Assembly: GCA_910586925.1 (NCBI GenBank) | Contig: CAJUKG010000010.1 | Location: 9,817-73,816 of the forward strand | Reading direction: 5' to 3' | DNA from: an uncultured Christensenellaceae bacterium | GTDB taxonomy: Bacteria; Bacillota; Clostridia; Christensenellales; Pumilibacteraceae | Length of the DNA stretch: 64,000 nt | Shown: one piece after another, positions 1-64,000 of the stretch | How the letters are laid out: each line of letters opens with the position of its first letter | How positions within the stretch are numbered: the stretch's first letter is position 1 | Notes under the pieces: model-generated | The model's database searches: none | The model's input: only the letters and a program-made list of their open reading frames with translations | What the model was told of the DNA's origin: nothing | Made by a program: the position numbers and the translations under genes

Positions 1-653
1 AATTTGACTTTGACGTCACGCTCCTCGCCCTTCGCGACACCGACAAGCCCGTCTTCGAAGCCGGGTATGAACGTGTTGCTACCGAGCTTAAGCTCGTATT
101 TCTCGGCCTTGCCGCCGTCGAACTCGACGCCGTCCACCGTGCCGACGTAATCTATGACGGTCGTGTCGCCGAGCGCGGCGGGACGATCCACCGAAACGGT
201 GCGCGACGCCTGACGCATTTCCGCATTTATACGGGTATCGACGTCCTCGTCGGTTACATTATACTCAATCTTAGGCAGTTTAATACCTTTATACTCGCCG
301 AGTTTCGCGTCGGGATAAAGCGTGAACGTGAGAGTGAACGCAAGAGCTTCGCCTTCGCCTGTTTTGTCCGGCATGACTTCGGGCTGACCGAAAACTTCAA
401 GCTCGGTATGCTCGGTGAGGAACTCGCGCACGACGCGGTTAAGACAGAGGTCGATGGCGTCGTCGAAGAACACGCCTTTTCCGTAACGCGCTTCTATGAA
501 ACTGCGCGGAGCTTTGCCCGGTCTGAATCCGTCGACTCTATACTTACGCGCGGTGCGCACATACGCATTGTCAAGCTCGGTTTCCCATTCCTCGGGAGTG
601 AGTGCGATCTTAAGTGTAGCTTCGCACTTGTTTTTCTCAAATGTCGATTTCAT
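1..653 (-). CDS. tig: Trigger factor, N-terminal part (the gene leaves the window at its 3' end)
   Basis: This gene is not in the ORF track because it has no stop in the window. Manual translation from ATG 653..651 gives MKSTFEKNKCEATLKIALTPEEWETELDNAYVRTARKYRVDGFRPGKAPRSFIEARYGKGVFF..., which contains the GFRPGKAP trigger-factor signature. It continues into ...DYVGTVDGVEFDGGKAEKYELKLGSNTFIPGFEDGLVG, the start of an FKBP-type PPIase. GGAGG lies 4 nt upstream of the ATG. Confidence 0.85.
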   Translation of the reverse strand, partial: MKSTFEKNKCEATLKIALTPEEWETELDNAYVRTARKYRVDGFRPGKAPRSFIEARYGKGVFFDDAIDLCLNRVVREFLTEHTELEVFGQPEVMPDKTGEGEALAFTLTFTLYPDAKLGEYKGIKLPKIEYNVTDEDVDTRINAEMRQASRTVSVDRPAALGDTTVIDYVGTVDGVEFDGGKAEKYELKLGSNTFIPGFEDGLVGVAKGEERDVKVK

Positions 654-728
654 TATGCCTCCAAAGAGTTTTCGGCTTTTAGCCTGTTGTATTTCTTGCT
701 ATATATTAACCATATTATCAGCCATACT

Positions 729-757
729 ATTTTAACACTATTGCGTCTTCTTGTCAA
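729..757 (-). promoter_or_regulatory. Putative sigma70-type promoter of tig
   Basis: Read on the minus strand: TTGACA (757..752), 17 nt spacer, TAAAAT (734..729). It lies about 75 nt upstream of the tig ATG. This is a sequence pattern only. Confidence 0.4.
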
Positions 758-776
758 TCATTACGCGCACAAAAGA

Positions 777-805
777 TTGATTTTCCTCGAGTTTAATGGT
801 ATACT
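777..805 (+). promoter_or_regulatory. Putative sigma70-type promoter of rqcH
   Basis: TTGATT (777..782), 17 nt spacer, TATACT (800..805). It lies about 50 nt upstream of ATG 858. Confidence 0.4.
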
Positions 806-857
806 GTATATGCGCGGGAAATTTCATCGCAAACCGCTTTCCTCGCGCTCGAGGATT

Positions 858-2528
858 ATGCCTAAAGACGCTCTTACAATATACCGCGCCGCATGCGAAC
901 TCGACATGCTCGTGGGCGGACGTATAGACAAAGTGACGATGCCGAACGCCGACACCGTGATTTTGCTTATCCACACCGCCGCCGGCAATCACCGACTGTT
1001 GCTGTCTTGCAACCCGTCGCTGCCGCGCGCGCACATTACGACCATGCAGTACAAAAACCCCGAAACGGCGTCGGGCACGCTGATGTATTTCCGCAAACGT
1101 CTGACGGGCGCGGTACTTACCGCCGTCGTCAAGGACAGGTGCGAACGCATAATAAGTTTCGAGCTGTCCGCACTCGACGAACTGCGCGAGCGCGTTAAAT
1201 ACAGTCTGAAAGTCGAACTTACGGGCAAATGCGCCAACATAGTATTCGTCGGCGGCGACGGCACCATAGGTAATTGCCTGCGCCGTATCACCGCCGAGGT
1301 CGACGGCAAACGCGCCGTTTTTCCGGGGCTTGCGTACACTCTGCCAAACCCCACGGGCAGGGTCGGTATATTCGACCGCGAGAGCCTGAAATCGCGTGTA
1401 GCGGCAATGAGCGGCGTTTCCTTTCGTGCCGCGCTCAATAAATGCGTTGCGGGGCTTGCCGTGACTACTGTGGATGAGCTTGTTTCGCGCATGAACGTCG
1501 GCGACGAAACCCCGCCGTCCGACGCGCTCACCGACGCGTTTATCGCGCTCGCCGAGAAGCTGTACACCGCGCCCGCTTCCCCCGTCGTTTCGTTCGACGG
1601 TAACAAGCCGCTCGACTACTTCGTCGAGCCGTATTCTACGTGCGGCGGCGCGGTCAAGCGTTACCCCTCGCTCAATGCAGCTATGGACGATTACTATTCC
1701 GCGCTGTTTGCGGCGTCCGATCTTACAATGCGCTTAAAGCCGCTTCGCGCCGCAGTCAAAACCGCGACCGCAAAAAACAGAAAGCGCAGAGAGGACGCGC
1801 TCGTCAAACTCGCCGAGAGCGAAGCCGCCGACACGGACAGACAGCTCGGCGAACTCATCACCGCCAACATATACAAGATCAAACGCGGCGACAGCTCCGT
1901 CACCGTGCAAAATTGGTTCACCGACGGCAGTGACGTAACCATACCACTCGACGTAACCAAAAACGCACAGCAAAACGCGGCGGCACATTTCAAGTCATAC
2001 TCGAAGAAGAAAAAAGCGGCGGTATACGCCCGCGACGCACTGCAAAAAGCGACCGACGCTCTGTTCACGCTCGAAAGCATTTCCGCCGAACTCGATCTCA
2101 TCACGGACGCCGCGGAAGTCGACGAAGTGCGCGAAGAACTCGTTTCGCTCGGACTGATAAAGCCCGACAAAAAGCGCAAAAAAACAAAGCCGATACCGTC
2201 GACGCATTACACGTTCGACATATACGGCGCGACGCTTTTCGTCGGCAAAAACCACGCCCAGAACGACCGCATTACGCGCGGGGCGGCGAAAACCGACACA
2301 TGGTTGCACGTAAAGGACGCTCACGGCAGTCACGCCGTACTCAAGACCGCAAACCCTACCGACGAGCAAATCACGCGCGCGGCGGAGCTTGCCGCATACT
2401 ACTCGCAATCGCGCGGATCGGAAAACGTCGCGGTGGATTACACGCTAATAAAATACGTGTTCCCGCACGGCGGCGGTCACGTCGAATACAAAAATCATAA
2501 AACCGTTTTCGTCGATCCCAAGCCGTGA
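858..2528 (+). CDS. rqcH: Ribosome quality control protein RqcH / fibronectin-binding protein A family (NFACT-N ... NFACT-R/DUF814)
   Basis: The track ORF is 408..2528, but the sensible start is ATG 858, giving MPKDALTIYRAACELDMLVGGRIDKV (an NFACT-N type N-terminus). The 408..857 extension runs through the tig/rqcH promoter region. The middle is coiled-coil, and the C-terminus reads ...WLHVKDAHGSHAVLK...AVDYTLIKYVFPHGGGHVEYKNHKTVFV (DUF814-like). Confidence 0.85.
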   Translation: MPKDALTIYRAACELDMLVGGRIDKVTMPNADTVILLIHTAAGNHRLLLSCNPSLPRAHITTMQYKNPETASGTLMYFRKRLTGAVLTAVVKDRCERIISFELSALDELRERVKYSLKVELTGKCANIVFVGGDGTIGNCLRRITAEVDGKRAVFPGLAYTLPNPTGRVGIFDRESLKSRVAAMSGVSFRAALNKCVAGLAVTTVDELVSRMNVGDETPPSDALTDAFIALAEKLYTAPASPVVSFDGNKPLDYFVEPYSTCGGAVKRYPSLNAAMDDYYSALFAASDLTMRLKPLRAAVKTATAKNRKRREDALVKLAESEAADTDRQLGELITANIYKIKRGDSSVTVQNWFTDGSDVTIPLDVTKNAQQNAAAHFKSYSKKKKAAVYARDALQKATDALFTLESISAELDLITDAAEVDEVREELVSLGLIKPDKKRKKTKPIPSTHYTFDIYGATLFVGKNHAQNDRITRGAAKTDTWLHVKDAHGSHAVLKTANPTDEQITRAAELAAYYSQSRGSENVAVDYTLIKYVFPHGGGHVEYKNHKTVFVDPKP

Positions 2529-2541
2529 TATAACGCAACAT

Positions 2542-2576
2542 AAAAAGCCGCACGATTTCCGCGCGGCTTTTTCTTT
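2542..2576. terminator. Bidirectional rho-independent terminator between convergent rqcH and the TrmH-family gene
   Basis: AAAAAGCCGCAC-gatttcc-GCGCGGCTTTTTC. The stem is ~8 bp with one mismatch, with an A-run on the left and a T-run on the right. Confidence 0.6.
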
Positions 2577-2615
2577 GCCGTATATTGATTGTCCTTGCAT
2601 TTTTTCGTACGTTCG

Positions 2616-3320
2616 TTATCGCGTTTGTATACTGATTTTGTAAAGCGCGATCGCGACGGCGGTCGCAAGGTTCAGACTGTCCGCTTTATCCGACTGTTCG
2701 ATCTTTACCCCGCCGTACCGCGAAAACTCGCGCGGCAATCCCGTCGCCTCGTTGCCGAAAACGAGCGCGTACTTTTTGTCTTTCGCGAAATCGCGCTCGG
2801 CAAACGGCAAGCCGTCGAGCATGAACGGCAAGATCTCTCGCTTGCCGTATTTTTCCGCATACGCCTCGAAGCTGTCGAACAGCTCGAAGTTTATGCCGAA
2901 CACCGCACCCATGCTTGCCCGCACCGTTTTGGGATCGAACGGATCGGCAGACGGGCGTATTACGACGAGGTCGACACTGTCGAACGCCGCTACATCGCGA
3001 ATGATCGTGCCGAGATTGCCGCTGTTGGACGGGTTCACGAGCACTATGTGATTGCGCTCGCCGCAAATTTTCGCGTCGAACTTCTCGAACTCGCCTATCA
3101 CGAAACAATTCTCTTTGGGGCTTAAAATGTTAAACGCTTTTTCGCTCGCGACGACGGGCACGCCGAGCGTTTTCGCTTTTTCGGTGACTGCGTCGACGTC
3201 CGATTTGGGCGAAACGTATACGCACCGCGCATATTCGCCGCGGCGGTTCAAAAGCTCCATTGTGACGGTCGCGCCGAGTGCGTAAGACACGCCGTCCGTT
3301 TTTTTGTATTTCTTGACCAT
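2616..3320 (-). CDS. TrmH/SpoU-family RNA 2'-O-methyltransferase
   Basis: SpoU-type motifs are present: HIVLVNPSNSGNLGTIIR, ALVFGNEATGLP and IEQSDKADSLNLATAVAIALY. The start is placed at MVKKYKK (ATG 3320); the ORF could extend to 3356. Confidence 0.8.
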   Translation of the reverse strand: MVKKYKKTDGVSYALGATVTMELLNRRGEYARCVYVSPKSDVDAVTEKAKTLGVPVVASEKAFNILSPKENCFVIGEFEKFDAKICGERNHIVLVNPSNSGNLGTIIRDVAAFDSVDLVVIRPSADPFDPKTVRASMGAVFGINFELFDSFEAYAEKYGKREILPFMLDGLPFAERDFAKDKKYALVFGNEATGLPREFSRYGGVKIEQSDKADSLNLATAVAIALYKISIQTR

Positions 3321-3369
3321 AATTTCCCAAGCAAAAACCGCGTAGCACCCTGCCACGCGGCATTATTTC

Positions 3370-3690
3370 CTATGCAACGATCGTCCAGATAAGTCCGAAC
3401 ACCGCGAGCGCGAACAGCACGCCCATGATCGCGACGTTTATTATAGCCGACTTGTATGCGGGATCGCGATGGTTGACGTCTTTGGAGAACAGCACCAAAC
3501 AGCAACGCACTACCGATATGCCTGCGCCGACCGCGTAAGCGGCAAAGCCCGCAATGAGTACGCCGTCCACCGTGCACAGCCCGACGATGAGCAGTATCGA
3601 CCCGATGATCATAACGAGATCGCATACCTGTCTTAATCCGAACGGAACGAAATATCTTACGAATATGTTTTGTTTTTTCTTGACTGCCAT
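3370..3690 (-). CDS. Small integral membrane protein (about 3 TM), function unknown
   Basis: Start at MAVKKKQNIF (ATG 3690) within ORF 3370..3819. There are three hydrophobic segments. I recognise no family. Confidence 0.55.
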   Translation of the reverse strand: MAVKKKQNIFVRYFVPFGLRQVCDLVMIIGSILLIVGLCTVDGVLIAGFAAYAVGAGISVVRCCLVLFSKDVNHRDPAYKSAIINVAIMGVLFALAVFGLIWTIVA

Positions 3691-3718
3691 GATAATTCCT
3701 TTTGTTTGACCGTATGAA

Positions 3719-4048
3719 CTACAGAATGAGTCCGAGAAGGTTTGTAATAAGTCCGTAGACGACGAGCACGACGAATATGATCCAAACGATGAACCAACCC
3801 GTTCCCTTGTTGCGCGCAACGCGGTACGAGAGCGCGACGGGCACGAACATGCCGAGAATAAAGCAAATGCTCTGCACCCAAGACGTAAGCGACCTTATCC
3901 AAGTCCACGACCAACCGAACGCATTGTTCATCCAGTTCAACGTGCCGATTATTGCCATTGTCGCGCCGATCACTATGATCAGCCAGAAAGAGAACTTATT
4001 GAGCGAAAATCCGCTCGACGACGATCTCGAAGTTCTGCGATTTGCCAT
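3719..4048 (-). CDS. Small integral membrane protein (about 3 TM), function unknown
   Basis: MANRRTSRSSSSGF... followed by hydrophobic, W-rich segments. GGAG RBS (cataGGAGtttggtATG). Confidence 0.55.
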   Translation of the reverse strand: MANRRTSRSSSSGFSLNKFSFWLIIVIGATMAIIGTLNWMNNAFGWSWTWIRSLTSWVQSICFILGMFVPVALSYRVARNKGTGWFIVWIIFVVLVVYGLITNLLGLIL

Positions 4049-4062
4049 ACCAAACTCCTATG

Positions 4063-4092
4063 TTTTATTATTTACAGATTTTATTATTTACA
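4063..4092. repeat. Direct repeat TTTTATTATTTACA x2 (4063..4076 and 4079..4092) just upstream of the 3719..4048 gene
   Basis: Exact 14-nt A/T-rich duplication with 16-nt periodicity, located 15-44 nt upstream of ATG 4048 on the minus strand. It is a possible operator or promoter element. Confidence 0.5.
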
Positions 4093-4157
4093 AGTTTTGC
4101 GGTTTTAATTTTGCGCACCCGATAAATCTTATGTTTTGCGGAAATATTTCGCGCCGT

Positions 4158-4733
4158 TTATTTAAGTCCTTTCGACCCCGGCTTGACAGCCGCCGTGCCC
4201 GCTTTGCACATCGGGCAATCCTCGGGTGCGTATGTCTTTACTTCGATTTGAAGAAGCGACTCGTTAGGCACGCCGAAATCGACTTTGCCGCCGCTTCTGT
4301 CCACGACTTCCGCTACAGCCACTACCTTGCCGCCGATACGGTTTACAAGCTCGATGACCTCTTTTACCGATCCGCCCGTCGTTACTACGTTCTCCGCTAT
4401 CACTACGCGACTGCCCTTTTTAAGCTCGAAGCCGCGACGCAATGCGAAATTGCCGTCTTTTTCCCGTTCCGCGAACATGTTGGGTATCCCGAGTTGCTTG
4501 CCGAGTTCGTATCCGAAAATAATCGCGCCGACAGCCGGCGAAACTATGACGTCGGCATTGTACCTCTTGATCTTTTCCGCCGCCATTTTGCAGAGCTTTT
4601 CAGAGATCTCTCCGTGCTCGAATAGCTTTGCGCACTGCATATACGTGTCGGAATGAAGCCCCGACGTCAGAATGAAATGCCCGTGAAGCACCGCACCCGA
4701 CTGTTCGAATAATTGCATTACCTCGTTAGTCAA
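4158..4733 (-). CDS. pyrE: Orotate phosphoribosyltransferase
   Basis: ...SGAVLHGHFILTSGLHSDTYMQCAKL..., PRPP loop VVIAENVVTTGGS. The start is uncertain. TTG 4733 has GGAGGA 7 nt upstream and overlaps the pyrD stop by 8 nt. Alternatives are ATG 4763, TTG 4766 (the track start) and ATG 4718. Confidence 0.85.
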   Translation of the reverse strand: MTNEVMQLFEQSGAVLHGHFILTSGLHSDTYMQCAKLFEHGEISEKLCKMAAEKIKRYNADVIVSPAVGAIIFGYELGKQLGIPNMFAEREKDGNFALRRGFELKKGSRVVIAENVVTTGGSVKEVIELVNRIGGKVVAVAEVVDRSGGKVDFGVPNESLLQIEVKTYAPEDCPMCKAGTAAVKPGSKGLK

Positions 4734-5634
4734 CAGACAATCCTCCGATAATAGACTGTACATCAATTATATTATCACGTTCGCAAAGTTTTGTCAACTC
4801 ATTTACGATATTTATAGCCGCAAACGGGTCGAAAATATTCGCCGAGCCTACCTGCACCGCCGATGCGCCGCACAGCATGAACTCGCCTGCGTCCTCGCCC
4901 GTCATTATGCCGCCCATGCCGATGATCGGAATGTGCAATACTTTATGGCACTCGTACACCATGCGAAGCGCGATCGGCTTGACGCACGGTCCGCTCAATC
5001 CGCCCGTTACGACTTTAAGCACGGGCTTGCGCTTTTTGAAATCGACCGCCATAGCCGCGACGGTATTTATAAGACTGACTGCGTCCGCGCCCCCGCGCTC
5101 TGCGGCAAGCGCGTTCGCGGCTATGTTCGACACATTGGGAGTGAGTTTTATTATAAGCGGTTTTTTACATTTTTTGCGCACCGCTTTTACGATATGCTCG
5201 ACGCCGGACGGCTCGACGCCGAACGCCATGCCGCCCTTTTTGACGTTCGGGCACGATATGTTCAGTTCGATCATATCGACGTCCGACTCGCTCAATATCT
5301 CCACTATTCGCACGTAATCTTCTTCGGAGCTGCCCGCGGCGTTCGCTATGACGACCGCGCCCGTGCTCCGCATAAACGGCAGTTCGTTTTGTATAAAATA
5401 CTCGACGCCGGGGTTTTGCAGTCCGACGCTGTTGAGCATGCCCGACGGCGTTTCGGCTATCCTGACGGGCGCATTGCCCTGCCTCGGCTCGAGCGTAAGT
5501 CCTTTGGAGCTTATCCCGCCGAGAAGTCCGACGTCATAAAACTCGTTATATTCTCTGCCGAATCCGAACGTGCCCGACGCCGCAATTATCGGGTTTTTGA
5601 ACTCGACGCCCGCAACCGTAGTTTTCATATTCAT
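4726..5634 (-). CDS. pyrD: Dihydroorotate dehydrogenase B (NAD+), catalytic subunit
   Basis: IIAASGTFGFG, ELNISCPNVKKGG, TGGLSGP and IIGMGGI, typical of class 1B PyrD. It sits next to pyrK. Confidence 0.92.
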   Translation of the reverse strand: MNMKTTVAGVEFKNPIIAASGTFGFGREYNEFYDVGLLGGISSKGLTLEPRQGNAPVRIAETPSGMLNSVGLQNPGVEYFIQNELPFMRSTGAVVIANAAGSSEEDYVRIVEILSESDVDMIELNISCPNVKKGGMAFGVEPSGVEHIVKAVRKKCKKPLIIKLTPNVSNIAANALAAERGGADAVSLINTVAAMAVDFKKRKPVLKVVTGGLSGPCVKPIALRMVYECHKVLHIPIIGMGGIMTGEDAGEFMLCGASAVQVGSANIFDPFAAINIVNELTKLCERDNIIDVQSIIGGLSVD

Positions 5635-5646
5635 GGCACTTTACTC

Positions 5647-6411
5647 CTATAACACTATGTCTTGCAACGGGAACACCGGACCGTCCGCGCACGCGCGCAG
5701 TAATTTTTCGGTGCCGTCCACCATGATTTTTACCGAGCACACAAGACACGCACCGACGCCGCAGCCCATGCGCTGTTCCATGCTCGCAAACCCGATAACG
5801 CCGAGCTTGCGGCAGTATTCCTTCGCGGTGCGCATAAGTCCCGGTGCGCCGCACACGTACAGCACTTCGGGCGCGATTTCGGTGAGAAGATCGGTGGGAT
5901 AACCGTGATAGCCCAAACTTCCGTCGTCGGTACAGTAGCACACCTTTTTGCATACCCTGTCGAAATCGTCTTTATATGCGTCGCGGTACGCCTTGTTCTG
6001 AAAACCCAGAAGCGCGGTCACGTTGAGCGACGGATTGTCCTCGGCTATCTTGAGCAGCGGCGCGCACCCGCTTCCGCCCGCAAGTATCGCGATATTCGTC
6101 TTGTCGGGCAGTATGGGAAAGCCGTTGCCGAGCGGGAGCAGTGCGTCGAACTCCGCGCCTTTACACTGCGCGACGAACGCGGCTGTGCCCGCACCGATAC
6201 TCGCCACCATAAAAGTGATAGTATGCTCGGTATTGCGGTACACGCAAATCGGACGGCGCAGGTCTTTGCCCGGCACTTTGAGATGCGCGAACTGTCCCGC
6301 CGCTATGTGCGGAAGAATTTCTTCGCTCTCGCACGTCACGCGATAAAAGCCGTCGCCGAACTTTTCGTTTTCGATTATCTTGAGTTTAACCTTTTGCGGT
6401 TTCATGATCAT
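5647..6411 (-). CDS. pyrK: Dihydroorotate dehydrogenase electron-transfer subunit
   Basis: FNR-like FAD/NAD module (RPICVY, ILAGGSGCAP) plus a C-terminal 2Fe-2S cysteine cluster (CGVGACLVCSV...C). Confidence 0.9.
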   Translation of the reverse strand: MIMKPQKVKLKIIENEKFGDGFYRVTCESEEILPHIAAGQFAHLKVPGKDLRRPICVYRNTEHTITFMVASIGAGTAAFVAQCKGAEFDALLPLGNGFPILPDKTNIAILAGGSGCAPLLKIAEDNPSLNVTALLGFQNKAYRDAYKDDFDRVCKKVCYCTDDGSLGYHGYPTDLLTEIAPEVLYVCGAPGLMRTAKEYCRKLGVIGFASMEQRMGCGVGACLVCSVKIMVDGTEKLLRACADGPVFPLQDIVL

Positions 6412-6441
6412 ACCTTTTTCGTGTTGTGTTTATCGTGAATT

Positions 6442-7326
6442 TTACAGTTTCAATGCTGAGCGCAGATCCTCGCGCATGGCTATCGCCGCTTCCCGCGCCG
6501 CGTCGTAATACGCAAGCGACGAGTATTCGGGTTTGCGGTATGCCGCGATTATGCCGCGCGAGTTATTGACTATCGCGCCGCCGCCATGTTCGTCGAACGA
6601 CGCCGCCGCGTCCGCGCCCTTGCCGCCCTGCGCACCGTAACCGGGCACGAGAAAGAACACGCCGGGAAGTGCCGCGCGGAGCCGAGCCGCTTCCGCGGGA
6701 TTGGTCGCGCCGACCACCGCGCCGACCGCGCTGTATCCGCTCTCGCCCTTGAGATCTTTGCCCCACTCTGCGATGAGCTTACCTATATGCTCGTACAGCG
6801 TGTCGCCCGTTTCCAGCTTCATGTTCTGTATCGCCGCCGCCGACGGATTGGACGTGCGTGCAAGCACGAAAATGCCCTTGCCTTTTTCGGCGCACTTGTC
6901 GGTGAACGGTTTGATCCCGTCATAGCCGAGATACGGATTGACGGTGATATAGTCGTAAAGATCGCCGTCGAGGTACGCGCTCGCATACGCCTCGGCGGTA
7001 GAGCCTATATCGTTGCGCTTGACGTCCGCCATGACGATAAGCCCCGCACGTTTTGCGTAATCCGCTATCGCCTTCATGACCACCGTTCCGTACTCGTCGT
7101 AGATCTCGTAGAACGCCGACTGTATCTTCACCGCGGGCACGATGTCCTTTATCTTGTCTATTATCTTGTATGTAAACTCGGCGACCGCCTTTGCCGACGA
7201 CGGCTTATCTTTGGCGAACTTTTTAAGATCGTCGGGCAGCATATCCACGCGCGGGTCGAGTCCCGCAACAGTCGGATTGCCGAGTTTCTTTATCCGTTCC
7301 GCAAGTTTGTCGGTGATGTTTTTCAT
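6442..7326 (-). CDS. pyrF: Orotidine-5'-phosphate decarboxylase (long, type 2)
   Basis: VAGLDPR, VKIQSAFYE, ADVKRNDIGSTA, NSRGI. The start overlaps the pyrC stop by 4 nt. Confidence 0.9.
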   Translation of the reverse strand: MKNITDKLAERIKKLGNPTVAGLDPRVDMLPDDLKKFAKDKPSSAKAVAEFTYKIIDKIKDIVPAVKIQSAFYEIYDEYGTVVMKAIADYAKRAGLIVMADVKRNDIGSTAEAYASAYLDGDLYDYITVNPYLGYDGIKPFTDKCAEKGKGIFVLARTSNPSAAAIQNMKLETGDTLYEHIGKLIAEWGKDLKGESGYSAVGAVVGATNPAEAARLRAALPGVFFLVPGYGAQGGKGADAAASFDEHGGGAIVNNSRGIIAAYRKPEYSSLAYYDAAREAAIAMREDLRSALKL

Positions 7327-8588
7327 AACAGTTTTTTATCTCCTTTTACGAACACGCACGACACGGTGCCGTGGAGCCGCCACCCGTCGAACAGTGAGTT
7401 TTTGGATTTGGATTTGAAATACGCGGTATCTACCGTGTATTCCTCGTCGGGGTCTACGATCGCTATATCCGCGCGCGCGCCTTCGGCTATTCTGCCTCTG
7501 TCGGCAAGCCCGAGTATCGCCGCGGGCGAAGTGCTCATCAGCCGACAAAGGTCGGAAAGTTTGATAGCGTCGGTGAGTACGAGCCGAGTATACGCGACGG
7601 CGAACGCCGTTTCCAATCCCACCGTTCCGAACGGCGCGTAATCGAATTCCTTGTTCTTTTCGTCGAAGTGATGCGGCGCGTGGTCTGTCGCTATCACGTC
7701 GATAGTGCCGTCCGCAAGCCCCGCTATTATCGCTTCCACGTCGCGCTCGGTGCGAAGCGGCGGATTGATTTTCGCATTCGTGTTATACGATAAAATCTCG
7801 TCGTCTGTCGCCGCGAAGTAGTGCGGACACGTTTCGCAGGTGACCTTGACGCCCCGCTTTTTGGCGGCGCGGATAATATCCACCGATTCCGCCGTTGACA
7901 CGTGGCATATGTGTATACTCGCACCCGCTTCCTCGGCGAGCAGTACGTCGCGCGCTATCGCCGCGCTTTCCGCCGCGCGGGGTATGCCGCGCAAACCGCT
8001 CGAAGTGGCGTTTGCTCCCGCATTGACGACGCCGCTTCCCGAAATGCTCTTATCCTCGCTGTGCGACAAGAGCGTAATGTCGAAAGTTTTCGCGTACTTG
8101 AGCGCGTTGAGCATTACCGCGCCGTCGCTCACGGGTACGCCGTCGTCGGACACCGCTATCGCGCCCGCCGCTTTCATTTTACCGAACTCGGCAAGCTCGC
8201 CGCCCTTCTGCCCGCGCGTTATGCAGCCGACGGGCAACACTTCCGCACCGCCCGCTTCGGCGGACTTTTGCCGCACGTACGAAACAAGCCCCGCATTGTC
8301 TATCGGCGGCGCGGTGTTGGGCATACAGCACACCGTGGTGTACCCGCCCGCAACAGCCGCGCGTGCGCCCGAACGAATATCTTCTTTATGCGTTTGACCC
8401 GGATCGCGCAAATGACAGTGCATATCTATAAAACCGGGAAAAACAAGCCTGCCGTCGCAATCTATTATGTCCGCGCCGAAACACTCGATGCCTGGCGCGA
8501 CTTTCGCTATAACTTCGCCGTCGATGAGGACGTCCGTTTGTTGCATACCGTTGCTGTTGACTACGGTACCGTTTTTCAAAAGTATCAT
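7323..8588 (-). CDS. pyrC: Dihydroorotase
   Basis: FIDMHCHLRDPG, ...ATDHAPH.... 4-nt overlaps with both neighbouring genes. Confidence 0.92.
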   Translation of the reverse strand: MILLKNGTVVNSNGMQQTDVLIDGEVIAKVAPGIECFGADIIDCDGRLVFPGFIDMHCHLRDPGQTHKEDIRSGARAAVAGGYTTVCCMPNTAPPIDNAGLVSYVRQKSAEAGGAEVLPVGCITRGQKGGELAEFGKMKAAGAIAVSDDGVPVSDGAVMLNALKYAKTFDITLLSHSEDKSISGSGVVNAGANATSSGLRGIPRAAESAAIARDVLLAEEAGASIHICHVSTAESVDIIRAAKKRGVKVTCETCPHYFAATDDEILSYNTNAKINPPLRTERDVEAIIAGLADGTIDVIATDHAPHHFDEKNKEFDYAPFGTVGLETAFAVAYTRLVLTDAIKLSDLCRLMSTSPAAILGLADRGRIAEGARADIAIVDPDEEYTVDTAYFKSKSKNSLFDGWRLHGTVSCVFVKGDKKLL

Positions 8589-9499
8589 TTCGCGCCTCCC
8601 AACAAAAGTTTTATCATCGCCATGCGCACGGCGACGCCGTTGGTAACCTGTTCGAGTATATAACTGTCGGCACAGTCCGCAACCTCGCCCGAGATCTCAG
8701 CTTCGCGGTTGATAGGACCCGGGTGCATGACCATGAACTCGTCGGCGCACATGCGAAGCCGCCGCGCCGTCACGCCGTAGTACTCGTGATACTCCTCGCG
8801 CGACGAGAAAAACGCCTGATCCATGCGTTCGAGCTGCAACCGCAAAGGCATGACTATGCTCGCTCCGTCGATCGCGCGGTCGAAATCTGGTTCGACTTCG
8901 CACCCAAGCTCGTCCACGCAGTCGGGAAGCAGTGTGTACGGTCCGCACACGGTGACCGCCGCGCCCAACATGCCGAACAGCGCGATATTGCTGCGTGCGA
9001 CGCGCGAATGTTTGATATCGCCGACTATGACGAGCTTCTTGCCTTCCACGTCGCCGAACCTTCTTATCGCGGTGAGCGCGTCGAGAAGTGCCTGCGACGG
9101 GTGTTCGTTCATGCCGTCGCCCGCGTTTATGACCGACGCTTTTATCGTTTCGGCGAGAAGCCGCGCACTGCCCGCAACGGGGTGACGAATGATTATCATA
9201 TCCGTTTTGAGCGCGTCGAGCGTCTTGCCCGTATCGACAAGGGTTTCGCCCTTTTGCACCGACGACGTCGCGACTGATATGCCCATTGTGGACGCGCCGA
9301 GATTTTTTGCGGCTATATCGAACGAATTGCGTGTGCGCGTCGAGTTTTCGTAAAACAGCGTCGCCACGCTTTTGCCCGCGAGTTCTTTGCTTTTCTCGCC
9401 GACGTCTATCATTTCGCGCATGGTTTGCGCCGTCGATAAAAGCTCGTTGACTTCCGATCTCGACAGATCTTTGATTCCGAGTATGTCTTTACGTTTCAT
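8585..9499 (-). CDS. pyrB: Aspartate carbamoyltransferase catalytic subunit
   Basis: ENSTRTRNSFD, HPSQALLD, MHPGP. No pyrI follows. Confidence 0.92.
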   Translation of the reverse strand: MKRKDILGIKDLSRSEVNELLSTAQTMREMIDVGEKSKELAGKSVATLFYENSTRTRNSFDIAAKNLGASTMGISVATSSVQKGETLVDTGKTLDALKTDMIIIRHPVAGSARLLAETIKASVINAGDGMNEHPSQALLDALTAIRRFGDVEGKKLVIVGDIKHSRVARSNIALFGMLGAAVTVCGPYTLLPDCVDELGCEVEPDFDRAIDGASIVMPLRLQLERMDQAFFSSREEYHEYYGVTARRLRMCADEFMVMHPGPINREAEISGEVADCADSYILEQVTNGVAVRMAMIKLLLGGAK

Positions 9500-9514
9500 G
9501 TTACCCGTTCTCCT

Positions 9515-10411
9515 TTAGCTTGACGTTTTGCGGAGCTTCTGCAAAATCTGCCCGAAGTCGGGCGGTTCGGGCGCGGTAAATTCGACCCGTTCGCCGCTCG
9601 TCGGGTGATCGAACGCGAGATCGTACGCGTGCAATAATTGCCCCGCCGCGCCGAGATCGCGTCCGCCGTACAGCGGATCGCACGACACGGGACAGTGCAT
9701 ATAGCTCGCATGTACTCTTATCTGATGCGTCCGACCGGTATGCAGAGTAAACTCGACGTAACAGTTATTCTTATACCGCTCGAGCACCGCATAATCGGTT
9801 ACGGCACGTCGCCCGTCCCGCACCACCGCCATTTTAAGGCGATTTTTTTTGTCGCGACCTATCGGCGCGTCGATCGTGCCGCTATCCTCTTTAAGATTGC
9901 TGTCGAGCACCGCGCGGTACAGTTTTTTGACCGTATGCGCCGCGAACTGCTCGCCGACGGAAGCGTGCGCCGCGTCCGTTTTGCACACCACCATAAGCCC
10001 CGTGGTGTCCTTGTCGAGCCGATGCACTATCCCCGCCCGCGCCGCGCCGTAAGCGGTCGATACTTTACCGAACCGATATAAAAGCGCGTTCACGAGCGTA
10101 TGATTGCGATTACCCGCACCGGGGTGCACCACAAGCCCGCGCTGTTTATTTATCACCGCTATATCGTTATCCTCGTACACGACGTCGAGCGGGATATCCT
10201 CCGGCTCCACGTCGTCGCTTTCGACAATATCCTCGAACGACACCTCGTCGCCCGTCCTGACCGTCTGCCCCGCCTTGACTGCCGCAACGCCGCCGATAAA
10301 TACTTTACCGCCGTCGATGAGATTTTTTATATGCGAACGCGTGAACTCCGTTTCGTCGGTGAGAAACACGTCGAGCCGCGCGCCGCCTTCGGTGCAGTAT
10401 ACGGTCGTCAT
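9515..10411 (-). CDS. rluD: RluA-family 23S rRNA pseudouridine synthase (RluD-like, with N-terminal S4 domain)
   Basis: RLDVFL...S4-like, HRLDKDTTGLMVV, GRTHQIRVH. Only 15 nt separate its stop from the pyrB start. Confidence 0.88.
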   Translation of the reverse strand: MTTVYCTEGGARLDVFLTDETEFTRSHIKNLIDGGKVFIGGVAAVKAGQTVRTGDEVSFEDIVESDDVEPEDIPLDVVYEDNDIAVINKQRGLVVHPGAGNRNHTLVNALLYRFGKVSTAYGAARAGIVHRLDKDTTGLMVVCKTDAAHASVGEQFAAHTVKKLYRAVLDSNLKEDSGTIDAPIGRDKKNRLKMAVVRDGRRAVTDYAVLERYKNNCYVEFTLHTGRTHQIRVHASYMHCPVSCDPLYGGRDLGAAGQLLHAYDLAFDHPTSGERVEFTAPEPPDFGQILQKLRKTSS

Positions 10412-11205
10412 TCGCCGTCCTCCGTTCTTTCTTCCGTTTCGGGAACGGCTTGCTCCGCCGCATCGCCGCGCTCGACTTCGACAGCGGGCGTATCGACGTT
10501 TTCGGTATCGGCGGTCACGGACGCACCGTCCGCCGCCGTTTCCTCGGTGCCGTTATCGGGATCGACGTTCGCGACAGCAGGCTCGGCATTGTTTTCGGCA
10601 TTGCCGTTCGCGTCCGATTTTTCGAGCGTTTGCACTTTCTTTTTCTTTCGCTCGTCCGAGTGATAGAAAAACAGCAAGTATACGACTATCAGCACCACGC
10701 CGAATATCAGTTCGGCGTCCGCAATATTGAAAATGTACGGTTGGAACGAGAAATGCACGAAGTCGCGCACATAACCGAGGAACATGCGGTCGATACAGTT
10801 GCCCATTGCGCCCGCAACGAACATGGCGATGCCGATGCGGAAAATCTTGCTCTTACCCTTGTTGCGTATCAGTATCAGCACGAACGCAACCGACGCCGCC
10901 ACCGCAAACACGCTGTAAAATATGCGCGCGCCCATGGGCGTGAGCAGATCGACCAAGAACTGCGAGCCGTAAGCCGCACCGACGTTCGTCGTGTAATTGA
11001 TTTGCAAAAATCCGGGTATGAGCACGACGGGATACCGCGAGTCGACGGTAGCGGCGACTATCGCTTTGGTAGCGAGATCGAACGCGAAAAGAGAGATCAT
11101 GACGATCCATTCCATTTTCGCGACCTTGAGATATTCCCAAACCCGCTTCGCTATACTGCGGACTTTCGCCCACAGATTTTGCCAAAAATTATTTCCGTTG
11201 CCCAT
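10408..11205 (-). CDS. lspA: Lipoprotein signal peptidase II with an ~85-aa acidic C-terminal extension
   Basis: INYTTNVGAAYG, GAMGNCIDR, FNIADA. The tail ...DERKKKKVQTLEKSDANGNAENNAEPAVANVDPDNGTEETAADG...TEERTEDGE is not part of canonical LspA. Confidence 0.85.
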   Translation of the reverse strand: MGNGNNFWQNLWAKVRSIAKRVWEYLKVAKMEWIVMISLFAFDLATKAIVAATVDSRYPVVLIPGFLQINYTTNVGAAYGSQFLVDLLTPMGARIFYSVFAVAASVAFVLILIRNKGKSKIFRIGIAMFVAGAMGNCIDRMFLGYVRDFVHFSFQPYIFNIADAELIFGVVLIVVYLLFFYHSDERKKKKVQTLEKSDANGNAENNAEPAVANVDPDNGTEETAADGASVTADTENVDTPAVEVERGDAAEQAVPETEERTEDGE

Positions 11206-11259
11206 AAACCTTTATATCAGTCGAATATTTTCGCGTTTTACCGCAGAGCGCATTACCGT

Positions 11260-11865
11260 CTATTCGCCGTCCGGTTTAAGGACGTCAATCGTATCGGGCG
11301 TTATCAAAAACAGATTGCGACGGATCGCCATTACTCTGTCGCCGAGTGCGTACGCCGCACCCGAAGTGAAGTCCATAAGACGTTGCGCGTCGGGCGAATC
11401 CGCTATCGGGTCGAGATCGACGAGAGCAGGCTCGCGACGGCGCAGGTATGCTATCAGCTGTTCCACGTCGCGCGTGGTGCGCGGACGGTATATCACGAAA
11501 TTCTGATTGAGCTGCGGCGACACGTACTGATCGAGTGTGGGAAGCGGGATCGACTGCGGAACACCCGCTTGCTGCGGCATCACGTTCGCGAACTGCGGCG
11601 GACGCGCCATACTGCTCTCCGCACGGGCTTGCGCGGTGCTTGCCTGCGGCGGAGGCGTATACAGCGGCGGTTGTTGTGCCGCGTACGGCTGCGTCGGTTG
11701 AGCAAACATGGGCGGCACCTGTTGCTGCGGCGCGGTCGCGCCGAAAAGCGACCGACCGGTATAATTACCGCTCGCGTCGTGAGTATCCTCGTACACTTCG
11801 GGTTCGCCGCCGTTGTAGTTGCTTGCGTTGCGCAAGAACGCATCAAAGAAATCTCCGTTTGCCAT
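11260..11865 (-). CDS. sepF: Cell division protein SepF
   Basis: Q/P-rich linker followed by FVIYRPRTTRDVEQLIAYLRRREPALVDLD...LMDFTSGAAYALGDRVMAIRRNLFLITP (DUF552/SepF core). GGAG RBS. Confidence 0.88.
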   Translation of the reverse strand: MANGDFFDAFLRNASNYNGGEPEVYEDTHDASGNYTGRSLFGATAPQQQVPPMFAQPTQPYAAQQPPLYTPPPQASTAQARAESSMARPPQFANVMPQQAGVPQSIPLPTLDQYVSPQLNQNFVIYRPRTTRDVEQLIAYLRRREPALVDLDPIADSPDAQRLMDFTSGAAYALGDRVMAIRRNLFLITPDTIDVLKPDGE

Positions 11866-11873
11866 AACCGCTC

Positions 11874-12545
11874 CTATTTTGTTATCGGTTGCCGCTCGCC
11901 GAATATCGCCGAGCCTATCCGCACCATGTTGCTGCCGAATCCTATCGCTTTCTCGAAATCGCCGCTCATTCCGACAGACAGTATGTCGAACGCGCCGCCG
12001 CGATTTGCGTTATACATTGCGTACAGTTCGCGGTATACTTCGTCGCTCGCGCCTTTCGGCGGGACCGACATCATGCCGCACACCGTTATGCCGGGAAGCC
12101 CTTCCGCCGCGCGAAGAATCGCGTCAAACTCCGCTTTGCTTGCGCCCGTTTTGGTCGCTTCGCCCGCCGCATTTACCTCGATAAGCACGCGCTGATCGAC
12201 GCCGCGTTTCGTCGCGAGCCGACTAATTTCTTCGGCGAGTTCGATTGAGTTTACCGACTGAATAAGCTCGATATTCCCGACGAGGTACTTCGCCTTGTTG
12301 CGCTGCAACGTGCCTATAAAGTGGGATTTTGCGGGTTTTACGGCGTCGCGCTTTTCGAGATACTCTTGCACCCTGTTCTCGCCTATGTCCGTTACGCCGA
12401 AATCTATCGCCGCATTGACGAGTTCCGCAGGCACCGTTTTCGTCGCCGCAACGAGCGTTACACCGTCACCCGCCGCGGCTATCCGCGCCGCGACCGATTG
12501 AATATTGCGTTGTAGTGCGTCTACCGTCATGCTATATTCTACCAT
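11874..12545 (-). CDS. ylmE: YggS/YlmE-family pyridoxal-phosphate homeostasis protein
   Basis: LVAATKTV, HFIGTLQRNKAKY, LSVGMSGDF. The track start is TTG 12551. ATG 12545 lies 5 nt after a TATAAT box, so the mRNA may be leaderless. ATG 12530 is also possible. Confidence 0.85.
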   Translation of the reverse strand: MVEYSMTVDALQRNIQSVAARIAAAGDGVTLVAATKTVPAELVNAAIDFGVTDIGENRVQEYLEKRDAVKPAKSHFIGTLQRNKAKYLVGNIELIQSVNSIELAEEISRLATKRGVDQRVLIEVNAAGEATKTGASKAEFDAILRAAEGLPGITVCGMMSVPPKGASDEVYRELYAMYNANRGGAFDILSVGMSGDFEKAIGFGSNMVRIGSAIFGERQPITK

Positions 12546-12550
12546 TTTCA

Positions 12551-12579
12551 ATTATACTATAAAATCGTGAAAAAATCAA
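12551..12579 (-). promoter_or_regulatory. Putative promoter of the ylmE-sepF-lspA-rluD-pyr gene string
   Basis: Minus strand: TTGATT (12579..12574), 17 nt spacer, TATAAT (12556..12551). The first in-frame ATG begins 5 nt downstream. Confidence 0.5.
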
Positions 12580-12580
12580 C

Positions 12581-12770
12581 TTTTTTTCACGGCTTCGATA
12601 CCATAATTTTTATGGTTATTCTCGTGGCAGTTATCGTTCGTATACGGTTACCGTTTACGGCGTGCCGAGGACGTCACACCCTACAACCGCTCGCAATGAT
12701 ATTTCCGATTGATTGTAGGGAGCGCAGACCCTCGCGCCACGCACGCGGAGAAATCTATTACGATTTATGC
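12581..12770. repeat. Member of an intergenic repeat family (REP/MITE-like), copy A
   Basis: 12581..12601 tttttttcacggcttcgatac resembles 26621..26640 tttttttacggcttcggtac. 12619..12644 ttctcgtggcagttatcgttcgtata resembles 26661..26686 ttcttgcggcatgtatcgttcgttta. There is an internal inverted repeat, CCCTACAA (12679..12686) / TTGTAGGG (12713..12720); the same words occur at 51861 and 51994. Confidence 0.55.
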
Positions 12771-12815
12771 GCCAATAGAAAAGACTCTCACACAACAAGA
12801 GTCTTTTCGTGCTCA

Positions 12816-14375
12816 TTACTCGGGCTTGCCGTAAGCGGTATTCAAATTTTTCTTTGCTTCGTTGTAACTTTCGTCGAGCTTTTCCTTTGCCGTCTTTGCT
12901 TTTTCCTTTAATTTATCCAATTTTTGTTTATCCTCGAACGACAGATCATCGGCACTGCGCTCGGCGTCGGCGATCTTTCTTTCGATATCGGATATAGTTT
13001 CTTGTTTCAGCTTATAATCCGATTCGATTTGGCTTGCATTTATCGTATAATCCAAACCGTCGAGCATTGCCAAAACATTATTCAACGACTCATTAGCGAT
13101 TTCTTCGGCGTACGCCTCCCCCTGCGCTATCAAATCGCCATGCCCCATATTCTCGGGTATGCCGAGCCTATCCGCACCGACAACGCCGACGCCCTCCGAC
13201 GTGATAAACGCTATTATTATCACGAACAATATCCCGATCGCCATATAGATATACCCTATTATTCGCGCGACCCAATATAAAACAGACATAAAACCGTAAA
13301 ACTTGGGAAATTCGTGCAGTTTACAGAAAAACGCATATCCACTCAACTGACTGCGCCAAAGCGACGATATTAGCAACATTATAACAAATACGGCGGTCAA
13401 TACTCCCGCTATAACATACAAAACGGAAGCATCTCTTACTATTCCTCGCCACCATGCAAATGCCGCCAAACCGCCCGCAAGTAGCGATATTAGCAGTAGA
13501 GCAATATTTCTCTTTGCCAAAGCGTAATTCGCCGCCCATATCACTTTTGCGTCGCTGTCAGATATATCGCGAAGCGGTGCCCATTCTTTGATCGCAACGG
13601 TTTTTACACGCATCCCTCTGTTTTTGAAATCGCGCAACTTGAGAGGTTTGACCCTGTCGTTTTCTTTTGACGTTTCGTCCGAACATTCTATTTTACATGA
13701 GGTATCCCTTTTCCAATCTTTTCCTTTTGCAATATTATCCCATTGCGATTTCGTCCCGTTGTACGATATAGATTTCAACCCCGAACTCGCAAATGCGTAA
13801 TCGCCTATTTTCCGCAATCCAGTCGGCAATACGATACTGCGCATTTTTGTACATTCCTCAAAAGTGCTTCCGTCTATCTCCTGCACACCCTGCGGAATAT
13901 TTACGGACAGCAATTTTTCGCAAAATGCGAACGCGCTTCCGCCTATATATGTTACGGTTTCGGGTATAATCAAAGACTCAAGACTCACGCATTGCTGAAA
14001 TGCTCCGCCGCCTATCTTGCTCAAACCGTCGGGTAGCGACACGTCGCGTAACTTATCGCAACCCCAAAACGTGCCCGGACTTAATTCGGTAACGCTGTCG
14101 GGAACAGTAACGGCTTCAAGCTCCTCGCACCCCGCAAAAGCTCTGAACCCGATATCCGTCACGCCGTGCGGTATAATGATAGTCTTAAGCGCGTCGCACC
14201 CCTCGAACGCCGATTCACCGATAATGCGCAGACCGTCCGGTAAAATCACCGTTTCCACATCGGCATACGCAAAAGCCTCCTCGCCTATTTCGTTGATACC
14301 GTCGGGAACGGTCACACGATCGTCGCTTCCGCAATATTTTACGATCACGCCGTCGCGAATTTCAAAATCTTCCAT
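12816..14375 (-). CDS. BspA-type leucine-rich-repeat protein with a 4-TM region and a C-terminal coiled coil
   Basis: Start at MEDFEIRDG (ATG 14375, AGGAG RBS). There are about 8 units of the ~23-aa type ...IPDGVTxIGxxAFxGCxxLxxV... This is followed by hydrophobic segments (LLLISLLAGGLAAFAWW, VLYVIAGVLTAVFVIMLLI, MSVLYWVARIIGYIYMAIGILFVIIIAFI) and a K/E-rich coiled-coil tail. No signal peptide is present. Confidence 0.8.
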   Translation of the reverse strand: MEDFEIRDGVIVKYCGSDDRVTVPDGINEIGEEAFAYADVETVILPDGLRIIGESAFEGCDALKTIIIPHGVTDIGFRAFAGCEELEAVTVPDSVTELSPGTFWGCDKLRDVSLPDGLSKIGGGAFQQCVSLESLIIPETVTYIGGSAFAFCEKLLSVNIPQGVQEIDGSTFEECTKMRSIVLPTGLRKIGDYAFASSGLKSISYNGTKSQWDNIAKGKDWKRDTSCKIECSDETSKENDRVKPLKLRDFKNRGMRVKTVAIKEWAPLRDISDSDAKVIWAANYALAKRNIALLLISLLAGGLAAFAWWRGIVRDASVLYVIAGVLTAVFVIMLLISSLWRSQLSGYAFFCKLHEFPKFYGFMSVLYWVARIIGYIYMAIGILFVIIIAFITSEGVGVVGADRLGIPENMGHGDLIAQGEAYAEEIANESLNNVLAMLDGLDYTINASQIESDYKLKQETISDIERKIADAERSADDLSFEDKQKLDKLKEKAKTAKEKLDESYNEAKKNLNTAYGKPE

Positions 14376-14469
14376 AAACAATTTTTCTCCTTTGAAATAT
14401 AAATACATTATATACCCCAAAATGAGGTATGTCAAGTATTTTACCACGATCCGAGGTATAATATGTTAT

Positions 14470-14673
14470 ATGAACAAATTCCACATTCGATTAAAAGAAT
14501 CACGACTCGAAAAAGGATTACGGCAAAGCGAGCTTGCCGAATTCTTAAACGTCGATCAACGCACTATAAGTAATTGGGAAAACGATATACGCGAGCCGAA
14601 TATAGACATGATCATCAAAATCGCGCAATACTTTGAGATTTCCACCGATTACCTGCTCGGAAACTCCGATTGA
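14470..14673 (+). CDS. XRE-family helix-turn-helix transcriptional regulator (67 aa)
   Basis: MNKFHIRLKESRLEKGLRQSELAEFLNVDQRTISNWENDIREPNIDMIIKIAQYFEISTDYLLG, a Cro/CI-type HTH. It is the real part of track ORF 14017..14673 and is divergent from the LRR gene. Confidence 0.8.
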   Translation: MNKFHIRLKESRLEKGLRQSELAEFLNVDQRTISNWENDIREPNIDMIIKIAQYFEISTDYLLGNSD

Positions 14674-14694
14674 CATTTGTGTATACGTATCTAA

Positions 14695-14745
14695 CAAACA
14701 ACCGCTCCCGACATATCACATGTCGAAAGCGGTTGTTTTATTTCC
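14695..14745. terminator. Bidirectional compound hairpin terminator between the XRE gene and hydA
   Basis: AAACAACCGCTcc-CGACAT-atcac-ATGTCG-aa-AGCGGTTGTTTTATTT. Confidence 0.6.
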
Positions 14746-14766
14746 GTGTATTTATAAAATAGAATT

Positions 14767-16512
14767 TTAATACTTATTGCGTTTTACGTAGCTCGTGTGC
14801 AGGATCTCGTGAGCTTTGTGTCCGCCCGGTTCGCCGAAGAATTCGCCGTACAGCGTTTTGACTACGGGGTTCTCGTGGCTCTTACGAAGCGCAGATTTCT
14901 TATCCTTGCCGTAAAGCACTTTCGCACGCGTCTTTCTCACGTCGACGACGTTGCGCGTTTGGGAATCGACGATCGGCTGACCGCCGCCGTTTACGCAACC
15001 GCCGGGGCACGCCATGATCTCGATAAAGTGATACTTGCTCTTACCCGCTTTTATCTCGTCCATGAGCACGCGCGCATTGCCAAGCCCGCTCGCCACCGCG
15101 ATATTGAGCGTTTTGCCGCCGATCTTGAGCGTCGCTTCCTTGATGCCTTTGGTGCCGCGCACCGCTTTATAGTCGACGTTCTCGAGCGTTTTACCCGTCA
15201 CGACTTCCGCAACGGTACGAAGCGCGGCTTCCATAACGCCGCCAGTCGCGCCGAATATAAGACCTGCGGTACTGCCTTTGCCGATCGGGTCGTCGAACTC
15301 CGCTTTCGGGTCGAGCGATTTGAAGTCGATGCCGTACTTCTTGATGAGGCGAGCAAGCTCGCGTGTGGTTATCGACACGTCGATATCGGGTACGCCCGCC
15401 GCCGACTGATCGTCGCGGGTAAGCTCGAATTTCTTCGCTATGCACGGCATAACGGTGACGACGGCGAGGTTTTTCGGGTCGATACCGAGCTTCTTTGCAT
15501 AGTACGTTTTCATGATAGCACCGAACATCTGTTGCGGCGATTTGCATGTGGACAAATTCGCGAGCTGTTCGGGATAGTTATATTCGATAAATCTGATCCA
15601 GCCGGGACTGCACGAAGTGATCATCGGAAGGGTCGCGTTCGGATCGTTGAGCCGAGCCAAGAACTCCGTGCCCTCCTCCATTATCGTCATATCCGCCGCC
15701 ATGTTCACGTCGAACACTTTGTCAAACCCGATGCTCTTGAGCGCGGCGACCATTCTGCCCTCGGTGTCCGTTCCGATGGGATACCCGAACTCCTCGCCGA
15801 GCGCGGCGCGGACTGCGGGCGCGGTACCGACAACGACCGTCTTTTCGGGGTCGTTAAGCAGTTTTTCCACGTCCGCGAGGTTGTCCTTTTCGCGAAGTGC
15901 GCCCGTCGGGCACACGTTGATACACTGACCGCACGCGACGCAAGGCACGTCGCCGAGCGACTTGCCGAACGGACTCGCTATAGCCGTCGCGAAGCCGCGG
16001 TTGTTGGCGTCGATCACGCCGACGGTTTGCAGTTTATTGCACGCCGCGACACAACGCCGACAGAGTATGCATTTGTTGTTGTCGCGAACGAGATACGGCG
16101 TAACGTCGTCCACTTCGTAATCGTTCATTTCGCCGTTGTACTTGAACGGGTCGCAACCGTATTCGGTAGCCAAAGTCTGAAGCTCGCATTTGCCGCTTCT
16201 GACGCATTTCAAGCACTCTTTGTGGTGGTTGGAAAGCATAAGCTCGAGCGTGATCTTGCGCGACGCGATTACTTTGGGCGTGTTCGTGAACACTTCCATG
16301 CCCTCGGCAACCACCGTCGAGCACGCCGTCATGAGCTTGCGATTGTTCTTTATCTCGACCACGCACACGCGGCAACTGCTCTCGTTGCAAAGGTCTTTCA
16401 TGTAGCACAGCGTGGGGATCTTGAAGCCCGCCTTCACAGCCGCGTCGAGTATGCGCGTGCCTTCGGGTACGGTTACGGAAACTCCGTTAATTTTAAGATT
16501 GACGTTTTTCAT
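14767..16512 (-). CDS. hydA: [FeFe]-hydrogenase catalytic subunit (M3-type: 2Fe-2S, His-ligated 4Fe-4S, 2x 4Fe-4S, H-domain)
   Basis: H-cluster motifs VMPCIAKKFE and IEIMACPGGCVNGGGQP are present. The L1 motif reads TSCSPGW (see findings). N-terminal ferredoxin-like cysteine clusters are present. It is adjacent to NuoF- and NuoE-like genes. Confidence 0.9.
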   Translation of the reverse strand: MKNVNLKINGVSVTVPEGTRILDAAVKAGFKIPTLCYMKDLCNESSCRVCVVEIKNNRKLMTACSTVVAEGMEVFTNTPKVIASRKITLELMLSNHHKECLKCVRSGKCELQTLATEYGCDPFKYNGEMNDYEVDDVTPYLVRDNNKCILCRRCVAACNKLQTVGVIDANNRGFATAIASPFGKSLGDVPCVACGQCINVCPTGALREKDNLADVEKLLNDPEKTVVVGTAPAVRAALGEEFGYPIGTDTEGRMVAALKSIGFDKVFDVNMAADMTIMEEGTEFLARLNDPNATLPMITSCSPGWIRFIEYNYPEQLANLSTCKSPQQMFGAIMKTYYAKKLGIDPKNLAVVTVMPCIAKKFELTRDDQSAAGVPDIDVSITTRELARLIKKYGIDFKSLDPKAEFDDPIGKGSTAGLIFGATGGVMEAALRTVAEVVTGKTLENVDYKAVRGTKGIKEATLKIGGKTLNIAVASGLGNARVLMDEIKAGKSKYHFIEIMACPGGCVNGGGQPIVDSQTRNVVDVRKTRAKVLYGKDKKSALRKSHENPVVKTLYGEFFGEPGGHKAHEILHTSYVKRNKY

Positions 16513-16538
16513 ATTAAATATTATCTCCTATTTCCGTA

Positions 16539-18428
16539 TTATTTACTGATAGCACCCTTCGGGCACTTGCTGATACACACGCCGCACTTGATACACTTCT
16601 TCGGGTCGATCGCGTGAATGGGTCTGCCGTTCGCCGCTTTCTCCTCCGTCGCGGAAATCGCGCCGACGGGACAGTTACGCGCGCAGAGCGTGCAACCGAT
16701 ACATTTGTCTTTGTCGACCTTGAAGCTGACGAGAGCTTTACATACGCCCGCAGGGCATTTGCCGTTGCAGTGCGCTTCGTACTCGTCGCGGAAATACCGC
16801 AGGGTGGAAAGCACGGGGTTGGGCGCAGTCTGACCCAAGCCGCAAAGCGAATTGTCTTTTATGTAATGGCAAAGCTCCTCCATTTTATCGAGGTCCTCGA
16901 GAGTCGCCTCGCCTTTCGTTACTTTGTCGAGCATTTCGAGCAGCCGCTTGTTGCCGATACGGCAGGGCGTGCACTTACCGCACGACTCGTCCACCGTGAA
17001 CTCGAGGAAGAACTTCGCTATGTCTACCATGCAGTTGTCCTCGTCCATGACGATAAGACCGCCGCTGCCCATCATCGAGCCGATAGCCATGAGGTTGTCA
17101 TAGTCGATAGGCGTGTCGATGAGCGATGCGGGAATACAACCGCCCGAAGGTCCGCCCGTCTGCGCCGCCTTGAACTTCTTGCCGTTGGGGCAACCGCCGC
17201 CGATGTCCTCGACGATAGTGCGGAGCGGAGTGCCCATCGGGATCTCCACAAGTCCGACGTTCTCGAGCTTGCCGCCGAGCGCGAACACCTTAGTGCCCTT
17301 GCTCTTTTCCGTTCCGACCGACGCGAACCAATCCGCGCCGTTAAGAATGATCTGCGTGATATTGCCGTACGTTTCGACGTTGTTGATGAGCGTCGGCTTA
17401 CCGAAGAAACCTTTCACCGCGGGGAACGGCGGACGCTGACGCGGCTCGCCGCGCTTGCCTTCCGCGGAGTTCAACAGAGCCGTCTCCTCGCCGCATACGA
17501 ACGCGCCCGCGCCCAAACGCAGTTCGAGGTCGAACTTCCTGCCAAGCCCCATCACGTTGTCGCCGAGTATGCCGTACTCGTGCGCCTGCTTGATCGCGAC
17601 TTCCAAACGGTGTACCGCGATCGGGTATTCCGCACGCACGTAAATGACGCCGTGCTCCGCGCCGACCGCATAGCCCGCTATCATCATCGCTTCGATGACG
17701 GCATGCGGATCGCCTTCGAGAAGGCTTCTGTCCATGAATGCGCCGGGGTCGCCCTCGTCCGCGTTACACGCGACGTACTTGACGTCGCCGGGCGCGTCGT
17801 GCGTAAACTGCCATTTCATGCCGGTCGAGAAGCCCGCGCCGCCTCTGCCGCGCAGTCCGCTCTTTTTGATTTCGTCGATAACCTGTTGCGGGGTCATGCT
17901 CGTGACCGCTTTTTCGTATGCCTTGTAGCCGTCGGTCGCGAGATATTCGTCGATATTCTCGGGGTCGATCACGCCGCAGTTGCGAAGCACGACACGGCGT
18001 TGGCTACGGTAGAAATCGGTATCGTTGATGCTCTTGAGCTGACCGTGAATGTCTTTCTCGGCGTGAAGAAGCCTTTCGACAGGCTTGCCGCCGACGATAT
18101 GCTGTTCGACGATCTCCGCGACGTCCTCGGGCTTGATATGCGTATAGAACGCGCCGTCGGGATATACGACCGCGATGGGACCTTTGGAGCAAAGCCCGAA
18201 GCAGCCCGTCATGATGAGCTGTACTTCTTGCGTCAGTCCGCGTTCTTCGAGTTCTTTCTTGAAGTTGTCGCGTATGATCTGACTGTTTCCGGACGTGCAA
18301 CCCGTGCCGCCGCAAACGAGTATGTGAAGCCGCGGTTGACCGGGCGTGACCGCCGCGCCTTCCTTGCGCTCTGCGATCGTCGCTTTAAGCCCTTCGCGAA
18401 TCTCTTGTAACTGCTGTAAAGTTTTCAT
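16539..18428 (-). CDS. hydB: HydB / NuoF-like flavoprotein subunit of the bifurcating hydrogenase (Trx-like 2Fe-2S + FMN/NADH + 4Fe-4S + 2x ferredoxin)
   Basis: Start at MKTLQQLQEI (ATG 18428, GAGGAG RBS). Motifs: GLRGRGGAGFSTGMKW, ACNADEGDPGAF, ESCGKCTPCR. The C-terminal end reads CIGCTLCARNCP...CIKCGVCISKCP. Confidence 0.9.
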   Translation of the reverse strand: MKTLQQLQEIREGLKATIAERKEGAAVTPGQPRLHILVCGGTGCTSGNSQIIRDNFKKELEERGLTQEVQLIMTGCFGLCSKGPIAVVYPDGAFYTHIKPEDVAEIVEQHIVGGKPVERLLHAEKDIHGQLKSINDTDFYRSQRRVVLRNCGVIDPENIDEYLATDGYKAYEKAVTSMTPQQVIDEIKKSGLRGRGGAGFSTGMKWQFTHDAPGDVKYVACNADEGDPGAFMDRSLLEGDPHAVIEAMMIAGYAVGAEHGVIYVRAEYPIAVHRLEVAIKQAHEYGILGDNVMGLGRKFDLELRLGAGAFVCGEETALLNSAEGKRGEPRQRPPFPAVKGFFGKPTLINNVETYGNITQIILNGADWFASVGTEKSKGTKVFALGGKLENVGLVEIPMGTPLRTIVEDIGGGCPNGKKFKAAQTGGPSGGCIPASLIDTPIDYDNLMAIGSMMGSGGLIVMDEDNCMVDIAKFFLEFTVDESCGKCTPCRIGNKRLLEMLDKVTKGEATLEDLDKMEELCHYIKDNSLCGLGQTAPNPVLSTLRYFRDEYEAHCNGKCPAGVCKALVSFKVDKDKCIGCTLCARNCPVGAISATEEKAANGRPIHAIDPKKCIKCGVCISKCPKGAISK

Positions 18429-18509
18429 ATGGTTCTCCTCGAAATTTAGAGAGTAATCGCAACGCAACGCGTGCGCAATCGTCATGCCGCACGCACTGTC
18501 GACTGCTTA

Positions 18510-18974
18510 TTACGCGTTGTTATACTTCGACAGTATCTCGTCGACACTGTCCTCGGTCACTTTGCCGTACACCTCGCCGTTTACCGTGAGAACGGGCGCG
18601 AGTCCGCAGCAGCCTATGCAACGCGTCGCTTCGAGGGTAAACCTGCCGTCGGCGGTCGTGTGTCCCGGCTCGACGTCGAGGATACGCGCGAACTTGTCTA
18701 TAACGCCGCCGCTACCCTTGACGTAGCACGCCGTGCCCAAGCATACCGCGATCTTGATCTGACCCGGTTGCTCGAGTCGGAATTGCGCATAGAACGTAGC
18801 AATGCCGTACACCGTCGCGAGCGGCACGTCGAAGAAGTCGGCGATCTTGAGTTGCACTTCCATCGGCAGGTATCCGTAAATATCCTGCGCTTTTTGCATC
18901 GCTATCATGACGGGACCCTGAACGTCTTTCAGACTTTCGAGCACCGCGTCAAACTGCTTGTCCTGTTCGGTCAT
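18510..18974 (-). CDS. hydC: HydC / NuoE-like thioredoxin-fold 2Fe-2S subunit
   Basis: Start at MTEQDKQF (ATG 18974, AAGGAG RBS). Motifs: ...CLGTACYVKG...CIGCCGLAPV.... Confidence 0.88.
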   Translation of the reverse strand: MTEQDKQFDAVLESLKDVQGPVMIAMQKAQDIYGYLPMEVQLKIADFFDVPLATVYGIATFYAQFRLEQPGQIKIAVCLGTACYVKGSGGVIDKFARILDVEPGHTTADGRFTLEATRCIGCCGLAPVLTVNGEVYGKVTEDSVDEILSKYNNA

Positions 18975-19017
18975 TGGTGTAAACTCCTTATGTTGTAATA
19001 TTTGCCGCACTTATATA

Positions 19018-19075
19018 CACTATATATAGTGCGCACACAAAATTCCTTACGTATAGCTTATAGTTTCCTATACGT
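19018..19075. promoter_or_regulatory. Palindromes in the hydCBA leader: CACTATATATAGTG (19018..19031) and ACGTATAG-11 nt-CTATACGT (19049..19075)
   Basis: These are perfect inverted repeats lying between the predicted promoter and the hydC RBS. They may be an operator or an RNA hairpin, but are not assignable. I saw no Rex-like TTGTGAA..TTCACAA site. Confidence 0.35.
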
Positions 19076-19079
19076 ACAT

Positions 19080-19108
19080 ATAATAACATATTTCTCGCTA
19101 TATTTCAA
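19080..19108 (-). promoter_or_regulatory. Putative promoter of hydCBA
   Basis: Minus strand: TTGAAA (19108..19103), 17 nt spacer, TATTAT (19085..19080). It lies about 105 nt upstream of the hydC ATG. Confidence 0.4.
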
Positions 19109-19133
19109 GCGGTATAAGACAAAATAATGTAAA

Positions 19134-19149
19134 GTTCGCCATTGCGAAC
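19134..19149 (-). terminator. Hairpin after the 19184..19900 gene
   Basis: GTTCGC-aatg-GCGAAC on the minus strand, followed by TTTACATTATTTTG. The stem is short. Confidence 0.35.
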
Positions 19150-19183
19150 TCACTTTGCCGCATTTTGTAATTATCCGTCGCCG

Positions 19184-19900
19184 CTACCCCGCCGTGTGCA
19201 GTGCGCGCACCGTTTCCGCAATCGCTCGCACCTGCACGTAACGTATATACGCGAGCGGCGCGGTTTTATCGGGACACGAGTATTCGCCCGCCGCATACAG
19301 TGCGGACTTAAGATTCGGCATGCCCGCGCTCTCCGCGACCGCGCACAACCGCGCGCATGCGGAAGCCGTCGCATGTTCCGCTTGCGCTTCGGTAATATTG
19401 CCGCGCTGAAGCTCATCGGCGGTCCGCCCCACGACGTCGAACCATTCACCCGTCAGATACGCGACGGCGGCAACGCTGTTTTCGTCCGCATCTTTCGGAA
19501 CGGAAACGTCGATCCCGAAATACGTCGCTCCGTCGTTGACGGAAGCGAGTGCGCGCGCATCGGCTTCGCTCGAGTACACGGCAGCTATTATCCTGTACTC
19601 GCCGTCGTTGTATATGTAGCCCGCCCCGCCCCGCGACGTCGTTTCCTGCGCGGCAAGCAGTGCGGTGTCGCGAACGGAATAACTGCCCGTGGACAGAAAA
19701 TAGAACGTCTTGCCGCCGAACGCGCCGACAGCCGCCGTGCCGCCCGTGATCTTAGGCAAAAACACGACAAGCAAACATATGGCGGCGGTCAGAACGAGAA
19801 GCACCGCAATAAGCAATCCCGCCGCGCGCTTGCCCTTGCCGCTCCCGCCGCCCCGACTGCGACGGCGCACGAAATACGCACCCGAACCCGACTCGTTCAT
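19184..19900 (-). CDS. Membrane-anchored hypothetical protein (N-terminal TM; possible SPOR-like fold)
   Basis: MNESGSGAYFVRRRSRGGGSGKGKRAAGLLIAVLLVLTAAICLLVVFL (basic stretch plus TM), then ...GAGYIYNDGEYRIIAAVYSSEADARALA..., which resembles SPOR repeats. The family call is tentative. Confidence 0.55.
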   Translation of the reverse strand: MNESGSGAYFVRRRSRGGGSGKGKRAAGLLIAVLLVLTAAICLLVVFLPKITGGTAAVGAFGGKTFYFLSTGSYSVRDTALLAAQETTSRGGAGYIYNDGEYRIIAAVYSSEADARALASVNDGATYFGIDVSVPKDADENSVAAVAYLTGEWFDVVGRTADELQRGNITEAQAEHATASACARLCAVAESAGMPNLKSALYAAGEYSCPDKTAPLAYIRYVQVRAIAETVRALHTAG

Positions 19901-19939
19901 GAGAATACCCGTGCCGAAATTTGACGCAATTTATCCATA

Positions 19940-19955
19940 TAGCATATATATGCTA
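19940..19955. promoter_or_regulatory. Perfect 16-bp palindrome TAGCATATATATGCTA upstream of the 19184..19900 gene
   Basis: Seen directly. It lies 40-55 nt upstream of ATG 19900 and shares the ATATATA core with the hyd-leader palindrome. Confidence 0.35.
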
Positions 19956-20061
19956 ATCAAAATCAAAAATTACGAACGATCGGCAATTACAGACCTTATC
20001 GAGTTTTATCCGTGCGACGCGTTCGCGCAAACCGTCGCCGCCGCGCTCGCCGCCATACTCT

Positions 20062-20088
20062 AAAGGCGACCGAATATCGGTCGCCTTT
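20062..20088. terminator. Perfect hairpin terminator after the ThuA-like gene
   Basis: AAAGGCGACCG-aatat-CGGTCGCCTTT (11-bp stem), 14 nt past the stop at 20102. Confidence 0.6.
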
Positions 20089-20101
20089 ACGTGAATTTCC
20101 A

Positions 20102-21070
20102 TTACTTGTTTTTTTGCGTTTCGGCAAGTCCCGTTATCGCGTCGAGCATGAAACGGTTTTGTTCTTCTTTCTCGAAAGTGCTCGACTGTTTTTCGTACGT
20201 GTTGTAATCCTGAAGATTGTGACCCATATTCACGTAGATCATATTGTATTTGTCGTTCGACCAAGCCACGGGACAGAAGTTGGTGCGGTCGTCGGGATCG
20301 GCTTTATTGTAATTCCAAGTTTCGCCCGGTTTATCGCCGACGGGATAGCCGGACTTGTCGATGGAAAGCAGTATCGTGATATCGGGATTTTCCCGCAAAT
20401 CGTTCTCCCAATTATACCATTCGTTATACGCCGACATGAACGTTTCGGGAAGGTTCTGCGTGGAATAATGAACGCTCGTTTCCACTTTCAGCATGTTCCG
20501 CGTGGGATTCCAAGTGTTCTTCCAAAAATTGCCGCTGCCGAGAAACTCGTTGTGATACCAATTCTGCCACTCGTCCATGTTGTCGTTCATAGAAAAAGCG
20601 CACACGTGAAACCCCATCCATGCCCCGCCGTTTTCCATATAGTTTCTGAACGCCGTCCTCGCACTCTGACTGCCCGGGATATTGTTTAGGAACATGACCA
20701 AATCGTATTTCGACAGATATTCTTCAGTCATGGCGTTCCAATCGCCGTTGAATTCGTAAAGAAATCCGAGCTGTTTGCCCTGTTCGGGGAACCATTTATT
20801 CGCATCTTTTGCGAAATCGTTATGCGCGGGATCGCCGCCGTTCAGATCGCCGAACGCCACTATCTTGAAATCTGCACAGTCGGCGCAAATGCCGCCTTCA
20901 TGCCCGACGTGCTCGCTCTCCGCGCCGCAAGCGCAAACGCGCCAATGCTCGGACTCGCTGCGTCCCCATCCGTCCCACAAATGTTTGTGTTGCGGACGGG
21001 CGCACGCCGCCAAAGACAGTGCCGTTACAGCCGAAAGAACGACGCTTGCAAACTTGACCGATTTTCTCAT
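20102..21070 (-). CDS. Lipoprotein, ThuA-like (class-I glutamine-amidotransferase-like fold), tentative
   Basis: Start at MRKSVKFASVVLSAVTALSLAAC (ATG 21070, GGAG RBS), a signal peptide with an L-A-A-C lipobox. A Cys/His-rich insert follows, then ...MFLNNIPG...GGAWMGFHVCAF.... The family assignment is from memory. Confidence 0.6.
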   Translation of the reverse strand: MRKSVKFASVVLSAVTALSLAACARPQHKHLWDGWGRSESEHWRVCACGAESEHVGHEGGICADCADFKIVAFGDLNGGDPAHNDFAKDANKWFPEQGKQLGFLYEFNGDWNAMTEEYLSKYDLVMFLNNIPGSQSARTAFRNYMENGGAWMGFHVCAFSMNDNMDEWQNWYHNEFLGSGNFWKNTWNPTRNMLKVETSVHYSTQNLPETFMSAYNEWYNWENDLRENPDITILLSIDKSGYPVGDKPGETWNYNKADPDDRTNFCPVAWSNDKYNMIYVNMGHNLQDYNTYEKQSSTFEKEEQNRFMLDAITGLAETQKNK

Positions 21071-21103
21071 ATTTCTTCTCCGTATTGCTTTTATCGTGAC
21101 GCT

Positions 21104-21132
21104 ATTATATCGCGCCCGTTTGCAAAAGTCAA
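21104..21132 (-). promoter_or_regulatory. Putative promoter of the ThuA-like gene
   Basis: Minus strand: TTGACT (21132..21127), 17 nt spacer, TATAAT (21109..21104). Confidence 0.5.
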
Positions 21133-21214
21133 TACGGCTGTCGAATTTGAACGTAAATCTATCGAAAACGAACATATCGCCATCAATTCTTAATTCTCCG
21201 TTTTTTCGATCAAT

Positions 21215-21412
21215 AAAAAAATCCCGCCTGTGCCGCAGACTTAACCTATTATCAACCCGCGTATAGCAGGTGGGTCGGCTGACGCGGTCGTCTGTCTTCC
21301 CCTGCTTACTTGCGTAAAATTACTGAGGCCCGACATATCATCGCGTACGCGCCATCCCTTTTGATGATTGAGGTTATAAATGAGGTATCGTCTCGTACAC
21401 CGCAGGATGTAC
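21215..21412 (-). ncRNA. Candidate ~200-nt small RNA with its own promoter and T-run; identity unknown (6S-like rod is a hypothesis only)
   Basis: Minus-strand promoter: TTGATT (21445..21440), 17 nt spacer, TATAAT (21422..21417). The 3' end reads ...GGCACAGGCGGGATTTTTTT (T-run 21221..21215). The 5' ATCCTGC can pair with the 3' GCGGGAT, and there are further complementary segments (GGGATGGC..ACGCG with CGCGT..GCCGACCC). There is no credible ORF, and the downstream gene has a separate promoter. Confidence 0.35.
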
Positions 21413-21551
21413 TTATATTATATACCGCAACGCCGTTAAAATCAATGGGTATGTGAAAATTTTTTTATAAATATTTTCGCCGAACCTATTGACAACACCG
21501 ATATTTTGTGATATGTAACGCGCCGCAGGCTTGCTGCGAACGCGCTTTCGG

Positions 21552-23630
21552 TCAAAACCAAGCGGTACGGCTCTGCGGCGCGCTCATAAACCGCTTGCCG
21601 AGTTCGATGCGGTCCGCTTCGTCGAATTTCGTTTTGAGAATATGCTCGATATAGTAGTCGAGAAAGGTCATGAACTGTTTTTTGTCGCCTATTTTGTCCG
21701 CGAGCCGAATTTGAAGCGGTACAAGATCGGCGGCATTCGATTTATCCGCACCGATAAGTCCGAGTATACGCGTAGCGGGCACTATATAATTCCGTCCGAT
21801 CAGATACAGCGAAAGCTGCATCAAGAACTCGGCGTCGCCGCGCAACTGTTTTACGAGCTTGTCGAGTTCGTCCGCTTGCGAACTGTATTTTGTCAGATAC
21901 ACGCTGTATATCGCGCCGATATAATACGGACTGCGCTTCTTCCGCAAAATGCGCAACAATCCGCTGCAATGCTTTTTCTCGCTCGTTTCGTAACCTATCA
22001 TGACGGCGAGCGCGGCGTATCTGTCGTCCTGCTTGATATTCCTGTACAAGTACAGGTAATTTCTCGCGCACTCCGAAAAATTGCCGAGAATGAGCTGTGC
22101 TTCGGCGCACACGCTGTAGCCGTATTCGCTGTTCGGGCGCAGCTTTTTATACTCCTCGGCATACCGCGCCACGGCGTGATGTTCCTGCAACACCGACTCC
22201 ACGTCGATAAGAAGATACAGCGCGGGCATATATTCGGGATCTATCGAATGCGAGATCTCGGCGTTGTCGAGCGCGCTTCTGTACTTATGCTGTTTGAAGT
22301 CGATATATGCTTTGTAATACCAATACTGTTCGTACTGATCTTTGGCGGGGTGTTTTTCGAGCATGCCGTCCGCACGCTCGTAATCGCCGAGCGCGATAAG
22401 ACAGGACGCCGCGTCGAAGTAGTTTTCGTAAAGCCGAAACTCCGTCGCGAGCTTGCCGAACGCCTCCGCCGCACGCTCGTAATCGGTGACGGCGACGCAA
22501 CATTCGGCGTACTTGATATGCGCAACGGGATCGTCGGGGCGTGCCGCGCACATGGCTTGCGCCGCCGCAAGCGCGCTGTCCTCGCGCTTTAGCAGTCTGT
22601 ATAAGTCTATGAGCCGCACGTACGCGCCCGAATAAAAGCTGTCGCCGACGGCGAGCGCGGCGTTCATTAGCTCTATCGCCCGCTCGTACTCGCCGAGCGA
22701 GCACAGTATTTCGGCGGCATTGTCGTAAACGAACCAAGCGCGGTGCAATGCCGTGCCGTCCGTGACCGCGCCGCAACACTCGACCGCCGACATGTAATCG
22801 GACAGAGCGGCATCTGTATTGCCGTCGAGATGATACGCATACCCGCGCCGCGTATACGCGTTAAGCCTGTCCTCCGCCGTCACGGCGTGCGCGAGCGCGT
22901 GAGTCCACTGCGCGATATTGTTCTCGCGCTCCGACTTTGCGGGATCGTAATAATATGTCTGCTCGTCGCCCTCTATCTCGACGTCGACGAGCGAACCGTC
23001 GCGCGGCGGATACTCTATCATGCCGAAATCGGCTATCACGGCGACCGCGACGCCGTTCTCGTCGTACCCGACGTAACAACGGTACATGCCGTCGCCCCAG
23101 CCCGTAGAGAACACCGCATACTTATTCCCGTACAGTTCCACTTCCGTATGCGTTTGACCGTTCAGCACGATATGACCGTCGAGCGGATGCACGTCGTCTT
23201 TGATATGCGCTCTGTACTGCGCGTACCCGTCCTCGCCCGATATGCAACACACGCCCGATCCGATAGCGATCGCGCCCGCATCGGCATTTACCGCGAGCAG
23301 TCCGAGAACTTCTTTCTTGAACAGCGGTTTCCACACCGTCGCCCGCCCCTCGCCGAACCGCACGCCGCAGTACGCGACGCGCTCGCCGTCGTCGGTCATG
23401 CACCCGCAGTAGAACGGGAAACCGATAACGCCGCACTCTATATCGAACGGCTCGTAACCGTGCGCGGACGAATACGCGTCGAATACGACTATGCGCTGTC
23501 CCGCGAGCTGTATGAACGGCAATTCCGCATACGACAATTTAACCCCGCACACACAGCGCGAGGTCAAGACCTCGCCGAAATCAATCGGCGCGGTAAGTCT
23601 GTCTTTGGGGATTTTAACGGTGATCTTCAA
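21552..23630 (-). CDS. DUF4241-like N-terminal domain fused to a long TPR-repeat region
   Basis: ...GFPFYCGCMTDDGERVAYCGVRF...AVFSTGWGDGMYRCYVGYD... (DUF4241-type), then many 34-aa helical repeats (...AYTRRGYAYHLDGNTDAALSDYMSAVE..., ...LGEYERAIELMNAAL...). The track start at 23876 overlaps dapL, and no ATG lies before the domain. TTG 23630 is my best guess, so the start is uncertain. Confidence 0.7.
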   Translation of the reverse strand: MKITVKIPKDRLTAPIDFGEVLTSRCVCGVKLSYAELPFIQLAGQRIVVFDAYSSAHGYEPFDIECGVIGFPFYCGCMTDDGERVAYCGVRFGEGRATVWKPLFKKEVLGLLAVNADAGAIAIGSGVCCISGEDGYAQYRAHIKDDVHPLDGHIVLNGQTHTEVELYGNKYAVFSTGWGDGMYRCYVGYDENGVAVAVIADFGMIEYPPRDGSLVDVEIEGDEQTYYYDPAKSERENNIAQWTHALAHAVTAEDRLNAYTRRGYAYHLDGNTDAALSDYMSAVECCGAVTDGTALHRAWFVYDNAAEILCSLGEYERAIELMNAALAVGDSFYSGAYVRLIDLYRLLKREDSALAAAQAMCAARPDDPVAHIKYAECCVAVTDYERAAEAFGKLATEFRLYENYFDAASCLIALGDYERADGMLEKHPAKDQYEQYWYYKAYIDFKQHKYRSALDNAEISHSIDPEYMPALYLLIDVESVLQEHHAVARYAEEYKKLRPNSEYGYSVCAEAQLILGNFSECARNYLYLYRNIKQDDRYAALAVMIGYETSEKKHCSGLLRILRKKRSPYYIGAIYSVYLTKYSSQADELDKLVKQLRGDAEFLMQLSLYLIGRNYIVPATRILGLIGADKSNAADLVPLQIRLADKIGDKKQFMTFLDYYIEHILKTKFDEADRIELGKRFMSAPQSRTAWF

Positions 23631-23653
23631 TTTCGTAAAATGCGCGAATATTA

Positions 23654-24853
23654 TTATACGCGCGTAAATTTCTTGTCCGCGACGGTACGGAAATCTTTCC
23701 AGAACGACTCGAACCTGATCAACGCTTCGCGCGTTCTTTCTTCCGTATTGAACGCGGTGAGTCTGATCCAACCGTTCCCGTTGTTTCCGAACCCGCTGCC
23801 GGGAGTGCACACTATCCGCGCGCGCTTCAGAAGGTAGTCGAAAAACTCCCACGAATCGACGCCGCAATAGAACCACACGTACGGCGCGTTCACGCCGCCC
23901 ACGTACTCGATGCCGAGCGCGTCCAGCTTCGCCGTAATGAGTTTCGCGTTCGCCTTGTATGCGGCGACCATTTTTTTGGTGTCCTCGTACCCGCCGCGCA
24001 GCGCGCTTTCCGCCATGCGTTGCACGACGTACGACGTGCCGTTAAACTTGATAGCCTGACGGTGCAACCACATGCGGTTGAGCGGCGATTCCATGGGAAT
24101 GACTATCCAACCGCACCTGACGCCCGTAAACCCCGACATTTTCGAGAACGAGCAAAATTCCACCGCGCACTCGCGCGCGCCCGACACTTCGAATATGCTG
24201 TGCGCGATACCTTTCGTTTCTATAAACGCTTCGTATGCCGCGTCGTAAAGTATGACCGCGCCGCAATCGAGCGCGAAATCGACCCACGCTTTGAGCTGTT
24301 CGGCGGTGTACGCCGCGCCCGTCGGGTTGTTCGGCGAGCATAAGTATATTATGTCCGCTTTGCCGCGTTTGGGTGGCATGGCGAGAAATCCGTTTTCTTT
24401 CGTCGCGTCCGCATAGATTATCTTATGCCCCGCGAGCACGTTCGCATCGACATACGCGGGATATACAGGATCGGGAATGAGCACCGTATTATCAGCGTCG
24501 AACAGGTCGAGAAAGTTCCCTATCCCGTTCTTCGCGCCGTCGGTAACGAACACTTCGTCCGCATGCAGTTCGACTTTATGCTGTTTGTAATAATCGACTA
24601 TCGCGTTTTTCAAAAACGGATACCCGTCGTACGGACCGTACCCGCGAAACCCGCCGCGCGTACTCATATCGACAGCCGCCGACTTGCACGCATCTATTGT
24701 TTTAGCGGACAGCGGAAGGGTGACATCGCCTATGCCCAGACTGATAATATCCGACTGCGGGAATTCGGCGGTATACGCTTTGACGCGCCTGTCGATTTCT
24801 GCAAACAAGTAATTATCTTTCAGATTCTTAAAGTTGCGATTTAATTTCATCAC
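23654..24853 (-). CDS. dapL: LL-diaminopimelate aminotransferase
   Basis: MMKLNRNFKNLKDNYLFAEIDRRV..., SLGIGDV, SFSKMSGFTGVRCGW (PLP lysine), about 400 aa. This is typical DapL. Confidence 0.85.
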   Translation of the reverse strand: MMKLNRNFKNLKDNYLFAEIDRRVKAYTAEFPQSDIISLGIGDVTLPLSAKTIDACKSAAVDMSTRGGFRGYGPYDGYPFLKNAIVDYYKQHKVELHADEVFVTDGAKNGIGNFLDLFDADNTVLIPDPVYPAYVDANVLAGHKIIYADATKENGFLAMPPKRGKADIIYLCSPNNPTGAAYTAEQLKAWVDFALDCGAVILYDAAYEAFIETKGIAHSIFEVSGARECAVEFCSFSKMSGFTGVRCGWIVIPMESPLNRMWLHRQAIKFNGTSYVVQRMAESALRGGYEDTKKMVAAYKANAKLITAKLDALGIEYVGGVNAPYVWFYCGVDSWEFFDYLLKRARIVCTPGSGFGNNGNGWIRLTAFNTEERTREALIRFESFWKDFRTVADKKFTRV

Positions 24854-24910
24854 GTCACTCCTCTTTTATGTTTTTGCGCTTTGACTGTCGCAACGGTTTA
24901 TGCCCGTATG

Positions 24911-26533
24911 TTATTTCTTTTTTCTTTTCGCGCCGTAAGTCTTTGCCGCGGCGATAAACTCGCGGAAGATCGCTTGCGGCTTGGCGGGACGGGACTTGAA
25001 CTCGGGATGATACTGCACGCCGAGATAGAACAGCTTGTCGGTGATCTCCACCGATTCGACAAGATTGCCGTCGGGCGAAATGCCGCCGAGAGTAAGCCCT
25101 GCGGCTTGCATGGGTTCGCGCATGGCGTTATTGAATTCGTAACGGTGACGGTGACGTTCCATGACGGACGCCACGTCCGCACCGTAGCATTTTGCGAGTT
25201 TCGTGTTCGGCTTTATTACGCACTCGTATGCGCCGAGCCGCATAGTGCCGCCCGTGTTCTCGCACCCGACTTGATCTTCCATAATGTCGATCACTTTGTG
25301 CGGGGATGCGGGATCGAATTCGCGGGAATTCGCGTCGGCGATCCCGAGCACGTTACGCGCGTATTCGATGACTATGATCTGCATGCCCAAGCATATGCCG
25401 AAATACGGTTTATCGTTCTCGCGGCAATACTTGGCGGCTGTTATCATGCCTTCTATACCGCGGTCGCCGAATCCGCCCGGCACGATAACGCCGTCGGCGC
25501 AGTCGAGATAGCTCGCGACGGTATCGTCGGTGAGTTTTTCGGCGTCCACCCACTTGAGATTTATTTTAACGCCGTTATGGATACCGCCGTGCGTGAGTGC
25601 CTCTACTACCGAGAGATACGCGTCGAACATCTGCACGTACTTGCCGACGAGCGCGATAGTCACTTCGCCTTTTCTGTCCTTCGCCATTTGCACCATGGCG
25701 CGCCACTCGTCGAGCTGCGGCGGATTGTCGGGAAGATCGAGTTCGCGCGTGACTATATCGCCTATCCCGCTGTCGAGAAGAAGCAGCGGCACTTCGTACA
25801 AAAGATCGGCGTCGCGGTTTTCTATCACGCAATCGGGTTCGATATTGCACGACATTGCGAGCCGTTCTTTGAGTTTTTCGTCGAGCGGCTTGCTCGTGCG
25901 AAGCACTACGAGATTGGGCGAAATGCCGAGCGAGCGCAACGTCTTTACCGAGTGTTGCGTCGGCTTGGTCTTTACCTCGCCGCTCGAAGTGATCGTGGGT
26001 GCGAGCGTCACGTGCACGAACAGACAGTTCTCTCTGCCCACGTCGTTGCTGACCTGACGTATAGCTTCTATAAACGGCAAGCTCTCTATATCGCCGACGG
26101 TGCCGCCTATCTCGGTGATGACGACGTCCGCGTCGATTTTCTTGCCGACCGAATAAATGAACTTTTTGATTTGGCTCGTAATGTGCGGAATGACCTGCAC
26201 CGTTTCGCCGTTGTATACGCCGTCGCGCTCGTTTTGCAGCACGGTGGAATACACTTTGCCGGTAGTGAGGTTGGAAAACTTGTTCAGATTCTCGTCGATA
26301 AACCGCTCATAGTGCCCGAGGTCGAGGTCGGTTTCCGCGCCGTCCTCCGTCACGAACACTTCGCCGTGCTGAAACGGGCTCATCGTTCCGGGGTCGACGT
26401 TGATATACGGATCGAGTTTTTGCGCAATGACCTTAAGCCCCTTTGACTTGAGAATAAGCCCGAGGCTCGCCGCCGTTATGCCCTTGCCGAGTCCGGATAC
26501 GACTCCACCCGTAACAAAAATATACTTTTCCAT
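24911..26533 (-). CDS. pyrG: CTP synthase (canonical copy)
   Basis: [50 protein letters not shown] and VQYHPEF. All catalytic motifs are intact. Confidence 0.93.
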
Positions 26534-26646
26534 GATCTACTCCGTTTGTTCCTTTTTTCCTTTATGTTGTTTTCCAACTAACCATATAAGTTTATTCCAA
26601 ATAACGCCGCTTGTCAAGTATTTTTTTACGGCTTCGGTACTTTTTG

Positions 26647-26780
26647 TTTGTGTGCAGTGGTTCTTGCGGCATGTATCGTTCGTTTAGTGTTTCCGCTCTG
26701 CTTTTTCCGACCTAACATTTTATTTGTGTGCCGTAATTCTTGCGGCATGTGCCGTTCGTTTAGTGTTTCCGCTCTGCTTT
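26647..26780. repeat. Two ~58-nt direct repeats (26647..26704 and 26723..26780, period 76 nt) in the pyrG upstream region
   Basis: tttgtgtgcagtggttcttgcggcatgtatcgttcgtttagtgtttccgctctgcttt vs tttgtgtgccgtaattcttgcggcatgtgccgttcgtttagtgtttccgctctgcttt (5 mismatches). They are related to copy A at 12619..12644. Confidence 0.7.
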
Positions 26781-26814
26781 TCAATGCAGGCGTGATAATT
26801 ATTTCTCGACGAAT

Positions 26815-26896
26815 GAGATTTCTCGACTGCGCACAGAATGTAATTGTTCACGTTACGTAAAACACACTTGTCATTCCGAACGCAGTGAAGAATCTC
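26815..26896. repeat. Imperfect ~25-nt inverted repeat (REP-like)
   Basis: gagatttctcgactgcgcacagaatg (26815..26840) vs the reverse complement of cattccgaacgcagtgaagaatctc (26872..26896). A related word, gagatctctccgctccgttcgc, occurs at 51771. Confidence 0.5.
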
Positions 26897-26916
26897 ATCC
26901 TTTTATTCTTGCCGAT

Positions 26917-29637
26917 TTACGTATATATGATCTCTGCCTTTTTGAATAAACCTTTAACCGCGGGAGCATTTTGGAAAATCTCTTTTATTCTCGGTTTGAA
27001 TAATTTAGGGAGCGATATTTGCTGAATATTCTTACAATCAGAAAAAGCGCATTGTCCGATTTCTATTACACTGTTCGGTATCGTAACGCTCGTCAAGCTA
27101 TAACAATCCCAAAAAGCATGCGCCCCGATACTCGTCACACTGTCGGGAATTGTTATATTTGTTAAATTATTGCAGAACCGAAACGCTTCTTCGCCAATGG
27201 TGGTTATACCGCTTGATATTGTTACGCTATTTAACTTTTTCCAACTATCAAATTCACAAAATCCGATACTGTGTTTTTCTCCCGGCAATATCGTCAAAAT
27301 TTTTATACGCTCCGATAATTCCTTTTTAACTTCGCTGTCCATAATAAGCGCGGGTATTGTTATACTGCACAATCTATCGCATTTATCGAAAGCCCCGCCT
27401 TTGTCCGACTTAAATTGCGGTTTTCCAATACTTAAAACACTGTTTGGTATAATTATACTCGTTAAACTACTGCAATCGGAAAATGCATGTCTACCGATAC
27501 TCGTCACACTATTCGATATCGTTATACTCGTCAATCCGCTGCAACCGTAAAAAGCAAACTCTCCGATATTTGTCACGCTATTCGGTATCGTTATACTCGT
27601 TAATCCTTTGCAACTGCTAAAAGCAAATCCTCCGATATTGGTCACACCATTCGGTATCGTTATACTCGTTAAGCTACGGCAATCGGAAAATGCATTACTC
27701 CAGATACTCGTCAAGCTATCCGGCATTGTTATACTCGCTAAACCCGTACAACCGCAAAAAGCGTGATTTTTGATCTTTGTCGCACTATTCGGTATCGCTA
27801 TACTCGTTAAGCTGCTACAGTCCTTAAATATGCTCGCTTCTATAATCGTTATACTGTTCGGCATCGTCACATTTGTTAAACCGCCGCAACATCTAAAAGC
27901 ATCTTCCCCGATACTCGTCACGCTATCGGGTATCGTCATGCTCGTCAAGTTGCTACAACCCCAGAAAGCACCATTACCGATACTCGTAACGCTGTTCGGT
28001 ATCGTTATGCTCGTTAAGCTACTGCAACCGTAAAATGCCCTATCCCCGATACTCGTCACGCCGTCGGGAATAGTAATATGTTTTATCTCTTTATCACCGC
28101 TGTACTTTGTTACCTTGCCGTCAACCAATCCGAAAATGCGTATAATTTCTGCTTCTTGTTGGCGTTTTAACTCGATTTCTCTTTGACGGTCTTCTTCGGC
28201 TTTAAGTTCCGAATATCTGTCGTTTAATATATTCTCGAGTTCGGAAAATGCCGTCGAATTGCCCGCATACTTTTTCGCGTTTATATACGACTGCTTTTTC
28301 CTGACGGCGTCTACCTTTGCGGTACTTGTCAACTGCGCAAGCAAACCCGATCGCCAATTATCTATATCGACAATATTTATATCGCAAAGAAAAAGCAACC
28401 GCCACAACTCGGGATTGTTCGGGTCGCTGTCCAATGCCCGATTACAACATGCCGCCGCGCCCGAAAAATCATTCGCGCTCAAAAACTGCTTTACCCGCAC
28501 TGTAATTGCCGCAATGTTTACACCCGCGCCGCCCGCGTTCACTATCTGCGGTTGTTGTTGCGCGTTTATGCTCGCGAGCTTATTCTCGAGCTCTATTCTC
28601 GCCGCTTCCTGTTGCGCCTTTAATTCCTCGAGCTGTTTCTTTAATATCTCCGCTTCTTGCGCTTTATTCTTCTCGGCGTTCGCTTTTCTCGCTTTCGCTT
28701 CGGGTGTGTGTTTATCGACGTAATCTACTATTCTGTTCAGTGCGTCGACACTGCGAATATTTATGCCTTGAACCTTTCCGTTCCTGCCGGGAATACGTTC
28801 TATCGGCTCGCCGTCGAATACTATCGTTATACTGTCGTTATCCTTTTGCTCGTCGCGCACGAGTTCGTTAAACCGCGTACACTCGTTCTTCACCCACGGC
28901 GTATTCAGATACTCCGCGTTCGAGCACACCACTATCATGCACTCCGAGCTGTGCAAGGCGTACAATATCAGTGCTTCGTAATCGACGCCCGTTCTGTCCT
29001 GCATTTCACGTTCCGAAAAGAACGGTTTATATCCTTTGCCGCGAAGCTGAAAATACAGGTCGTCCGCTGTTTTGTAATCTTTCGTTCTACCGCCCGTATT
29101 GTCGTCGGTGACTTTCACGCATATAAAGCAATCGTAATCGAGTCCGCTGTTCTTTATTGCGTTGAACTCGCCGTGTATATAGTCTATCTCCTCGGCGCGG
29201 CGGCGGTATTCGTCTTTCTGTTCTTCCGTCGCGAGGGCTGTTGCGAGTTTATAGTTTTTGTTGTTTGTGAATTTATTGTTCGTTACGTCGTGGCATATAG
29301 GCTGATACCTATATATCTTTTTCGGTTCGTTGGTTTCGGGGTCTTTTCTTTCATGTTCCTCTCTTACGTACTGCACTTTGAATTCGGAAAGAGCCATGCC
29401 GAAATACGCTTGCGGTTCGCAGTTATCGTACTCGCTCGCTTTTTCGTATGCGGTATACGCTTCGTCGAACTTACAGCTCGACAGCGCGTGCTCGCCTATT
29501 TTCAGAAAATGCACTGCGTTCGCGTCGGTACTTTTCGCAATTATATGCTTGCGGTGACAGTACCTGCACTCGATCACGCCGTTCTTTCCCTCCCCTTCGA
29601 GCGGCGCGCCGCAGTATTTACATACCGTGTTTTCCAT
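26917..29637 (-). CDS. Zn-ribbon / TIR-like domain / coiled coil / BspA-type LRR protein (906 aa, cytoplasmic)
   Basis: CKYCGAPLEGEGKNGVIECRYCHRKH (zinc ribbon). YDCFICVKV...ADDLYFQLRGKGYKPFFSEREM...ALHSSECMIVVCSNAEYLNTPWVKNECTRF (TIR-like, nt ~28738..29139). K/E/Q coiled coils follow. There are about 15 LRR units of the type TIPxSVTSIGxxAFxxCSSLTSI (nt ~26965..28125). No signal peptide or TM is present. Confidence 0.8.
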   Translation of the reverse strand: MENTVCKYCGAPLEGEGKNGVIECRYCHRKHIIAKSTDANAVHFLKIGEHALSSCKFDEAYTAYEKASEYDNCEPQAYFGMALSEFKVQYVREEHERKDPETNEPKKIYRYQPICHDVTNNKFTNNKNYKLATALATEEQKDEYRRRAEEIDYIHGEFNAIKNSGLDYDCFICVKVTDDNTGGRTKDYKTADDLYFQLRGKGYKPFFSEREMQDRTGVDYEALILYALHSSECMIVVCSNAEYLNTPWVKNECTRFNELVRDEQKDNDSITIVFDGEPIERIPGRNGKVQGINIRSVDALNRIVDYVDKHTPEAKARKANAEKNKAQEAEILKKQLEELKAQQEAARIELENKLASINAQQQPQIVNAGGAGVNIAAITVRVKQFLSANDFSGAAACCNRALDSDPNNPELWRLLFLCDINIVDIDNWRSGLLAQLTSTAKVDAVRKKQSYINAKKYAGNSTAFSELENILNDRYSELKAEEDRQREIELKRQQEAEIIRIFGLVDGKVTKYSGDKEIKHITIPDGVTSIGDRAFYGCSSLTSITIPNSVTSIGNGAFWGCSNLTSMTIPDSVTSIGEDAFRCCGGLTNVTMPNSITIIEASIFKDCSSLTSIAIPNSATKIKNHAFCGCTGLASITMPDSLTSIWSNAFSDCRSLTSITIPNGVTNIGGFAFSSCKGLTSITIPNSVTNIGEFAFYGCSGLTSITISNSVTSIGRHAFSDCSSLTSIIIPNSVLSIGKPQFKSDKGGAFDKCDRLCSITIPALIMDSEVKKELSERIKILTILPGEKHSIGFCEFDSWKKLNSVTISSGITTIGEEAFRFCNNLTNITIPDSVTSIGAHAFWDCYSLTSVTIPNSVIEIGQCAFSDCKNIQQISLPKLFKPRIKEIFQNAPAVKGLFKKAEIIYT

Positions 29638-29710
29638 ACTTGTTTCCCTTTGACTTTTATTCGGAATGCGTAATTCGGAATTATTGTGTCTTAATCTTTA
29701 ATTCGACCAC

Positions 29711-29757
29711 AATTTTTAATTATTAATTGATTTGTCCTCAATTATTAATTTTTAATT
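29711..29757. promoter_or_regulatory. Split copy of the A/T-only box: AATTTTTAATTATTAATT (29711..29728) + 11 nt + AATTATTAATTTTTAATT (29740..29757)
   Basis: Seen directly. It lies between the carB-dapF stop (29760) and the start of the TIR-LRR gene (29637). Compare 35059..35083 and 57845..57869. Confidence 0.5.
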
Positions 29758-29759
29758 AC

Positions 29760-30617
29760 TTACAGTCTTACCGTGCCTCTGAACACTTCACACGCCTCGC
29801 CCGTCATATACACCGTTTCGTCGGTATAGCGGATTATGAGTTCGCCGCCCGGCAGTCGCACCGAAATATCGGTGTTCTTGTCGCACTTGCCGCCGAGCAC
29901 CGCCGCGACCGCCGCCGCACACGCGCCGCTGCCGCAAGCCATAGTTTCACCCGTGCCGCGTTCGTACACGCGGAGTTTGATATGCGTGCGGTCGATTATC
30001 TGCATGAATCCGACGTTGACGCCCTCGGGGAAAAGCGATTTATCCTCGCCGATGCATTTTCCTATTCCTTCGACGTCGCAGTTTTGCACGTCCGACACGA
30101 CGATCGTGCAGTGCGGATTGCCCATTGACGAACAGGTCACGGCGAACTTGCCTTTCGGCGTGTCTATCTCGCGCTCGACCACCGCGTCGCCGGGAAGATT
30201 TACGGGCACTGCGGCGGGGTCAAGCTCGGCTTTGCCCATATCCACTCTCACCGAATTGACTTTGCCGTCGCGGGCGAACAGCTTGAGCTTCTTCGCGCCC
30301 GACAGCGTATCGACTGTTATATCGAGCTTATCGGTCTTGCCGTTGTCGTACAGGTATTTGCCCACACAGCGAATACCGTTGCCGCACATTTTGCCTTCCG
30401 ACCCGTCGGAATTGAACATGCGCATCGTCGCGTCGCAGGTTTCGGACGGATAAATGAATATCACGCCGTCGCCGCCCACGCTGAAATGTCTGTCCGAAAG
30501 ATTGACCGCGACCGATTCCATATTCGTTATCGGTCTGTTCAAACAATCCACGTATATGTAGTCGTTGCCGCAACCGTGCATCTTGATAAAGTTGAGCCGC
30601 TGCCGCTCGGTGCGCAT
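29760..30617 (-). other. dapF: DapF (diaminopimelate epimerase) module inside the carB reading frame
   Basis: The internal Met at 30617..30615 is in the same frame as carB, and no SD precedes it. Both DapF catalytic Cys contexts (CGNG and ACGSGA) are present. Confidence 0.75.
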
Positions 30618-33600
30618 ATTGTTGATGTCCACAAGCTCGGTGTTGTACTGACTGTAACGGCTCTTGAGCGCGCGCGCGACTGCATTCGCCGTGTCTATTG
30701 CGGTAAGACACGGTATACCGCGCGCGACGGCACGGCAACGCAACCGCACGTCGTCGTGCGTAGGTATCCTGCCGCGCGTCGAGGTGGAAACGAGGTAGTC
30801 TATCTTGCCCGAATTGAGAAGGCTCATAGTGTTTTCGCCGGGGCACTCGTTGAGTTTGGCGGCGACCGTAACGTTCATACCCGACCGCCGAATAACTTCC
30901 GCCGTGCCCTCCGTCGCGTACAGCTCGAACCCGAGCTCGTAATAGTTTTTCGCGACGTTCGCAATCTCCGATTTATCGGTATCGCGCACGGTGAGAAGTA
31001 TGCCGCCGCGACGTTTCATTTTGTAGCCCGCCGCAACAAGCCCTTTGTATAACGCCTCGTCGAGAGTTTTGCCGACGCCGAGCACCTCGCCCGTCGATTT
31101 CATTTCGGGACCGAGGTGGGTGTCGAGGTCGGTGAGTTTCTCGAACGAGAAGATGGGGACTTTGACCGCGACGTACGGCGCGGACGGATAAAGTCCCGTG
31201 CCGTAACCGAGCTTTTTGAGCTTTTTGCCCACCATACACTCGGTGGCGAGCTTTATCATAGGCACGCCCGTCACTTTGGAAATGTACGGAATGGTGCGCG
31301 ACGAGCGCGGATTGACCTCTATGACGTAGATCTTGCCGTCGCTTATTATGTATTGGATATTGACAAGCCCTTTGGTATCGAGCGCGGTCGCGAGCTGTTT
31401 GGTGTACTCGATGATTTCTTCCTTGTTCTTGTCCGAAATGTTCTGCGACGGATACACCGCTATCGAGTCGCCGCTGTGAATTCCCGCGCGTTCGATATGC
31501 TCCATTATGCCGGGTATAAGTATATCCTCGCCGTCGCAGATAGCATCGACTTCTATCTCCGTACCCATTACGTACTTGTCGATGAGCACTACATTGTCGG
31601 GATTGCCGTCGAGAATAATGGACATGTATTCGCGCACGTCGTCGTCCGAGAACGCGATTATCATGTTCTGTCCGCCGAGAACGTACGACGGACGCAACAG
31701 CACGGGATAGCCGAGCGCGTTGCCCGCCGCGAGTGCCTGCTCCGTCGTCTTGACGGTGTGACCCTGCGGACGCGCAATGCCGAGTTTTTCGAGAAGCGCG
31801 TCGAACCTTTCGCGGTCCTCCGCCGCGTCTATCGAATCGGCGGGGGTGCCGAGTATGCGCACGCCCTTTTCGGAAAGATGCTTTGTCAGTTTTATAGCGG
31901 TCTGACCGCCGAACGCCACGACCACGCCGTACGGACGCTCGGTCGCAATGACGTTATCGACGTCCTCCTCGGTGAGCGGCTCGAAGTACAGTCTGTCCGC
32001 AGTGTCGAAATCGGTGGAAACCGTTTCGGGGTTGTTGTTTACGATCGCGACGTCGTAACCGAGAGCTTTAAGCTCCCACACGCAGTGCACCGACGCATAG
32101 TCGAATTCTATGCCCTGCCCGATACGGATAGGTCCCGACCCGAAAACTATCACCCGCTTCGCCTTACCCGCGCGCTCCTCGATAAACTCTTTCGCTTCGT
32201 TCTCGTCGTCGTAAGTCGAATAGAAATACGGCGTTTCCGCTTTGAACTCGGCGGCGCAGGTATCGACGGTTTTGAACACCGCGCGTTTATGCATAGGCAG
32301 TTTGTTCCCCGAAATCGCTTCGAGTGCCTTGTCGGGATAGCCGAGCTTCTTGCCCGTAATATACTCGGACTTGGTCATTTCGCGGTTTTCGATGCTGTTC
32401 TCGTAATCGACGAGGTTTTCGATCTTGTTCAAGAACCACGGGTCGATACGCGTGATCTTCGCGATTTTCTCGACGCCGAACCCGCGTCGCACCGCTTCGT
32501 ACAGTATGAAAAGCCGATAGTCGGTGGCGGGCATGAGCATGCTCTCGATCTGTTCGTCGGAAAGGCTCTCGTAATGCGGGTTTCTGAGCGTGTCCGCACC
32601 GAGCGCGCCGCGCACCGCTTTCAGCAATCCCGCCTCGAAACACGGCGCGATCGACATGACCTCGCCCGTCGCTTTCATCTGCGTGCCGAGCGTGCGCTTG
32701 GCGTACACGAATTTATCGAACGGCCATTTAGGAAGTTTGACTACGCAATAGTCGATCGCAGGCTCGAAGCATGCGCAGGTCTTACCCGTAACGGCGTTGG
32801 TTATTTCGTCAAGAGTGTAACCGAGCGCGATGAGAGTAGTCACTTTCGCTATCGGATACCCCGTCGCTTTGGACGCGAGCGCGGACGAGCGCGACACGCG
32901 CGGATTGACCTCGATAACCGCATAATCGTTGGAATCGGGGTCGAGCGCGAACTGCACGTTGCAACCGCCCTCTATCTTGAGATGAGTTATTATATTGAGC
33001 GCGGCGGTGCGCAGCATTTGGAAATCTTTGTCCGAAAGCGTCATTGTCGGCGCAACCACTATGCTGTCGCCCGTATGTATACCGACGGGATCGAGGTTTT
33101 CCATCGAACACACGGTAATGACGTTACCGAGCTTGTCGCGCATGACCTCGAACTCTATTTCTTTCCAACCGTAAATACTCTTTTCGATAAGTGCTTGATG
33201 GATCGGCGAAAGCTCGAGTCCTCCCCGCGCTATCTCGCGCAGTTCTTTCTCGTTCTCGGCAATGCCGCCGCCCGCGCCGCCCAGCGTGAATGCGGGGCGC
33301 ACTATCACGGGATAGCCTATCTTGTTCGCGAACTCGACCGCCGCGTCGACTTCGGTCACGACGTCCGACGGTATGCACGGCTGATCTATCTCGAGCATCG
33401 CTTCCTTGAACAGTTCGCGGTCCTCCGCTTTGTCTATCGTTTCGGGTCGCACGCCGAGAAGCCGCACGCCGTGCTCGGCTAAAAATCCAGATTTCGCAAG
33501 CTCCATCGAGAGAGTCAAACCCGTCTGTCCGCCAAGTCCCGGAAGAATTCCGTCCGGCTTTTCGCGAAGTATAATACGCTCGAGCGTGGGCACGGTGAGC

Positions 33601-33803
33601 GGCTCTATATAAATGGCGTCCGCCATCGCTTTATCGGTCATGATCGTCGCGGGATTGGAATTGACGAGCACGACTTCCACTTTCTTGCTCTTGAGCGTGC
33701 GGCAAGCCTGTGTGCCCGCATAATCGAATTCCGCCGCCTGACCTATCGTGATAGGTCCCGACCCGATTACGAGTACCTTTTTGATGCTTTTATCTTTAGG
33801 CAT
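29760..33803 (-). CDS. carB: Carbamoyl-phosphate synthase large subunit fused in frame to diaminopimelate epimerase (1347 aa)
   Basis: The first ~1062 aa are a complete CarB (two ATP-grasp halves, oligomerisation domain, MGS-like end ...CLTAIDTANAVARALKSRYSQYNTELVDINN). This continues without a stop into MRTERQRLNFIKMHGCGNDYIYVD...MFNSDGSEGKMCGNGIRC...MGNPHCTIVV...YERGTGETMACGSGACAAA... (DapF). Confidence 0.85.
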   Translation of the reverse strand: MPKDKSIKKVLVIGSGPITIGQAAEFDYAGTQACRTLKSKKVEVVLVNSNPATIMTDKAMADAIYIEPLTVPTLERIILREKPDGILPGLGGQTGLTLSMELAKSGFLAEHGVRLLGVRPETIDKAEDRELFKEAMLEIDQPCIPSDVVTEVDAAVEFANKIGYPVIVRPAFTLGGAGGGIAENEKELREIARGGLELSPIHQALIEKSIYGWKEIEFEVMRDKLGNVITVCSMENLDPVGIHTGDSIVVAPTMTLSDKDFQMLRTAALNIITHLKIEGGCNVQFALDPDSNDYAVIEVNPRVSRSSALASKATGYPIAKVTTLIALGYTLDEITNAVTGKTCACFEPAIDYCVVKLPKWPFDKFVYAKRTLGTQMKATGEVMSIAPCFEAGLLKAVRGALGADTLRNPHYESLSDEQIESMLMPATDYRLFILYEAVRRGFGVEKIAKITRIDPWFLNKIENLVDYENSIENREMTKSEYITGKKLGYPDKALEAISGNKLPMHKRAVFKTVDTCAAEFKAETPYFYSTYDDENEAKEFIEERAGKAKRVIVFGSGPIRIGQGIEFDYASVHCVWELKALGYDVAIVNNNPETVSTDFDTADRLYFEPLTEEDVDNVIATERPYGVVVAFGGQTAIKLTKHLSEKGVRILGTPADSIDAAEDRERFDALLEKLGIARPQGHTVKTTEQALAAGNALGYPVLLRPSYVLGGQNMIIAFSDDDVREYMSIILDGNPDNVVLIDKYVMGTEIEVDAICDGEDILIPGIMEHIERAGIHSGDSIAVYPSQNISDKNKEEIIEYTKQLATALDTKGLVNIQYIISDGKIYVIEVNPRSSRTIPYISKVTGVPMIKLATECMVGKKLKKLGYGTGLYPSAPYVAVKVPIFSFEKLTDLDTHLGPEMKSTGEVLGVGKTLDEALYKGLVAAGYKMKRRGGILLTVRDTDKSEIANVAKNYYELGFELYATEGTAEVIRRSGMNVTVAAKLNECPGENTMSLLNSGKIDYLVSTSTRGRIPTHDDVRLRCRAVARGIPCLTAIDTANAVARALKSRYSQYNTELVDINNMRTERQRLNFIKMHGCGNDYIYVDCLNRPITNMESVAVNLSDRHFSVGGDGVIFIYPSETCDATMRMFNSDGSEGKMCGNGIRCVGKYLYDNGKTDKLDITVDTLSGAKKLKLFARDGKVNSVRVDMGKAELDPAAVPVNLPGDAVVEREIDTPKGKFAVTCSSMGNPHCTIVVSDVQNCDVEGIGKCIGEDKSLFPEGVNVGFMQIIDRTHIKLRVYERGTGETMACGSGACAAAVAAVLGGKCDKNTDISVRLPGGELIIRYTDETVYMTGEACEVFRGTVRL

Positions 33804-33956
33804 AATTTCTTATACTCCTTTATTCCTTGTTGATTTGTGTTTTCTCTTTCGGCATGAACTTGCGTAACATATCGGCAAATTCGACTCAAAGTTCATAGGT
33901 CGCCGCAACGACGCGCTCCGCCGCGTCGAGCAAGCCTTTTACGTACTTACCGCCGC

Positions 33957-35042
33957 TCATTTTTTATTCGCTTTCATCATGTCGACGAAACGCTCGAAAA
34001 GAAGCTCCATGTCTTTCGGTCCGCCGCACGCCTCGGGGTGGAACTGCACCGAGAACGCGGGTGCGCAGGTATAGTCTATTCCCTCGACGGTCTTGTCGTT
34101 GGCGTTTATAAACCGCACTTTGCCGACGGCGGGGTCGAGGCTGTCCGCCTTTACCGCATAGCCGTGGTTCTGACTCGTTATGTACGTTCTGCCCGTTTCG
34201 AGATCTTTTACAGGTTGATTGCCGCCGCGGTGCCCGTACTTGAGTTTGACGGTTTGCGCCCCGAACGACAATGCCATGAGCTGATGCCCGAGGCAAATCC
34301 CGAATGTCGGGAGTTTATGCGCATTGAGCTTTTTCAGTTCTTCGATAACGCCTGTGTTGTCGGCGGGATTGCCTCCGCCGTTTGAGAGCATTATGCCGTC
34401 GGGATCGTACGCCATTACCTGTTCCGCCGTCGTGTTATACGGCACGCGCACGACGCTGCAACCGTACTTTTCGAGCATGCGCTCGATATTGCGTTTCGCG
34501 CCGAAATCGTACAGCACGACGCGATACTTATGCGTTTCGTCGGGCTTGTTGATTTCCGTCGGCTCTTTGCACGAAGTTTTTTCCACCGCGCCATTCACCT
34601 TGTACTTCTTGATCTGCGCGATTTTCTCGGGCAGATCCTTGAGGCTGTCGGTGATCATTGCGTTCATGACGCCGGCACTGCGGATTTTGCGGGTCAATGC
34701 CCGCGTATCTATCCCCGCGATGCCGACGATATTGTACTTTTTGAGATAGTCGTCAAGCTCGCTCTCCTTGCGGTAATTCGACCCGACGTCGCACAGCTCG
34801 CGAACTATATAGCCGCGAAGCTCGGGTTTGTCGCTTTCCGCATCCGATTCGATCGCGCCGTAATTACCTATCATGGGAAAGGTATGCATTACTATCTGAC
34901 CGTAATAGCTCGGATCGCTCAATGTGAGCAGGTAGCCGCACATCGACGTGGTAAAAACCGCCTCGCCGATTACGGTACCGCTTCCGCCGATTGCCGTGCC
35001 GGTATACACCGTGCCGTCTTTCATTATCAAGTATCTTTCCAT
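33957..35042 (-). CDS. carA: Carbamoyl-phosphate synthase small (glutaminase) subunit
   Basis: Start at MERYLIMKDGTVYTG (ATG 35042, GGAGAA RBS); the track start is 35060. Motifs: FGICLGHQ, VQFHPEA. Confidence 0.9.
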   Translation of the reverse strand: MERYLIMKDGTVYTGTAIGGSGTVIGEAVFTTSMCGYLLTLSDPSYYGQIVMHTFPMIGNYGAIESDAESDKPELRGYIVRELCDVGSNYRKESELDDYLKKYNIVGIAGIDTRALTRKIRSAGVMNAMITDSLKDLPEKIAQIKKYKVNGAVEKTSCKEPTEINKPDETHKYRVVLYDFGAKRNIERMLEKYGCSVVRVPYNTTAEQVMAYDPDGIMLSNGGGNPADNTGVIEELKKLNAHKLPTFGICLGHQLMALSFGAQTVKLKYGHRGGNQPVKDLETGRTYITSQNHGYAVKADSLDPAVGKVRFINANDKTVEGIDYTCAPAFSVQFHPEACGGPKDMELLFERFVDMMKANKK

Positions 35043-35058
35043 GATATTCTCCGAATAC

Positions 35059-35083
35059 AATTAAAAATTAATAATTAACAATT
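35059..35083 (-). promoter_or_regulatory. 25-nt A/T-only box AATTGTTAATTATTAATTTTTAATT (minus strand), 17-41 nt upstream of the carA ATG
   Basis: It differs at 1 position from the box at 57845..57869 upstream of purA. Confidence 0.5.
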
Positions 35084-35104
35084 AAGGATTATTTAACCTT
35101 TATG

Positions 35105-36511
35105 TCAGTTGCCGTCGAACGTGTTTTTGAGCATGGGCGTTACGTGCGCGGGATAGTCGCCCGTAAAGCAACCCGTGCAGAACGACGTATGCGGCGAGAT
35201 GGCTTTTAAGTTTTCGAGCGACAGATATTCGAGGCTGTCCGCGCCTATCTTTTTGCAAATGCCGTCCACGTCGTAATGATTGGCTATGAGCTTGTCGCGG
35301 TCGTCTATATCTGTGCCGAAATAACATTCGTACTTAAACGGCGGCGAGCTTATGCGCATATGCACTTCTTTCGCGCCCGCGTTGCGCAACATTTTGATTA
35401 TGCGCGTACTCGTAGTGGAACGCACTATCGAATCGTCGATGAGCACTATGCGCTTCCCCTCGACCGTCGAACGTATCGGGTTGAGCTTGACGTTTACCGC
35501 GCTCTCGCGCTTGACCTGATCGGGCAATATAAACGAACGCCCGACGTACTTGTTTTTGACAAACGCCGGGACAATGGGTATACCCGATTCCTGCGAATAC
35601 CCCTGCGCCGCTACAAGCCCCGAATCGGGCACGCCGCAAACGTAATCGGCGTCGGTGGGGTTCTGACGGTACAACGCCCGTCCCATTTGCTCACGGGCTT
35701 TATACACGCTTATTCCGTCGATAACCGAGTCGGGTCGCGCAAAATAAATAAATTCAAACACGCACAACCCGCTTTGCGACGCGTTGTCGAGCATGTATGT
35801 ATTGACGTTTCCTTTGGTATCGCAACTGACGACCTCGCCCGGTCTGACGTCACGGACGAACTCCGCACCGAGCGCGTCGAGCGCGCACGTTTCGGACGCG
35901 AAAACCGTCGCGTCGCCGATTTTACCCATACACAGCGGGCGAAAACCGTTGCGGTCGCGAACGGCTATCAGCTTGTCCTTCGTCGCAATGACTATCGAGA
36001 ACGCGCCCTCCACCATGTTCATGGCGTTCACGATCGCGCGTTCGAGGTCGTTACACTCGATCATTTTGCGAACGATGAGAATATTGAGTATCTCGGTATC
36101 GTTCGTCGTGTGTAGCACCATGCCCGACTGCACGAGGTCGCCGCGGATCTGCGCGGAGTTTGTGAGATTGCCGTTATGCGCGAGCGCGAGCGAGATCTTG
36201 CTGTGCACCGTTTCTATCGGCTGCGCGTTTTCGAGGTTGCACGAACCCGTCGTCGAATATCGCACGTGCCCTACGGCGACTTTGGACGAAGCGACAAACT
36301 CCAAATAATCGGAAGTAAAAACTTCCGAAACAAGTCCCATTCCTTTCTTGCACTTGAGCGTACCATCGACGAACGTGGCGATACCCGCGCTTTCCTCGCC
36401 TCTGTGCTGCAACGCCAAAAGCGCGCTTGCGGTGAGCGGAACGGCAGGTATTGCACGCGGCGATATAATGCCGCATACGCCGCATTCTTCTTTCGGTTTG
36501 TCGTAAATCAC
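35105..36511 (-). CDS. purF: Amidophosphoribosyltransferase
   Basis: GTG start. The 10-aa propeptide is followed by CGVCGI (Ntn Cys). Motifs: HNGNLTN, LIDDSIVRSTTS (PRPP loop). The start lies 1 nt after the ANTAR gene stop, with GAGG inside that gene's end. Confidence 0.9.
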   Translation of the reverse strand: MIYDKPKEECGVCGIISPRAIPAVPLTASALLALQHRGEESAGIATFVDGTLKCKKGMGLVSEVFTSDYLEFVASSKVAVGHVRYSTTGSCNLENAQPIETVHSKISLALAHNGNLTNSAQIRGDLVQSGMVLHTTNDTEILNILIVRKMIECNDLERAIVNAMNMVEGAFSIVIATKDKLIAVRDRNGFRPLCMGKIGDATVFASETCALDALGAEFVRDVRPGEVVSCDTKGNVNTYMLDNASQSGLCVFEFIYFARPDSVIDGISVYKAREQMGRALYRQNPTDADYVCGVPDSGLVAAQGYSQESGIPIVPAFVKNKYVGRSFILPDQVKRESAVNVKLNPIRSTVEGKRIVLIDDSIVRSTTSTRIIKMLRNAGAKEVHMRISSPPFKYECYFGTDIDDRDKLIANHYDVDGICKKIGADSLEYLSLENLKAISPHTSFCTGCFTGDYPAHVTPMLKNTFDGN

Positions 36512-36512
36512 T

Positions 36513-37079
36513 TTACATTGCCTCGTATGTCTTGAGAATTTCGAGCGCGATCTTTCGGCGCGAAGCGCGCTGTTCCATAGCGCGTTTTTCTATATACTTG
36601 TGCGCTTGTTCTTCCGAATACCCGAGCGAGCGCATGAGCACTATTTTTGCGCGATTGATATATTTCATGTCCTCGAGCTTACACGCAAGCTCGTCGTTTT
36701 TCGCCTTGAGTTCGCGAACCCGCGCACCCGCGACGATTATCAGCCGCACCGCTTCGAGCAGGTTGGTTTTGTATACCGGGCGCGGCATGGTGACTATTCC
36801 GAACGCGTTCAGTTCGTCCGCAAGTCGGTCGATACGCGTATAGTCGTCTATGAATATGCCGCCGCAGTAGTTCGCTTCGGCAAGGCTTATGGCGAGTTCG
36901 TTGCCGTGCTCGTCGAGAAGCCCGCTGTTGATTATGAAAAAGTCGAAAGGACGGCACAATGACGCTTGCCGCGCTTCGGCGGCAGTCGAGCAAACCACGC
37001 AATTCATTTTTTCGTGGTACAGCACGTCTGTCAATGCATGTTGACGTGCCGCGGTGTTTGCTACTATAAGTGCGTCCAA
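36513..37079 (-). CDS. ANTAR-domain RNA-binding antiterminator with a pseudo-receiver domain
   Basis: TTG start with an AAGGAGG RBS. The C-terminal sequence is INRAKIVLMRSLGYSEEQAHKYIEKRAMEQRASRRKIALEIL (ANTAR). In the N-terminal receiver-like fold the acidic pocket is replaced (ALIVANTAA where DD is usual; FFIINSG where the phospho-Asp is usual). Confidence 0.8.
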   Translation of the reverse strand: MDALIVANTAARQHALTDVLYHEKMNCVVCSTAAEARQASLCRPFDFFIINSGLLDEHGNELAISLAEANYCGGIFIDDYTRIDRLADELNAFGIVTMPRPVYKTNLLEAVRLIIVAGARVRELKAKNDELACKLEDMKYINRAKIVLMRSLGYSEEQAHKYIEKRAMEQRASRRKIALEILKTYEAM

Positions 37080-37184
37080 ATATGCCTCCTTGATTATTTT
37101 TCCGACGACATGCGGCGATCCGCTACACTACGCAAATGCGGGCTGCGTATCGCGTCGAACGCGTCGGCAAAAGCCGTACTCTTA

Positions 37185-38402
37185 TTATATATCGGCGAAC
37201 AGTTCGAACACTTCCCTGTCCGTTTCGAGCGATTGCTCGGTAGCACAGCGCGCGCGCATGGAATTGAGCACGTCGTCGTACACCCCGGGGATATTCTCGC
37301 GCAACCACTCGCTGTTCATCGCAAATTCGTGCGCGTCGTCGATCGCCGCGAACATTCTTTCGCCGCAATCGTCGCCGAGCTTGCGGAGCTTGTACTTGTT
37401 CTCTATGCCCTCGCGACCCGCCGCGAACACGAGCGACAGTACCGTAAAGATATTGCACGTGGAATCGGGGGTACGAAGCTGTATTATCTCGTCGTTCGCG
37501 CCGTATATGCGCATCGCCGTCTTTTTGCGCATGTTGCTGTACGCTATCGGGTACAGCGGTCTGATGCGCTTATAGCTGTTATACGTAGGGTTCGCGAAGC
37601 AAGTGATTTCTCTGTACCGACGCAGTACGCCCTCGGCGAATGCCTTGCTCGCCGACGCGGCATTCTTGCCGTCGAGCGTGATCGACAGGTGCAAACCGCT
37701 ACCCGCCATGCCGTTCATCGGTTTGGGCATGAACGACGCGACAGTGCCGTTAAGCGCGCACACGTTTTTCACCGCCGTCTTGAACATGACGAAGTTTCGC
37801 GCCGCAGATGCGGGATCCGCGCTCTCGAAGTCTATTTCGTTCTGACCCCTGCCGCGCTCGTGATGCGACGAAATAGGCTGAAGTCCCATATCCTCGAGGC
37901 TTATAATTACGTCGCGGCGCAGGTTCTCGCACTTGTCGTACGGCGAACACGCGCAATAATCGGCGTTATCGAAAGGAACAAGCTCGTCGGTAAGTTCTTC
38001 TTTGAACACGTAGAACTCGCACTCCGTCGCCACCTTTGCTTTCAGTCCCAGCTCGCTCAACTTCTGCACTTGCATGTCGAGCATCGCCATCGGATCGCAC
38101 ACGAACGGCGTGCCGTCCTCATTGTAAATATTGCAAAATACGCTCACCACCCTGCCCGAGTGCGGACGCCACGGCAATACCGACAGAAGCGACCAGACCG
38201 GCTTTAAGAGCAAGTCCACGCCGCCTACGCCCGTCATTGCCGCGCTGTCGATAGGCACGCCGTTCTCGTACGCGTCCTCGAGCTGCGAGGTAAGCACCGA
38301 GATATTGCGCTGTCTGCCCAAAAAATCGCAAAACGTGAGTTTAACGAATTTGACGTCGTTCTCTTGCAAATATTCAAACAATTCGCTCTTGCTGTTGGTC
38401 AT
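37185..38402 (-). CDS. Glutamine synthetase family protein (short, 405 aa, divergent)
   Basis: ECEFYVF, SSHHERGRGQNEIDF, KPMNGMAGSGLHLS and NSYKR are present. The C-terminal RxExRxPD..NPY region reads IIQLRTPDSTCNIF. Confidence 0.75.
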   Translation of the reverse strand: MTNSKSELFEYLQENDVKFVKLTFCDFLGRQRNISVLTSQLEDAYENGVPIDSAAMTGVGGVDLLLKPVWSLLSVLPWRPHSGRVVSVFCNIYNEDGTPFVCDPMAMLDMQVQKLSELGLKAKVATECEFYVFKEELTDELVPFDNADYCACSPYDKCENLRRDVIISLEDMGLQPISSHHERGRGQNEIDFESADPASAARNFVMFKTAVKNVCALNGTVASFMPKPMNGMAGSGLHLSITLDGKNAASASKAFAEGVLRRYREITCFANPTYNSYKRIRPLYPIAYSNMRKKTAMRIYGANDEIIQLRTPDSTCNIFTVLSLVFAAGREGIENKYKLRKLGDDCGERMFAAIDDAHEFAMNSEWLRENIPGVYDDVLNSMRARCATEQSLETDREVFELFADI

Positions 38403-38411
38403 GGTCGGCCC

Positions 38412-40043
38412 CTACATGAATTTCTTGACTTCGGAAAGTATCGCGTCGATACGCGCTTCCCCGCCCGTCGCCGCCGTGATATACACCTTGATGAGCGGCT
38501 CCGTTCCCGACGGGCGCACGATGAGCTTACTGCCGTCCTCGGCTTTGAACGAAAGCACGTCGGACTTCGGCAAGTCGAGCTTTGTCTGCGTGAGGTAATC
38601 TATATTCTCGACCACCTTCGAGCCGTCGATCGCGGTCGGCGGATTTTTACGCACCGACGCGAGCACTTCGCGCATCTTCGCCGCGCCCGATACGCCCTCG
38701 TAAGTGAACGACACGGTGCGGTGGTAATACTTGCCGTACTTGCCGTAGATCCCGTCGAGAACGTCGGCAAGCGTCTTGCCCTCGGCGAGATAGTCCGCCG
38801 CCATTTCCGCGACGAGCATGCTCGCAATGACAGCGTCTTTGTCGCGCACGTACGTGCCTGCGAGATAGCCGTAGCTCTCCTCGTAACCGAACACGAACCG
38901 TTCGCCTTCGTTCTTTTGCTCGAGCTTCTTGATGACCTCGCCGATATACTTAAACCCGGTAAGCACTTCGCGAACTTCCGCGCCGTACCCTTCGGCGACG
39001 CGCGCCGCAAGGTCTGTCGTGACTATCGTTTTGACGACGACGGGCTTCGCGGGCAAATTCTTTTTATGCGTGAAAATATAATCTATGAGAAGGACGCCCA
39101 TCTCGTTGCCGGTAATGAGTCTGTACCCGTCGGCGGTCTTTACCGCAGCACCGATACGGTCGGCGTCGGGGTCTGTACCTATAACGATATCGGCATTGTT
39201 CTTTTTCGCGAGCGCGATAGCAAGCTCGAGAGCCTGCGCCTTTTCGGGGTTTGGATACGGCGTCGTGGGGAAATTACCGTCTGGCTCGGCTTGTTCGGGC
39301 ACGACGGCGACTTTTTCAAACCCGCGCTCGCGGAACATTTGCGGCACGATCTTCGTGCCGGTGCCGTTGAGCGGAGTGTAGACTATGGACACGTTGCGGT
39401 TTTTGCCCACCGAACGCTCGTACACCGCGTCGAGATACTCGCGCGTGACGTCGACGAACTCTATGCTCCCGCTCGCGACCGCTTTATCGAAATCTTTCGC
39501 CTTGACGTCGAAAGTCTTTACTTTTTGGATATACCCGAATATTTCGGCGGCGGCGTTGTCGGTGACTTGACAGCCGTCCGCGCCGTACACCTTATACCCG
39601 TTGAACTTTGCGGGATTGTGACTCGCGGTTATCATGATACCCGCGTCGCAACCGAGTTTGCGCACCATGAACGACAGGTACGGCGTGGGGAACAGCTCGG
39701 CGGTTATGTACGCCTTGATGCCGTTCTCGGCGAGCACCGCCGCCGCGTAACGCGCGAACTCCTCCGAGAAATTGCGCGAATCGTAGCTTATCGCGACCGT
39801 CGCGCCCGATTTTTTGTGCGCGAGAACATAGTCGGCAAGCCCTTGCGTGACCTTGCCTATCGTGTAAACGTTGAGCCTGTTCGTGCCCGCGCCTATCACG
39901 CCGCGAAGTCCCGCGGTCCCGAACTCGAGATCTTTATAGAACGCTTCTTTGCGGTCATCCGCGCTCATCGCTTTAAGCTCCGCAACGCACTCGCCCGCAT
40001 TAGCGAGCCACTCTTGATACAGTTGTTGAATGTTGTTTTCCAT
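38412..40043 (-). CDS. Phosphoglucomutase/phosphomannomutase family phospho-sugar mutase
   Basis: TASHNPAKFNGYKVY (active-site Ser), GTDPDADR, GYEESYG, RPSGTEP. Confidence 0.9.
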   Translation of the reverse strand: MENNIQQLYQEWLANAGECVAELKAMSADDRKEAFYKDLEFGTAGLRGVIGAGTNRLNVYTIGKVTQGLADYVLAHKKSGATVAISYDSRNFSEEFARYAAAVLAENGIKAYITAELFPTPYLSFMVRKLGCDAGIMITASHNPAKFNGYKVYGADGCQVTDNAAAEIFGYIQKVKTFDVKAKDFDKAVASGSIEFVDVTREYLDAVYERSVGKNRNVSIVYTPLNGTGTKIVPQMFRERGFEKVAVVPEQAEPDGNFPTTPYPNPEKAQALELAIALAKKNNADIVIGTDPDADRIGAAVKTADGYRLITGNEMGVLLIDYIFTHKKNLPAKPVVVKTIVTTDLAARVAEGYGAEVREVLTGFKYIGEVIKKLEQKNEGERFVFGYEESYGYLAGTYVRDKDAVIASMLVAEMAADYLAEGKTLADVLDGIYGKYGKYYHRTVSFTYEGVSGAAKMREVLASVRKNPPTAIDGSKVVENIDYLTQTKLDLPKSDVLSFKAEDGSKLIVRPSGTEPLIKVYITAATGGEARIDAILSEVKKFM

Positions 40044-40235
40044 TATTCCTCCCTAATTTTGAAAAAAGAGAAATGTACAGCCGTTACACTTCTCTTTAAG
40101 ATTATTGAACTTGGATTGTAAGTTTTCATCAACATTAAGTTTAACAAATTTTTCCCCGACTGTCAAGCATTTTATTCATGTTTTCGATCGAGCCGACCCG
40201 CGCGGGCGCACACGAAATAGCAACGATCAAATTGC

Positions 40236-40272
40236 ACAAAAAATCCCGCAGGATCGCTCTTGCGGGAAGTTT
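40236..40272 (-). terminator. Rho-independent terminator of the giant gene
   Basis: Minus strand: CCCGCA-agagcgatcc-TGCGGG followed by ATTTTTTGTG. It lies about 40 nt after the stop at 40306. Confidence 0.6.
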
Positions 40273-40305
40273 TTGTTTTCCGTTAATTCTGTTTTCCGCT
40301 AATTA

Positions 40306-43300
40306 TCAGAACTCGTCGGGATTAAATCCGTCGGGGCTTGCGGGAGGCGGGTTGCCGCCGTTCGGAGCCGTCGGCTGTGCCGGCGGAACATTGCCCTGTT
40401 GCGGGGGCGGAGTGCTGCCCGATCCCGCGTTCAGCTGCAAGCTGTTCGGCGTGGGATTGTTCGCGCTTCCGCCGAGCATAAGCCCGGGATCGTTGACGGT
40501 CTGCTGCATAGGCGGCAGGTAGCCGAACGATTGATACGGTGCCGAGCCGCCGCTGCCGAGCCGCATCATTTCTTCTTCAAGCTCGATTTCGGCGTTGAGA
40601 AGCGACTCGATCTCTCTGCGCATCTTGCGCTTCTTGCATACGACAACGATTATGACGATGAGCAGTATGATGAACAGCAGTATCGCCGCGACTATGATCC
40701 AGAACCACATCCAGTTCGCTTCGATGAGCGAAATGGTGCTCTCGAACCAAGACTGTTCGGGCGCGTCGTGACACATGACCGTTATGGTCATATCGTACGA
40801 TCTGCCGGAGCTGTCGCTGACCTTGAGCGAAATGTCGGACGAACCGCGTCTGTTGAACTTGAGCAGTATGAACGCTCTGCCACCGTCGGCAGCCGTGTCG
40901 TAATCGAGCAATGCTTCCACTATTACCGACTGCGATGTGACGACAGGCGTGAGGAACGTCATTATGTCGTCTTTATCGGTATCTTCGAACCAATCCTCGG
41001 GATAGACCTTGAGCGTGCGATTCACGGGATCGGTAAGCATATTGACGGTATACTCGTAAACGGTTTTTTCGCCGCCCGCGTCCTTTTTGTATTTAGGCGG
41101 AGTATTGACGGATACCGTGATCGGCAAAATCCTCTTGACCGACACGCTGCCTGCCGCGAACTCCACTTCGAGTTTTACGGAAGCACCCTCGGTGCGGGCG
41201 TAAATGCGCCATTCGTCAATATCCGCGCCGCTTGCCGACGTCAACGCTTGCGTCGAACCGGGAGCGAAAACGGAAAGCTGCGGATTGCCGCCGTCGGTCA
41301 CTTCGGTGATCGACTTGATCGTATAGCCGCGCGCCTTATCGCCGAGCAGATCCTCGGTCGTGACGGTACGCGTAACGCCGTATGCGATGGAAATGGGTTC
41401 AAGCTCGTCGGCTACGTCTTCGAGCGGATCTGCGACCGTGATGTACAGGTTAAGCTCGAACACTTTGCCGTCCTGTATGCCCGCAGCCGAGCCGTCCTCG
41501 TAACCGCTGTCGACGATCGTGAGAGTCACCTTTTGGAAACCGTACAAGCCCGCGACCTGCGTTACGGTGAACAACTGATGCTGCGCGTTGTCGGCTTTCC
41601 AGTCGATATAGCACAGCGTGTCGGAAGTGTATTCGGTGTTGCCTTCCTCGTCGGTGTGCATGAGGTTGGGACCGTACATGATAGGCGCGTCCTCGCCTTC
41701 TTCGTGTCTGTCGTAAACGAGTATCGAGTCGATAAACGCGTAAGTAGGCGTGCGCTCCGCGTACTGCGGATCGTCGGCGCGGTAGTTATCGCCGTTGTCG
41801 TCCGCAATGAAGTCGAGAATACTGAAAGTCTTTACCGCATTGCCGACGTCCTCCTCGGTCGCGTCCTTGCCGAGACCCATGAGCGTGATATGCGTATCAA
41901 TGCCGGGCTTGAGCTTGGGCGCGATATTATCGACGGTCACGTTGATCGTGAGAATATCGGTAACGGCACCGCGCACCGAGTCGCGCAAACGCAGTTGGCA
42001 AGTTCCCACTTCGCCGCGCAGTGTGGACACGCACGTGAACATGATCTTGTCGAGCGTCGTGAGTCCGTACGCATTGCTCGTATCGCTTGTTTCGATATTG
42101 AACAGCGTGACGCCGTTGCCGTTCTTGAGTTTGCCGACTTTGCTGCTGTTGCCCATTTCGTCGACCGAACCCATAAGATTGCCGTCGCTCATTATAAGAC
42201 TCGTTTCGGTCGCGGTATTGAGCAACACGTACTTATCCATATCGACGTCGGCATCATTGATTATATCGGCGATGCGCACGTTGAGTTTGGACCCGCGCTC
42301 GACGGTGGCATTGAGGACATACCCGGTGTCGTCGGTGTACGTGAGCGAATAGCCGAGCCGCAGGATATCCGAAGAATCGGTTACCGTCTTGAGTTCGGGA
42401 ATATCGTTCTCGACACGAACGGTGATCGTGGTTTTGACAAGGTTCTTGTTGTTGGAAATACCCGAGCGCACGCCGATGGTATCCGCGCAGTATATATCCA
42501 CGCTGACGTCGGTATACGATACTTCGTTGCCGTTCGGATCGGGATTGCCCGTAAACACCTTGCGGTTGATCTTAATGGTGATCGACTTGCCGTCGCCCGA
42601 CGGAGTGACCGACAGAACGTCGCCCTTGCCTTTTACGGTTTCGTTTATGCCGCGGAATTCCGCACGGACATAGTTGATCGACTCCAAACCGCCGCTCGTG
42701 CTCGGATTGCGAATGAGGTCGTAATCGTAGAACAAGCCGAGTTCGGAATCCTGCGTGTCGTACAAATTCCAAGTGAGCGAGTCGCCCGCCGTACCCGTAA
42801 ACCGCAGGAACGACGATTCGCGGAGGCGCATTTCGCCTTCTTCGCCGGACGGAACTCTCGGATAGCCGGAGTTGAACGGCGATTCGGCGACCGCGACGAG
42901 CGCGGAGTTGGCAACCGACACGTTTGCAAACGCCGTCTTCATATCCATGGGACGGTCATTCTCGTCTCTGTAATCTTTTACAAGCTCGATATAGAGTTGT
43001 ATGTTCGCAAGCGCGGCATTGTTTTTCTCGGGCGAAATAGTAGCCGAGTTGGGAATGAATTCCAAAGTCTTGCCGTCTGCGGACAGCGACACCGAGAAGA
43101 AGCGCGAAACGTATGTCGCGACCTCGCCGTATCCGGGTTGAATAGACGAACCCTCGACGGAAACGAGCAGGCACGAATCGCGATCGAAATCGTCGCTTGT
43201 GTGACGGATCGGCTCGAAGTTATTCTCGCCGCGTTTGACAAGAAGCGCGTAGACATTGACGTCGTACTTCGCCGACGGCGCAGCGACATCGGAGTCGGAG

Positions 43301-46300
43301 AAAAGTTTCGCGTCGCTTCCCGCCGCAACGAGATCTATCGTAACGGGCTGACCGTCCTTGACATACTCGGCATAGCTCTTAAGCTCGAGCGACAAATCGC
43401 GGTCTTGCGTCGCTATCGTTCTTACCTCGCGAGGTTTGATCTTAACGCGAATGGTTATGAACTCGGACACTGCGCCGTGCATATCCGCTACGCGGAAAGT
43501 GACCGACGAGTACAAGCCCGCGCGGTTCATGTAATCGGTAGCCTTTATAACTATCGAAGTTACGGACTGTTCGGTTTTGCTCTCTACCGATATAGCCGAA
43601 ACGCCTTGCGGGTTGTTGATAGTAAAGCTCGTATTGTCTACGCCCTTGTACACGGACAGATGATATTCGTCGTCGCGGTCCACGTCGGTCATAAAGCCGT
43701 AATCGCCGCCGAGGTCGAATTCCTTCGTTTCGTCGTAATCGAGAGCTATTTCGTAGGTATTGGGAATGACGTTGTGGCTGTCGTCGTACGCCACTTCAAG
43801 CCCCGCGGGAAGATTATTGAGCTTCGCGGTAGGCGCGGTGGACACGACCGAAATATTGATATTGATTTCGACTTTAACGCCCAAACCGTCCTGCAACGTG
43901 ACTGTATACACCGTATTTACAACAGCTTTCGCGGTGACGGTGACGCTCATGGGTCTGCCGACGCTGCCGTCCTCGCAAAGATACATGGCACCCGTCGAAT
44001 ACGAGAACAGATCCACGTGGTTGATATCGGAGAACGTTTTGTAGTCGACGATACGCAACGTACTCGCCGCGTCGTCGCTGCCGATTATAAGCCCGCCGAG
44101 ATGTTTGCTCGCGCTGCTCTCTCCCGAAGAATCGTAGAGAAATGCGGTCGCGAGTTCCGCGGCATTCTTGTCGGGACGCTCGTGCGGCGTGCCGTTGACG
44201 TAATTGTAAACATAGCCGCTGTTGCCCTTCCACGAATTGAATCCGCCGCGCACGTCGCTGTCGAACTTACTGTGGTCTGCCGCGTACAGCGTGAAGCTGT
44301 CGCCCGTGCGCATGACGATGCTGATGGATTCGGATCCGCCGAAAGTATCGCTATTCGCAGTCGGAGCTTCGTTGTTGTACGAAACGGTAAACACTACGGA
44401 CATCGTATTGTCCCGCACACTGTCGGAGAACGTATACATTACGCTGACGGGATTCTTGAACGCGGAGTCAGCCGAGAACATTATCGTGGATTCCGACATG
44501 CCCGAATCCTCGGGAGCGGATCCTATAGTGATCGGCAATTCGCCCGTCGGGTCGATCTTTCTGAACGACGTCGGCATTACGAGGTAATCGCGGGTATACT
44601 TCTCCTCGTCCGTGAAGTTCGCATCGGATACCGAGAACGACGAGCCGTCGAGCTTGATGTCGTTATCGAGCAGCAACGACGATACGTCGATAAAGAAGTC
44701 CGCGCCGCGCGACAGCTTGAACTTGTATTCGGGCACATACGTACCGCCGACGTTTATCGTGTTGATGACGCCTTTATCGTTTTGGAACATTTTGGGGTTG
44801 ATACGAAGCTCGTCGTTGCGTATATACACTTTGAGCACCGTAACGAACCAGAACCCTTCCGTCAACGACGAGCCGTTGACCTCGTCGAAGAACAGGACGC
44901 GGAACGGATAATAAATACCGTTCTTGTCTTCTTTCAGATGATACTCGGCAAGAATGTCCTCGCGCTGTTGAGTAGTAGTGCCCTCGGGGAAAGACAGCTG
45001 CGTCTTGGCTTTGGGAGTAAACTGAATGGAGGACGATCTGCCGTCCTTGGGCGAAACGTCGAAGAACTTGTCGTAACCGGGGTTCGGCACGTACTGTTCT
45101 TTGTACTTATCCATAGAGATCGTTTCGCCGTCTACTTCCACGGTTTCGCCGTAAGATACGTCGTAGTACATCTTGAACGCCGCAGATTTCTGACCGCCGG
45201 AATTGGAATCAATGGTAATATAATCGCGTTCGTCCTTCGACATACCGCCTACTACGTTGCCTTTATCGTCTACGGTAGCCGTGGCGGACGACATGAGGAA
45301 CTTCATGACGTCGCCTTTATCGGCGTCGTCGTATGTGATATAGCAGTCGCCTGTCGGCGTGGGAACGAGGTTGCCGTTATCGTCCTCGACGGGGTTGCCG
45401 TCGCGAAGCACGAGCGTCTTGCCCTGCGTGTCGCTCGTCGTCATGGACAATCTCATCGTATCGGTACCGCTGTCTATCGGCGTTACTACTTCGGTCTCGT
45501 CGACATACTTGAGCGACGGAGCCGCATTCTTGAGAATGATATCCACCTCGGCGTATTCCACGGCACTGCCGATAAGCTGATTGTCGTTGAATGCCGTCGT
45601 TTTGAGCGCGACGGTGAGTTTGAGACGATTGCGCGCGCGCTCGCCGCCCGGTTTTTTCTCGAACGTAAGACCGTATTTATCCTCGCGGTAAATACTCTTG
45701 CCGTTGACGATACTCGTGATCGGGTTGCGGTTAAGACGGGTAGAATCGTCGGAAGTGCTGATCGTGTAACGTTTGTCGTTGAGATACTTGGTCTTATCGC
45801 TCGCGACATAGCTGCCCGTATTCGCTTTGTATCCGATGGTGATATACGGGTTATTATTGAGCGTCGCGCCCGACCAGGTATTGCCGTCTATATCCGAAAG
45901 CGTGAGGTTTTCGAACACGTAACCGAGAGTTTGGGGATTATTGCCCCAGGTAGAGTACATGGAGTCGGAAAGCACGAGGTTGTTCTTGGGATCGAGCGGA
46001 CCCGCCGTCGCGTTCGCGAACGTGACGTGCTCAACGCTCTGACTGTCCGTCGAGGTCGACGCGCGTTTCGGCATAGCGATATAACTAATAGGCACTTCGG
46101 TAACGCCGCCGCCTATGCCCGCAGCTTCTATCTCGATCGGACGGTAATAGAACGCGTTCGACGCGTCGGGATAGCACTTGTAAGTTACCTCTACTTTTTC
46201 CTTTCCTGCGACCGTGCGGGAAATGGTTTTAACGAAATACTGATACTTAAAGTCATCGGCGAACGTAGCCGATTGCAACGTAGTCTGATTTGTAGGGATG

Positions 46301-49300
46301 TCGCCCTCGAACTGATAATTTTTGTCGGTGGCGAAACCGTTATAATCGACGGCGTAAAAAGTATTGCCATTGTCGTCGGTCTTGATCGCGGTGTTGGCTT
46401 CCAGATTACCGTCGGTGCGATAATAAGTATGCATAACGGTAATACCGGGAGATTTGTATTCGTAATCGAAGTTGAGCACCAACGATGCGGACTTACCTGT
46501 CGATTTCACAGTCTTGTCGGCATTGTATACGGGGACGTCATGGTGATTGTCTTTTATGGATATCGCGATCGTGGCGGGACCGTACTGCTCCTCGCTGTTT
46601 CCGCTGTCTACGATCTCGATAGCCCAAAACTGCGTCGTCTTGACGCGTTCGTCGGCGGCTCCGAGTTCGGTAAATACCACATTGCCGTGTTCGTCCGTTT
46701 CGCGCACATAGAATATCACTCGCAAGCTCAAGTGCGTGTTGCCGCTGTTGTCGTTCACGTATGTGGGCGTGTACAAAATCGCGGCGTTCGGATAGCTCGC
46801 AAACATTGCATCGGTCGGTTTTTCGCCAACGGGCTTCACGAGCGCGGCGACCGCGCCGTTTATATTATCGCTCCACTTCAAGGGATTGAGCATTGCGTTC
46901 TCTCTGCCGTCCGTATCGGAGAACAGATACTGTATGTTCGACGCACCTGCGGCTTTAGGATTGGCGTTGTACAATTCTTCGCTGTTGTAGATATACCGCG
47001 CGACGCGAAGCTCGGCTTCATCCTCGTAACCTATCTGCCACGCATAAACGTCGTTCTCGGTATCTTTAAGCGTGAGCGAGTCTGTGACGAAAACAGGTTG
47101 CGCGTTATTCACGTGAATAAGCACGTGCAAATTATCCCATTTCGGTTGCGCGCGGAATCCGTCCTGCACGCCTACCTCGAGGTAAATGGGCACCGAGAAA
47201 ATTTCCGTGGACGAAAGTGCGGTCACCTGCACGACGTCCTCGCCGTATTCGTTCTTGGTGAACTGCGCGTGCGCATACTCGGAGAGAATGTATTTGCCGT
47301 CCGCCGCGCCGACGAATTTTCCGGTGGCTTCGTTATAATCGAGCCGATCGTAATACTCGTCGCCGATCTTGGCTACTATTCTCGCACTGCCCGCGATAAA
47401 CGTCGGGATGTCGCCGTCCTTGTCGTACGCGATCTCGCGCGTCGTGAACATATACGAGTTGCGGACTTTGGTGCCGAGTTCGGTAGTCATGATGTACGGC
47501 TCGACAATGCGCTTATCTTCCTCGTTCTCTTTGGGATGGTTTTTCTCGGTGTTGAGCATAGGCGCGGAGTTGTTGACGACTATCGTAACGAGGCAATCGG
47601 TGCTCGAGAAACCGTCCGTCACGGTGAAGCGCAACTGCACGACCGCCGAAGTGGTACGCGATACGCCGACGATCTTGATGCACGGCACCATGTATTCCGC
47701 ACCGCCCGCGACAACGCACTTATTTTCCGCCGTAGCGGCGATATAACCTGCGTACTGCTCTGCGTTCGCTCTGAAATTGTCGAGATTGGTGAACGAAAGG
47801 TTCTGCAGCTTCACGCCCGTCGCCTCGGTTGCGGGTGCGGACGGCGAAGCAGTATGCGGGATATTGTATTGGTGATTGAGGAACTGAGCAACGCTCGGGA
47901 ATTCCTCGTCGACGGGGTTGGTATTGTACTTGATCGAGCCTGCGTTCATGGCGTTCAAAACGGTATTATCGCAGTCGACGTCGAAATCGTACACCAAATC
48001 GTACGGCGTGATCTGAAGCACGTCGTTGCGCTCTATGTAATAGTTGACAGCCACGGCGTTGATGCTCGGGTTGTACATGAACACGTTTTTGGTGTCGTTG
48101 CTTTTCCTGTTCGCGTTCGCCAAATTGATTTTGTAATCGAACGTCGCGGAGTCGTCGCCCATGCCCTGATACGAACTGCGACGGGCTTGCACCGCACGGT
48201 TGTCGACTTTTATGCACACGCGCACCGTGTTCTTGGCGTCGTGCGAGTCTTTTACCTTGACGTCGAATTGGAAGTATTCCCCGTTCGTCGAACGCTTGGG
48301 CGTGATCTTAAGACCGTAGAACGCGTAGCAGTCGCCGTGTTCGCGCACGCCGAAAGACTCGAGCTGAGTCTTATTCATCGAAAGCCGAGAGAATACCGTT
48401 TTGCTCGCGTACAGCTCGATGCGTTCTACCGTGTAGAATGCCGCGGTGTCGTAAGCATTTATGATATTGTCGATGCTCGTACCGTCGAGCATGACTATAT
48501 CGTTGAGAGCGCGGGTCTTGTCGTTGCCCTCGCCCGAATATATGAACGTATCGGGGTCTATCGTAAACGGCAAAGCGTGGTCCGCGTCTTTATCCGAAGT
48601 ATATTTGTTAAGCGCGTCGTCGGGGCTGCCGATACCTCGCACAACGCCGTCGCTTCCGACATAGCTCACGGGCGTGAGAACGATGCTGCGGCGGGGCTCG
48701 TTTTGCCGCGCGTCGCTGCCGACGCCGTCGTTGGTGACGGGTGCGCCGGGAACGAACGTGTCGTTAAAGTCGAGAGTGAAGTTCGCAACCGTAGGCGTTT
48801 CGGCGGGTTTTGCCGAAGTTACGCGAATGGCTATAGGGAACCAAATGCCGTCGTCGCTCACGTCGGACGGGTCTATGACGCGCACCATAATGTAGAAGTC
48901 GCCGAGCCGTCCCGACTGACCGTACATATACTGCGTCGATGCGCGCGGGGTGAACCTGATCACTTTGTTGCTGTCGAAACTGTACGTAACGGCGGCATTC
49001 GCGGCACCCGAGCTACCCGTCGCGGCGATCAGATCTTTCTTGAATCCCGTCGCGGTTATACCCTCGCCCGACTTGGAAGAAATGTTCTCGCCCGTATCTT
49101 GAACGGACGTTCTGTTATAGTAGTTACTCGGAGTGTTGCCGATCTTGTCGCGAAGCGGCACTTCGATATTGGACGCGTCCACCTGAATATATTCGTTGGT
49201 GGGGATCTTAACGTCGCCCGCGAAGTACGCGTTAAGCGAATTGCCGTCGTCCAAATCCTTGATCATGGTCGAAATATCGAGCGTCACGGACGCGCCGCCC

Positions 49301-51378
49301 GATTCAAGCTCGATATACGGTTCCGCCATGCCTTCGACCATGGTGGACGAAGCGAAGTACGGACGGGTGTTCGCCAAGCGGAACACGAGCTGTACCGCCG
49401 AGTTCTGCGAGCCTATGACCGCTTTTGTGTTGGTTTCGCTCGTCTGCGCATATATCGTCGCACAAACGTAAACCGCGCCGTTGGGTCTGATGTTAGTCGG
49501 TTTAATCGTTATCGAAGGCGCAACGCCCGACGCATAATCAGAACTCGTGTTGTACGAAATACTGTAATATTGCGAATATTGCGAATACGCGGAAAGCGGG
49601 GTTATCGTGCGGAACCCGACTTTATCGTAATTCGTATCGAGATCGTCGAAAATGTCTTTCGCGTAAATGGTATACCCCGCCGTATCGGTAGGTGCGATAG
49701 GCTTGGGAAGGAATACCGTTTTTATATGCGAACCGTCGGTGTAATTGGGATTGTAAATACTGCCGGGCGTACCCATATAGTTGCCGCCGACATTATTGGA
49801 AGTAGCATCGCCGTAACGGTATTCGTAAGATTTACCGCCCGAAGAATATGTGTGCGTCGAGGCATCCGCCTTCGGCGTGATCGCCCTGTCGTTGACTACG
49901 AGATAGAAAAGTATCGTACTCGTACCGCGCGTCGCCGTAGCACCGAAATCATCGCGCATTTTTACGTAAAGCGGAAGTTTGCCGTTTGTCGAGGCATAAC
50001 CGTCGCCCGCACGCGGGTATTTTTTGATCTCCGTTATGCGAAGCGTGGACTTACTCTGCCAATTCCAGCTTAAATATGAACTCGCGGAAACAGTGCAACC
50101 CGAATTGAGCCACAAGCCCGCATTCGCGCTCGGCAAGGCGTCGAAATTGCCGCTCGTGCCATTGGAATAGAATACGTTATTGGTGTTGCCGCCCGAAATA
50201 TTGGTGTAATCGGGGTCGTATGCGATCGTACTCGCCGCTATGTCTATATTGCGCGACGTGCCGCGATAGTAGTTCGCGGACGAGGCGTTCTGAATTGTCG
50301 TGCCGCCGTTTCTCGCCGTCGGACCTTGGTTGACCGAAACGACCTGAATTGTCGCCTTACCGTTGCCCGATTGGGTACCGTTACTGCCACCGCCAGAAAG
50401 TCCCGATTTGATGTGACCGGAACCGCCGCCGCCGCCCGTTCTGCCGTCCGCACCCGAGCCGTTGGAGTCGCCGCCGCCACCGCCGCCGCCGTACCAGCCG
50501 CCACCGCCGCCGCCGCCTGCTTCGTAACCGCCCGAGTAGCTGGCACCGCCGTGACCGAAATAGCCGGCTTGACCTGTAACAGGACGACAGTCGGAAGCAC
50601 TTGCGCCTCTGCCTGCGCTACCGCCTTGGTTTGATTTGCCGCCGCTTGCCTGATATCCGCCGCCTGTAATATAACCGCCCGACGACGAGCCGCCGTTATT
50701 GTTCGCGCCGCCGCCGTAACCGCCCTGACCGTAAGAACCGCCATGCGCGTTTGTGGTAGAACCGCCGCCGCCGCCCGCAACGACAAGCACTTTCGCTTGG
50801 TTTGTCGTAGAGCTCAAAGCATCGAGAGTGCCCTGCGCAAGAGCCATATGCGTCGCGCCGCCGCCGCCGCCGCCGCCGTTTGCACGGTCGACACTGCCGC
50901 CGCCGTTATAGCCGCCGCTTTTTGCGCCGCTCGAACCCGACGCTCCTTGCCCGCCGACATATATGTATATATACTCGCCCGAAGTGGAAGTGACGTTATA
51001 TGTGGCATAGGTATAACCGCCTTTGCCGCCGAGACAGGAATTCACATAATACCCGCCCTGTGCGCCCCAGACTTGAAGCGTATACTGACCGCGCGGCAGT
51101 TTAATTTGGTAATAGCCGCTCGTCTTAAACGAATAGTTTATAACGTCGCCGTTCTTCAGCGCACCCGGTGCAGTTTGGTCGTTCTGAAGATTGGAGTACG
51201 TCGTACTCGTCAAAGCGTCGCCACCGCCTACTTCGTCGCGGTCGACGATCGGCGATTCGACGTTGATGCACAACGCACACACGATCGCCACCGCTATCGC
51301 GGTGAAGATCGAGGCGACAAGCACTATCACCCGTCGCAAGATATTCGTATTACCGGTTCCGTTCGTATGATTTTTCAT
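40306..51378 (-). CDS. Giant surface protein (3690 aa): N-terminal TM/signal anchor, ALK/LTK-like glycine-rich domain, many cadherin-like/Ig-like modules, C-terminal TM, Pro-rich cytoplasmic tail
   Basis: GAGGTGA RBS and ATG at 51378. N-terminal hydrophobic stretch: ILRRVIVLVASIFTAIAVAIVCALCINV. The glycine-rich domain covers aa ~78-350. At least 13 acidic loops of the cadherin/dystroglycan-type occur (YDPDYTN, DDLDTNYD, DLDDGNSL, IDPDTF, YDFDVDCDN, YDKDGDIPTF, FSDTDGRE, YDDADKGDVM, LDNDIKLDG, TDVDRDDEY, INDADVDMD, ADDNGDNY, FEDTDKDDIMTF). The C-terminal hydrophobic stretch WMWFWIIVAAILLFIILLIVIIVVVC is followed by KKRKMRRE and then 100 further residues. Confidence 0.9.
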   Translation of the reverse strand: MKNHTNGTGNTNILRRVIVLVASIFTAIAVAIVCALCINVESPIVDRDEVGGGDALTSTTYSNLQNDQTAPGALKNGDVINYSFKTSGYYQIKLPRGQYTLQVWGAQGGYYVNSCLGGKGGYTYATYNVTSTSGEYIYIYVGGQGASGSSGAKSGGYNGGGSVDRANGGGGGGGATHMALAQGTLDALSSTTNQAKVLVVAGGGGGSTTNAHGGSYGQGGYGGGANNNGGSSSGGYITGGGYQASGGKSNQGGSAGRGASASDCRPVTGQAGYFGHGGASYSGGYEAGGGGGGGWYGGGGGGGDSNGSGADGRTGGGGGSGHIKSGLSGGGSNGTQSGNGKATIQVVSVNQGPTARNGGTTIQNASSANYYRGTSRNIDIAASTIAYDPDYTNISGGNTNNVFYSNGTSGNFDALPSANAGLWLNSGCTVSASSYLSWNWQSKSTLRITEIKKYPRAGDGYASTNGKLPLYVKMRDDFGATATRGTSTILFYLVVNDRAITPKADASTHTYSSGGKSYEYRYGDATSNNVGGNYMGTPGSIYNPNYTDGSHIKTVFLPKPIAPTDTAGYTIYAKDIFDDLDTNYDKVGFRTITPLSAYSQYSQYYSISYNTSSDYASGVAPSITIKPTNIRPNGAVYVCATIYAQTSETNTKAVIGSQNSAVQLVFRLANTRPYFASSTMVEGMAEPYIELESGGASVTLDISTMIKDLDDGNSLNAYFAGDVKIPTNEYIQVDASNIEVPLRDKIGNTPSNYYNRTSVQDTGENISSKSGEGITATGFKKDLIAATGSSGAANAAVTYSFDSNKVIRFTPRASTQYMYGQSGRLGDFYIMVRVIDPSDVSDDGIWFPIAIRVTSAKPAETPTVANFTLDFNDTFVPGAPVTNDGVGSDARQNEPRRSIVLTPVSYVGSDGVVRGIGSPDDALNKYTSDKDADHALPFTIDPDTFIYSGEGNDKTRALNDIVMLDGTSIDNIINAYDTAAFYTVERIELYASKTVFSRLSMNKTQLESFGVREHGDCYAFYGLKITPKRSTNGEYFQFDVKVKDSHDAKNTVRVCIKVDNRAVQARRSSYQGMGDDSATFDYKINLANANRKSNDTKNVFMYNPSINAVAVNYYIERNDVLQITPYDLVYDFDVDCDNTVLNAMNAGSIKYNTNPVDEEFPSVAQFLNHQYNIPHTASPSAPATEATGVKLQNLSFTNLDNFRANAEQYAGYIAATAENKCVVAGGAEYMVPCIKIVGVSRTTSAVVQLRFTVTDGFSSTDCLVTIVVNNSAPMLNTEKNHPKENEEDKRIVEPYIMTTELGTKVRNSYMFTTREIAYDKDGDIPTFIAGSARIVAKIGDEYYDRLDYNEATGKFVGAADGKYILSEYAHAQFTKNEYGEDVVQVTALSSTEIFSVPIYLEVGVQDGFRAQPKWDNLHVLIHVNNAQPVFVTDSLTLKDTENDVYAWQIGYEDEAELRVARYIYNSEELYNANPKAAGASNIQYLFSDTDGRENAMLNPLKWSDNINGAVAALVKPVGEKPTDAMFASYPNAAILYTPTYVNDNSGNTHLSLRVIFYVRETDEHGNVVFTELGAADERVKTTQFWAIEIVDSGNSEEQYGPATIAISIKDNHHDVPVYNADKTVKSTGKSASLVLNFDYEYKSPGITVMHTYYRTDGNLEANTAIKTDDNGNTFYAVDYNGFATDKNYQFEGDIPTNQTTLQSATFADDFKYQYFVKTISRTVAGKEKVEVTYKCYPDASNAFYYRPIEIEAAGIGGGVTEVPISYIAMPKRASTSTDSQSVEHVTFANATAGPLDPKNNLVLSDSMYSTWGNNPQTLGYVFENLTLSDIDGNTWSGATLNNNPYITIGYKANTGSYVASDKTKYLNDKRYTISTSDDSTRLNRNPITSIVNGKSIYREDKYGLTFEKKPGGERARNRLKLTVALKTTAFNDNQLIGSAVEYAEVDIILKNAAPSLKYVDETEVVTPIDSGTDTMRLSMTTSDTQGKTLVLRDGNPVEDDNGNLVPTPTGDCYITYDDADKGDVMKFLMSSATATVDDKGNVVGGMSKDERDYITIDSNSGGQKSAAFKMYYDVSYGETVEVDGETISMDKYKEQYVPNPGYDKFFDVSPKDGRSSSIQFTPKAKTQLSFPEGTTTQQREDILAEYHLKEDKNGIYYPFRVLFFDEVNGSSLTEGFWFVTVLKVYIRNDELRINPKMFQNDKGVINTINVGGTYVPEYKFKLSRGADFFIDVSSLLLDNDIKLDGSSFSVSDANFTDEEKYTRDYLVMPTSFRKIDPTGELPITIGSAPEDSGMSESTIMFSADSAFKNPVSVMYTFSDSVRDNTMSVVFTVSYNNEAPTANSDTFGGSESISIVMRTGDSFTLYAADHSKFDSDVRGGFNSWKGNSGYVYNYVNGTPHERPDKNAAELATAFLYDSSGESSASKHLGGLIIGSDDAASTLRIVDYKTFSDINHVDLFSYSTGAMYLCEDGSVGRPMSVTVTAKAVVNTVYTVTLQDGLGVKVEININISVVSTAPTAKLNNLPAGLEVAYDDSHNVIPNTYEIALDYDETKEFDLGGDYGFMTDVDRDDEYHLSVYKGVDNTSFTINNPQGVSAISVESKTEQSVTSIVIKATDYMNRAGLYSSVTFRVADMHGAVSEFITIRVKIKPREVRTIATQDRDLSLELKSYAEYVKDGQPVTIDLVAAGSDAKLFSDSDVAAPSAKYDVNVYALLVKRGENNFEPIRHTSDDFDRDSCLLVSVEGSSIQPGYGEVATYVSRFFSVSLSADGKTLEFIPNSATISPEKNNAALANIQLYIELVKDYRDENDRPMDMKTAFANVSVANSALVAVAESPFNSGYPRVPSGEEGEMRLRESSFLRFTGTAGDSLTWNLYDTQDSELGLFYDYDLIRNPSTSGGLESINYVRAEFRGINETVKGKGDVLSVTPSGDGKSITIKINRKVFTGNPDPNGNEVSYTDVSVDIYCADTIGVRSGISNNKNLVKTTITVRVENDIPELKTVTDSSDILRLGYSLTYTDDTGYVLNATVERGSKLNVRIADIINDADVDMDKYVLLNTATETSLIMSDGNLMGSVDEMGNSSKVGKLKNGNGVTLFNIETSDTSNAYGLTTLDKIMFTCVSTLRGEVGTCQLRLRDSVRGAVTDILTINVTVDNIAPKLKPGIDTHITLMGLGKDATEEDVGNAVKTFSILDFIADDNGDNYRADDPQYAERTPTYAFIDSILVYDRHEEGEDAPIMYGPNLMHTDEEGNTEYTSDTLCYIDWKADNAQHQLFTVTQVAGLYGFQKVTLTIVDSGYEDGSAAGIQDGKVFELNLYITVADPLEDVADELEPISIAYGVTRTVTTEDLLGDKARGYTIKSITEVTDGGNPQLSVFAPGSTQALTSASGADIDEWRIYARTEGASVKLEVEFAAGSVSVKRILPITVSVNTPPKYKKDAGGEKTVYEYTVNMLTDPVNRTLKVYPEDWFEDTDKDDIMTFLTPVVTSQSVIVEALLDYDTAADGGRAFILLKFNRRGSSDISLKVSDSSGRSYDMTITVMCHDAPEQSWFESTISLIEANWMWFWIIVAAILLFIILLIVIIVVVCKKRKMRREIESLLNAEIELEEEMMRLGSGGSAPYQSFGYLPPMQQTVNDPGLMLGGSANNPTPNSLQLNAGSGSTPPPQQGNVPPAQPTAPNGGNPPPASPDGFNPDEF

Positions 51379-51403
51379 ACTTCACCTCGTAAAAACAGTC
51401 GTT

Positions 51404-51472
51404 TGTTAACAATTTGTTCACATTTACGTGTGTATACAGGATAATGTTAACATATTGTTCATATTTTGTCAA
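51404..51472 (-). promoter_or_regulatory. Putative promoter and repeated GAACAAwwTGTTAACA element of the giant gene
   Basis: Minus strand: TTGACA (51472..51467), 17 nt spacer, TAACAT (51449..51444). The 16-nt direct repeat is GAACAATATGTTAACA (51460..51445) and GAACAAATTGTTAACA (51419..51404); the second contains the palindrome TTGTTAACAA. Confidence 0.35.
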
Positions 51473-51575
51473 TACTTTTTGCATATTTTTTGAAAAGTTA
51501 TATGCGCTTAATAGTATAAATCGCGAGATAAACACGGCAAAACCGCGACTATATTATAAAACCGCAACAAACCGC

Positions 51576-51604
51576 TTGACAAACCCGCCCCGTTACTGTA
51601 TACT
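51576..51604 (+). promoter_or_regulatory. Promoter of tRNA-Leu
   Basis: TTGACA (51576..51581), 17 nt spacer, TATACT (51599..51604). It lies 20 nt upstream of the tRNA 5' end. Confidence 0.6.
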
Positions 51605-51623
51605 CTATAATGTTGTTGCGCGT

Positions 51624-51708
51624 GCGGGGGTGGCGAAATTGGCAGACGCGCAGGTCTCAGAAGCCTGTGGGTAACACCGTACGAGTTCAAGTCTCGTCCT
51701 CCGCACCA
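51624..51708 (+). tRNA. tRNA-Leu (anticodon CAG), CCA encoded
   Basis: Hand-folded. The acceptor stem is GCGGGGG/CCTCCGC (one G-T pair). The D stem is GCG/CGC with a GG loop. The anticodon stem is CAGGT/GCCTG with loop CT-CAG-AA. There is a long variable arm (class II). The T arm is ACGAG-TTCAAGT-CTCGT, followed by discriminator A and CCA. Confidence 0.9.
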
Positions 51709-51712
51709 TAAA

Positions 51713-51746
51713 ACCGACAAGCACAAAAAATGCCTGTCGGTTTTTA
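51713..51746 (+). terminator. Terminator after tRNA-Leu
   Basis: ACCGACA(aGCA-caaaaaa-TGCc)TGTCGGT followed by TTTTATT. Confidence 0.65.
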
Positions 51747-51770
51747 TTATGAGAAAAGACAAAATAAAAT

Positions 51771-52030
51771 GAGATCTCTCCGCTCCGTTCGCTTGCGCTC
51801 ACTGCGGTCGAGATGACAGGGTTATTTATGTTTATTATGCGGCACGTCGGGGACGCCGTGCCCTACAATGCGTTGCTTTTCTCTTTCGTATGCTGTAATT
51901 ATACTATCGCGTCGTCCCTCGAAGGGGAGGCAAATTTAATGAATAATGAAAAACGGGCAACGCATTATTGCCGTAACGAATTTTCGGACATTATGTAGGG
52001 GACGCAGCCCACTGCGTCCCTCATGCGTCC
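51771..52030. repeat. Cluster of REP/MITE-like hairpin repeats, copy C
   Basis: gagatctctccgctccgttcgcttgcgctcactgcggtcgagatgac (51771..51817). CCCTACAATG (51861) with CATTATGTAGGG (51989..52000). Perfect hairpin GGGACGCAG-ccca-CTGCGTCCC (51999..52020). It shares words with 12679..12720 and 26815..26896. Confidence 0.5.
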
Positions 52031-52037
52031 CGCATTA

Positions 52038-52574
52038 TTATTTGTTTTGACACTTCATGGGTTTGAACTTACTGCCCATTTGCACGGCGAGCAGGTTGCG
52101 CATTTCGTCTATACTGCCTTGCGTTATGGAATTTTTGTCTATTACGTGGCACTGCATTTTCGATATATACAGGAAGAAAAAATCTTTATCCTCCCGCGCT
52201 TTATACAAATACGGATACGTTGCTTTCGTTTGCGAGTAGTATTCGTCGCCTTTCTGTTGCGTCACGGTGATATGATCTTCGTCGAACGTATATATTTCTT
52301 CGGTCGTATCGCTTATGACCGACATCGACTCGGCGGACTTTTTTTGCGCAAGTTTGGATATTAGGTATACTATCGGCAGGAACAACGCGCCTATGACCGT
52401 CATGGCTATGCCGTACGGCAAATCGCCTTCTTCCGTTTGCAATACTATCGAAACAACGCCGATCGTTATAAATATCGCAGAGAACAGTATCGGCAGCCAA
52501 ATAATGCGCTTGAAAGAATGTCTGAAAAGTGCCGCCGATTTCGCACCGTCGAGTTTCGTTCTGAATTCTATCAT
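52038..52574 (-). CDS. YcxB-like membrane protein (2 TM + C-terminal domain)
   Basis: Start at [10 protein letters not shown] (ATG 52574, GAGGAGG RBS, TAATG overlap with the upstream stop). Hydrophobic segments: IIWLPILFSAIFITIGVVSIVL and IAMTVIGALFLPIVYLI. Then ...FFFLYISKMQCHVIDK.... The family call is from memory. Confidence 0.65.
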   Translation of the reverse strand: MIEFRTKLDGAKSAALFRHSFKRIIWLPILFSAIFITIGVVSIVLQTEEGDLPYGIAMTVIGALFLPIVYLISKLAQKKSAESMSVISDTTEEIYTFDEDHITVTQQKGDEYYSQTKATYPYLYKAREDKDFFFLYISKMQCHVIDKNSITQGSIDEMRNLLAVQMGSKFKPMKCQNK

Positions 52575-53209
52575 TATTTCACCTCCTCGAAAAGTTCGGG
52601 ACCGACGCCGCAAATCGGGCAAACGTAATCGGCGGGCAGTTCGTCGCCTTCGTATTCGTATCCGCACAGCGTACAACGGAATTTCTTTTTCGCGGTCGCG
52701 CTCTCGGCGTTCGCTCCGCCCTCGACGTATGTCGGCGCATTCTTCGGACTGCTGCCCTTTATCACTTTATGGTAGTAGTCGTACGTCATTTGCTTTCTGT
52801 CGCCGAACGTGTCGCCCGCCGTCTTTTTGCCCAAGAACACTGTATGCGTAGGGGTTTCCATCGTGTCGATGACGTCGCAAACGATATACCCGCACGAATC
52901 GGTTACGACGGGCAGTTTTCCACAAACGTCATACTTTATGCCTTTGAACTTATCGCCGTCCCGTCCCGACTTGAAACCGAGCGCGCCTATTATAGCGGGG
53001 TCGGAGTCCTCCGCAAGTATCGACACGGCGAACTTGCCGCTCTTTTTTATGCACTCGTTGCTGTAATTGTCGTGATGGATACTCACCGCGAAAGTTTCGG
53101 GTTCGTTCGTCACCTGTATGGCGCAGTTCGCGATACAGCCTTGCGGCGTACCGTCGCGCCAAGTCGTAACGGCGTACACGCCGTAGGAAAGTTTCTGTTC
53201 GATGATCAT
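52574..53209 (-). CDS. Flavin reductase-like domain fused to a C-terminal rubredoxin (high-molecular-weight rubredoxin type)
   Basis: N-terminal FMN-binding split-barrel-like sequence ([26 protein letters not shown]...), with a C-terminal [12 protein letters not shown]...YVCPICGV (CxxC...CxxC rubredoxin knuckles). Confidence 0.8.
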
Positions 53210-53332
53210 ATTAACCTCCGATTACCTGTTATTACCGTTATTTTACCACCGCAAACGCGCTTCGTCAACGGTTTTGCGCAAAATCAGCCCGCATAACGCA
53301 AAATTTATCGCCTTTCGCCGTTTATCTATTGC

Positions 53333-53361
53333 TTGACAACGCCGTGTGTATATTATATAAT
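53333..53361 (+). promoter_or_regulatory. Promoter of the activase-fusion gene
   Basis: TTGACA (53333..53338), 17 nt spacer, TATAAT (53356..53361). It lies 52 nt upstream of ATG 53414, and the RBS is AAGGAAAA. Confidence 0.55.
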
Positions 53362-53413
53362 ATAGAATAGCGACGGGCGGCATCTGCCCGCCGCCGACAT
53401 TAAGGAAAAAATC

Positions 53414-56400
53414 ATGTATCGAATCGGACTTGATATAGGGTCGACGACGATTAAAACCGCCGTACTCGACGATAACGACACGCTCGTACATTCGAGCTAT
53501 CAGCGGCACAATTCCGATGTCCGCGCAACGCTCTATACCGTACTCAAAGATCTGCTTAAAGATTACGACGTATTCACCGTGACCGTCACAGGCTCGGGCG
53601 GTATTTCCGTTGCGGAATGGCTCGGCATACCGTTCGTGCAAGAAGTTATAGCGGGCGTGGAAGCGATCAAGCGGCTCATTCCCGAAACGGACGTCGCCAT
53701 CGAGCTTGGCGGCGAGGACGCGAAGATCACCTACTTGAAAGGCAGTATCGACCAACGCATGAACGGAACCTGCGCGGGCGGCACGGGCGCGTTCATCGAC
53801 CAAATGGCTATACTTCTCAACACCGACGCGCAAGGCTTGAACGAGCTTGCCAAGGACGCGACGATCATACACCCCATCGCGTCGCGGTGCGGGGTTTTCG
53901 CGAAGTCGGATATTCAGCCGCTCATCAACGACGGCGCGAAAAAATCGGACATTGCGGCGTCCGTTTTTCAGTCTGTAGTCAATCAGACTATTTCGGGACT
54001 CGCCTGCGGCAAACCCATTCGCGGCAACGTCGCATTCCTCGGCGGACCGCTTCACTTTTTGAGCGAGCTGGGACACAGGTTCGTCGTCACGCTCAAACCC
54101 GAAAAAGCGATCTTTCCCGAGAACTCGCAGGTTTTCAACGCGATCGGTGCGGCGTACAAGTCCGAAAAACAATACACCGCCGCCGAGCTTTCCGAAAAGC
54201 TCGAACAGGTCAAGAACGTCGGCGAAAGCGAAGTCACCCGCCTTTCCCCGCTCTTTTCGAGTAAAGACGAGCTGACCGAGTTCCGTTTGCGACATTCCAA
54301 GGTTTCCATTCCGTTCGCGGACATCAAAAAGCACAGCGGTCCCGCGTTTCTCGGTATCGACGCAGGCTCTACCACGACCAAAGTCGCGCTTATAAATGCG
54401 GACGGCGGGTTGCTTTACTCTTGGTACGGCTCCAACTCGGGCGATCCGCTCGCTTCCGTCATAGACATCATCAAGAATATTTACGATCTTCTGCCCGAAA
54501 ACGGTTACATAGGTTACGGCACGATCACCGGCTACGGCGAAAGCCTTATCAAGACCGCGCTGAACCTCGATAACGGCGAGATCGAAACAATGGCGCATCT
54601 CACCGCGTCCGACACCATACTGCCCGGCGTCGAGTTCCTGCTCGACATAGGCGGACAGGACATGAAGTGCCTGCGCATCAAAGACGGGGTCATCACCGAC
54701 ATTCTCCTGAACGAAGCATGCTCGTCGGGCTGCGGGAGCTTTATCGAAACGTTCGCACGCGCCATCGGTATGAACGCCGAGCAGTTCGCGAAAGTGGGAC
54801 TCGATTCCGCCGCACCCGTCGATCTCGGGTCGCGTTGCACGGTATTCATGAATTCGCGCGTCAAGCAGGCGCAAAAAGAGGGTGCGTCCGTCGCGGATAT
54901 TTCCGCGGGACTCGCCTATTCCGTCGTTAAGAACGCGCTGTTCAAGGTCATCAAACTTCGCGACGCCAAAGAGATGGGCGATAAAATAATCGTTCAGGGC
55001 GGCACGTTCCTCAACGAGTCGGTGCTTCGCGCGTTCGAGCTTGTTTCGGGACGGGAAGTGATCCGCCCCAACCAAGCGGGACTAATGGGCGCGTACGGCG
55101 CGGCTCTTATCAGTCGCAATAATTACACGGGCGGACGCAGTACCATCAAGACCAAAGCCGAGCTTGAAAAATTCCGCGTCGTCAAGTCGTCGCGGCGTTG
55201 CGAAAAGTGCGGCAACCACTGCTTGCTCACCATTTCCGAGTTCGACGACGGGCGCACGTTCATTTCCAACAACCGCTGCGAACGCGGCGGCAACGCGCCC
55301 GACAAAAAGGTCGAGAAGCTCCCCAATCTTTTCGACGAAAAATACAAACGGCTTTTCGCCTACTATCGCCCGCTGCCCGAGGACAAGGCTCCGCGCGGCG
55401 TGGTCGGCATACCGCGAGTGCTCAATCTTTACGAGAACTATCCGTTCTGGTTCACTTTCTTCACCGAACTCGGTTACAGCGTCAAGCTGTCGCCGCGGAG
55501 TACGCGCGACGTGTATTCGCTCGGCATCGAAACAATGCCGTCGGAATCGGTCTGCTACCCCGCGAAAATCGCGCACGGACATATTCAATCGCTGATAGAC
55601 GGCGGCGTGAAATTCATTTTCTATCCCTGCTTACCGTTCGAGCGCAAAGAGGACGAAAACGCCGACAATCATTACAACTGCCCCGTCGTCGGCTCGTATC
55701 CCGAGGTCATTCGCCTGAACATGCGCGACGAATTCATTAAAAACGGCGTCACTTTCGCCGCGCCGTTCCTGCCGTTCGCTTCGCAAAAACGCATGATCGC
55801 GCGGCTTGCCGAGGAGTTCCCCAAGCTCCCGAAGTCCAAGATTTCGGCGGCTGTAAAAAAGGCGTACGCAGAACAGGCGGAGTTCAATTCGTGGTCGCGG
55901 CGACGCGGCGAGGAGATAATCGCTTCGCTCGACGCATCGGGCGGACACGGCATCGTGCTCGCGGGCAGACCGTATCATCTCGACCCCGAGATCAATCACG
56001 GCGTCGCACAGATGATCAATTCTTACGGGTTCGCCGTTCTCACCGAGGACAGCGTGGCGCACCTCGACACAGCTCCGCGCCCGCTTCGCGTGGTCGATCA
56101 ATGGACGTATCATTCGCGGCTTTACAGCGCGGCGAACTTCGTGCGCACCCGCGACAATCTCGAACTCGTTCAGCTCAATTCGTTCGGTTGCGGACTCGAC
56201 GCGGTAACGACCGATCAAGTACAGGAACTGCTCGAAGCGGCGAACAAAGTCTACACTCTTTTGAAGATCGACGAGGTGAACAATCTCGGCGCGGCGCGTA
56301 TTCGCATACGCTCGCTCATGGCGGTCATCAAGGACCGCGAAATTAAACGCCGCACTGCCGTAACTCCCCCGCCGCAGCCCGAGCGCGTACTGTTTACCGA

Positions 56401-57616
56401 GCAGATGCGCGGACTGTACACCATTCTTTCGCCGCAGATCTCGCCGTACCACTTGAATTTCGTACAACCCGCGATGCGGCGGTTCGGTTATAACATTCAA
56501 GTCCTGCCCGACAGCGCGAACGCCGTCGCCGCAGGGCTTAAGTACGTCAATAACGATGCGTGCTACCCGACGATCATCGTCGTCGGCGAGATCATGGACG
56601 CACTGCTTTCGGGCAAGTACGACCTCGACCGCACCGCGATCATCATGACGCAAACGGGCGGGGGCTGCCGCGCGACCAATTACATCGCGCTCATTCGCCG
56701 TGCGCTCAAGAGCGCGGGCATGGCGCAGATCCCCGTGGTATCGCTCTCGGCGCAAGGCATCGAGAAAAATCCGGGGTTCAAGATCACGCTGCCGCTATTG
56801 AAGTCGCTCGTCAATTCGCTTATTTACGGAGATCTTTTGATGCGCTGTCTTTATCGCACCCGACCGTACGAGGCGGTATCCGGCGCGGCGCAGTCGCTTT
56901 ACGCCAAGTGGAACGATTTACTCGCCGCCGAGTTCGCAAAAGGCGACGTGCCCGCGAAAAAATACTGCGCGGACATTGTGCGCGAGTTCGACGCTTTGCC
57001 GCTGCTCGACGTCGTCAAGCCGCGCGTCGGGATCGTCGGCGAGATACTCGTCAAGTTCCACCCCGCCGCCAATAATTACGCCGTCGAACTCGTCGAGCGC
57101 GAGGGCGGCGAAGCGGTCGTGCCAGATCTTCTCGATTTCTTTATGTATTCGTGCTACAATTCCACGATCAAGAACGAACTGCTCGACGGCAAGTGGCTGA
57201 CCAAAAAACTGACCGATTTCGCGATCTCGTTCCTCGAGAAAATGCGCAAGCCCATGGTGGACGCGCTCGAGGGCACTAAATTCGGCACGCCGACGCACAT
57301 ACGCAAGCTCGCGGAAAAGGCGCGAACTGTCACTTCGCTCGGCACCATGGTCGGCGAAGGCTGGTTCCTCACCGCCGAGATGCTCGAGCTTATCGAAGAA
57401 GGCGCGCCCAATATTATCTGCATGCAGCCGTTCGCATGCCTGCCCAATCACGTCACGGGCAAGGGCGTCATGAAAGAGCTGAAGCGGTTACATCCGCTCG
57501 CCAATATTGTCGCCGTCGATTACGATCCCGGTGCGAGCGAGGTCAATCAGGTCAACCGCATCAAGCTGATGATGTCCGTCGCGCACGACAATTTACTTCT
57601 TTTGAAAAAGAAGTAA
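53414..57616 (+). CDS. Acyl-CoA dehydratase activase-related fusion protein (two BcrAD/BadFG-type ATPase modules + large C-terminal domains), 1400 aa
   Basis: [18 protein letters not shown] and [16 protein letters not shown] (two acetate/sugar-kinase-fold activase modules, each with ...[10 protein letters not shown] / [10 protein letters not shown]). A Cys cluster (CEKCGNHC...C) follows, then a ~750-aa C-terminal region typical of this fusion family. Confidence 0.85.
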
Positions 57617-57764
57617 ACAAGAAAACTTTACACGGGGATGGTACCGCATGAAAAATTACTACACCACTCGGATTTTGAAAAAGAAGTAAACAAGAAAACT
57701 TTACACGAGGATGGTACCGCATGAAAAAATTATTGCACAACTCGGATTTTGAAAAAGAAGTAAA
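57600..57764 (+). repeat. Tandem repeat, 2.25 copies of a 73-74-nt unit; the first copy begins inside the last 17 nt of the activase gene
   Basis: Units are at 57600..57672, 57673..57746 and 57747..57764 (partial): ttttgaaaaagaagtaaacaagaaaactttacacgRggatggtaccgcatgaaaaa.... Copies 1 and 2 differ by a few substitutions and a 1-nt indel. Confidence 0.8.
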
Positions 57765-57844
57765 GTCAACGATTACGTAGCTATTCTGTTCGGCATAATG
57801 AATAAATTTCGTCACCATTCACTTTTACAAATCAATCTATCCGC

Positions 57845-59176
<1,332 letters not shown>

Positions 59177-59184
59177 TTTCCCTT

Positions 59185-59211
59185 CCCCGCGCGACCTGCG
59201 CGGGGAATTTT
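59185..59211 (+). terminator. Hairpin after purA (terminator or attenuator before the ABC gene)
   Basis: CCCCGCGC-gacct-GCGCGGGG followed by AATTTTCT. Confidence 0.55.
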
Positions 59212-59228
59212 CTCCGAGAAAAATCATT

Positions 59229-60992
59229 ATGACAAAAACAAAGAGCAAAAACACTCGAAAGCGCGGCATGCTGAAACGGTTCGTGCGCTATTACAAGCCG
59301 CACAAAACGCTGTTTATCATCGACATGGTGTGCGCGTTTACTATTTCTGTCTTTAACCTCGTTTATCCCTACGTCACCAAAGAGATAATCAATAATTACG
59401 TGCCCAATAAACTGCTGACCATGCTGCTTGCCGCGGCGGGGTTTCTGTTCGGATTTTATCTGTTGAAAGCGGGGCTGAATTACGTTCTGCACTGTTGGGG
59501 ACATATCGTCGGCGTGCGCATACAGTCGGACATGCGACGGGAATTGTTCACCCACCTGCAAAAACTGCCGTTCGCATATTTCGATGAGAATAAAACGGGC
59601 GTGATCATGAGCCGCATGACTAACGATCTGTTTCAGATCGCCGAGCTTGCGCACCACGGTCCCGAGGACGTGTTTCTGTCCGCGATCACTCTCGTCGGCG
59701 CGTTCGCGGTGCTCGGCACGATCAACATTTATCTCGCGCTCATAGTGTTCGCGCTGATTCCGTTCTTTGTAGTTTACGCTCTGCTTATCCGCAAAAAGAT
59801 GAACGCCGTTTACAAGCAAACGCGGATCGCCCAAGGCGAAGTAAACGCCGATATAGAAAGCGCGATTTCAGGCATGCGCGTATCGCGGGCTTATACCGCA
59901 AAATCTCACGAGGAGAAAAAATTCGACGCGGGCAACGACGTGTTCGTGGAAAGCCGTTGCAAACAGTTCAAACTGCTCGGCAAGTTCCACTCGACAATGA
60001 CTTTTTTCACCGACTTTCTATACTTCGCGGTACTTCTCGCGGGCGGGCTGTTTTTCTATTACGGAATAATCGACGTCGGCGACTTCACGGCGTTCGTGCT
60101 GTACATATCCACCCTGATCGCGCCGATACGCACGCTTATAACCATATACGACCAGATCCAAGAGGGCGCGACGGGTTTCAAGCGGTTCTGCGAGATCATG
60201 GACGAACAGCCCGAAACCGACCGCGACGGCGCGCTCTCCCCCGAGCATATCGACGGGCATATAGTGTTCGATAACGTAACGTTCGGCTATAAAAACGACG
60301 ACGATGCCGCGAAAGTAGTGAGCGACTTCTCGCTCGATATTCCCGCAGGCAAAACCGTCGCGCTCGTCGGACCGTCGGGCGGCGGCAAAACGACGCTGTG
60401 CCACCTAATTCCGCGGTTTTATGAGATCGACGGCGGCAGTATTTCGATCGACGGACACGACATTCGCGACATGACCCGCGACACGCTCCGCAAGAACATA
60501 GGCATAGTACAGCAGGACGTATTTCTGTTTAACGGCACGATCAAAGAGAATATCGCATACGGCGACTTCGACGCGACCGACGAACAAATCGCCGAAGCCG
60601 CGCGGCAAGCGAATATCCACGACTATATTACGACGCTTCCCAAGGGTTACGACACCGAAGTCGGAGAGCGCGGCGTAAAGCTCTCGGGCGGACAGAAACA
60701 GCGCATATCCATTGCGCGCGCGTTCCTCAAGAATCCGCCCGTTCTGATCCTCGACGAGGCGACTTCCGCACTCGACAACGCGACGGAAATGCAGATCCAA
60801 GACGCGCTCGGCAAGCTCATGGGCGGCAGAACGACGCTCGTCGTCGCCCACCGCCTGTCCACAGTGAAAAACGCCGACGAAATAATCGTCATCACGCAGA
60901 ACGGCGTGGAAGAACGCGGCACCCACGAATTGCTCATGGACAAGAACGGCATTTATAAACAGTTGTACGAATATCAGTTCAAGAATTTATAA
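59229..60992 (+). CDS. ABC transporter, fused permease/ATP-binding protein (MsbA/multidrug-exporter type)
   Basis: Six-TM N-terminal half. Walker A GPSGGGKTT, signature LSGGQKQR, Walker B ILDEATSALD. Confidence 0.9.
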   Translation: MTKTKSKNTRKRGMLKRFVRYYKPHKTLFIIDMVCAFTISVFNLVYPYVTKEIINNYVPNKLLTMLLAAAGFLFGFYLLKAGLNYVLHCWGHIVGVRIQSDMRRELFTHLQKLPFAYFDENKTGVIMSRMTNDLFQIAELAHHGPEDVFLSAITLVGAFAVLGTINIYLALIVFALIPFFVVYALLIRKKMNAVYKQTRIAQGEVNADIESAISGMRVSRAYTAKSHEEKKFDAGNDVFVESRCKQFKLLGKFHSTMTFFTDFLYFAVLLAGGLFFYYGIIDVGDFTAFVLYISTLIAPIRTLITIYDQIQEGATGFKRFCEIMDEQPETDRDGALSPEHIDGHIVFDNVTFGYKNDDDAAKVVSDFSLDIPAGKTVALVGPSGGGKTTLCHLIPRFYEIDGGSISIDGHDIRDMTRDTLRKNIGIVQQDVFLFNGTIKENIAYGDFDATDEQIAEAARQANIHDYITTLPKGYDTEVGERGVKLSGGQKQRISIARAFLKNPPVLILDEATSALDNATEMQIQDALGKLMGGRTTLVVAHRLSTVKNADEIIVITQNGVEERGTHELLMDKNGIYKQLYEYQFKNL

Positions 60993-60999
60993 CGCGCCT

Positions 61000-61027
61000 C
61001 CCCGCTCCGCAACGAGCGGGGTTTTTA
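61000..61027 (+). terminator. Rho-independent terminator of the ABC gene
   Basis: CCCCGCTC-cgcaac-GAGCGGGG followed by TTTTTAATT. Confidence 0.7.
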
Positions 61028-61243
61028 ATTGCCGATCTTATTGCGGGCAATCCCCGAAATCGCAATCGGGATCGTGGTCGTTGACAACTCCCACCGCTTG
61101 CAGGTAAGCGTATATTATCGTCGACCCGACGAACTTCATAAAGTAAAATAATAATCGCGCAAGACCCTGTTTGCAAGATATTGCGCGATATATTTACGCT
61201 ATGATTCCGCACGGCATGCCGAGCGGATTTATATTCGATCGCT

Positions 61244-62806
61244 TTAGCAAATAACTTTGATGAATTCCGAGAATATCGGGTTGGTATTGAGCAGTCGCGA
61301 ATGATATTCGGGACTGAATATCGTGCCGATAAAGAATTTGTTTGTCGGGATCTCGTACGCTTCGGGTACGCCCGTCGGCGAATGTGCCGAGAACACCAAA
61401 CCGTTCTTCAGGAAAAGCTGTTCGTACGTATCCGAAAAATCGTATCTGTGACGGTGACGCTCGCTAACCGTTTGCTCGCCGTAAATCTTACTTAAATACG
61501 TGCCCGGCGTGATCATCGTGGGGAACGCGCCTTTCTTGAGCATGGGCGGCTCGACGCTGCGCACGACGCTGTAAGGCGTATCGGTATTGAATTCCTGCGA
61601 ATCGGCGTCCGCCATGCCGCACACGTCGCGTGCGAACTCGACAAGCCCCGCCTGTGCGCCGAGTCCTATAAGCAGGCACGGCACGTCTTTCTCGCGCGCA
61701 TATTTAGCCGCGGCGATCTTGCCGTCGAATCCGCGCACGCCGAAGCCCGGCGCGATAACTATTCCCGCGTACCCGTCGAGCACGCTCGGGTTTTCCGCAA
61801 CCGACTCCGCCGATACGAGCGCGATGTCTATTGCGATATTCTTGAGCAGCCCCGCCGTCTTGAGCGCGTCCATGAGCGATTGATACGCCGTCGCTTTCTC
61901 GACGTACTTGCCGACGAGCGCGATATTGATGCGTTTATCGGAATTCGCGGCACTCTCGGCACGCTCGCACATTTCCCGCCACGCGTCGAGCTTGGGTTCG
62001 CGCACTTCCATTTTGAGCTTGGTAAGCGCGACGCCCTCGAAGTTTTGCGCATGCAGTCGCAACGGGATCCGGTACAGATTATCAGTCGTGACGCTCTCTA
62101 TTATCGACTTGCAGTCCACGTTGCAGAACAGCGACAGCTTTTTGATCGCCGCCTCGTCGAGCGCGTAGTCCGACCTGCAAACGATTATGTCGGGCAGTAT
62201 GCCTATGTTTTGCAGTTCTTTGACCGAGTTCTGCGTCGGTTTCGTCTTATGCTCGCCGCTCATTTCGATGACGGGCACATATGTAACGTGCACGTACACC
62301 GAATTGCCCTTGCCGAGCGCGACCTTACATTGCCGTATAGCCTCGAGATACGGGTGGTTCTCTATATCGCCGACGACACCGCCGATCTCGCACACTACGA
62401 CGTCCGTTTCGGGCTTGTCGAGCCGCTTGAGCGTGCGAATGATCTCGCCCGTGATATGCGGAACGACCTGAACGGACTCGCCGCCGTACGCGCCCTCGCG
62501 CTCGCGTTGAATGACCGCCGAATATATCTTGCCGCTCGTAATGTTGCTGTTTTCGGACAGGTTCTGGTCCAAAAACCGCTCGTAGTGTCCTATAACGAGA
62601 TCGCCCTCTCCGCCGTCCTCGGTTACGAACACTTCGCCGTGCTGATACGGACTCAAGTACAGCGAGTCAACATTGAAGTACGGGTCGAACTTCACCATAT
62701 CGACCGTGTAACCCTGCGCCTTGATGAGCATAGCCATGCTCGCCGCGGTAATGCCTTTGCCGAGTCCCGATACGACCCCGCCTGTGATAAATATGAATTT
62801 TGACAT
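61244..62806 (-). CDS. CTP-synthase paralog with degenerate active sites (glutaminase Cys and His absent)
   Basis: It aligns over the full length with the copy at 24911..26533 ([31 protein letters not shown]). However, GICLGMQ becomes LIGLGAQ (Gly codon at 61664..61666), YHPEF becomes FSPEY (Ser codon at 61313..61315), DLDLG becomes DLVIG (Val codon at 62594..62596), and DPGTMSP becomes DSLYLSP. Confidence 0.85.
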   Translation of the reverse strand: MSKFIFITGGVVSGLGKGITAASMAMLIKAQGYTVDMVKFDPYFNVDSLYLSPYQHGEVFVTEDGGEGDLVIGHYERFLDQNLSENSNITSGKIYSAVIQREREGAYGGESVQVVPHITGEIIRTLKRLDKPETDVVVCEIGGVVGDIENHPYLEAIRQCKVALGKGNSVYVHVTYVPVIEMSGEHKTKPTQNSVKELQNIGILPDIIVCRSDYALDEAAIKKLSLFCNVDCKSIIESVTTDNLYRIPLRLHAQNFEGVALTKLKMEVREPKLDAWREMCERAESAANSDKRINIALVGKYVEKATAYQSLMDALKTAGLLKNIAIDIALVSAESVAENPSVLDGYAGIVIAPGFGVRGFDGKIAAAKYAREKDVPCLLIGLGAQAGLVEFARDVCGMADADSQEFNTDTPYSVVRSVEPPMLKKGAFPTMITPGTYLSKIYGEQTVSERHRHRYDFSDTYEQLFLKNGLVFSAHSPTGVPEAYEIPTNKFFIGTIFSPEYHSRLLNTNPIFSEFIKVIC

Positions 62807-62839
62807 AATGTAAGCTGAAAGCCTTCCTCCTGTCGTATT

Positions 62840-64000
62840 TTACTTATGAACGGAAAAACCGATTTCCTTGAGTTTCTTTGCGTTGTACTCGACGACGTCG
62901 AGCAGTCTGTCGAATATCCTCTGCGCGTCCGCGCGTTCGGGCAGCGACCGCGAAGCATTGCTGTCGGTATTGTCCGAGTGCGCGAAGAAATTGCGTTGCG
63001 AGAAATACTCGGTATAAAGCGACACAAGCACTTCGGGATATATAACGCTGTCTATGCGCCGCAAATACCCGCTCTTGAGCACGTACCTGCCGCTGTCGTC
63101 CTTGTCGAACGCTTGACCTATCATCTTGACATTTATATTCTCCGCGCTTTGCAGGTCGAACACGAACCGTTCCAAACCGCGGAATGCGGGCACGAGCAAC
63201 ACCGAATAGTCGGAAAGATGCAAGTCTTTTTGATCGAAGTCGTGTATGCCGTACGAAAAATCTATCCGCGACTGCTCCGACAAAAATCCGTATGCCGTCG
63301 GCAACCGCTTCTTGAGCTTGTTTTGCACGTCGGACACTTTGTTCCTGCCGCGAGCGGGATTGCCGCCGTCCGACTTTTCCACATAGTTCTCGAGCGCGGA
63401 CGAATAATCGCTGTCGTGACTGACCTGCGCCATGACCTCGCCGAAAAGCTCCGAACGCTTGCCCTGAAGCTGTAAAGTCATGCGCTTTGTCGCATACCGC
63501 AAAATCACCTTTTGCCCGCTGCCGTCGGTCACCGTGTACGCCTTGAGCTCCTGCGGCGTGCCGCCGAACTCGACGCCGTCCAAAATGACCGTCTTGCCGT
63601 AATCGCGCAACCTTCTGACCGCGCCGCCGAGCGCGTCGGGCGGATAGTTCTTTACCGAATATCCGTTCTTGTATTCGGGCAGTTTGTCCTGTTTCGCGCC
63701 GAGTTCCTCGCGCGCCGCAACGTCCGACTTTTTGGGTCTGCCGCGACCGCGCTTTTGCTGTTCGCCTGCGGGCGAATTTTCTTGCGGCGGGTTTTGCTGT
63801 TGCGATTTATTCGGCGACGCGTTTTCCTGCGGTTTGTTTTCCGACTTTTTGGGTCTGCCGCGTCCGCGTTTTTGCTGTTCGCCCGATTGCGCGGGTTGCT
63901 GCGCAGACTGCTGTTTTGTTTGTTGCTGTCCGCCGATCTGCGGCTTGTCCTGCGATACCGACGTGCGCGTGGATATCTTGATCGCGGTCTTGGGCGTTTT
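62840..64000 (-). CDS. RnlA/LsoA-like HEPN-domain protein with an N-terminal AT-hook region (5' end outside the window)
   Basis: The track ORF 62840..63610 begins at a TTG, but the frame stays open to nt 64000, reading KTPKTAIKIS...GEQQKRGRGRPKKSENKPQ...GEQQKRGRGRPKKSDVAAREE.... A TBP-like module follows (KVILRYATKRMTLQLQGKRSELFG), then a helical C-terminal domain with LVPAFRGLERFV and QRNFFAH (R-x4-H, nt 62978..62995). The family call comes from motif memory, not a search. Confidence 0.65.
   Translation of the reverse strand, partial: KTPKTAIKISTRTSVSQDKPQIGGQQQTKQQSAQQPAQSGEQQKRGRGRPKKSENKPQENASPNKSQQQNPPQENSPAGEQQKRGRGRPKKSDVAAREELGAKQDKLPEYKNGYSVKNYPPDALGGAVRRLRDYGKTVILDGVEFGGTPQELKAYTVTDGSGQKVILRYATKRMTLQLQGKRSELFGEVMAQVSHDSDYSSALENYVEKSDGGNPARGRNKVSDVQNKLKKRLPTAYGFLSEQSRIDFSYGIHDFDQKDLHLSDYSVLLVPAFRGLERFVFDLQSAENINVKMIGQAFDKDDSGRYVLKSGYLRRIDSVIYPEVLVSLYTEYFSQRNFFAHSDNTDSNASRSLPERADAQRIFDRLLDVVEYNAKKLKEIGFSVHK

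Follow-up and report, generated by a model that had tools for sequence, protein, structure and literature searches.

The window analysed here, a stretch of 64,000 nucleotides from an uncultured Christensenellaceae bacterium, contains a gene of 11 kb for which a first-pass annotation had proposed a receptor-like surface protein of unusual topology. The locus raises the question of whether a gene of this size is genuine and, if it is, what kind of surface protein it encodes and what that protein may do.

Integrity of the gene and its expression signals

The gene had been described as standing alone, with its own promoter-like region, a strong ribosome-binding site (RBS) and a terminator, and with a tRNA gene on its other side. 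All of these elements were located, and their coordinates are given in Table 1 together with those of the parts of the protein. The promoter-like site matched the consensus at 10 of 12 positions, as found by a consensus scan and by reading the sequence. The terminator-like element lies 38 nt past the stop codon of the giant ORF; its hairpin has 7 exact pairs, and a scan in which G-T pairs were allowed gave 10 pairs and listed the element on the + strand. The downstream gene, pgm, has a separate promoter and RBS. The tRNA gene was the sole match in an Rfam scan of the locus.

Table 1. Positions in the window of the giant gene, its flanking signals and the parts of its product.
Feature	Position	Strand	Description and basis
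Coding sequence	40306..51378	-	ATG start; 3690 codons plus stop
Promoter-like site	51444..51472	-	TTGACA, 17-nt spacer, TAACAT, TG extension; predicted from consensus
Shine-Dalgarno GAGGTG	51383..51388	-	ATG 4 bases downstream; sequence read
Intrinsic-terminator-like hairpin	40235..40267	-	TCCCGCA...TGCGGGA, then TTTTTTGTG; sequence read
tRNA-Leu(CAG)	51624..51708	+	Divergent from the giant gene
N-terminal hydrophobic segment, aa 16-38	51265..51333	-	Follows RR; predicted export signal, cleaved or kept; hydropathy
Head, TNF-like plus glycine-rich (TG/GRD) domain, aa 60-353	50320..51201	-	Pfam, AF2, Foldseek
Stalk, aa 354-3545	40744..50319	-	~19 divergent all-beta modules of 107-227 aa; boundaries motif-based, approximate
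C-terminal transmembrane helix, aa 3557-3581	40636..40710	-	Hydropathy peak 3.92
Basic stop-transfer cluster and acidic cytoplasmic helix, aa 3582-3610	40549..40635	-	KKRKMRREIESLLNAEIELEEEMMRL; conservation, alignment
Tail, aa 3611-3690	40309..40548	-	Pro/Gly/Asn-rich, predicted disordered; AF2 pLDDT ~30

A frame of this length might be an artefact, namely a chimeric assembly, a pseudogene or a frame held open by composition alone. The antisense strand carries an ORF of 3224 codons in register with the sense gene, which shows that composition is able to hold long frames open in this genome. However, this antisense frame is accounted for by the genome-wide avoidance of the codons TTA, CTA and TCA, and its product is R/V-rich nonsense; it was therefore ruled out as a gene. 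The sense protein, on the other hand, was found in identical form (3690 aa) on ~10 contigs from independent assemblies, among them those of two NCBI metagenome-assembled genomes (MAGs), and as full-length variants of 3688-3690 aa in NCBI and ENA assemblies. It contains a significant Pfam domain, gives confident fold models, and is collinear with dozens of intact homologues at 24-61% identity, with 37 of them end to end. Assembly chimerism and frameshifts are excluded by this recurrence, the artefact explanation is refuted by these results, and the initial observation of a real and intact giant ORF is confirmed.

Membrane topology and comparison with known surface proteins

From the N to the C terminus, the protein consists of a hydrophobic segment, an ALK/LTK-type glycine-rich head, ~3200 aa of all-beta modules, a transmembrane (TM) helix and a tail of 109 aa. 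Hydropathy analysis gave two hydrophobic segments only, aa 16-38 and aa 3557-3581, and the sequence KKRKMRRE stands directly after the second of these, with 109 aa remaining past the TM helix. The N-terminal hydrophobic anchor, the C-terminal TM helix with its stop-transfer sequence and the length of the tail had thus all been read correctly, and the proposed type-I-like layout of a huge ectodomain, one TM helix and a cytoplasmic tail is borne out by hydropathy and by the basic cluster after the TM helix. AF2 predicted a helix across aa 3556-3603, and in all full-length relatives the TM helix lies ~64-208 aa from the C terminus.

The recognised routes of surface attachment and secretion that the annotation had reported as missing were also missing in motif and model searches. 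It was found that the whole protein contains no LPXTG-type motif (LP.T[GASN] or NP.TN) and has no Gram_pos_anchor match, and that no NCBIfam model for exosortase, archaeosortase or rhombosortase sorting signals matched at E <= 1, the TM helix being 109 aa from the end. Pfam models of SLH and choline-binding repeats gave no match in the whole protein or in 400-aa pieces. Likewise, there was no Pfam or NCBIfam match to RTX nonapeptide repeats or to a T1SS C-terminal signal, and the C terminus consists of the TM helix and a Pro-rich tail.

The N-terminal hydrophobic segment (~22 residues) contains a motif, A.A(V/L)..TCAL, that is kept in paralogues and across genera, and its mean conservation is 0.49 compared to 0.36 for the ectodomain. 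Because the segment is long, is conserved beyond what is usual for signal peptides and, among the paralogues of this group, shows no obvious AxA site, its sequence suggests that it might stay in the membrane, which would place the head beside the membrane. In contrast, Pumilibacter-type members of the family have classical AxA signal-peptide sites. A lipoprotein reading of the TCAL(C) motif was considered and dropped: a lipobox has A, G or S at position -1, and here this residue is T or L.

The first-pass annotation had also held that the topology resembles eukaryotic receptors more than Gram-positive adhesins. This was overstated, since the Ebh protein of S. aureus, which is giant, carries a signal peptide, is anchored in the membrane at its C terminus and is without LPXTG (PMC4856396, PMC5031765), provides a precedent that makes the topology less exotic than first proposed. 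Like Ebh/Embp of staphylococci, the giant protein combines great size with a signal for secretion at the N terminus, a very long, repetitive ectodomain, a membrane anchor at the C terminus and the absence of LPXTG, but it has beta-sandwich modules and an ALK-type head, whereas Ebh has its own repeats. No Pfam repeat families were detected in the giant protein, and an exhaustive HMMER search with the last 1200 aa returned the Pumilibacteraceae-type family only. Ebh/Embp, with which it shares the topology and no sequence relationship, is an analogue and not a homologue of the giant protein.

The giant protein can also be compared with fibrillar adhesins. The usual order in Gram-positive adhesins is an N-terminal head, a stalk and a C-terminal anchor. 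Many fibrillar adhesin-like proteins are without a known anchor, and some of these have TM helices (PMC8286594). The giant protein has in common with the fibrillar adhesins of Monzon and Bateman (PMC8286594) the N-terminal head, the stalk of tandem beta-sandwich domains (here ~19 profile-related beta modules as tandem repeated domains) and the C-terminal anchor. It differs from them in its long conserved cytoplasmic tail and in that its head and stalk are outside the catalogued adhesive and stalk families, and therefore profile-based screens would miss it.

The glycine-rich head and the modular stalk

The glycine-rich domain that had been claimed near the N terminus proved to be a significant match to Pfam PF12810 (ALK_LTK_GRD) over aa 90-325, scoring 66.5 bits where the cut-off is 24.5 (E 4.8e-18). 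A scan of 13 relatives found the same domain in every one, with a best E of 5.7e-29. When the AF2 model of the head was compared to the ALK/LTK structures 7nx0, 7mzy, 7n00, 7lrz and 7nx1, Foldseek gave a probability of 1.00 at 18-22% identity, and the target-normalised TM-score against the ALK/LTK GRD structures was 0.37-0.45. The head is thus a homologue of the ALK/LTK ligand-binding domain, exceeding the PF12810 cut-off and superposing on the ALK/LTK GRD structures. This homology was overlooked by the annotation, and it alone truly connects the protein with a eukaryotic receptor. Unlike the ALK/LTK receptors, the giant protein has no kinase, EGF, MAM or LDLa domain; specifically, no match to a tyrosine kinase domain was found in it, and its cytoplasmic part, 109 aa long, is made up of a helix and then a disordered tail. 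Ligands of the ALKAL type are not expected in bacteria, and the presence of this ligand-binding fold at the N terminus of a bacterial surface protein provides a tractable setting for asking what its ligand is.

The head is also the part of the protein that varies most between strains: 10 of 21 strain-level differences fall within the first 293 aa, and one strain variant has a swapped head. Elsewhere in bacteria, PF12810 occurs mostly in small proteins of 250-500 aa, some of which are fused to prepilin signals or Ig-like repeats, which suggests an extracellular role. The N-terminal position, the strain variability and the prepilin-signal fusions elsewhere point indirectly to an adhesive head. 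PF12810 is not an established adhesive domain, and the adhesive role of the head is a putative one. Literature searches on bacterial PF12810 proteins and on Pumilibacteraceae surface proteins found no description of the giant-protein family.

The stalk had been described as repeated beta-sandwich-like modules. Many of the modules end in V.V.N.(A)P, and many have conserved DxD or DxDxD loops. Domain parsing with Pfam gave nothing significant for the stalk in the whole protein, in 13 relatives or in ten overlapping 400-aa pieces, for which the best match was Cadherin_4 at E 0.36, and NCBIfam gave nothing for the whole protein beyond the PF12810 head; the modules matched no Pfam family. Searches of PDB sequences with the whole protein and with the TM-plus-tail region gave nothing meaningful. 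The repetition is not apparent at the level of plain sequence, in which self-BLAST found nothing and fragment-versus-fragment phmmer gave marginal matches only, none significant. The part of the claim that stood is the fold and a kinship at the profile level: profiles of the module families are related to one another (hhalign probabilities of up to 96%), and the AF2 models of the modules are all-beta and beta-rich, with a mean pLDDT of 76-78. On these models, the stalk modules are beta-sandwiches.

A likeness to cadherin or dystroglycan-type domains had been suggested as well; the acidic loops are conserved and the fold matches include cadherins among other arrays, and no tie was found in the sequence. 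Foldseek matched the modules to cadherin, protocadherin and Ig arrays and to RTX-adhesin extender domains (6xi1). Cadherin and protocadherin ectodomains ranked at or near the top, and the N- and E-cadherin ectodomains were the top matches for the N-terminal model. However, hydin, NUP210, contactin and S-layer Ig-like arrays scored alike to cadherins, with TM-scores that are low for multi-domain chains. No significant match to the cadherin, Cadherin_4/5, He_PIG or CADG-type profiles was obtained with Pfam, and hhalign of the module profiles against E-cadherin EC1/EC2 gave no signal, with probabilities of <=13%.

The acidic loops, of which at least 13 had been reported, were recounted as 13 non-overlapping D-x-[DN]-x-[DN] sites, or 16 with overlaps, compared to 6.2 +/- 2.6 in shuffled sequences, 0.1% of which reached 16. 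About 7 of the sites are invariant or nearly so in 38 homologues, and these Asp loops may bind Ca2+; D3042 and D3044, in the module of aa 2995-3154, are examples of invariant residues. In its long beta-sandwich arrays and Asp-rich loops the stalk resembles cadherins and the extender domains of RTX adhesins (PDB 6xi1), and the V.V.N.AP at the module ends recalls the cadherin motif V.V.D.NDN.P. The differences are that the modules are larger (107-227 aa), that the linker reads V.V.N.AP without the strict DxNDN, and that neither cadherin nor bacterial Ig-like Pfam models match. In relation to the RTX adhesins, the fold of the extender domains alone is alike, and RTX repeats and a T1SS signal are absent from the giant protein. 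With 3200 aa of stalk lacking any Pfam match, the family is an example of adhesin-like "dark matter".

Family, cytoplasmic segment and function

Relatives were sought by an exhaustive HMMER search in which the query was the last 1200 aa of the giant protein. Only 95 were found, nearly all giant and matching at the C terminus, and those seen are named "hypothetical protein" only in their sources; a word-index search with aa 2401-3600 gave one fragment only. All placeable relatives come from gut bacteria of the Pumilibacteraceae (GTDB family CAG-552), and, as far as these sequence searches indicate, the family is restricted to this group. Both head and tail are present in 90 of 105 long members, and nearly all the others are cut fragments. 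A genome usually has about 3 old paralogues, each amid housekeeping genes in stable synteny. The three synteny groups have no shared neighbour (pgm and glnA; GroEL and RNase J; XerC and Trk, where the names GroEL, RNase J, XerC and Trk were read off translations), and no partner, secretion, kinase or regulator gene is adjacent to the giant gene in any of them.

It was found that the most conserved segment of the protein is aa 3582-3610, with a mean conservation of 0.72 compared to 0.36 for the ectodomain. In the alignment, E3591 and E3597 of the juxtamembrane helix are invariant, and many other positions are near-invariant. In the disordered tail, the motifs YQSFGYLPP, DPGLMLG and the C-terminal DGFNPDEF (DGFxPDxF) are conserved in the alignment and at the C termini of relatives. 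Conservation of a cytoplasmic segment above any extracellular part, which is unusual among bacterial adhesins, points to a putative intracellular partner and fits the receptor-like link to the cytoplasm that the annotation had envisaged. In the 109 aa of the tail, searches with Pfam, NCBIfam and PDB sequences revealed neither an enzymatic domain nor one known from signalling.

Our main interpretation, to which we assign a probability of roughly 0.6, is that the giant protein is a Sec-exported, membrane-held surface fibre of ~400 kDa that is fibrillar adhesin-like, with a glycine-rich head and a tail that binds a putative partner. The N-terminal segment would send the chain to Sec and would probably be removed, the C-terminal TM helix would anchor the fibre in the cytoplasmic membrane, and the basic cluster would hold the C terminus inside the cell. 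The ~19 modules would make a stalk roughly 80-100 nm long. Like cadherins and the extender domains of RTX adhesins, the stalk would be made rigid by Ca2+ at the conserved Asp loops, and it could carry the glycine-rich head across the cell wall and out past it, where the head may bind an external ligand on host mucus, epithelium or other microbes. In the cytoplasm, the putative partner may dock at the invariant acidic helix and at the short motifs that follow it in the disordered tail; it would serve to place the fibre or keep it in the cell envelope, or else to link it mechanically with the cell. The three old paralogues and head-swapping recombination would diversify the binding specificity.

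A bolder version, to which we give a low probability, is that the protein is a bacterial transmembrane adhesion receptor in which the near-invariant acidic helix and the tail motifs dock a conserved machine of the cytoplasm, for example a cytoskeletal, divisome or secretion component, such that head binding or stalk tension is coupled inward, as in integrins and cadherins, or such that the cell controls where and when fibres are displayed. If true, such a receptor would be an essential element of how these very small, slow-growing bacteria of the gut live, whether attached or as epibionts.

It is rather unlikely that the protein is instead a scaffold or "ruler" of the envelope with a membrane anchor at each end, with the N-terminal helix kept, the TM helices together and the chain looping through the wall, and with a structural role (cell size, wall or septum) as reported for Ebh, the loss of which alters cell size (PMC5031765). 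Such a role is consistent with an N-terminal segment that is long, carries the conserved TCAL motif, is conserved above the ectodomain and in this group lacks a clear AxA site, and also with the high conservation of the tail, the stable synteny amid housekeeping genes and the unusually small host cells. However, the concentration of strain variation and recombination in the head fits an exposed ligand-binding tip and not a buried structural element, the Pumilibacter-type members have classical AxA sites, and the head-stalk-anchor order is typical of adhesins (PMC8286594).

The homology of the head to the ALK/LTK ligand-binding domain, together with the conserved cytoplasmic helix and motifs, could also be explained by a signalling receptor in which the head recognises a ligand that is either soluble or on a surface, and the tail recruits a cytoplasmic effector. 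We consider this improbable: the tail has no enzymatic or known signalling domain, one TM helix at the end of a 3200 aa stalk away from the head would be a poor transducer, and none of the synteny groups has a linked kinase or regulator gene. A cell coat or S-layer-like protein, many copies of which would form a protective or sieving layer and not specific adhesive fibres, is in keeping with the several paralogues per genome and with fold matches among which are SbsB, Sap and EA1, all S-layer proteins, but it is likewise improbable, as those matches are to generic Ig-like arrays at low TM-scores, SLH and other wall-binding modules are absent, and a TM anchor with a conserved cytoplasmic tail is foreign to S-layers.

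An adhesin-like surface fibre may be considered in relation to its hosts. The Pumilibacteraceae are prevalent, barely studied mouse-gut bacteria with very small cells and few carbohydrate-active enzymes that grow slowly and on agar only. Anaerocaecibacter muris and Pumilibacter spp. are cultured relatives, and cultured type strains exist, and hence the predictions are open to direct test. That most Pumilibacteraceae genomes devote ~33 kb to three giant-protein genes suggests a central place for surface attachment in the lifestyle of these bacteria.

Family and host range

The family to which the giant protein belongs is real and conserved and has so far gone without a name. It is of the fibrillar-adhesin type; its stalk is uncatalogued, its head is ALK-type and its cytoplasmic tail is conserved to an unusual degree. 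When 1.84 billion representative proteins were searched exhaustively with HMMER, using the last 1200 aa as the query, there were only 95 matches, nearly all of them proteins of 3000 to 5500 aa that matched at the C terminus, and no other kind of adhesin was found among the 95. In full-length members the entire layout is shared, and their sequences are collinear at 24 to 61% identity. Both the head and the TM/tail module were present in 90 of the 105 sequences of at least 3400 aa, and nearly all of the rest were fragments ending at contig ends; three members had tandem double heads.

Among species-representative genomes, the hosts were Anaerocaecibacter muris, Pumilibacter muris and P. intestinalis. 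Many gut MAGs with the labels Christensenella, Christensenellaceae or Clostridia also have the family, and two of the loci are from a MAG that carries the label Roseburia. Those hosts that are named isolates are Pumilibacteraceae (GTDB CAG-552). The bacteria that have been cultured come from the mouse gut; they are very small and sensitive to oxygen, grow slowly and only on agar, and have few carbohydrate-active enzymes (bioRxiv 10.1101/2022.03.07.483007). Several genomes contained three copies and one MAG at least six, and the copies sorted into at least three synteny groups. The gene described here represents the group that lies between flavin reductase and pgm-glnA; in the second group the giant gene adjoins what we take, from the translations, to be GroEL and RNase J, and in the third presumably XerC and Trk genes, named in the same way. 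No dedicated neighbor gene was found in any of these groups. Where the source annotation named the product it was always "hypothetical protein", and our literature searches did not turn up a description of the family.

Head and stalk

The sole Pfam domain detected was PF12810 (ALK/LTK glycine-rich domain; aa 90–325, 66.5 bits against a cut-off of 24.5), which is the only homology-based filing of the protein and applies to the head only. In an AF2 model of aa 1–1200 built from 20 homologues (mean pLDDT 76), the head matched the ligand-binding domains in ALK and LTK structures (target-normalised TM-score 0.41–0.45, 18–22% identity). Most PF12810 domains elsewhere in bacteria belong to small proteins, some of which also have prepilin-type signals or Ig-like repeats, and these contexts point to an extracellular role.

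The head is also where variation is concentrated. In near-identical strains, 10 of 21 variable sites were within the first 293 aa. The JGI variant P0107 is 94 aa shorter, and 110 of its 120 differences lie within the first ~283 aa (signal plus head), the stalk, TM helix and tail being almost identical; we read its head cassette as having been swapped through recombination. In A. muris, a 293-nt stretch around the ATG (−123 to +170) is 98.3% identical between two paralogues (loci L003, around 7044, and L061, around 7968), compared to ~37% identity over the remainder of the proteins, a sign that the promoter and signal-peptide region has undergone gene conversion. Such hypervariability and recombination of the head would be expected of an exposed ligand-binding tip.

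The stalk (3200 aa, from the head to the TM helix) gave no Pfam or NCBIfam match when the whole protein was searched, no Pfam match as 400-aa pieces or in 13 relatives and no sequence match in the PDB, and internal repeats were not found in it at the plain sequence level. Cutting the 38-sequence family alignment at a recurrent V.V.N.(A)P motif gave about 19 modules, the profiles of which recognized each other (hhalign probability up to 96%, E ~1e-8, >100 aligned columns). Both AF2 models were confidently all-beta (mean pLDDT 76–78), and Foldseek matched the stalk to N- and E-cadherin, desmocollin, protocadherins and an RTX-adhesin extender, and equally to hydin, NUP210, contactin, neurofascin and the S-layer proteins SbsB and Sap. 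On the basis of these models and of the beta-sandwich arrays matched, the modules are predicted to have Ig- or cadherin-like folds. The cadherin-like modules proposed in the first-pass annotation therefore hold at the level of fold; homology to cadherins was not supported, as Pfam was negative and hhalign against E-cadherin EC1/EC2 gave no signal.

The D-x-[DN]-x-[DN] motif occurred 13 times without overlaps, in agreement with the 13 or more acidic loops first counted, and 16 times with overlaps; shuffled sequences had 6.2 ± 2.6, and 16 was reached by 1 of 1000 shuffles. Asp pairs in many modules (e.g., D2565/D2567, D2885/D2887, D3042/D3044 and D3193/N3195) were invariant in 38 of 38 aligned sequences, as were D1131 and D3466. 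By analogy with cadherins and RTX-adhesin extenders, Ca2+ binding at these loops is a reasonable inference.

Membrane anchoring, cytoplasmic tail and proposed function

Exactly two hydrophobic segments were found by hydropathy, aa 16–38 and aa 3557–3581, the second directly followed by KKRKMRRE. Hydropathy, Pfam and AF2 together bore out the domain order originally described: N-terminal hydrophobic segment, glycine-rich domain, beta modules, one TM helix, KKRKMRRE and, counted from the helix, a tail of 109 residues. The reported absence of LPXTG, SLH and RTX/T1SS signals was likewise confirmed, because no LPXTG-like motif occurs anywhere in the protein and membership tests placed it in none of the cadherin, LPXTG, RTX/T1SS, SLH, sorting-signal or Ebh families.

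In topology and function the protein is closest to Ebh, a giant, TM-anchored Gram-positive surface protein with a signal peptide, a C-terminal membrane anchor and no LPXTG (PMC4856396, PMC5031765), and to fibrillar adhesins as a class. In a survey of fibrillar adhesin-like proteins, about half lacked a known anchor, and TM helices were present in a fifth of these (PMC8286594). Given these precedents, calling the topology unusual and eukaryote-like was an overstatement; the real eukaryotic link is the ALK-type head, which the first-pass annotation missed.

AF2 predicted a single continuous helix (aa 3556–3603) comprising the TM helix and a juxtamembrane stretch, followed by a disordered tail. 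The best-conserved stretch was cytoplasmic aa 3582–3610 (KKRKMRREIESLLNAEIELEEEMMRL), with a mean column conservation of 0.72 compared to 0.36 for the ectodomain and 0.44 for the head; E3591 and E3597 were invariant in the family alignment. Short motifs kept in the disordered tail were YQSFGYLPP, DPGLMLG and a C-terminal DGF-P-D-F or DDDL-type ending. This conservation, together with the tail motifs, argues for a conserved intracellular binding partner. Three weak matches of the family search (P0093, P0094 and P0095), which are unrelated, smaller surface proteins, end in the same layout of TM helix, basic cluster, Glu/Arg-rich helix and Gln/Pro-rich tail, and it may be that type-I-like anchors with cytoplasmic tails are more widespread.

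We favor, with a probability of roughly 0.6, a Sec-exported surface fibre with its C-terminal helix as membrane anchor, a ligand-presenting head and a partner-docking tail. The ~19-module stalk would gain stiffness from Ca2+ at the acidic loops, extend on the order of 80–100 nm (from typical module lengths) and offer the ALK-type head to a ligand of host or microbial origin. Inside the cell, a partner docked by the cytoplasmic helix and the tail motifs would position or retain the fibre or couple it mechanically. The protein would be of much greater interest if its tail turned out to link the fibre to a cytoplasmic machine.

The main uncertainty of this fibre model is the fate of the N-terminal segment, which may be retained as a second anchor, because it is long, has a conserved A.A(V/L)..TCAL motif and shows no clear AxA site in the paralogue group of the giant protein. 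The protein would then be an envelope scaffold, for which the effect of Ebh on cell size is a precedent (PMC5031765); however, Pumilibacter-type members have classical AxA sites, and the variability of the head favors exposure. A signalling receptor and an S-layer protein are less likely readings than the surface fibre.

Gene integrity and other features of the window

The ORF is not an artefact, since the identical 3690-aa product is encoded on about 10 contigs, two of them from independent NCBI MAGs (GCA_948860465.1 and GCA_948814075.1), and the long ORF antisense to it is explained by codon avoidance. Assembly chimerism and frameshifts are excluded by these copies and by full-length strain variants (3688–3690 aa) present in NCBI and ENA assemblies. 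The antisense ORF (40399..50073, +; 3224 codons, in register with those of the giant gene) was rejected as a gene: its translation is R/V-rich nonsense, and its frame is open because TTA, CTA and TCA are near-totally avoided genome-wide (three such codons in the 3690 of the giant gene). Comparable mirror ORFs lie opposite the neighboring pgm, glnA and CoA-activase genes, and such ORFs are a trap for gene callers.

Features of the window
Feature	Coordinates	Strand	Remarks
Giant-protein ORF	40306..51378	−	ATG start, 3690 aa
Sigma-70-like promoter site	51472..51444	−	TTGACA-17-TAACAT with TG extension; upstream of giant gene
Shine-Dalgarno GAGGTG	four bases 5′ of giant gene's ATG	−	
Hairpin	40267..40235	−	7 exact pairs, then TTTTTTGTG; 38 bases 3′ of giant gene's stop
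tRNA-Leu(CAG) gene	51624..51708	opposite to giant gene	divergent
TPR-TIR-LRR gene	26917..29637	−	906 aa; TPR repeats, TIR domain, BspA-type leucine-rich repeats (LRR_5, LRR_8)
Carbamoyl-phosphate synthase large-subunit ORF	29760..33803	−	1347 aa; C-terminal diaminopimelate epimerase domain, aa 1072–1193 and beyond

The giant gene looks monocistronic because it has its own promoter-like site, RBS and hairpin, the phosphoglucomutase gene (pgm) that comes next has a separate promoter-like site and RBS, and the tRNA-Leu gene is divergent; the signals and the tRNA were as first annotated. Its G+C content and codon use are like those of its neighbors, and therefore it appears native to the host genome. 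The GC skew of the + strand was +0.02 to +0.05 across the gene and negative over same-strand neighbor genes, the positive value probably being due to a Ser/Thr/Asp/Asn/Tyr-rich composition with C-ending codons.

The carbamoyl-phosphate synthase ORF is either an unusual fusion or the result of a missed stop between carB and dapF. The TPR-TIR-LRR gene sits in a low-GC stretch (0.44–0.48 compared to ~0.55) and uses TTA 17 times, unlike all other genes examined; it was probably acquired horizontally. Two more G+C dips were seen in the window, at 12001..14000 (0.47) and 20001..22000 (0.49).

What the first reader, a model, noticed from the sequence alone, without database searches (positions are those of the whole stretch)
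61244..64000. RnlA-like HEPN protein with AT-hooks directly upstream of a degenerate CTP-synthase paralog: candidate undescribed toxin/defence pair
Seen in the sequence: two co-oriented minus-strand genes are separated by only 33 nt (62807..62839). They are set apart from the housekeeping genes by the strong terminator at 61000..61027. Gene 1 has an R-x4-H HEPN motif (QRNFFAH), a TBP-like module of the kind found in RNase HIII and RnlA N-terminal domains (..TLQLQGKRSELFG..), and two AT-hooks. Established knowledge: in rnlAB and lsoAB the HEPN toxin gene is followed by its small antitoxin gene, and these systems act against phage. Here the antitoxin position is occupied by a 520-aa CTP-synthase homolog whose glutaminase triad is destroyed, while an intact pyrG already exists at 24911..26533. 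Inference: the CTPS-like protein could be a nucleotide-sensing partner, antitoxin or regulator of the RNase. Alternatively, the RNase could be tethered to DNA by the AT-hooks and controlled by pyrimidine status. I know of no described system with this pairing.
Basis: partly seen in the sequence, partly recalled or inferred. Interest (0 to 1): 0.78.

Follow-up and report, generated by a model that had tools for sequence, protein, structure and literature searches.

The report
RnlA-type RNase paired with dead CTP synthase
A group of gut Clostridia carries a conserved two-gene unit that pairs an RnlA-type RNA-cutting enzyme with a copy of CTP synthase that has lost key catalytic residues in both active sites; the pairing is undescribed, and it looks like a fixed chromosomal feature rather than a mobile toxin-antitoxin or anti-phage module.

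Summary

- **Gene 1** (62840..>64000, minus strand) is cut by the window edge. It is 635 aa on an identical contig. It belongs to the RnlA/LsoA HEPN RNase family: Pfam hit above cut-off, and only RnlA/LsoA structures match its AlphaFold model significantly. All four RnlA catalytic residues are invariant.
- **Gene 2** (61244..62806) lies 33 nt downstream. It is a CTP synthase paralog with the glutaminase Cys replaced by Gly. Asp72, a predicted catalytic residue of the ATP site, is also replaced by Val. P-loop and UTP/CTP-contact residues are kept.
- **The pairing is conserved.** Both substitutions define about 105 protein clusters. Every such paralog whose neighbourhood I read (49 of 80 species loci plus two distant ones) directly follows an RnlA-like gene.
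- **The defence reading is disfavoured.** The locus sits in conserved housekeeping synteny (coaX, hom, purA). I found no close relative of the RNase on phage, viral or plasmid records, and neither protein matched PADLOC. The paralog is missing from its usual slot in several separate branches of the RNase tree while the RNase stays intact.

My best reading is a nucleotide-binding pseudoenzyme that regulates a chromosomally fixed HEPN RNase. That partnership is inferred, not shown. I found no paper describing this pairing.

The parts
62840..64000 (-). 3' 1161 nt (386 codons plus stop) of gene 1, a 635-aa RnlA/LsoA-family HEPN RNase homolog. The 5' 747 nt lie beyond the window end.
   Evidence: ORF and translation. 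Full length read from the identical contig L001:8060-9967. Pfam RnlA-toxin_DBD 33.1 bits, cut-off 27.
63845..63868 (-). AT-hook 1 (RGRGRPKK), inside the disordered, net-basic linker.
   Evidence: Pfam AT_hook 19.9 bits on the full-length protein. The motif occurs in only 25 of 71 family members.
63728..63751 (-). AT-hook 2 (RGRGRPKK).
63416..63661 (-). Second TBP-like domain (TBP2, called NRD in RnlA).
   Evidence: AlphaFold2 model with mean pLDDT 88.8. Foldseek against the RnlA NRD-HEPN structure 7aex gives TM 0.67/0.70, E = 3.4e-9. phmmer alignment to LsoA.
62864..63406 (-). HEPN (DBD) ribonuclease domain.
   Evidence: Pfam PF19034. All ten significant Foldseek matches are RnlA or LsoA.
63164..63184 (-). 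FRGLERF motif. Arg523 and Glu526 correspond to RnlA Arg255 and Glu258.
   Evidence: Both residues are invariant in alignments A1 and A2. The catalytic role in RnlA is taken from PMC8266594.
62978..62998 (-). QRNFFAH motif, the HEPN R-N-x3-H. Arg585 and His590 correspond to RnlA Arg318 and His323.
   Evidence: R-N-x3-H is present in 73 of 73 family members and invariant in A1.
62807..62839 (-). 33-nt intergenic spacer containing AGGAGG (62826..62831). No terminator-like site on the coding strand.
   Evidence: Sequence and scan.
61244..62806 (-). Gene 2, a 520-aa CTP-synthase-derived paralog. Synthetase (ALase) domain at 62009..62800, degenerate GATase domain at 61256..61939.
   Evidence: Pfam CTP_synth_N E = 3.7e-110 and GATase E = 2.5e-16. 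45% identical to the window's own pyrG.
62594..62596 (-). Val71 in place of Asp72 (E. coli numbering), a predicted catalytic residue of the synthetase ATP site.
   Evidence: Alignments to five solved CTP synthases. Val in all listed family clusters except one Met. The residue's role is taken from PMC8325340.
61664..61666 (-). Gly381 in place of the glutaminase nucleophile Cys379.
   Evidence: Gly in every family member examined except L047.
61313..61315 (-). Ser498 in place of triad His515. This position varies across the family (S, N, H, R, Q). The triad Glu is kept.
61000..61021 (+). Intrinsic terminator of the convergent ABC-transporter gene (59229..60992). It marks the end of the locus but is not a minus-strand terminator.
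   Evidence: and the sequence.
24911..26533 (-). Comparator, not part of the module: the canonical pyrG, with Asp72, Cys379, His515 and the GGTMRLG motif intact.

Best explanation
The two genes form a vertically inherited chromosomal operon in a lineage of gut Clostridia. Cultured members are Anaerocaecibacter muris and Pumilibacter muris (Pumilibacteraceae); the rest are mostly MAGs labelled Christensenella-like or Clostridiales.

**Gene 1** encodes a divergent but catalytically intact RnlA/LsoA-type HEPN endoribonuclease. Its layout is a first TBP-like domain, a disordered net-basic linker (with two AT-hooks in this clade), a second TBP-like domain, and the HEPN domain.

**Gene 2** encodes a pseudo-CTP-synthase. 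It has lost the glutaminase nucleophile, the ammonia-path GTM motif, the GGTMRLG lid and Asp72 of the ATP site. It keeps the P-loop, Lys40, Glu140 and the UTP/CTP-contact residues.

**Proposed mechanism (inferred).** The pseudoenzyme still binds ATP and UTP/CTP and acts as a ligand-sensing regulatory subunit. It would control the switch of the RNase between a resting dimer and an active dimer, so that RNA cleavage follows pyrimidine-nucleotide status. The TBP-like domains and the basic linker would hold the RNase on nucleic acid.

**Shown:** family membership, intact catalytic residues, the double lesion in the paralog, and the conserved adjacency.

**Inferred:** physical interaction, ligand binding, and the direction of regulation.
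For: **Gene 1 is RnlA-family**
- Pfam PF19034 scores above its cut-off.
- phmmer against LsoA 5hy3 gives E = 6.9e-5 across TBP2 and HEPN.
- The AlphaFold2 model has pLDDT 88.8. The ten Foldseek PDB matches with E <= 0.001 are all RnlA or LsoA, with TM 0.67/0.70 to 7aex.
- A full-length homolog model shows two TBP-like domains of the same topology and aligns to full-length RnlA at E about 1e-10.
- The equivalents of RnlA Arg255, Glu258, Arg318 and His323 are invariant.

**Gene 2 is a pseudoenzyme**
- Asp72 to Val and Cys379 to Gly occur together in about 105 clusters. Lys18, Lys40, Glu/Asp140, Asp147, Glu149, Lys187, Lys189 and Gln192 are kept.
- Canonical hits in the same list keep Asp, Cys and His.
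- The GATase domain is relaxed but maintained. The ratio of GATase to ALase identity is 0.69 in the paralogs against 0.86 in canonical enzymes.

**Linkage**
- 49 of 80 species loci have the paralog directly downstream. The gap is usually 17 to 120 nt, same strand.
- Two further distant paralogs (48 to 51% identity) also follow an RnlA-like gene, one of them with different upstream neighbours.
- No Val72/Gly379 paralog was found without the RNase gene.
- No terminator lies between the two genes.

**Not mobile**
- Flanks are conserved: glyQS, coaX, hom, a large Ig-like surface protein, purA.
- There are no hits in IMG/VR, phages or PADLOC.
- G+C content is unremarkable.

**General precedent (my own knowledge)**
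- HEPN RNases are repeatedly coupled to NTP-binding modules, for example PrrC, RloC, RNase L, Ire1 and Las1-Grc3. PMC3710099 places these in the HEPN superfamily.
Against: - No interaction, binding or activity data exist, and the tools here could not score a complex.
- Gene order across this whole neighbourhood is conserved, so adjacency could partly reflect inherited synteny rather than function.
- About 20 species keep an intact RNase gene without the paralog next to it. The RNase therefore does not strictly need the paralog. I could not check whether the paralog sits elsewhere in those genomes.
- Asp72 to Val may reduce activity rather than abolish it, or may permit a different chemistry.
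- NCBIfam still scores the protein well above the CTP synthase equivalog cut-off.
- The AGGAGG in the spacer lies 19 nt from the ATG, which is longer than usual.
Confidence: 0.45

Rival explanations
1. Classical type II toxin-antitoxin or abortive-infection module. The RnlA-like protein is a toxin, and the CTPS-like protein replaces RnlB as antitoxin or as a sensor of phage-induced nucleotide changes. The system would protect against phage.
For: - The RnlA/LsoA family is known for anti-phage toxin-antitoxin function (PMC3710099 and PMC8266594).
- Gene order matches: toxin first, partner second, with a short gap.
- PGAP names some family members 'RnlA family toxin'.
- The stretch just downstream is variable and holds accessory genes. 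One species has a TIR-domain gene in the paralog's slot.
Against: - The locus is in core-genome synteny in at least 80 species, with divergence consistent with vertical descent.
- It has no relatives on viral contigs or phages, and only one remote plasmid hit at 26.6% identity.
- No PADLOC model matches.
- The putative antitoxin is missing from its slot in several separate branches while the RNase keeps all catalytic residues. This is hard to reconcile with an essential antitoxin.
- No RnlB-like small ORF is present.
Confidence: 0.15
2. Prozyme-like regulator of the real CTP synthase. The dead paralog co-assembles with PyrG into mixed tetramers or filaments and tunes CTP synthesis. Its position next to the RNase gene reflects inherited gene order or co-regulation only.
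For: - An intact pyrG coexists in the same window.
- The synthetase domain, which in CTP synthases carries the tetramer interface and the shared UTP/CTP site (my own knowledge), is the better conserved half.
- Ligand-contact residues are kept while catalytic ones are lost.
- Dead paralogs that regulate their active counterpart are an established principle, for example the trypanosomatid AdoMetDC prozyme (my own knowledge).
Against: - The pair stays together when upstream and downstream neighbours differ.
- The paralog was never seen away from the RNase gene in 51 neighbourhoods.
- It is not next to pyrG, which lies 35 kb away in this window.
Confidence: 0.15
3. An active enzyme with altered chemistry. 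The paralog might be an ammonia-dependent CTP synthase, or an ATP-dependent amidoligase acting on another nucleophile or on uridine within RNA. In the last case it might work on the products or substrates of the RNase.
For: - The P-loop, Lys40, Glu140, the GG(T/V)VGDIE motif and KTKPTQ are all kept.
- It scores 648 bits against the NCBIfam CTP synthase model.
- The family is under purifying selection.
Against: - Asp72 is one of the residues assigned to ATP catalysis, and it is Val throughout the family.
- The GTM ammonia-path motif and the GGTMRLG lid are also lost.
- An ammonia-only enzyme would have no obvious reason to keep a degenerate GATase domain.
Confidence: 0.12
4. Two unrelated housekeeping genes that are neighbours by descent, with no functional coupling.
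For: - Gene order in the whole region is conserved.
- The RNase gene occurs without the paralog in about 20 species.
Against: - 51 of 51 paralog neighbourhoods have the RNase gene directly upstream, on the same strand, with short gaps. This holds across about 50% sequence divergence and several flank rearrangements.
- Only one locus (L026) has an insertion between the two genes.
Confidence: 0.1

Closest known systems
RnlA-RnlB and LsoA-LsoB (RNase LS) toxin-antitoxin systems of E. coli
   Same: - Same three-domain layout: TBP1, TBP2 (NRD) and HEPN (DBD).
- Same four catalytic residues: the Arg-x2-Glu pair and Arg-x4-His.
- The RNase gene comes first and the partner gene lies immediately downstream.
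   Different: - About 15% sequence identity.
- A disordered basic linker of roughly 40 to 300 residues lies between TBP1 and TBP2, with AT-hooks in this clade.
- The partner is a 520-aa CTP synthase derivative rather than the small RnlB or LsoB antitoxin.
- The locus is in the core genome and vertically inherited, not mobile.
- The profile search shows a separate subfamily: 89 clusters at E <= 1e-30, then a gap to classical RnlA-size proteins of about 350 aa at E about 1e-19.
Canonical CTP synthase (PyrG)
   Same: - Same two-domain fold, 45% identical to the organism's own PyrG.
- P-loop, Lys40, Glu140, the GDIE motif and the KTKPTQ motif are retained.
   Different: - Cys379 is Gly, His515 is variable and Asp72 is Val.
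- The GTM motif and the GGTMRLG lid are lost.
- The gene is always linked to an RnlA-like gene.
- Pipelines nevertheless annotate it as 'CTP synthase'.
HEPN RNases governed by NTP-binding modules: PrrC and RloC (NTPase domain), RNase L and Ire1 (pseudokinase or kinase domain), Las1-Grc3
   Same: The logic is the same: a dimerisation-dependent HEPN RNase is coupled to a nucleotide-binding and often catalytically impaired module. This is a functional analogy from my own knowledge and PMC3710099.
   Different: - Here the module is a separate polypeptide derived from a metabolic amidoligase.
- There is no homology to those NTP-binding domains.
- Coupling is not demonstrated.
Prozymes, that is dead paralogs that regulate an active enzyme (for example trypanosomatid AdoMetDC prozyme)
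   Same: A catalytically crippled paralog is kept under purifying selection alongside the active enzyme.
   Different: Genomic linkage here is to an RNase gene, not to pyrG. Co-assembly with PyrG is untested.

Membership tests
RnlA/LsoA (RNase LS) HEPN ribonuclease family | HEPN (DBD) domain recognised by the family profile | tested here: met
   PF19034 scores 33.1 bits (window fragment) and 31.8 bits (full length) against a cut-off of 27. phmmer against LsoA 5hy3 gives E = 6.9e-5.
RnlA/LsoA (RNase LS) HEPN ribonuclease family | R-x4-6-H motif, plus the subfamily-specific Arg255 and Glu258 equivalents | tested here: met
   Arg523, Glu526, Arg585 and His590 are invariant in A1. R-N-x3-H is present in 73 of 73 members. 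Residue roles are from PMC8266594.
RnlA/LsoA (RNase LS) HEPN ribonuclease family | TBP1-TBP2-HEPN three-domain fold | tested here: met
   AlphaFold2 models have pLDDT 88.8 and 81.7. The only significant Foldseek matches are RnlA and LsoA, with TM 0.67/0.70 to 7aex. The full-length homolog aligns over all of RnlA.
RnlA/LsoA (RNase LS) HEPN ribonuclease family | Endoribonuclease activity | not testable with these tools
   Needs an RNA cleavage assay, with R585A and H590A mutants as controls.
rnlAB / lsoAB type II toxin-antitoxin system | Small cognate antitoxin gene (RnlB or LsoB) next to the toxin gene | tested here: not met
   The downstream gene is a 520-aa CTP synthase homolog after a 33-nt gap. 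No other ORF fits.
rnlAB / lsoAB type II toxin-antitoxin system | Patchy or mobile distribution (plasmids, prophages, defence islands) | tested here: not met
   Housekeeping synteny is conserved in at least 80 species. There are no hits in IMG/VR or the phage collection, and one remote plasmid hit.
rnlAB / lsoAB type II toxin-antitoxin system | The antitoxin is indispensable while the toxin is intact | tested here: inconclusive
   The paralog is absent from the locus in about 20 species on several separate branches, with RNase catalytic residues intact. Whole genomes could not be scanned for a relocated copy.
CTP synthase (PyrG, glutamine-hydrolysing) | Glutaminase triad Cys379-His515-Glu517 | tested here: not met
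   The residues are Gly, Ser and Glu in the window. Gly is found throughout the family.
CTP synthase (PyrG, glutamine-hydrolysing) | Synthetase catalytic set Lys18, Lys40, Asp72, Glu140, Gly143 | tested here: not met
   Asp72 is Val (one Met) in all paralog clusters, while the other four are kept. The residue list is from PMC8325340.
CTP synthase (PyrG, glutamine-hydrolysing) | Two-domain architecture and UTP/CTP-contact motifs (GDIE, KTKPTQ) | tested here: met
   Pfam CTP_synth_N and GATase both hit, and the motifs are invariant. The NCBIfam equivalog score of 648 exceeds the cut-off of 308, so automatic annotation will call it CTP synthase.
Catalogued anti-phage defence systems (PADLOC-DB 2.0) | Match to any defence-protein model | tested here: not met
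   No hit for either protein or for two family homologs at E <= 1.

The most novel reading that the evidence does not exclude
A metabolic-enzyme fossil serves as the ligand sensor of a HEPN RNase. The pseudo-CTP-synthase reads the ATP, UTP and CTP pools (possibly glutamine as well). It switches an RnlA-type RNase on or off, coupling bulk RNA decay to pyrimidine homeostasis. Alternatively, it acts as a chromosomally fixed abortive-infection trigger that detects nucleotide-pool disturbance caused by phage. Either way, this would be a new class of partner for RnlA-family RNases and a new function for the CTP synthase fold.
Probability: 0.3. Interest if true: 0.8.

Novelty: new variant of a known kind. 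Interest (0 to 1): 0.6.

Why it matters
- **RnlA-family biology.** These RNases are known only as toxins held in check by small antitoxins. A conserved core-genome member paired with a doubly inactivated CTP synthase would show that the family also has chromosomally fixed roles. It would also show that its activity can be governed by a metabolic pseudoenzyme.
- **CTP synthase biology.** This would add a bacterial pseudoenzyme clade of about 105 clusters that current pipelines silently annotate as 'CTP synthase'. That matters for metabolic reconstruction of these gut Clostridia.
- **It is testable.** Cultured hosts exist: Anaerocaecibacter muris CLA-AA-M11 and Pumilibacter muris CLA-AA-M08.

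Tried and rejected
- **Defence and mobility checks, all negative.** PADLOC scans of both proteins, family homologs and neighbours found nothing for the pair. IMG/VR had 78 pattern hits, none confirmed. The phage collection had no match. The plasmid collection had one remote RnlA-family hit on a Bacillus megaplasmid.
- **RNA elements.** An Rfam scan of the window and L001 found only a 6S RNA and a tRNA elsewhere. There is no leader or riboswitch at this locus.
- **Promoters.** The promoter scan gave nothing convincing upstream of either gene.
- **Literature.** Searches for RnlA plus CTP synthase (0 papers), HEPN plus PyrG (irrelevant Borrelia typing papers) and inactive CTP synthase paralogs found no description of the pair.
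- **A viperin lead, rejected.** One locus (L026) has a gene inserted between the pair that hit the PADLOC pVip model. Pfam shows a generic radical-SAM/SPASM protein.
- **A second lead, rejected as unrelated.** A 609-aa TIR protein in L032 has the same length as the L026 insert, but the two are not similar.
- **An outlier set aside.** P0228 is a degenerate CTP synthase with Asp72 kept, and it sits in a different context next to a DUF6414 protein. It does not belong to this family.
- **Complex prediction not attempted.** The structure tool returns no interface scores and refuses sequences that are not from the window or from the homolog search.


Full report
**1. The observation**

The minus strand carries a 520-aa ORF at 61244..62806. 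A second ORF ends with a stop codon at 62840..62842 and runs off the window at 64000. The spacer between them is 33 nt, 62807..62839. Looking up the exact gene 2 protein returned contigs of the same species. L001 is identical to the window over its last 3001 nt and gives the complete gene 1 product of 635 aa, so 249 N-terminal residues are missing from the window. The hairpin at 61000..61021 is the + strand terminator of the convergent ABC-transporter gene. It has no T-run for the minus strand.

**2. Gene 1 is a genuine RnlA/LsoA-family HEPN protein**

- Pfam RnlA-toxin_DBD scores above its gathering cut-off, at 33.1 and 31.8 bits against 27.
- phmmer against PDB sequences finds LsoA (5hy3) at E = 6.9e-5. 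The alignment covers the second TBP-like domain and the HEPN domain, with the R-x4-H motifs in register.
- An AlphaFold2 model of residues encoded by 62840..63700 has mean pLDDT 88.8. Its ten Foldseek PDB matches with E <= 0.001 are all RnlA or LsoA. The best is the RnlA NRD-HEPN fragment 7aex, with TM 0.67/0.70 and E = 3.4e-9.
- A full-length homolog (P0013) models as two beta-alpha-beta4-alpha domains of the same topology separated by a disordered linker, followed by HEPN. It aligns over the whole of RnlA at E about 1e-10.
- RnlA activity requires Arg255, Glu258, Arg318 and His323 (PMC8266594). The equivalents Arg523, Glu526, Arg585 and His590 are invariant in the family alignments. R-N-x3-H is present in 73 of 73 sequences.
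- The linker is net basic family-wide: 2391 Lys+Arg against 1441 Asp+Glu in 12,390 residues. The AT-hook core occurs in only 25 of 71 proteins, all in the clade that includes the window.
- A profile search of 1.84 billion representatives finds 89 clusters at E <= 1e-30. There is then a gap to classical RnlA/LsoA-size proteins of about 350 aa at E about 1e-19, and 335 clusters in all at E <= 1e-3. This is a small, well-separated subfamily.

**3. Gene 2 is a CTP synthase derivative damaged at both active sites**

- It has the CTP_synth_N domain (E = 3.7e-110) and a weak GATase domain (E = 2.5e-16). It is 45% identical to the window's own pyrG.
- Alignments to five solved CTP synthases and to the window pyrG show four changes. 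Cys379 is Gly and His515 is Ser. The GGTMRLG lid is deleted. The GTM motif at residues 50 to 52 is replaced.
- Asp72 belongs to the set Lys18, Lys40, Asp72, Glu140 and Gly143 assigned to catalysis at the ATP site. The corresponding Drosophila residue contacts ATP (PMC8325340).
- Among the best 120 database hits, about 105 clusters carry both Val72 (one Met) and Gly379. They keep Lys18, Lys40, Glu/Asp140, Asp147, Glu149, Lys187, Lys189, Gln192 and Glu517. The canonical enzymes that follow in the list have Asp, Cys and His.
- The GATase half is relatively more diverged than in canonical enzymes, but it is clearly maintained.
- NCBIfam still scores the protein far above the CTP synthase equivalog cut-offs, and sources name it 'CTP synthase'. 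The pseudoenzyme is therefore invisible in annotation.

**4. The pairing is conserved, and the locus is core genome**

- A scan of one genome per species returned 80 loci with the RnlA-like gene. They are almost all gut MAGs labelled Clostridia, Clostridiales or Christensenella-like, plus the cultured Anaerocaecibacter muris and Pumilibacter muris.
- In 49 of the 80 loci a CTP synthase homolog lies directly downstream on the same strand, mostly 17 to 120 nt away. All but one of these carry Gly at the nucleophile position.
- Two further distant paralogs, P0229 and P0215, also sit directly behind an RnlA-like gene. In the second case the upstream neighbours are different.
- No Val72/Gly379 paralog was seen without the RNase gene.
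- The flanks are housekeeping and syntenic. They include glyQS, a membrane protein, coaX, hom and a large Ig-like surface protein upstream. The RNase and the paralog follow. Downstream come a short variable stretch, an ABC transporter, purA and a BcrAD/BadFG fusion. In another clade the RNase is followed by murB, a PHP-family protein, whiA, dnaE and pfkA.
- On a neighbour-joining tree of the RNase, linked loci fill two large clades and are scattered in a third. About 20 loci on several separate branches lack the paralog although there is room for it. Some show a clean absence between the RNase gene and purA. All of these keep R-N-x3-H.
- G+C content is unremarkable.
- There are no relatives in IMG/VR or the phage collection, one remote plasmid hit, and no PADLOC match.

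**5. Interpretation**

The evidence establishes four things. There is an intact-looking RnlA-type RNase. There is a CTP synthase fossil that keeps ligand-contact residues but lacks catalytic ones at both sites. The linkage between them is tight and long-lived. The setting is vertically inherited and not mobile.

The most economical mechanism is that the fossil is a nucleotide-binding regulatory partner of the RNase. RnlA activity depends on a switch between two dimer forms, and that switch is what RnlB exploits. HEPN RNases are repeatedly governed by NTP-binding modules, for example PrrC, RloC, RNase L, Ire1 and Las1-Grc3. That precedent comes from my own knowledge, with the family context in PMC3710099. 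This step is inference, and I put it at about 0.45.

The rivals are as follows:
- **Classical toxin-antitoxin or defence pair (0.15).** It is weakened by the core-genome setting and by repeated absence of the 'antitoxin'.
- **Prozyme-like regulator of PyrG (0.15).**
- **Active enzyme with altered chemistry (0.12).**
- **Neighbours by descent with no coupling (0.10).**

**6. Comparison and novelty**

The RNase passes every testable membership criterion for the RnlA/LsoA family. The locus fails the criteria for an rnlAB-type toxin-antitoxin system: there is no small antitoxin and the locus is not mobile. Gene 2 fails two defining catalytic criteria of CTP synthase. Searches for RnlA plus CTP synthase, HEPN plus PyrG, and inactive CTP synthase paralogs found no description of the pair. 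I rate it a new variant of a known kind: an RnlA-family RNase with a new type of partner, and a new pseudoenzyme clade of CTP synthase.

**7. Verdict**

Interest is 0.6. The pairing is unexpected and experimentally accessible, but its function is still inferred.

Noticed in passing
L032:9131-10957: A 609-aa TIR_2-domain protein occupies the slot directly downstream of the RnlA-like gene, exactly where sister species carry the CTP synthase paralog (Pfam E = 7.9e-11). It has no PADLOC hit.
   Followed up: partly
L026:10004-11830: A 609-aa radical-SAM/SPASM protein is inserted between the RnlA-like gene and the paralog. This is the only locus where the pair is interrupted. Its PADLOC pVip hit (38 bits) appears to be generic radical-SAM similarity.
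   Followed up: partly
L086:6001-8359 (also L087): Termite-gut contigs carry a different degenerate CTP synthase (P0228) with Asp72 kept, Cys to Gly, His to Ser and Glu to Gln. A DUF6414 protein follows 35 nt later, and a large serine recombinase lies 4 kb upstream. This may be a second, independent case of a dead CTP synthase paired with an uncharacterised protein.
   Followed up: partly
Between the paralog and the convergent ABC-transporter gene in L008, L010, L011, L015, L018, L009 (window equivalent 61022..61243 is empty): This short stretch varies between species. It holds assorted accessory genes: Bro-N, DUF2310, a YpsA/SLOG-like protein, an XRE-family HTH protein, DUF3885 and a BspA-type LRR surface protein. 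It looks like a local insertion hot-spot next to the conserved pair.
   Followed up: partly
window 21217..21411 (-): A 6S RNA gene (Rfam RF00013, 56.9 bits against a cut-off of 46.4).
   Followed up: no
window 40306..51378 (-): A giant 3690-aa ORF. The collection records a glycine-rich ALK_LTK_GRD Pfam hit for the same protein. A tRNA gene lies just beyond it at 51624..51705 (+).
   Followed up: no
L001:4273-7722 (beyond the window end) and 61 related loci: A surface protein of about 1100 to 1150 aa, with a signal peptide, weak Ig-like domain hits and a C-terminal membrane anchor, lies immediately upstream of the RnlA-like gene. The position is conserved in most species, and the intergenic gap is 337 nt in L001.
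   Followed up: partly
L082:7528-9038: The RnlA-like gene is split into ORFs of 377 and 122 aa. This could be a frameshift, a pseudogene or an assembly error. The paralog downstream is intact.
   Followed up: no
L047:10163-11737: This is the only linked paralog that has Cys at the nucleophile position (ICLGA). The triad His is still replaced by Asn.
   Followed up: no

Follow-up and report, generated by a model that had tools for sequence, protein, structure and literature searches.

A conserved CTP synthase-derived family of gut Clostridia, predicted to be catalytically disabled, is encoded beside an RnlA-type HEPN RNase

Few known enzymes are as strongly conserved as CTP synthase (CTPS). Nucleases of the RnlA family have so far been studied as phage-defence toxins, and in E. 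coli the antitoxin gene, rnlB or lsoB, sits directly downstream of rnlA or lsoA. In a different setting, that of RNase L and Ire1, a HEPN-type RNase has its dimerisation and activity governed by a nucleotide-binding kinase fold that is catalytically dead or dispensable. We describe here a CTPS-derived gene of gut Clostridia that lies directly downstream of an RnlA/LsoA-type RNase gene. In canonical CTPS, Lys18, Lys40, Asp72 and Glu140 surround ATP-Mg and the 4-phospho-UTP intermediate, Asp72 contacts the transferred phosphate, the DPGTMSP segment belongs to the ammonia tunnel and is in contact with GTP, and a wing motif has a role in GTP activation (PMC8325340).

The window, by which we mean the whole 64,000-nucleotide stretch of DNA that was analysed, contains two CTPS genes whose products share 45% identity over their full length (Table 1). 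Copy 1 is a canonical pyrG and is predicted to supply the housekeeping CTP synthase activity. In relatives carB lies directly 5' of copy 1 orthologs, and a canonical pyrG is found in the same genomes as the copy 2 type, both in the window and, beside carB, in the relatives. Copy 2 scores above curated NCBIfam cut-offs (NF003792, 648.6 bits against 308; TIGR00337, 613.2 against 462.75) and, because it passes these equivalog thresholds, automatic annotation would call it 'CTP synthase', the name that its relatives carry in public annotation. An AF2 model of copy 2 (pLDDT 89.2, pTM 0.88) reaches a TM of 0.95 against E. coli CTPS (8i9o and 1s1m). The model thus bears out the preserved fold expected in the first-pass annotation, and indicates that copy 2 retains both the DTBS-like synthase domain and the class I GATase domain.

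Table 1. Features of the two CTPS copies and the RNase gene; positions are those of the window.
Feature	Position	Strand	Remarks
Copy 1, canonical pyrG	24911..26533	minus	540 aa; every catalytic residue present
Copy 2, CTPS-derived paralog	61244..62806	minus	520 aa; synthase and GATase-like domains both present; predicted catalytically disabled
TIFSPEY in place of VQYHPEF	61304..61324	minus	Ser498 (61313-61315) at His515 column
EPPMLKKG, degenerate remnant of GTP-activation wing GG(T/S)MRLG	61529..61552	minus	deletion of about 7 residues just before
LLIGLGAQ in place of FGICLGMQ	61652..61675	minus	holds Gly381 at Cys379 column
Gly381 in column of the Cys379 nucleophile	61664-61666	minus	codon GGA; by alignment to solved CTP synthases
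Val71 where E. coli CTPS has Asp72 (Mg2+/phosphoryl-transfer residue)	62594..62596	minus	codon GTT; DLDLG to DLVIG
DSLYLSP loop in place of DPGTMSP	62648..62668	minus	ammonia tunnel part and GTP contact
Spacer between RNase gene and copy 2	62807..62839	minus	33 nt; GGAGGA ribosome-binding site; no terminator
RnlA/LsoA-family HEPN RNase gene	62840..64000	minus	5' end cut by window edge
RNFFAH (R-x4-H) in RNase gene	62978-62995	minus
RGLERF (R-x2-E) in RNase gene	63164-63181	minus
Two KRGRGRPKK AT-hooks in RNase gene	63728-63754, 63845-63871	minus

To assign catalytic columns, we aligned copy 2 with three references, including T. thermophilus CTPS (1vcm) and E. coli K-12 PyrG from NC_000913.3. 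No gaps fell around any of the motifs, which excludes displaced or misaligned catalytic columns, and Asp72, Cys379 and His515 are present in all 132 canonical relatives. The first-pass annotation had placed Gly at the position of Cys379, Ser at that of His515 and Val at that of Asp72, with DSLYLSP replacing DPGTMSP, and each of these assignments fell in the right column. It was equally right about the altered VPGGFGDRG segment, which reads IAPGFGVRG and puts Pro in place of the oxyanion Gly351, and about the retention of the P-loop, KTKPTQ and EIGG motifs. The glutaminase triad (Cys379-His515-Glu517) and oxyanion pair (Gly351-Gly352) are therefore incomplete in copy 2, which keeps Pro-Glu at 516-517 (its Glu500 corresponds to Glu517). 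In the synthase site Lys18, Lys40 and Glu140 are present and Asp72 is replaced. Both GTP-activation elements, the wing and the tunnel/GTP-contact loop (residues 49-58), have lost their canonical form, the latter being modelled with low pLDDT.

These changes are shared by a whole family, which we refer to as the D72V clade. We tallied residues, in E. coli numbering, across 153 clade members (48-100% identical) and 132 canonical enzymes. The Asp72 column holds Val in 152 of the 153 members and Asp in every one of the 132 canonical sequences, as it also does in 108 fully canonical representatives; the Cys379 column is Gly in 152/152. Across the clade Gly351 has become Pro, Ala or Ser, Asp240 has become Thr, the PGTM of the tunnel loop has become S(S/L)(Y/N/H)L, and a variable PPM(F/L)KKG, accompanied by a 7-residue deletion, stands in place of the wing. 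The His515 column behaves differently, with Arg in 44, Asn in 40, His in 31 and Gln in 31 of the 153, and Ser also occurring; the loss of His515 is thus real in copy 2 but does not define the family, in which the column is unconstrained. Because tunnel loop, wing and glutaminase have been lost together, the coordinated route from glutamine through NH3 to UTP appears to be gone, and the earlier expectation that glutamine hydrolysis would be impossible and phosphoryl transfer doubtful fits this clade-wide loss of catalytic residues.

What the clade keeps, or has fixed anew, is just as strict. The replacement residues V72, G379, A382 and T240 are themselves invariant, the rebuilt glutaminase pocket M-I-G-L-G-A-Q is common to the clade (M377, A382 and A384 being invariant), and other clade-specific invariant sites include Q199, C210, K263, F358 and K361. 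The UTP/CTP-binding residues S14, D42, Q114, D147, E149, K187-Q192 and K223 are each at least 97% conserved among the 153 members, and invariance extends to K18, K40, H57, E59, D70, E140, the entire KTKPTQ/DIE nucleotide site, the P-loop and the oligomer (tetramer)-interface glycines G142, G143 and G146. F353, R356, E403, R468 and R470 of the former glutamine/GTP pocket are also kept, together with most of the synthase-domain surface. We infer from these conserved residues that clade members bind nucleotides, and since Asp70 and Glu140 remain, some residual or altered phosphoryl chemistry may persist.

The clade evolves slowly and is under strong purifying selection, with dN/dS of 0.03-0.14 at saturated dS and an intact reading frame in all 153 relatives examined. 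It is monophyletic, with support of 100 in both FastTree and IQ-TREE LG+C20, and is nested within the Firmicutes CTPS. A search against 1.84 billion representatives set it sharply apart, with clade sequences scoring 884-897 bits and the next match 675 bits. Copy 2 has the features by which a pseudoenzyme is recognised: a kept fold, lost catalytic residues, purifying selection and a canonical paralog alongside. The first-pass reading of a 'pseudoenzyme or repurposed nucleotide binder' thus gains support from the clade-wide catalytic losses, the invariant nucleotide site and the strong selection. We conclude that, judged from sequence, copy 2 is best read as a member of an old, strictly conserved and undescribed CTPS-derived pseudoenzyme subfamily of gut Clostridia (the group labelled Pumilibacteraceae/Christensenellaceae); the full-text literature we searched describes no bacterial non-catalytic CTPS subfamily.

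Metagenomes also contain otherwise full-length CTPS-like proteins in which Cys379 is replaced by Gly, Ser, Asp or Asn (for example P0110, P0274, P0255 and P0275), and the nearest sisters of the D72V clade are P0110 and P0274/P0313. Unlike the clade, these glutaminase-dead homologs keep Asp72 and, for the most part, a loop resembling PGTM, and may thus still function as NH3-dependent synthases. Their scattered, independent occurrence suggests that CTPS has been repurposed repeatedly. Neither of the two sister types examined, P0110 and P0274, has an RnlA-like neighbour; one lies beside a DUF6414 gene and the other beside an alanyl-tRNA-synthetase C-terminal fragment. We therefore rejected the idea that coupling to the RNase predates the D72V change, and coupling appears specific to the D72V clade.

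The RNase gene matches Pfam PF19034 (RnlA-toxin_DBD) at 33.1 bits against a cut-off of 27, and a C-terminal HEPN (Dmd-binding) domain is present. Its profile matches LsoA (5hy3) with an E of 7e-12, the R..E and Rx4H motifs being aligned, and both R-x2-E and R-x4-H are invariant in 30 orthologs. For an AF2 model of an ortholog, RnlA and LsoA account for the whole of the top 10 Foldseek matches in the PDB, with E values of 1.7e-8 to 5.8e-5; the global TM is low (0.35), owing to a disordered linker. The modelled overall fold is RnlA-like, with one or more TBP-like N-domains and a HEPN domain. No NCBIfam model matched the RNase gene or the large protein encoded upstream of it.

An RnlA-like gene lies directly upstream of the CTPS-like gene in the window and also in loci L001, L003 and L005. 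Starting instead from the RNase gene and looking outward, we found a CTPS-like gene immediately downstream in 48 of 58 species, in 46 of them within 8-130 nt, spacers that leave no room for a further ORF. The order is typically a large Ig-like protein (47/58 loci), the RNase, the CTPS-like protein, an optional ABC transporter and a convergent purA (27/58, a count limited by flank length), and it persists between species with as little as about 50% identity in the CTPS-like protein. About 8 of the 58 species lack a CTPS-like gene beside the RNase gene, with purA following directly in L036 and L039, for example, so the RNase can exist without a CTPS-like gene nearby. The pair is present in the cultured strains Anaerocaecibacter muris CLA-AA-M11, Pumilibacter muris CLA-AA-M08 and P. 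intestinalis CLA-AA-M10. The first-pass annotation had described copy 2 correctly but incompletely: the conserved family, the loss of the wing and the coupling to the RNase gene had all escaped it.

Because the CTPS-like gene almost always directly follows the RNase gene, its product probably regulates or partners the RNase and does not serve CTP synthesis. We therefore propose, at about an even chance, that the CTPS-like pseudoenzyme binds pyrimidine nucleotides and works with the RNase without making CTP. The two genes would be co-transcribed; in the metatranscriptome-type runs searched, RNA coverage of copy 2 amounts to a few short contigs, none of which spans the RNase/copy 2 junction. The CTPS-like protein, no longer making CTP, would bind a ligand (UTP/CTP, possibly one like glutamine) and regulate or scaffold the RNase, thereby linking RNA cleavage to the pyrimidine-nucleotide status of the cell, and the likely route would be control of the dimerisation state of the HEPN domain. 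What connects the two proteins is the adjacency of their genes. A more specific version, in which the pseudoenzyme is a dedicated UTP/CTP or glutamine sensor subunit of a fixed chromosomal housekeeping RNase (a 'metabolite-gated RNase'), we hold only tentatively.

The gene order could also be that of a toxin-antitoxin or anti-phage module, with the RnlA-like RNase as toxin and the CTPS-like protein as a large antitoxin or sensor that frees the RNase when a phage perturbs nucleotide pools. With the RNase gene first and its partner immediately behind, the arrangement matches that of rnlA-rnlB and lsoA-lsoB, the two genes are tightly coupled, and the catalytic HEPN motifs are intact. However, where a small RnlB/LsoB-like antitoxin gene would be expected, directly downstream of the RNase, we found the 520-aa CTPS-like protein, which evolves slowly, unlike labile antitoxins, and some species lack a partner gene next to the RNase gene. 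Nor is the distribution patchy and mobile: the locus occupies one stable chromosomal neighbourhood of the kind usual for core genes passed on vertically and not for mobile toxin-antitoxin or defence islands, and no PADLOC model was significant for the RNase or copy 2. We consider such a module rather unlikely.

The conserved tetramer-interface glycines (G142, G143 and G146) and synthase-domain surface raise another possibility, that copy 2 is a non-catalytic regulatory subunit of canonical PyrG, joining it in tetramers or filaments and adjusting its activity, with the RNase an incidental neighbour. CTPS tetramers and filaments are known from PDB entries, and every one of the genomes examined also offers a canonical PyrG. 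Yet the CTPS-like gene never adjoins pyrG or carB in the loci examined and consistently adjoins the RNase gene, the two copies share less than half of their residues, and the conserved rebuilding of the former glutaminase pocket would be left unexplained. This role strikes us as quite improbable.

No better placed is an enzyme of altered chemistry, either an ATP-grasping ligase or kinase with a different substrate or an NH3-dependent aminating enzyme using Asp70 and Glu140 to bind metal. The invariance of K18, K40, H57, E59, D70, E140 and KTKPTQ/DIE exceeds what mere binding might need, and that of V72, G379, A382 and T240 suggests a specific new pocket; against this, the residue replaced by V72 is invariant in both canonical sets and contacts the transferred phosphate (PMC8325340), tunnel loop, wing and glutaminase are lost together, and the literature searched offers no precedent, so we judge it very doubtful. 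Finally, a decaying duplicate without function, which the simultaneous loss of several catalytic residues might suggest, is effectively refuted by the intact frames and identical fixed substitutions in 153 relatives, the low dN/dS, and the conserved synteny and ribosome-binding site.

The reading that we favour, a nucleotide-binding pseudoenzyme working with the RNase, has consequences for annotation and for the biology of RnlA-type nucleases. With relatives annotated as CTP synthase and passing equivalog cut-offs, pyrimidine-pathway reconstructions for these gut bacteria over-count pyrG. The pairing would represent a new partner class for the RnlA nuclease family, and points to a repurposed metabolic-enzyme fold as a possible gate on RNA cleavage; our full-text literature search returned no description of a CTPS pseudoenzyme or of an RnlA/HEPN-CTPS pairing. 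Were the sensor-subunit version true, it would provide the first CTPS pseudoenzyme along with that new partner class, and global RNA decay would be coupled to pyrimidine or nitrogen status across an order-level lineage of gut Clostridia.

Compared with PyrG (E. coli P0A7E5; 1s1m, 5tkv; 1vcm), copy 2 is alike in length, two-domain architecture and fold (TM 0.95), with 40-45% identity, and has in common the P-loop, K18, K40, H57, E140, D147-I-E149, K187-Q192, K223 and the interface glycines. Its clade differs in Cys379 (Gly), Gly351 (Pro, Ala or Ser), Asp72 (Val), Asp240 (Thr), the unconstrained His515, the replaced PGTM and the lost wing, and its genomic context is an RNase gene, not pyrimidine biosynthesis. 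With RnlA-RnlB and LsoA-LsoB of E. coli (4i8o, 6y2p, 5hy3), the upstream gene shares the TBP-like N-domain(s), the C-terminal HEPN domain and the R-x2-E ... R-x4-H constellation, and a partner gene likewise follows directly downstream. That partner is a 520-aa CTPS-derived protein, whereas RnlB and LsoB have about 120 aa; the RNase has a disordered linker that is long and rich in P, Q and K, and in the window's subclade AT-hooks as well; and the locus is stable, chromosomal and vertically inherited, whereas theirs is a mobile module. RNase L and Ire1 offer an analogy, with no homology claimed, in that a dead or dispensable nucleotide-binding enzyme fold would in each case control a HEPN RNase. 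Their modules are fused, eukaryotic and kinase-derived, whereas here the putative sensor is CTPS-derived and the two are encoded by separate bacterial genes.

Copy 2, a CTP-synthase-like protein of 520 aa, has Pfam matches to CTP_synth_N at E 3.7e-110 and to GATase at E 2.5e-16, surpasses both NCBIfam CTP synthase equivalog curated cut-offs, and is 45% identical, end to end, to copy 1, the other CTP synthase of the window (540 aa), which is fully canonical. We compared it with T. thermophilus CTPS (1vcm) and E. coli K-12 PyrG (from NC_000913.3; E. coli numbering throughout). In copy 2, Cys379 is replaced by Gly (FGICLGMQ to LLIGLGAQ), His515 by Ser (VQYHPEF to TIFSPEY, with Glu517 kept), Gly351 by Pro (VPGGFG to IAPGFG) and Asp72 by Val (DLDLG to DLVIG), and the tunnel loop is altered (DPGTMSP to DSLYLSP). 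Checked for displaced Cys, His and Asp columns, these motifs proved locally ungapped, and every substitution listed in the first-pass annotation fell in its expected column, confirming the observation.

Copy 2 is a member of a family rather than an isolated case. Searching 5.8 billion proteins by word index gave ~100 clusters with 48-100% identity to it, all sharing its changes. We tallied 153 clade members, including copies from 50 genome loci, against 132 canonical enzymes. Asp72 is Val in 152 of the 153, and Cys379 is Gly in 152/152. Also fixed in the clade are G377 to M/L, M382 to A and I384 to A around the former nucleophile, G351 to P/A/S, PGTM(49-52) to [ST][SL][YNH]L, and D240 to T. 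The canonically invariant wing motif GG(T/S)MRLG (436-442) has become a variable PPM(F/L)KKG after a deletion of ~7 residues, and the His515 column is unconstrained (R44, N40, H31 and Q31 of 153). At least 97% of members retain S14, K18, K40, D42, H57, E59, Q114, G142, G143, G146, D147, E149, K187-Q192, R211, K223, F353, E403, R468, P516 and E517, with minor variation at E140 (E or D), R356 (146/153) and R470 (R or K).

Residue roles were taken from a 2.5 Å study of Drosophila CTPS (PMC8325340), in which the transferred phosphate is ringed by ecLys18, Lys40, Asp72 and Glu140, the ammonia tunnel comprises residues 50-58, which also contact GTP, the wing loop holds GTP, and UTP is bound by D40/D152/E154/K192-K194 (Drosophila numbering). 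Given these roles, the route from glutamine through NH3 and tunnel to GTP activation is wholly dismantled in the clade and one phosphoryl-transfer residue is gone, with the nucleotide pockets preserved.

The D72V/C379G clade is distinct, being monophyletic with support 100 in both FastTree (173 rows) and IQ-TREE LG+C20 (68 rows) trees, and nests beside canonical Firmicutes enzymes. When 1.84 billion 50%-identity representatives were searched with a profile, the clade fell into two clusters at 884-897 bits, followed by a gap to 675 bits. The clade's nearest sisters, P0110 and P0274/P0313, have lost Cys379 and kept Asp72. Many full-length metagenome CTPS homologs share this state, with G, S, D or N at position 379: P0110, P0255, P0256, P0263, P0267, P0271, P0273-P0275, P0279, P0284, P0288, P0313, P0323, P0332, P0337 and P0363. 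Because Cys379-less homologs outside the clade are scattered over the tree, requiring ~10 changes, their distribution suggests that glutaminase activity was lost repeatedly and independently. The Asp72-keeping homologs may be synthases that depend on NH3, or copies put to some other use.

Comparison of the copy 2 gene with 12 orthologs gave dN/dS of 0.08-0.14, and 0.03-0.07 among closer pairs. Simple gene decay was excluded as a reading of copy 2. The fold that the first-pass annotation took to be preserved is borne out by an AF2 model (pLDDT 89, pTM 0.88; TM 0.95 on E. coli CTPS), in which confidence is low at just two loops, 41-60 (the altered one) and 141-150. Within the same lineage the canonical orthologs have diverged less than the paralog: Anaerocaecibacter muris has 90% identity to copy 1 versus 83% to copy 2, and Pumilibacter intestinalis 73% versus 54%.

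Features in and around the loci studied
Feature	Location	Strand	Remarks
Copy 2	61244-62806	-	CTP-synthase-like ORF
Copy 1	24911-26533	-	canonical pyrG
RnlA/LsoA-type RNase gene	62840 to window end	-	directly upstream of copy 2
KRGRGRPKK AT-hook motifs	63728-63754, 63845-63871	-	two, in RNase linker
TIR-domain + BspA-type LRR + TPR protein	26917-29637	-	906 aa; between carB and canonical pyrG
carB	29760-33803		
Giant ORF	40306-51378	-	3690 aa; sole Pfam match an ALK/LTK-type glycine-rich domain near N-terminus
Radical-SAM/SPASM gene	L028:6035-7864		insert between RNase and CTPS-like genes
Double-ABC (ABC-F-like) ATPase gene	L064:5540-7030		insert between RNase and CTPS-like genes
Ig-like protein gene	L001:1818-5258, L003:3134-6688		examples, with 45 further loci; outside window

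At the canonical locus, the TIR/LRR/TPR gene looks inserted, since pyrG directly follows carB in Anaerocaecibacter muris-like relatives; its stretch is low in GC (0.44-0.48 versus ~0.54), and the insertion is possibly defence-related.

The RNase gene ends 33 nt before the ATG of copy 2; this spacer carries a GGAGGA ribosome-binding site but lacks a terminator. Pfam RnlA-toxin_DBD matches this gene above gathering score. In full-length orthologs a disordered P/Q/K-rich linker joins a conserved N-terminal domain to a C-terminal HEPN domain, and both RGLERF (R-x2-E) and RNF(F/Y)xHSDN (R-x4-H) are invariant in 30 family sequences. An ortholog profile matches LsoA (5hy3; E 7e-12) with both motifs aligned, and for a 388-aa ortholog modelled with AF2, the ten best PDB matches are all RnlA/LsoA structures. 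The AT-hooks, which hint at DNA or nucleoid association, are confined to the window's subclade and absent from the P/Q/K-rich linker of more distant orthologs.

With the RNase as query and one genome per species, a CTPS-like gene lies immediately downstream in 48 of 58 loci, with a spacer of 8-130 nt in 46. Two species carry an inserted gene (L028 and L064), the latter with the most divergent CTPS-like copy (41% identity, Leu in the Asp72 column). In ~8 of the 58, the RNase gene has no adjacent CTPS-like gene or the contig end is too near. At L036 and L039 a convergent purA directly follows the RnlA-like gene with no CTPS-like gene between, reflecting either paralog loss or the ancestral state, an arrangement that bears on whether the RNase needs a CTPS-like partner. 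A gene for a ~1150-1290-aa protein with only weak Ig-like/OmpL47-type matches directly precedes the RnlA-like gene in 47/58 loci and may belong to the unit; purA lies convergent, downstream of the pair, in at least 27. This stable neighbourhood argues for vertical inheritance of the pair.

Carriers are gut Clostridia of mouse, rat, chicken, rabbit, ruminants and termites, among them the cultured Anaerocaecibacter muris, Pumilibacter muris and P. intestinalis, and the window sequence itself was found in mouse-gut metagenomes. The mouse-gut MAG MGBC159740 holds a 1.6-kb contig (L029, CAJULK010000088.1) that agrees with the window's pair at 100% identity in the matched stretches, and a second pair, 77% identical, on a long contig (L023); two related species were probably binned together.

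Copy 2 is a conserved, catalytically stripped CTPS-fold protein whose gene directly follows that of an RnlA-type RNase with intact catalytic motifs. The two genes would share one transcript, and copy 2 would bind UTP/CTP, perhaps with a glutamine-like ligand in the rebuilt but conserved ex-glutaminase pocket, and act together with the RNase. We favour, at about an even chance, a regulatory or scaffolding role for copy 2 that ties RNA cleavage to nucleotide status. The gene order would also suit a genuine toxin-antitoxin or defence pair, but synteny, size and slow evolution speak against it. Copy 2 might instead be a regulatory subunit of PyrG or an enzyme with new chemistry. Public records label its relatives 'CTP synthase', and in full-text literature searches neither a bacterial CTPS pseudoenzyme nor any connection between CTPS and RnlA or HEPN proteins turned up. 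We count as new both the non-catalytic subfamily of CTPS and the CTPS-like partner of the RnlA-type module, each a variation on a known kind.
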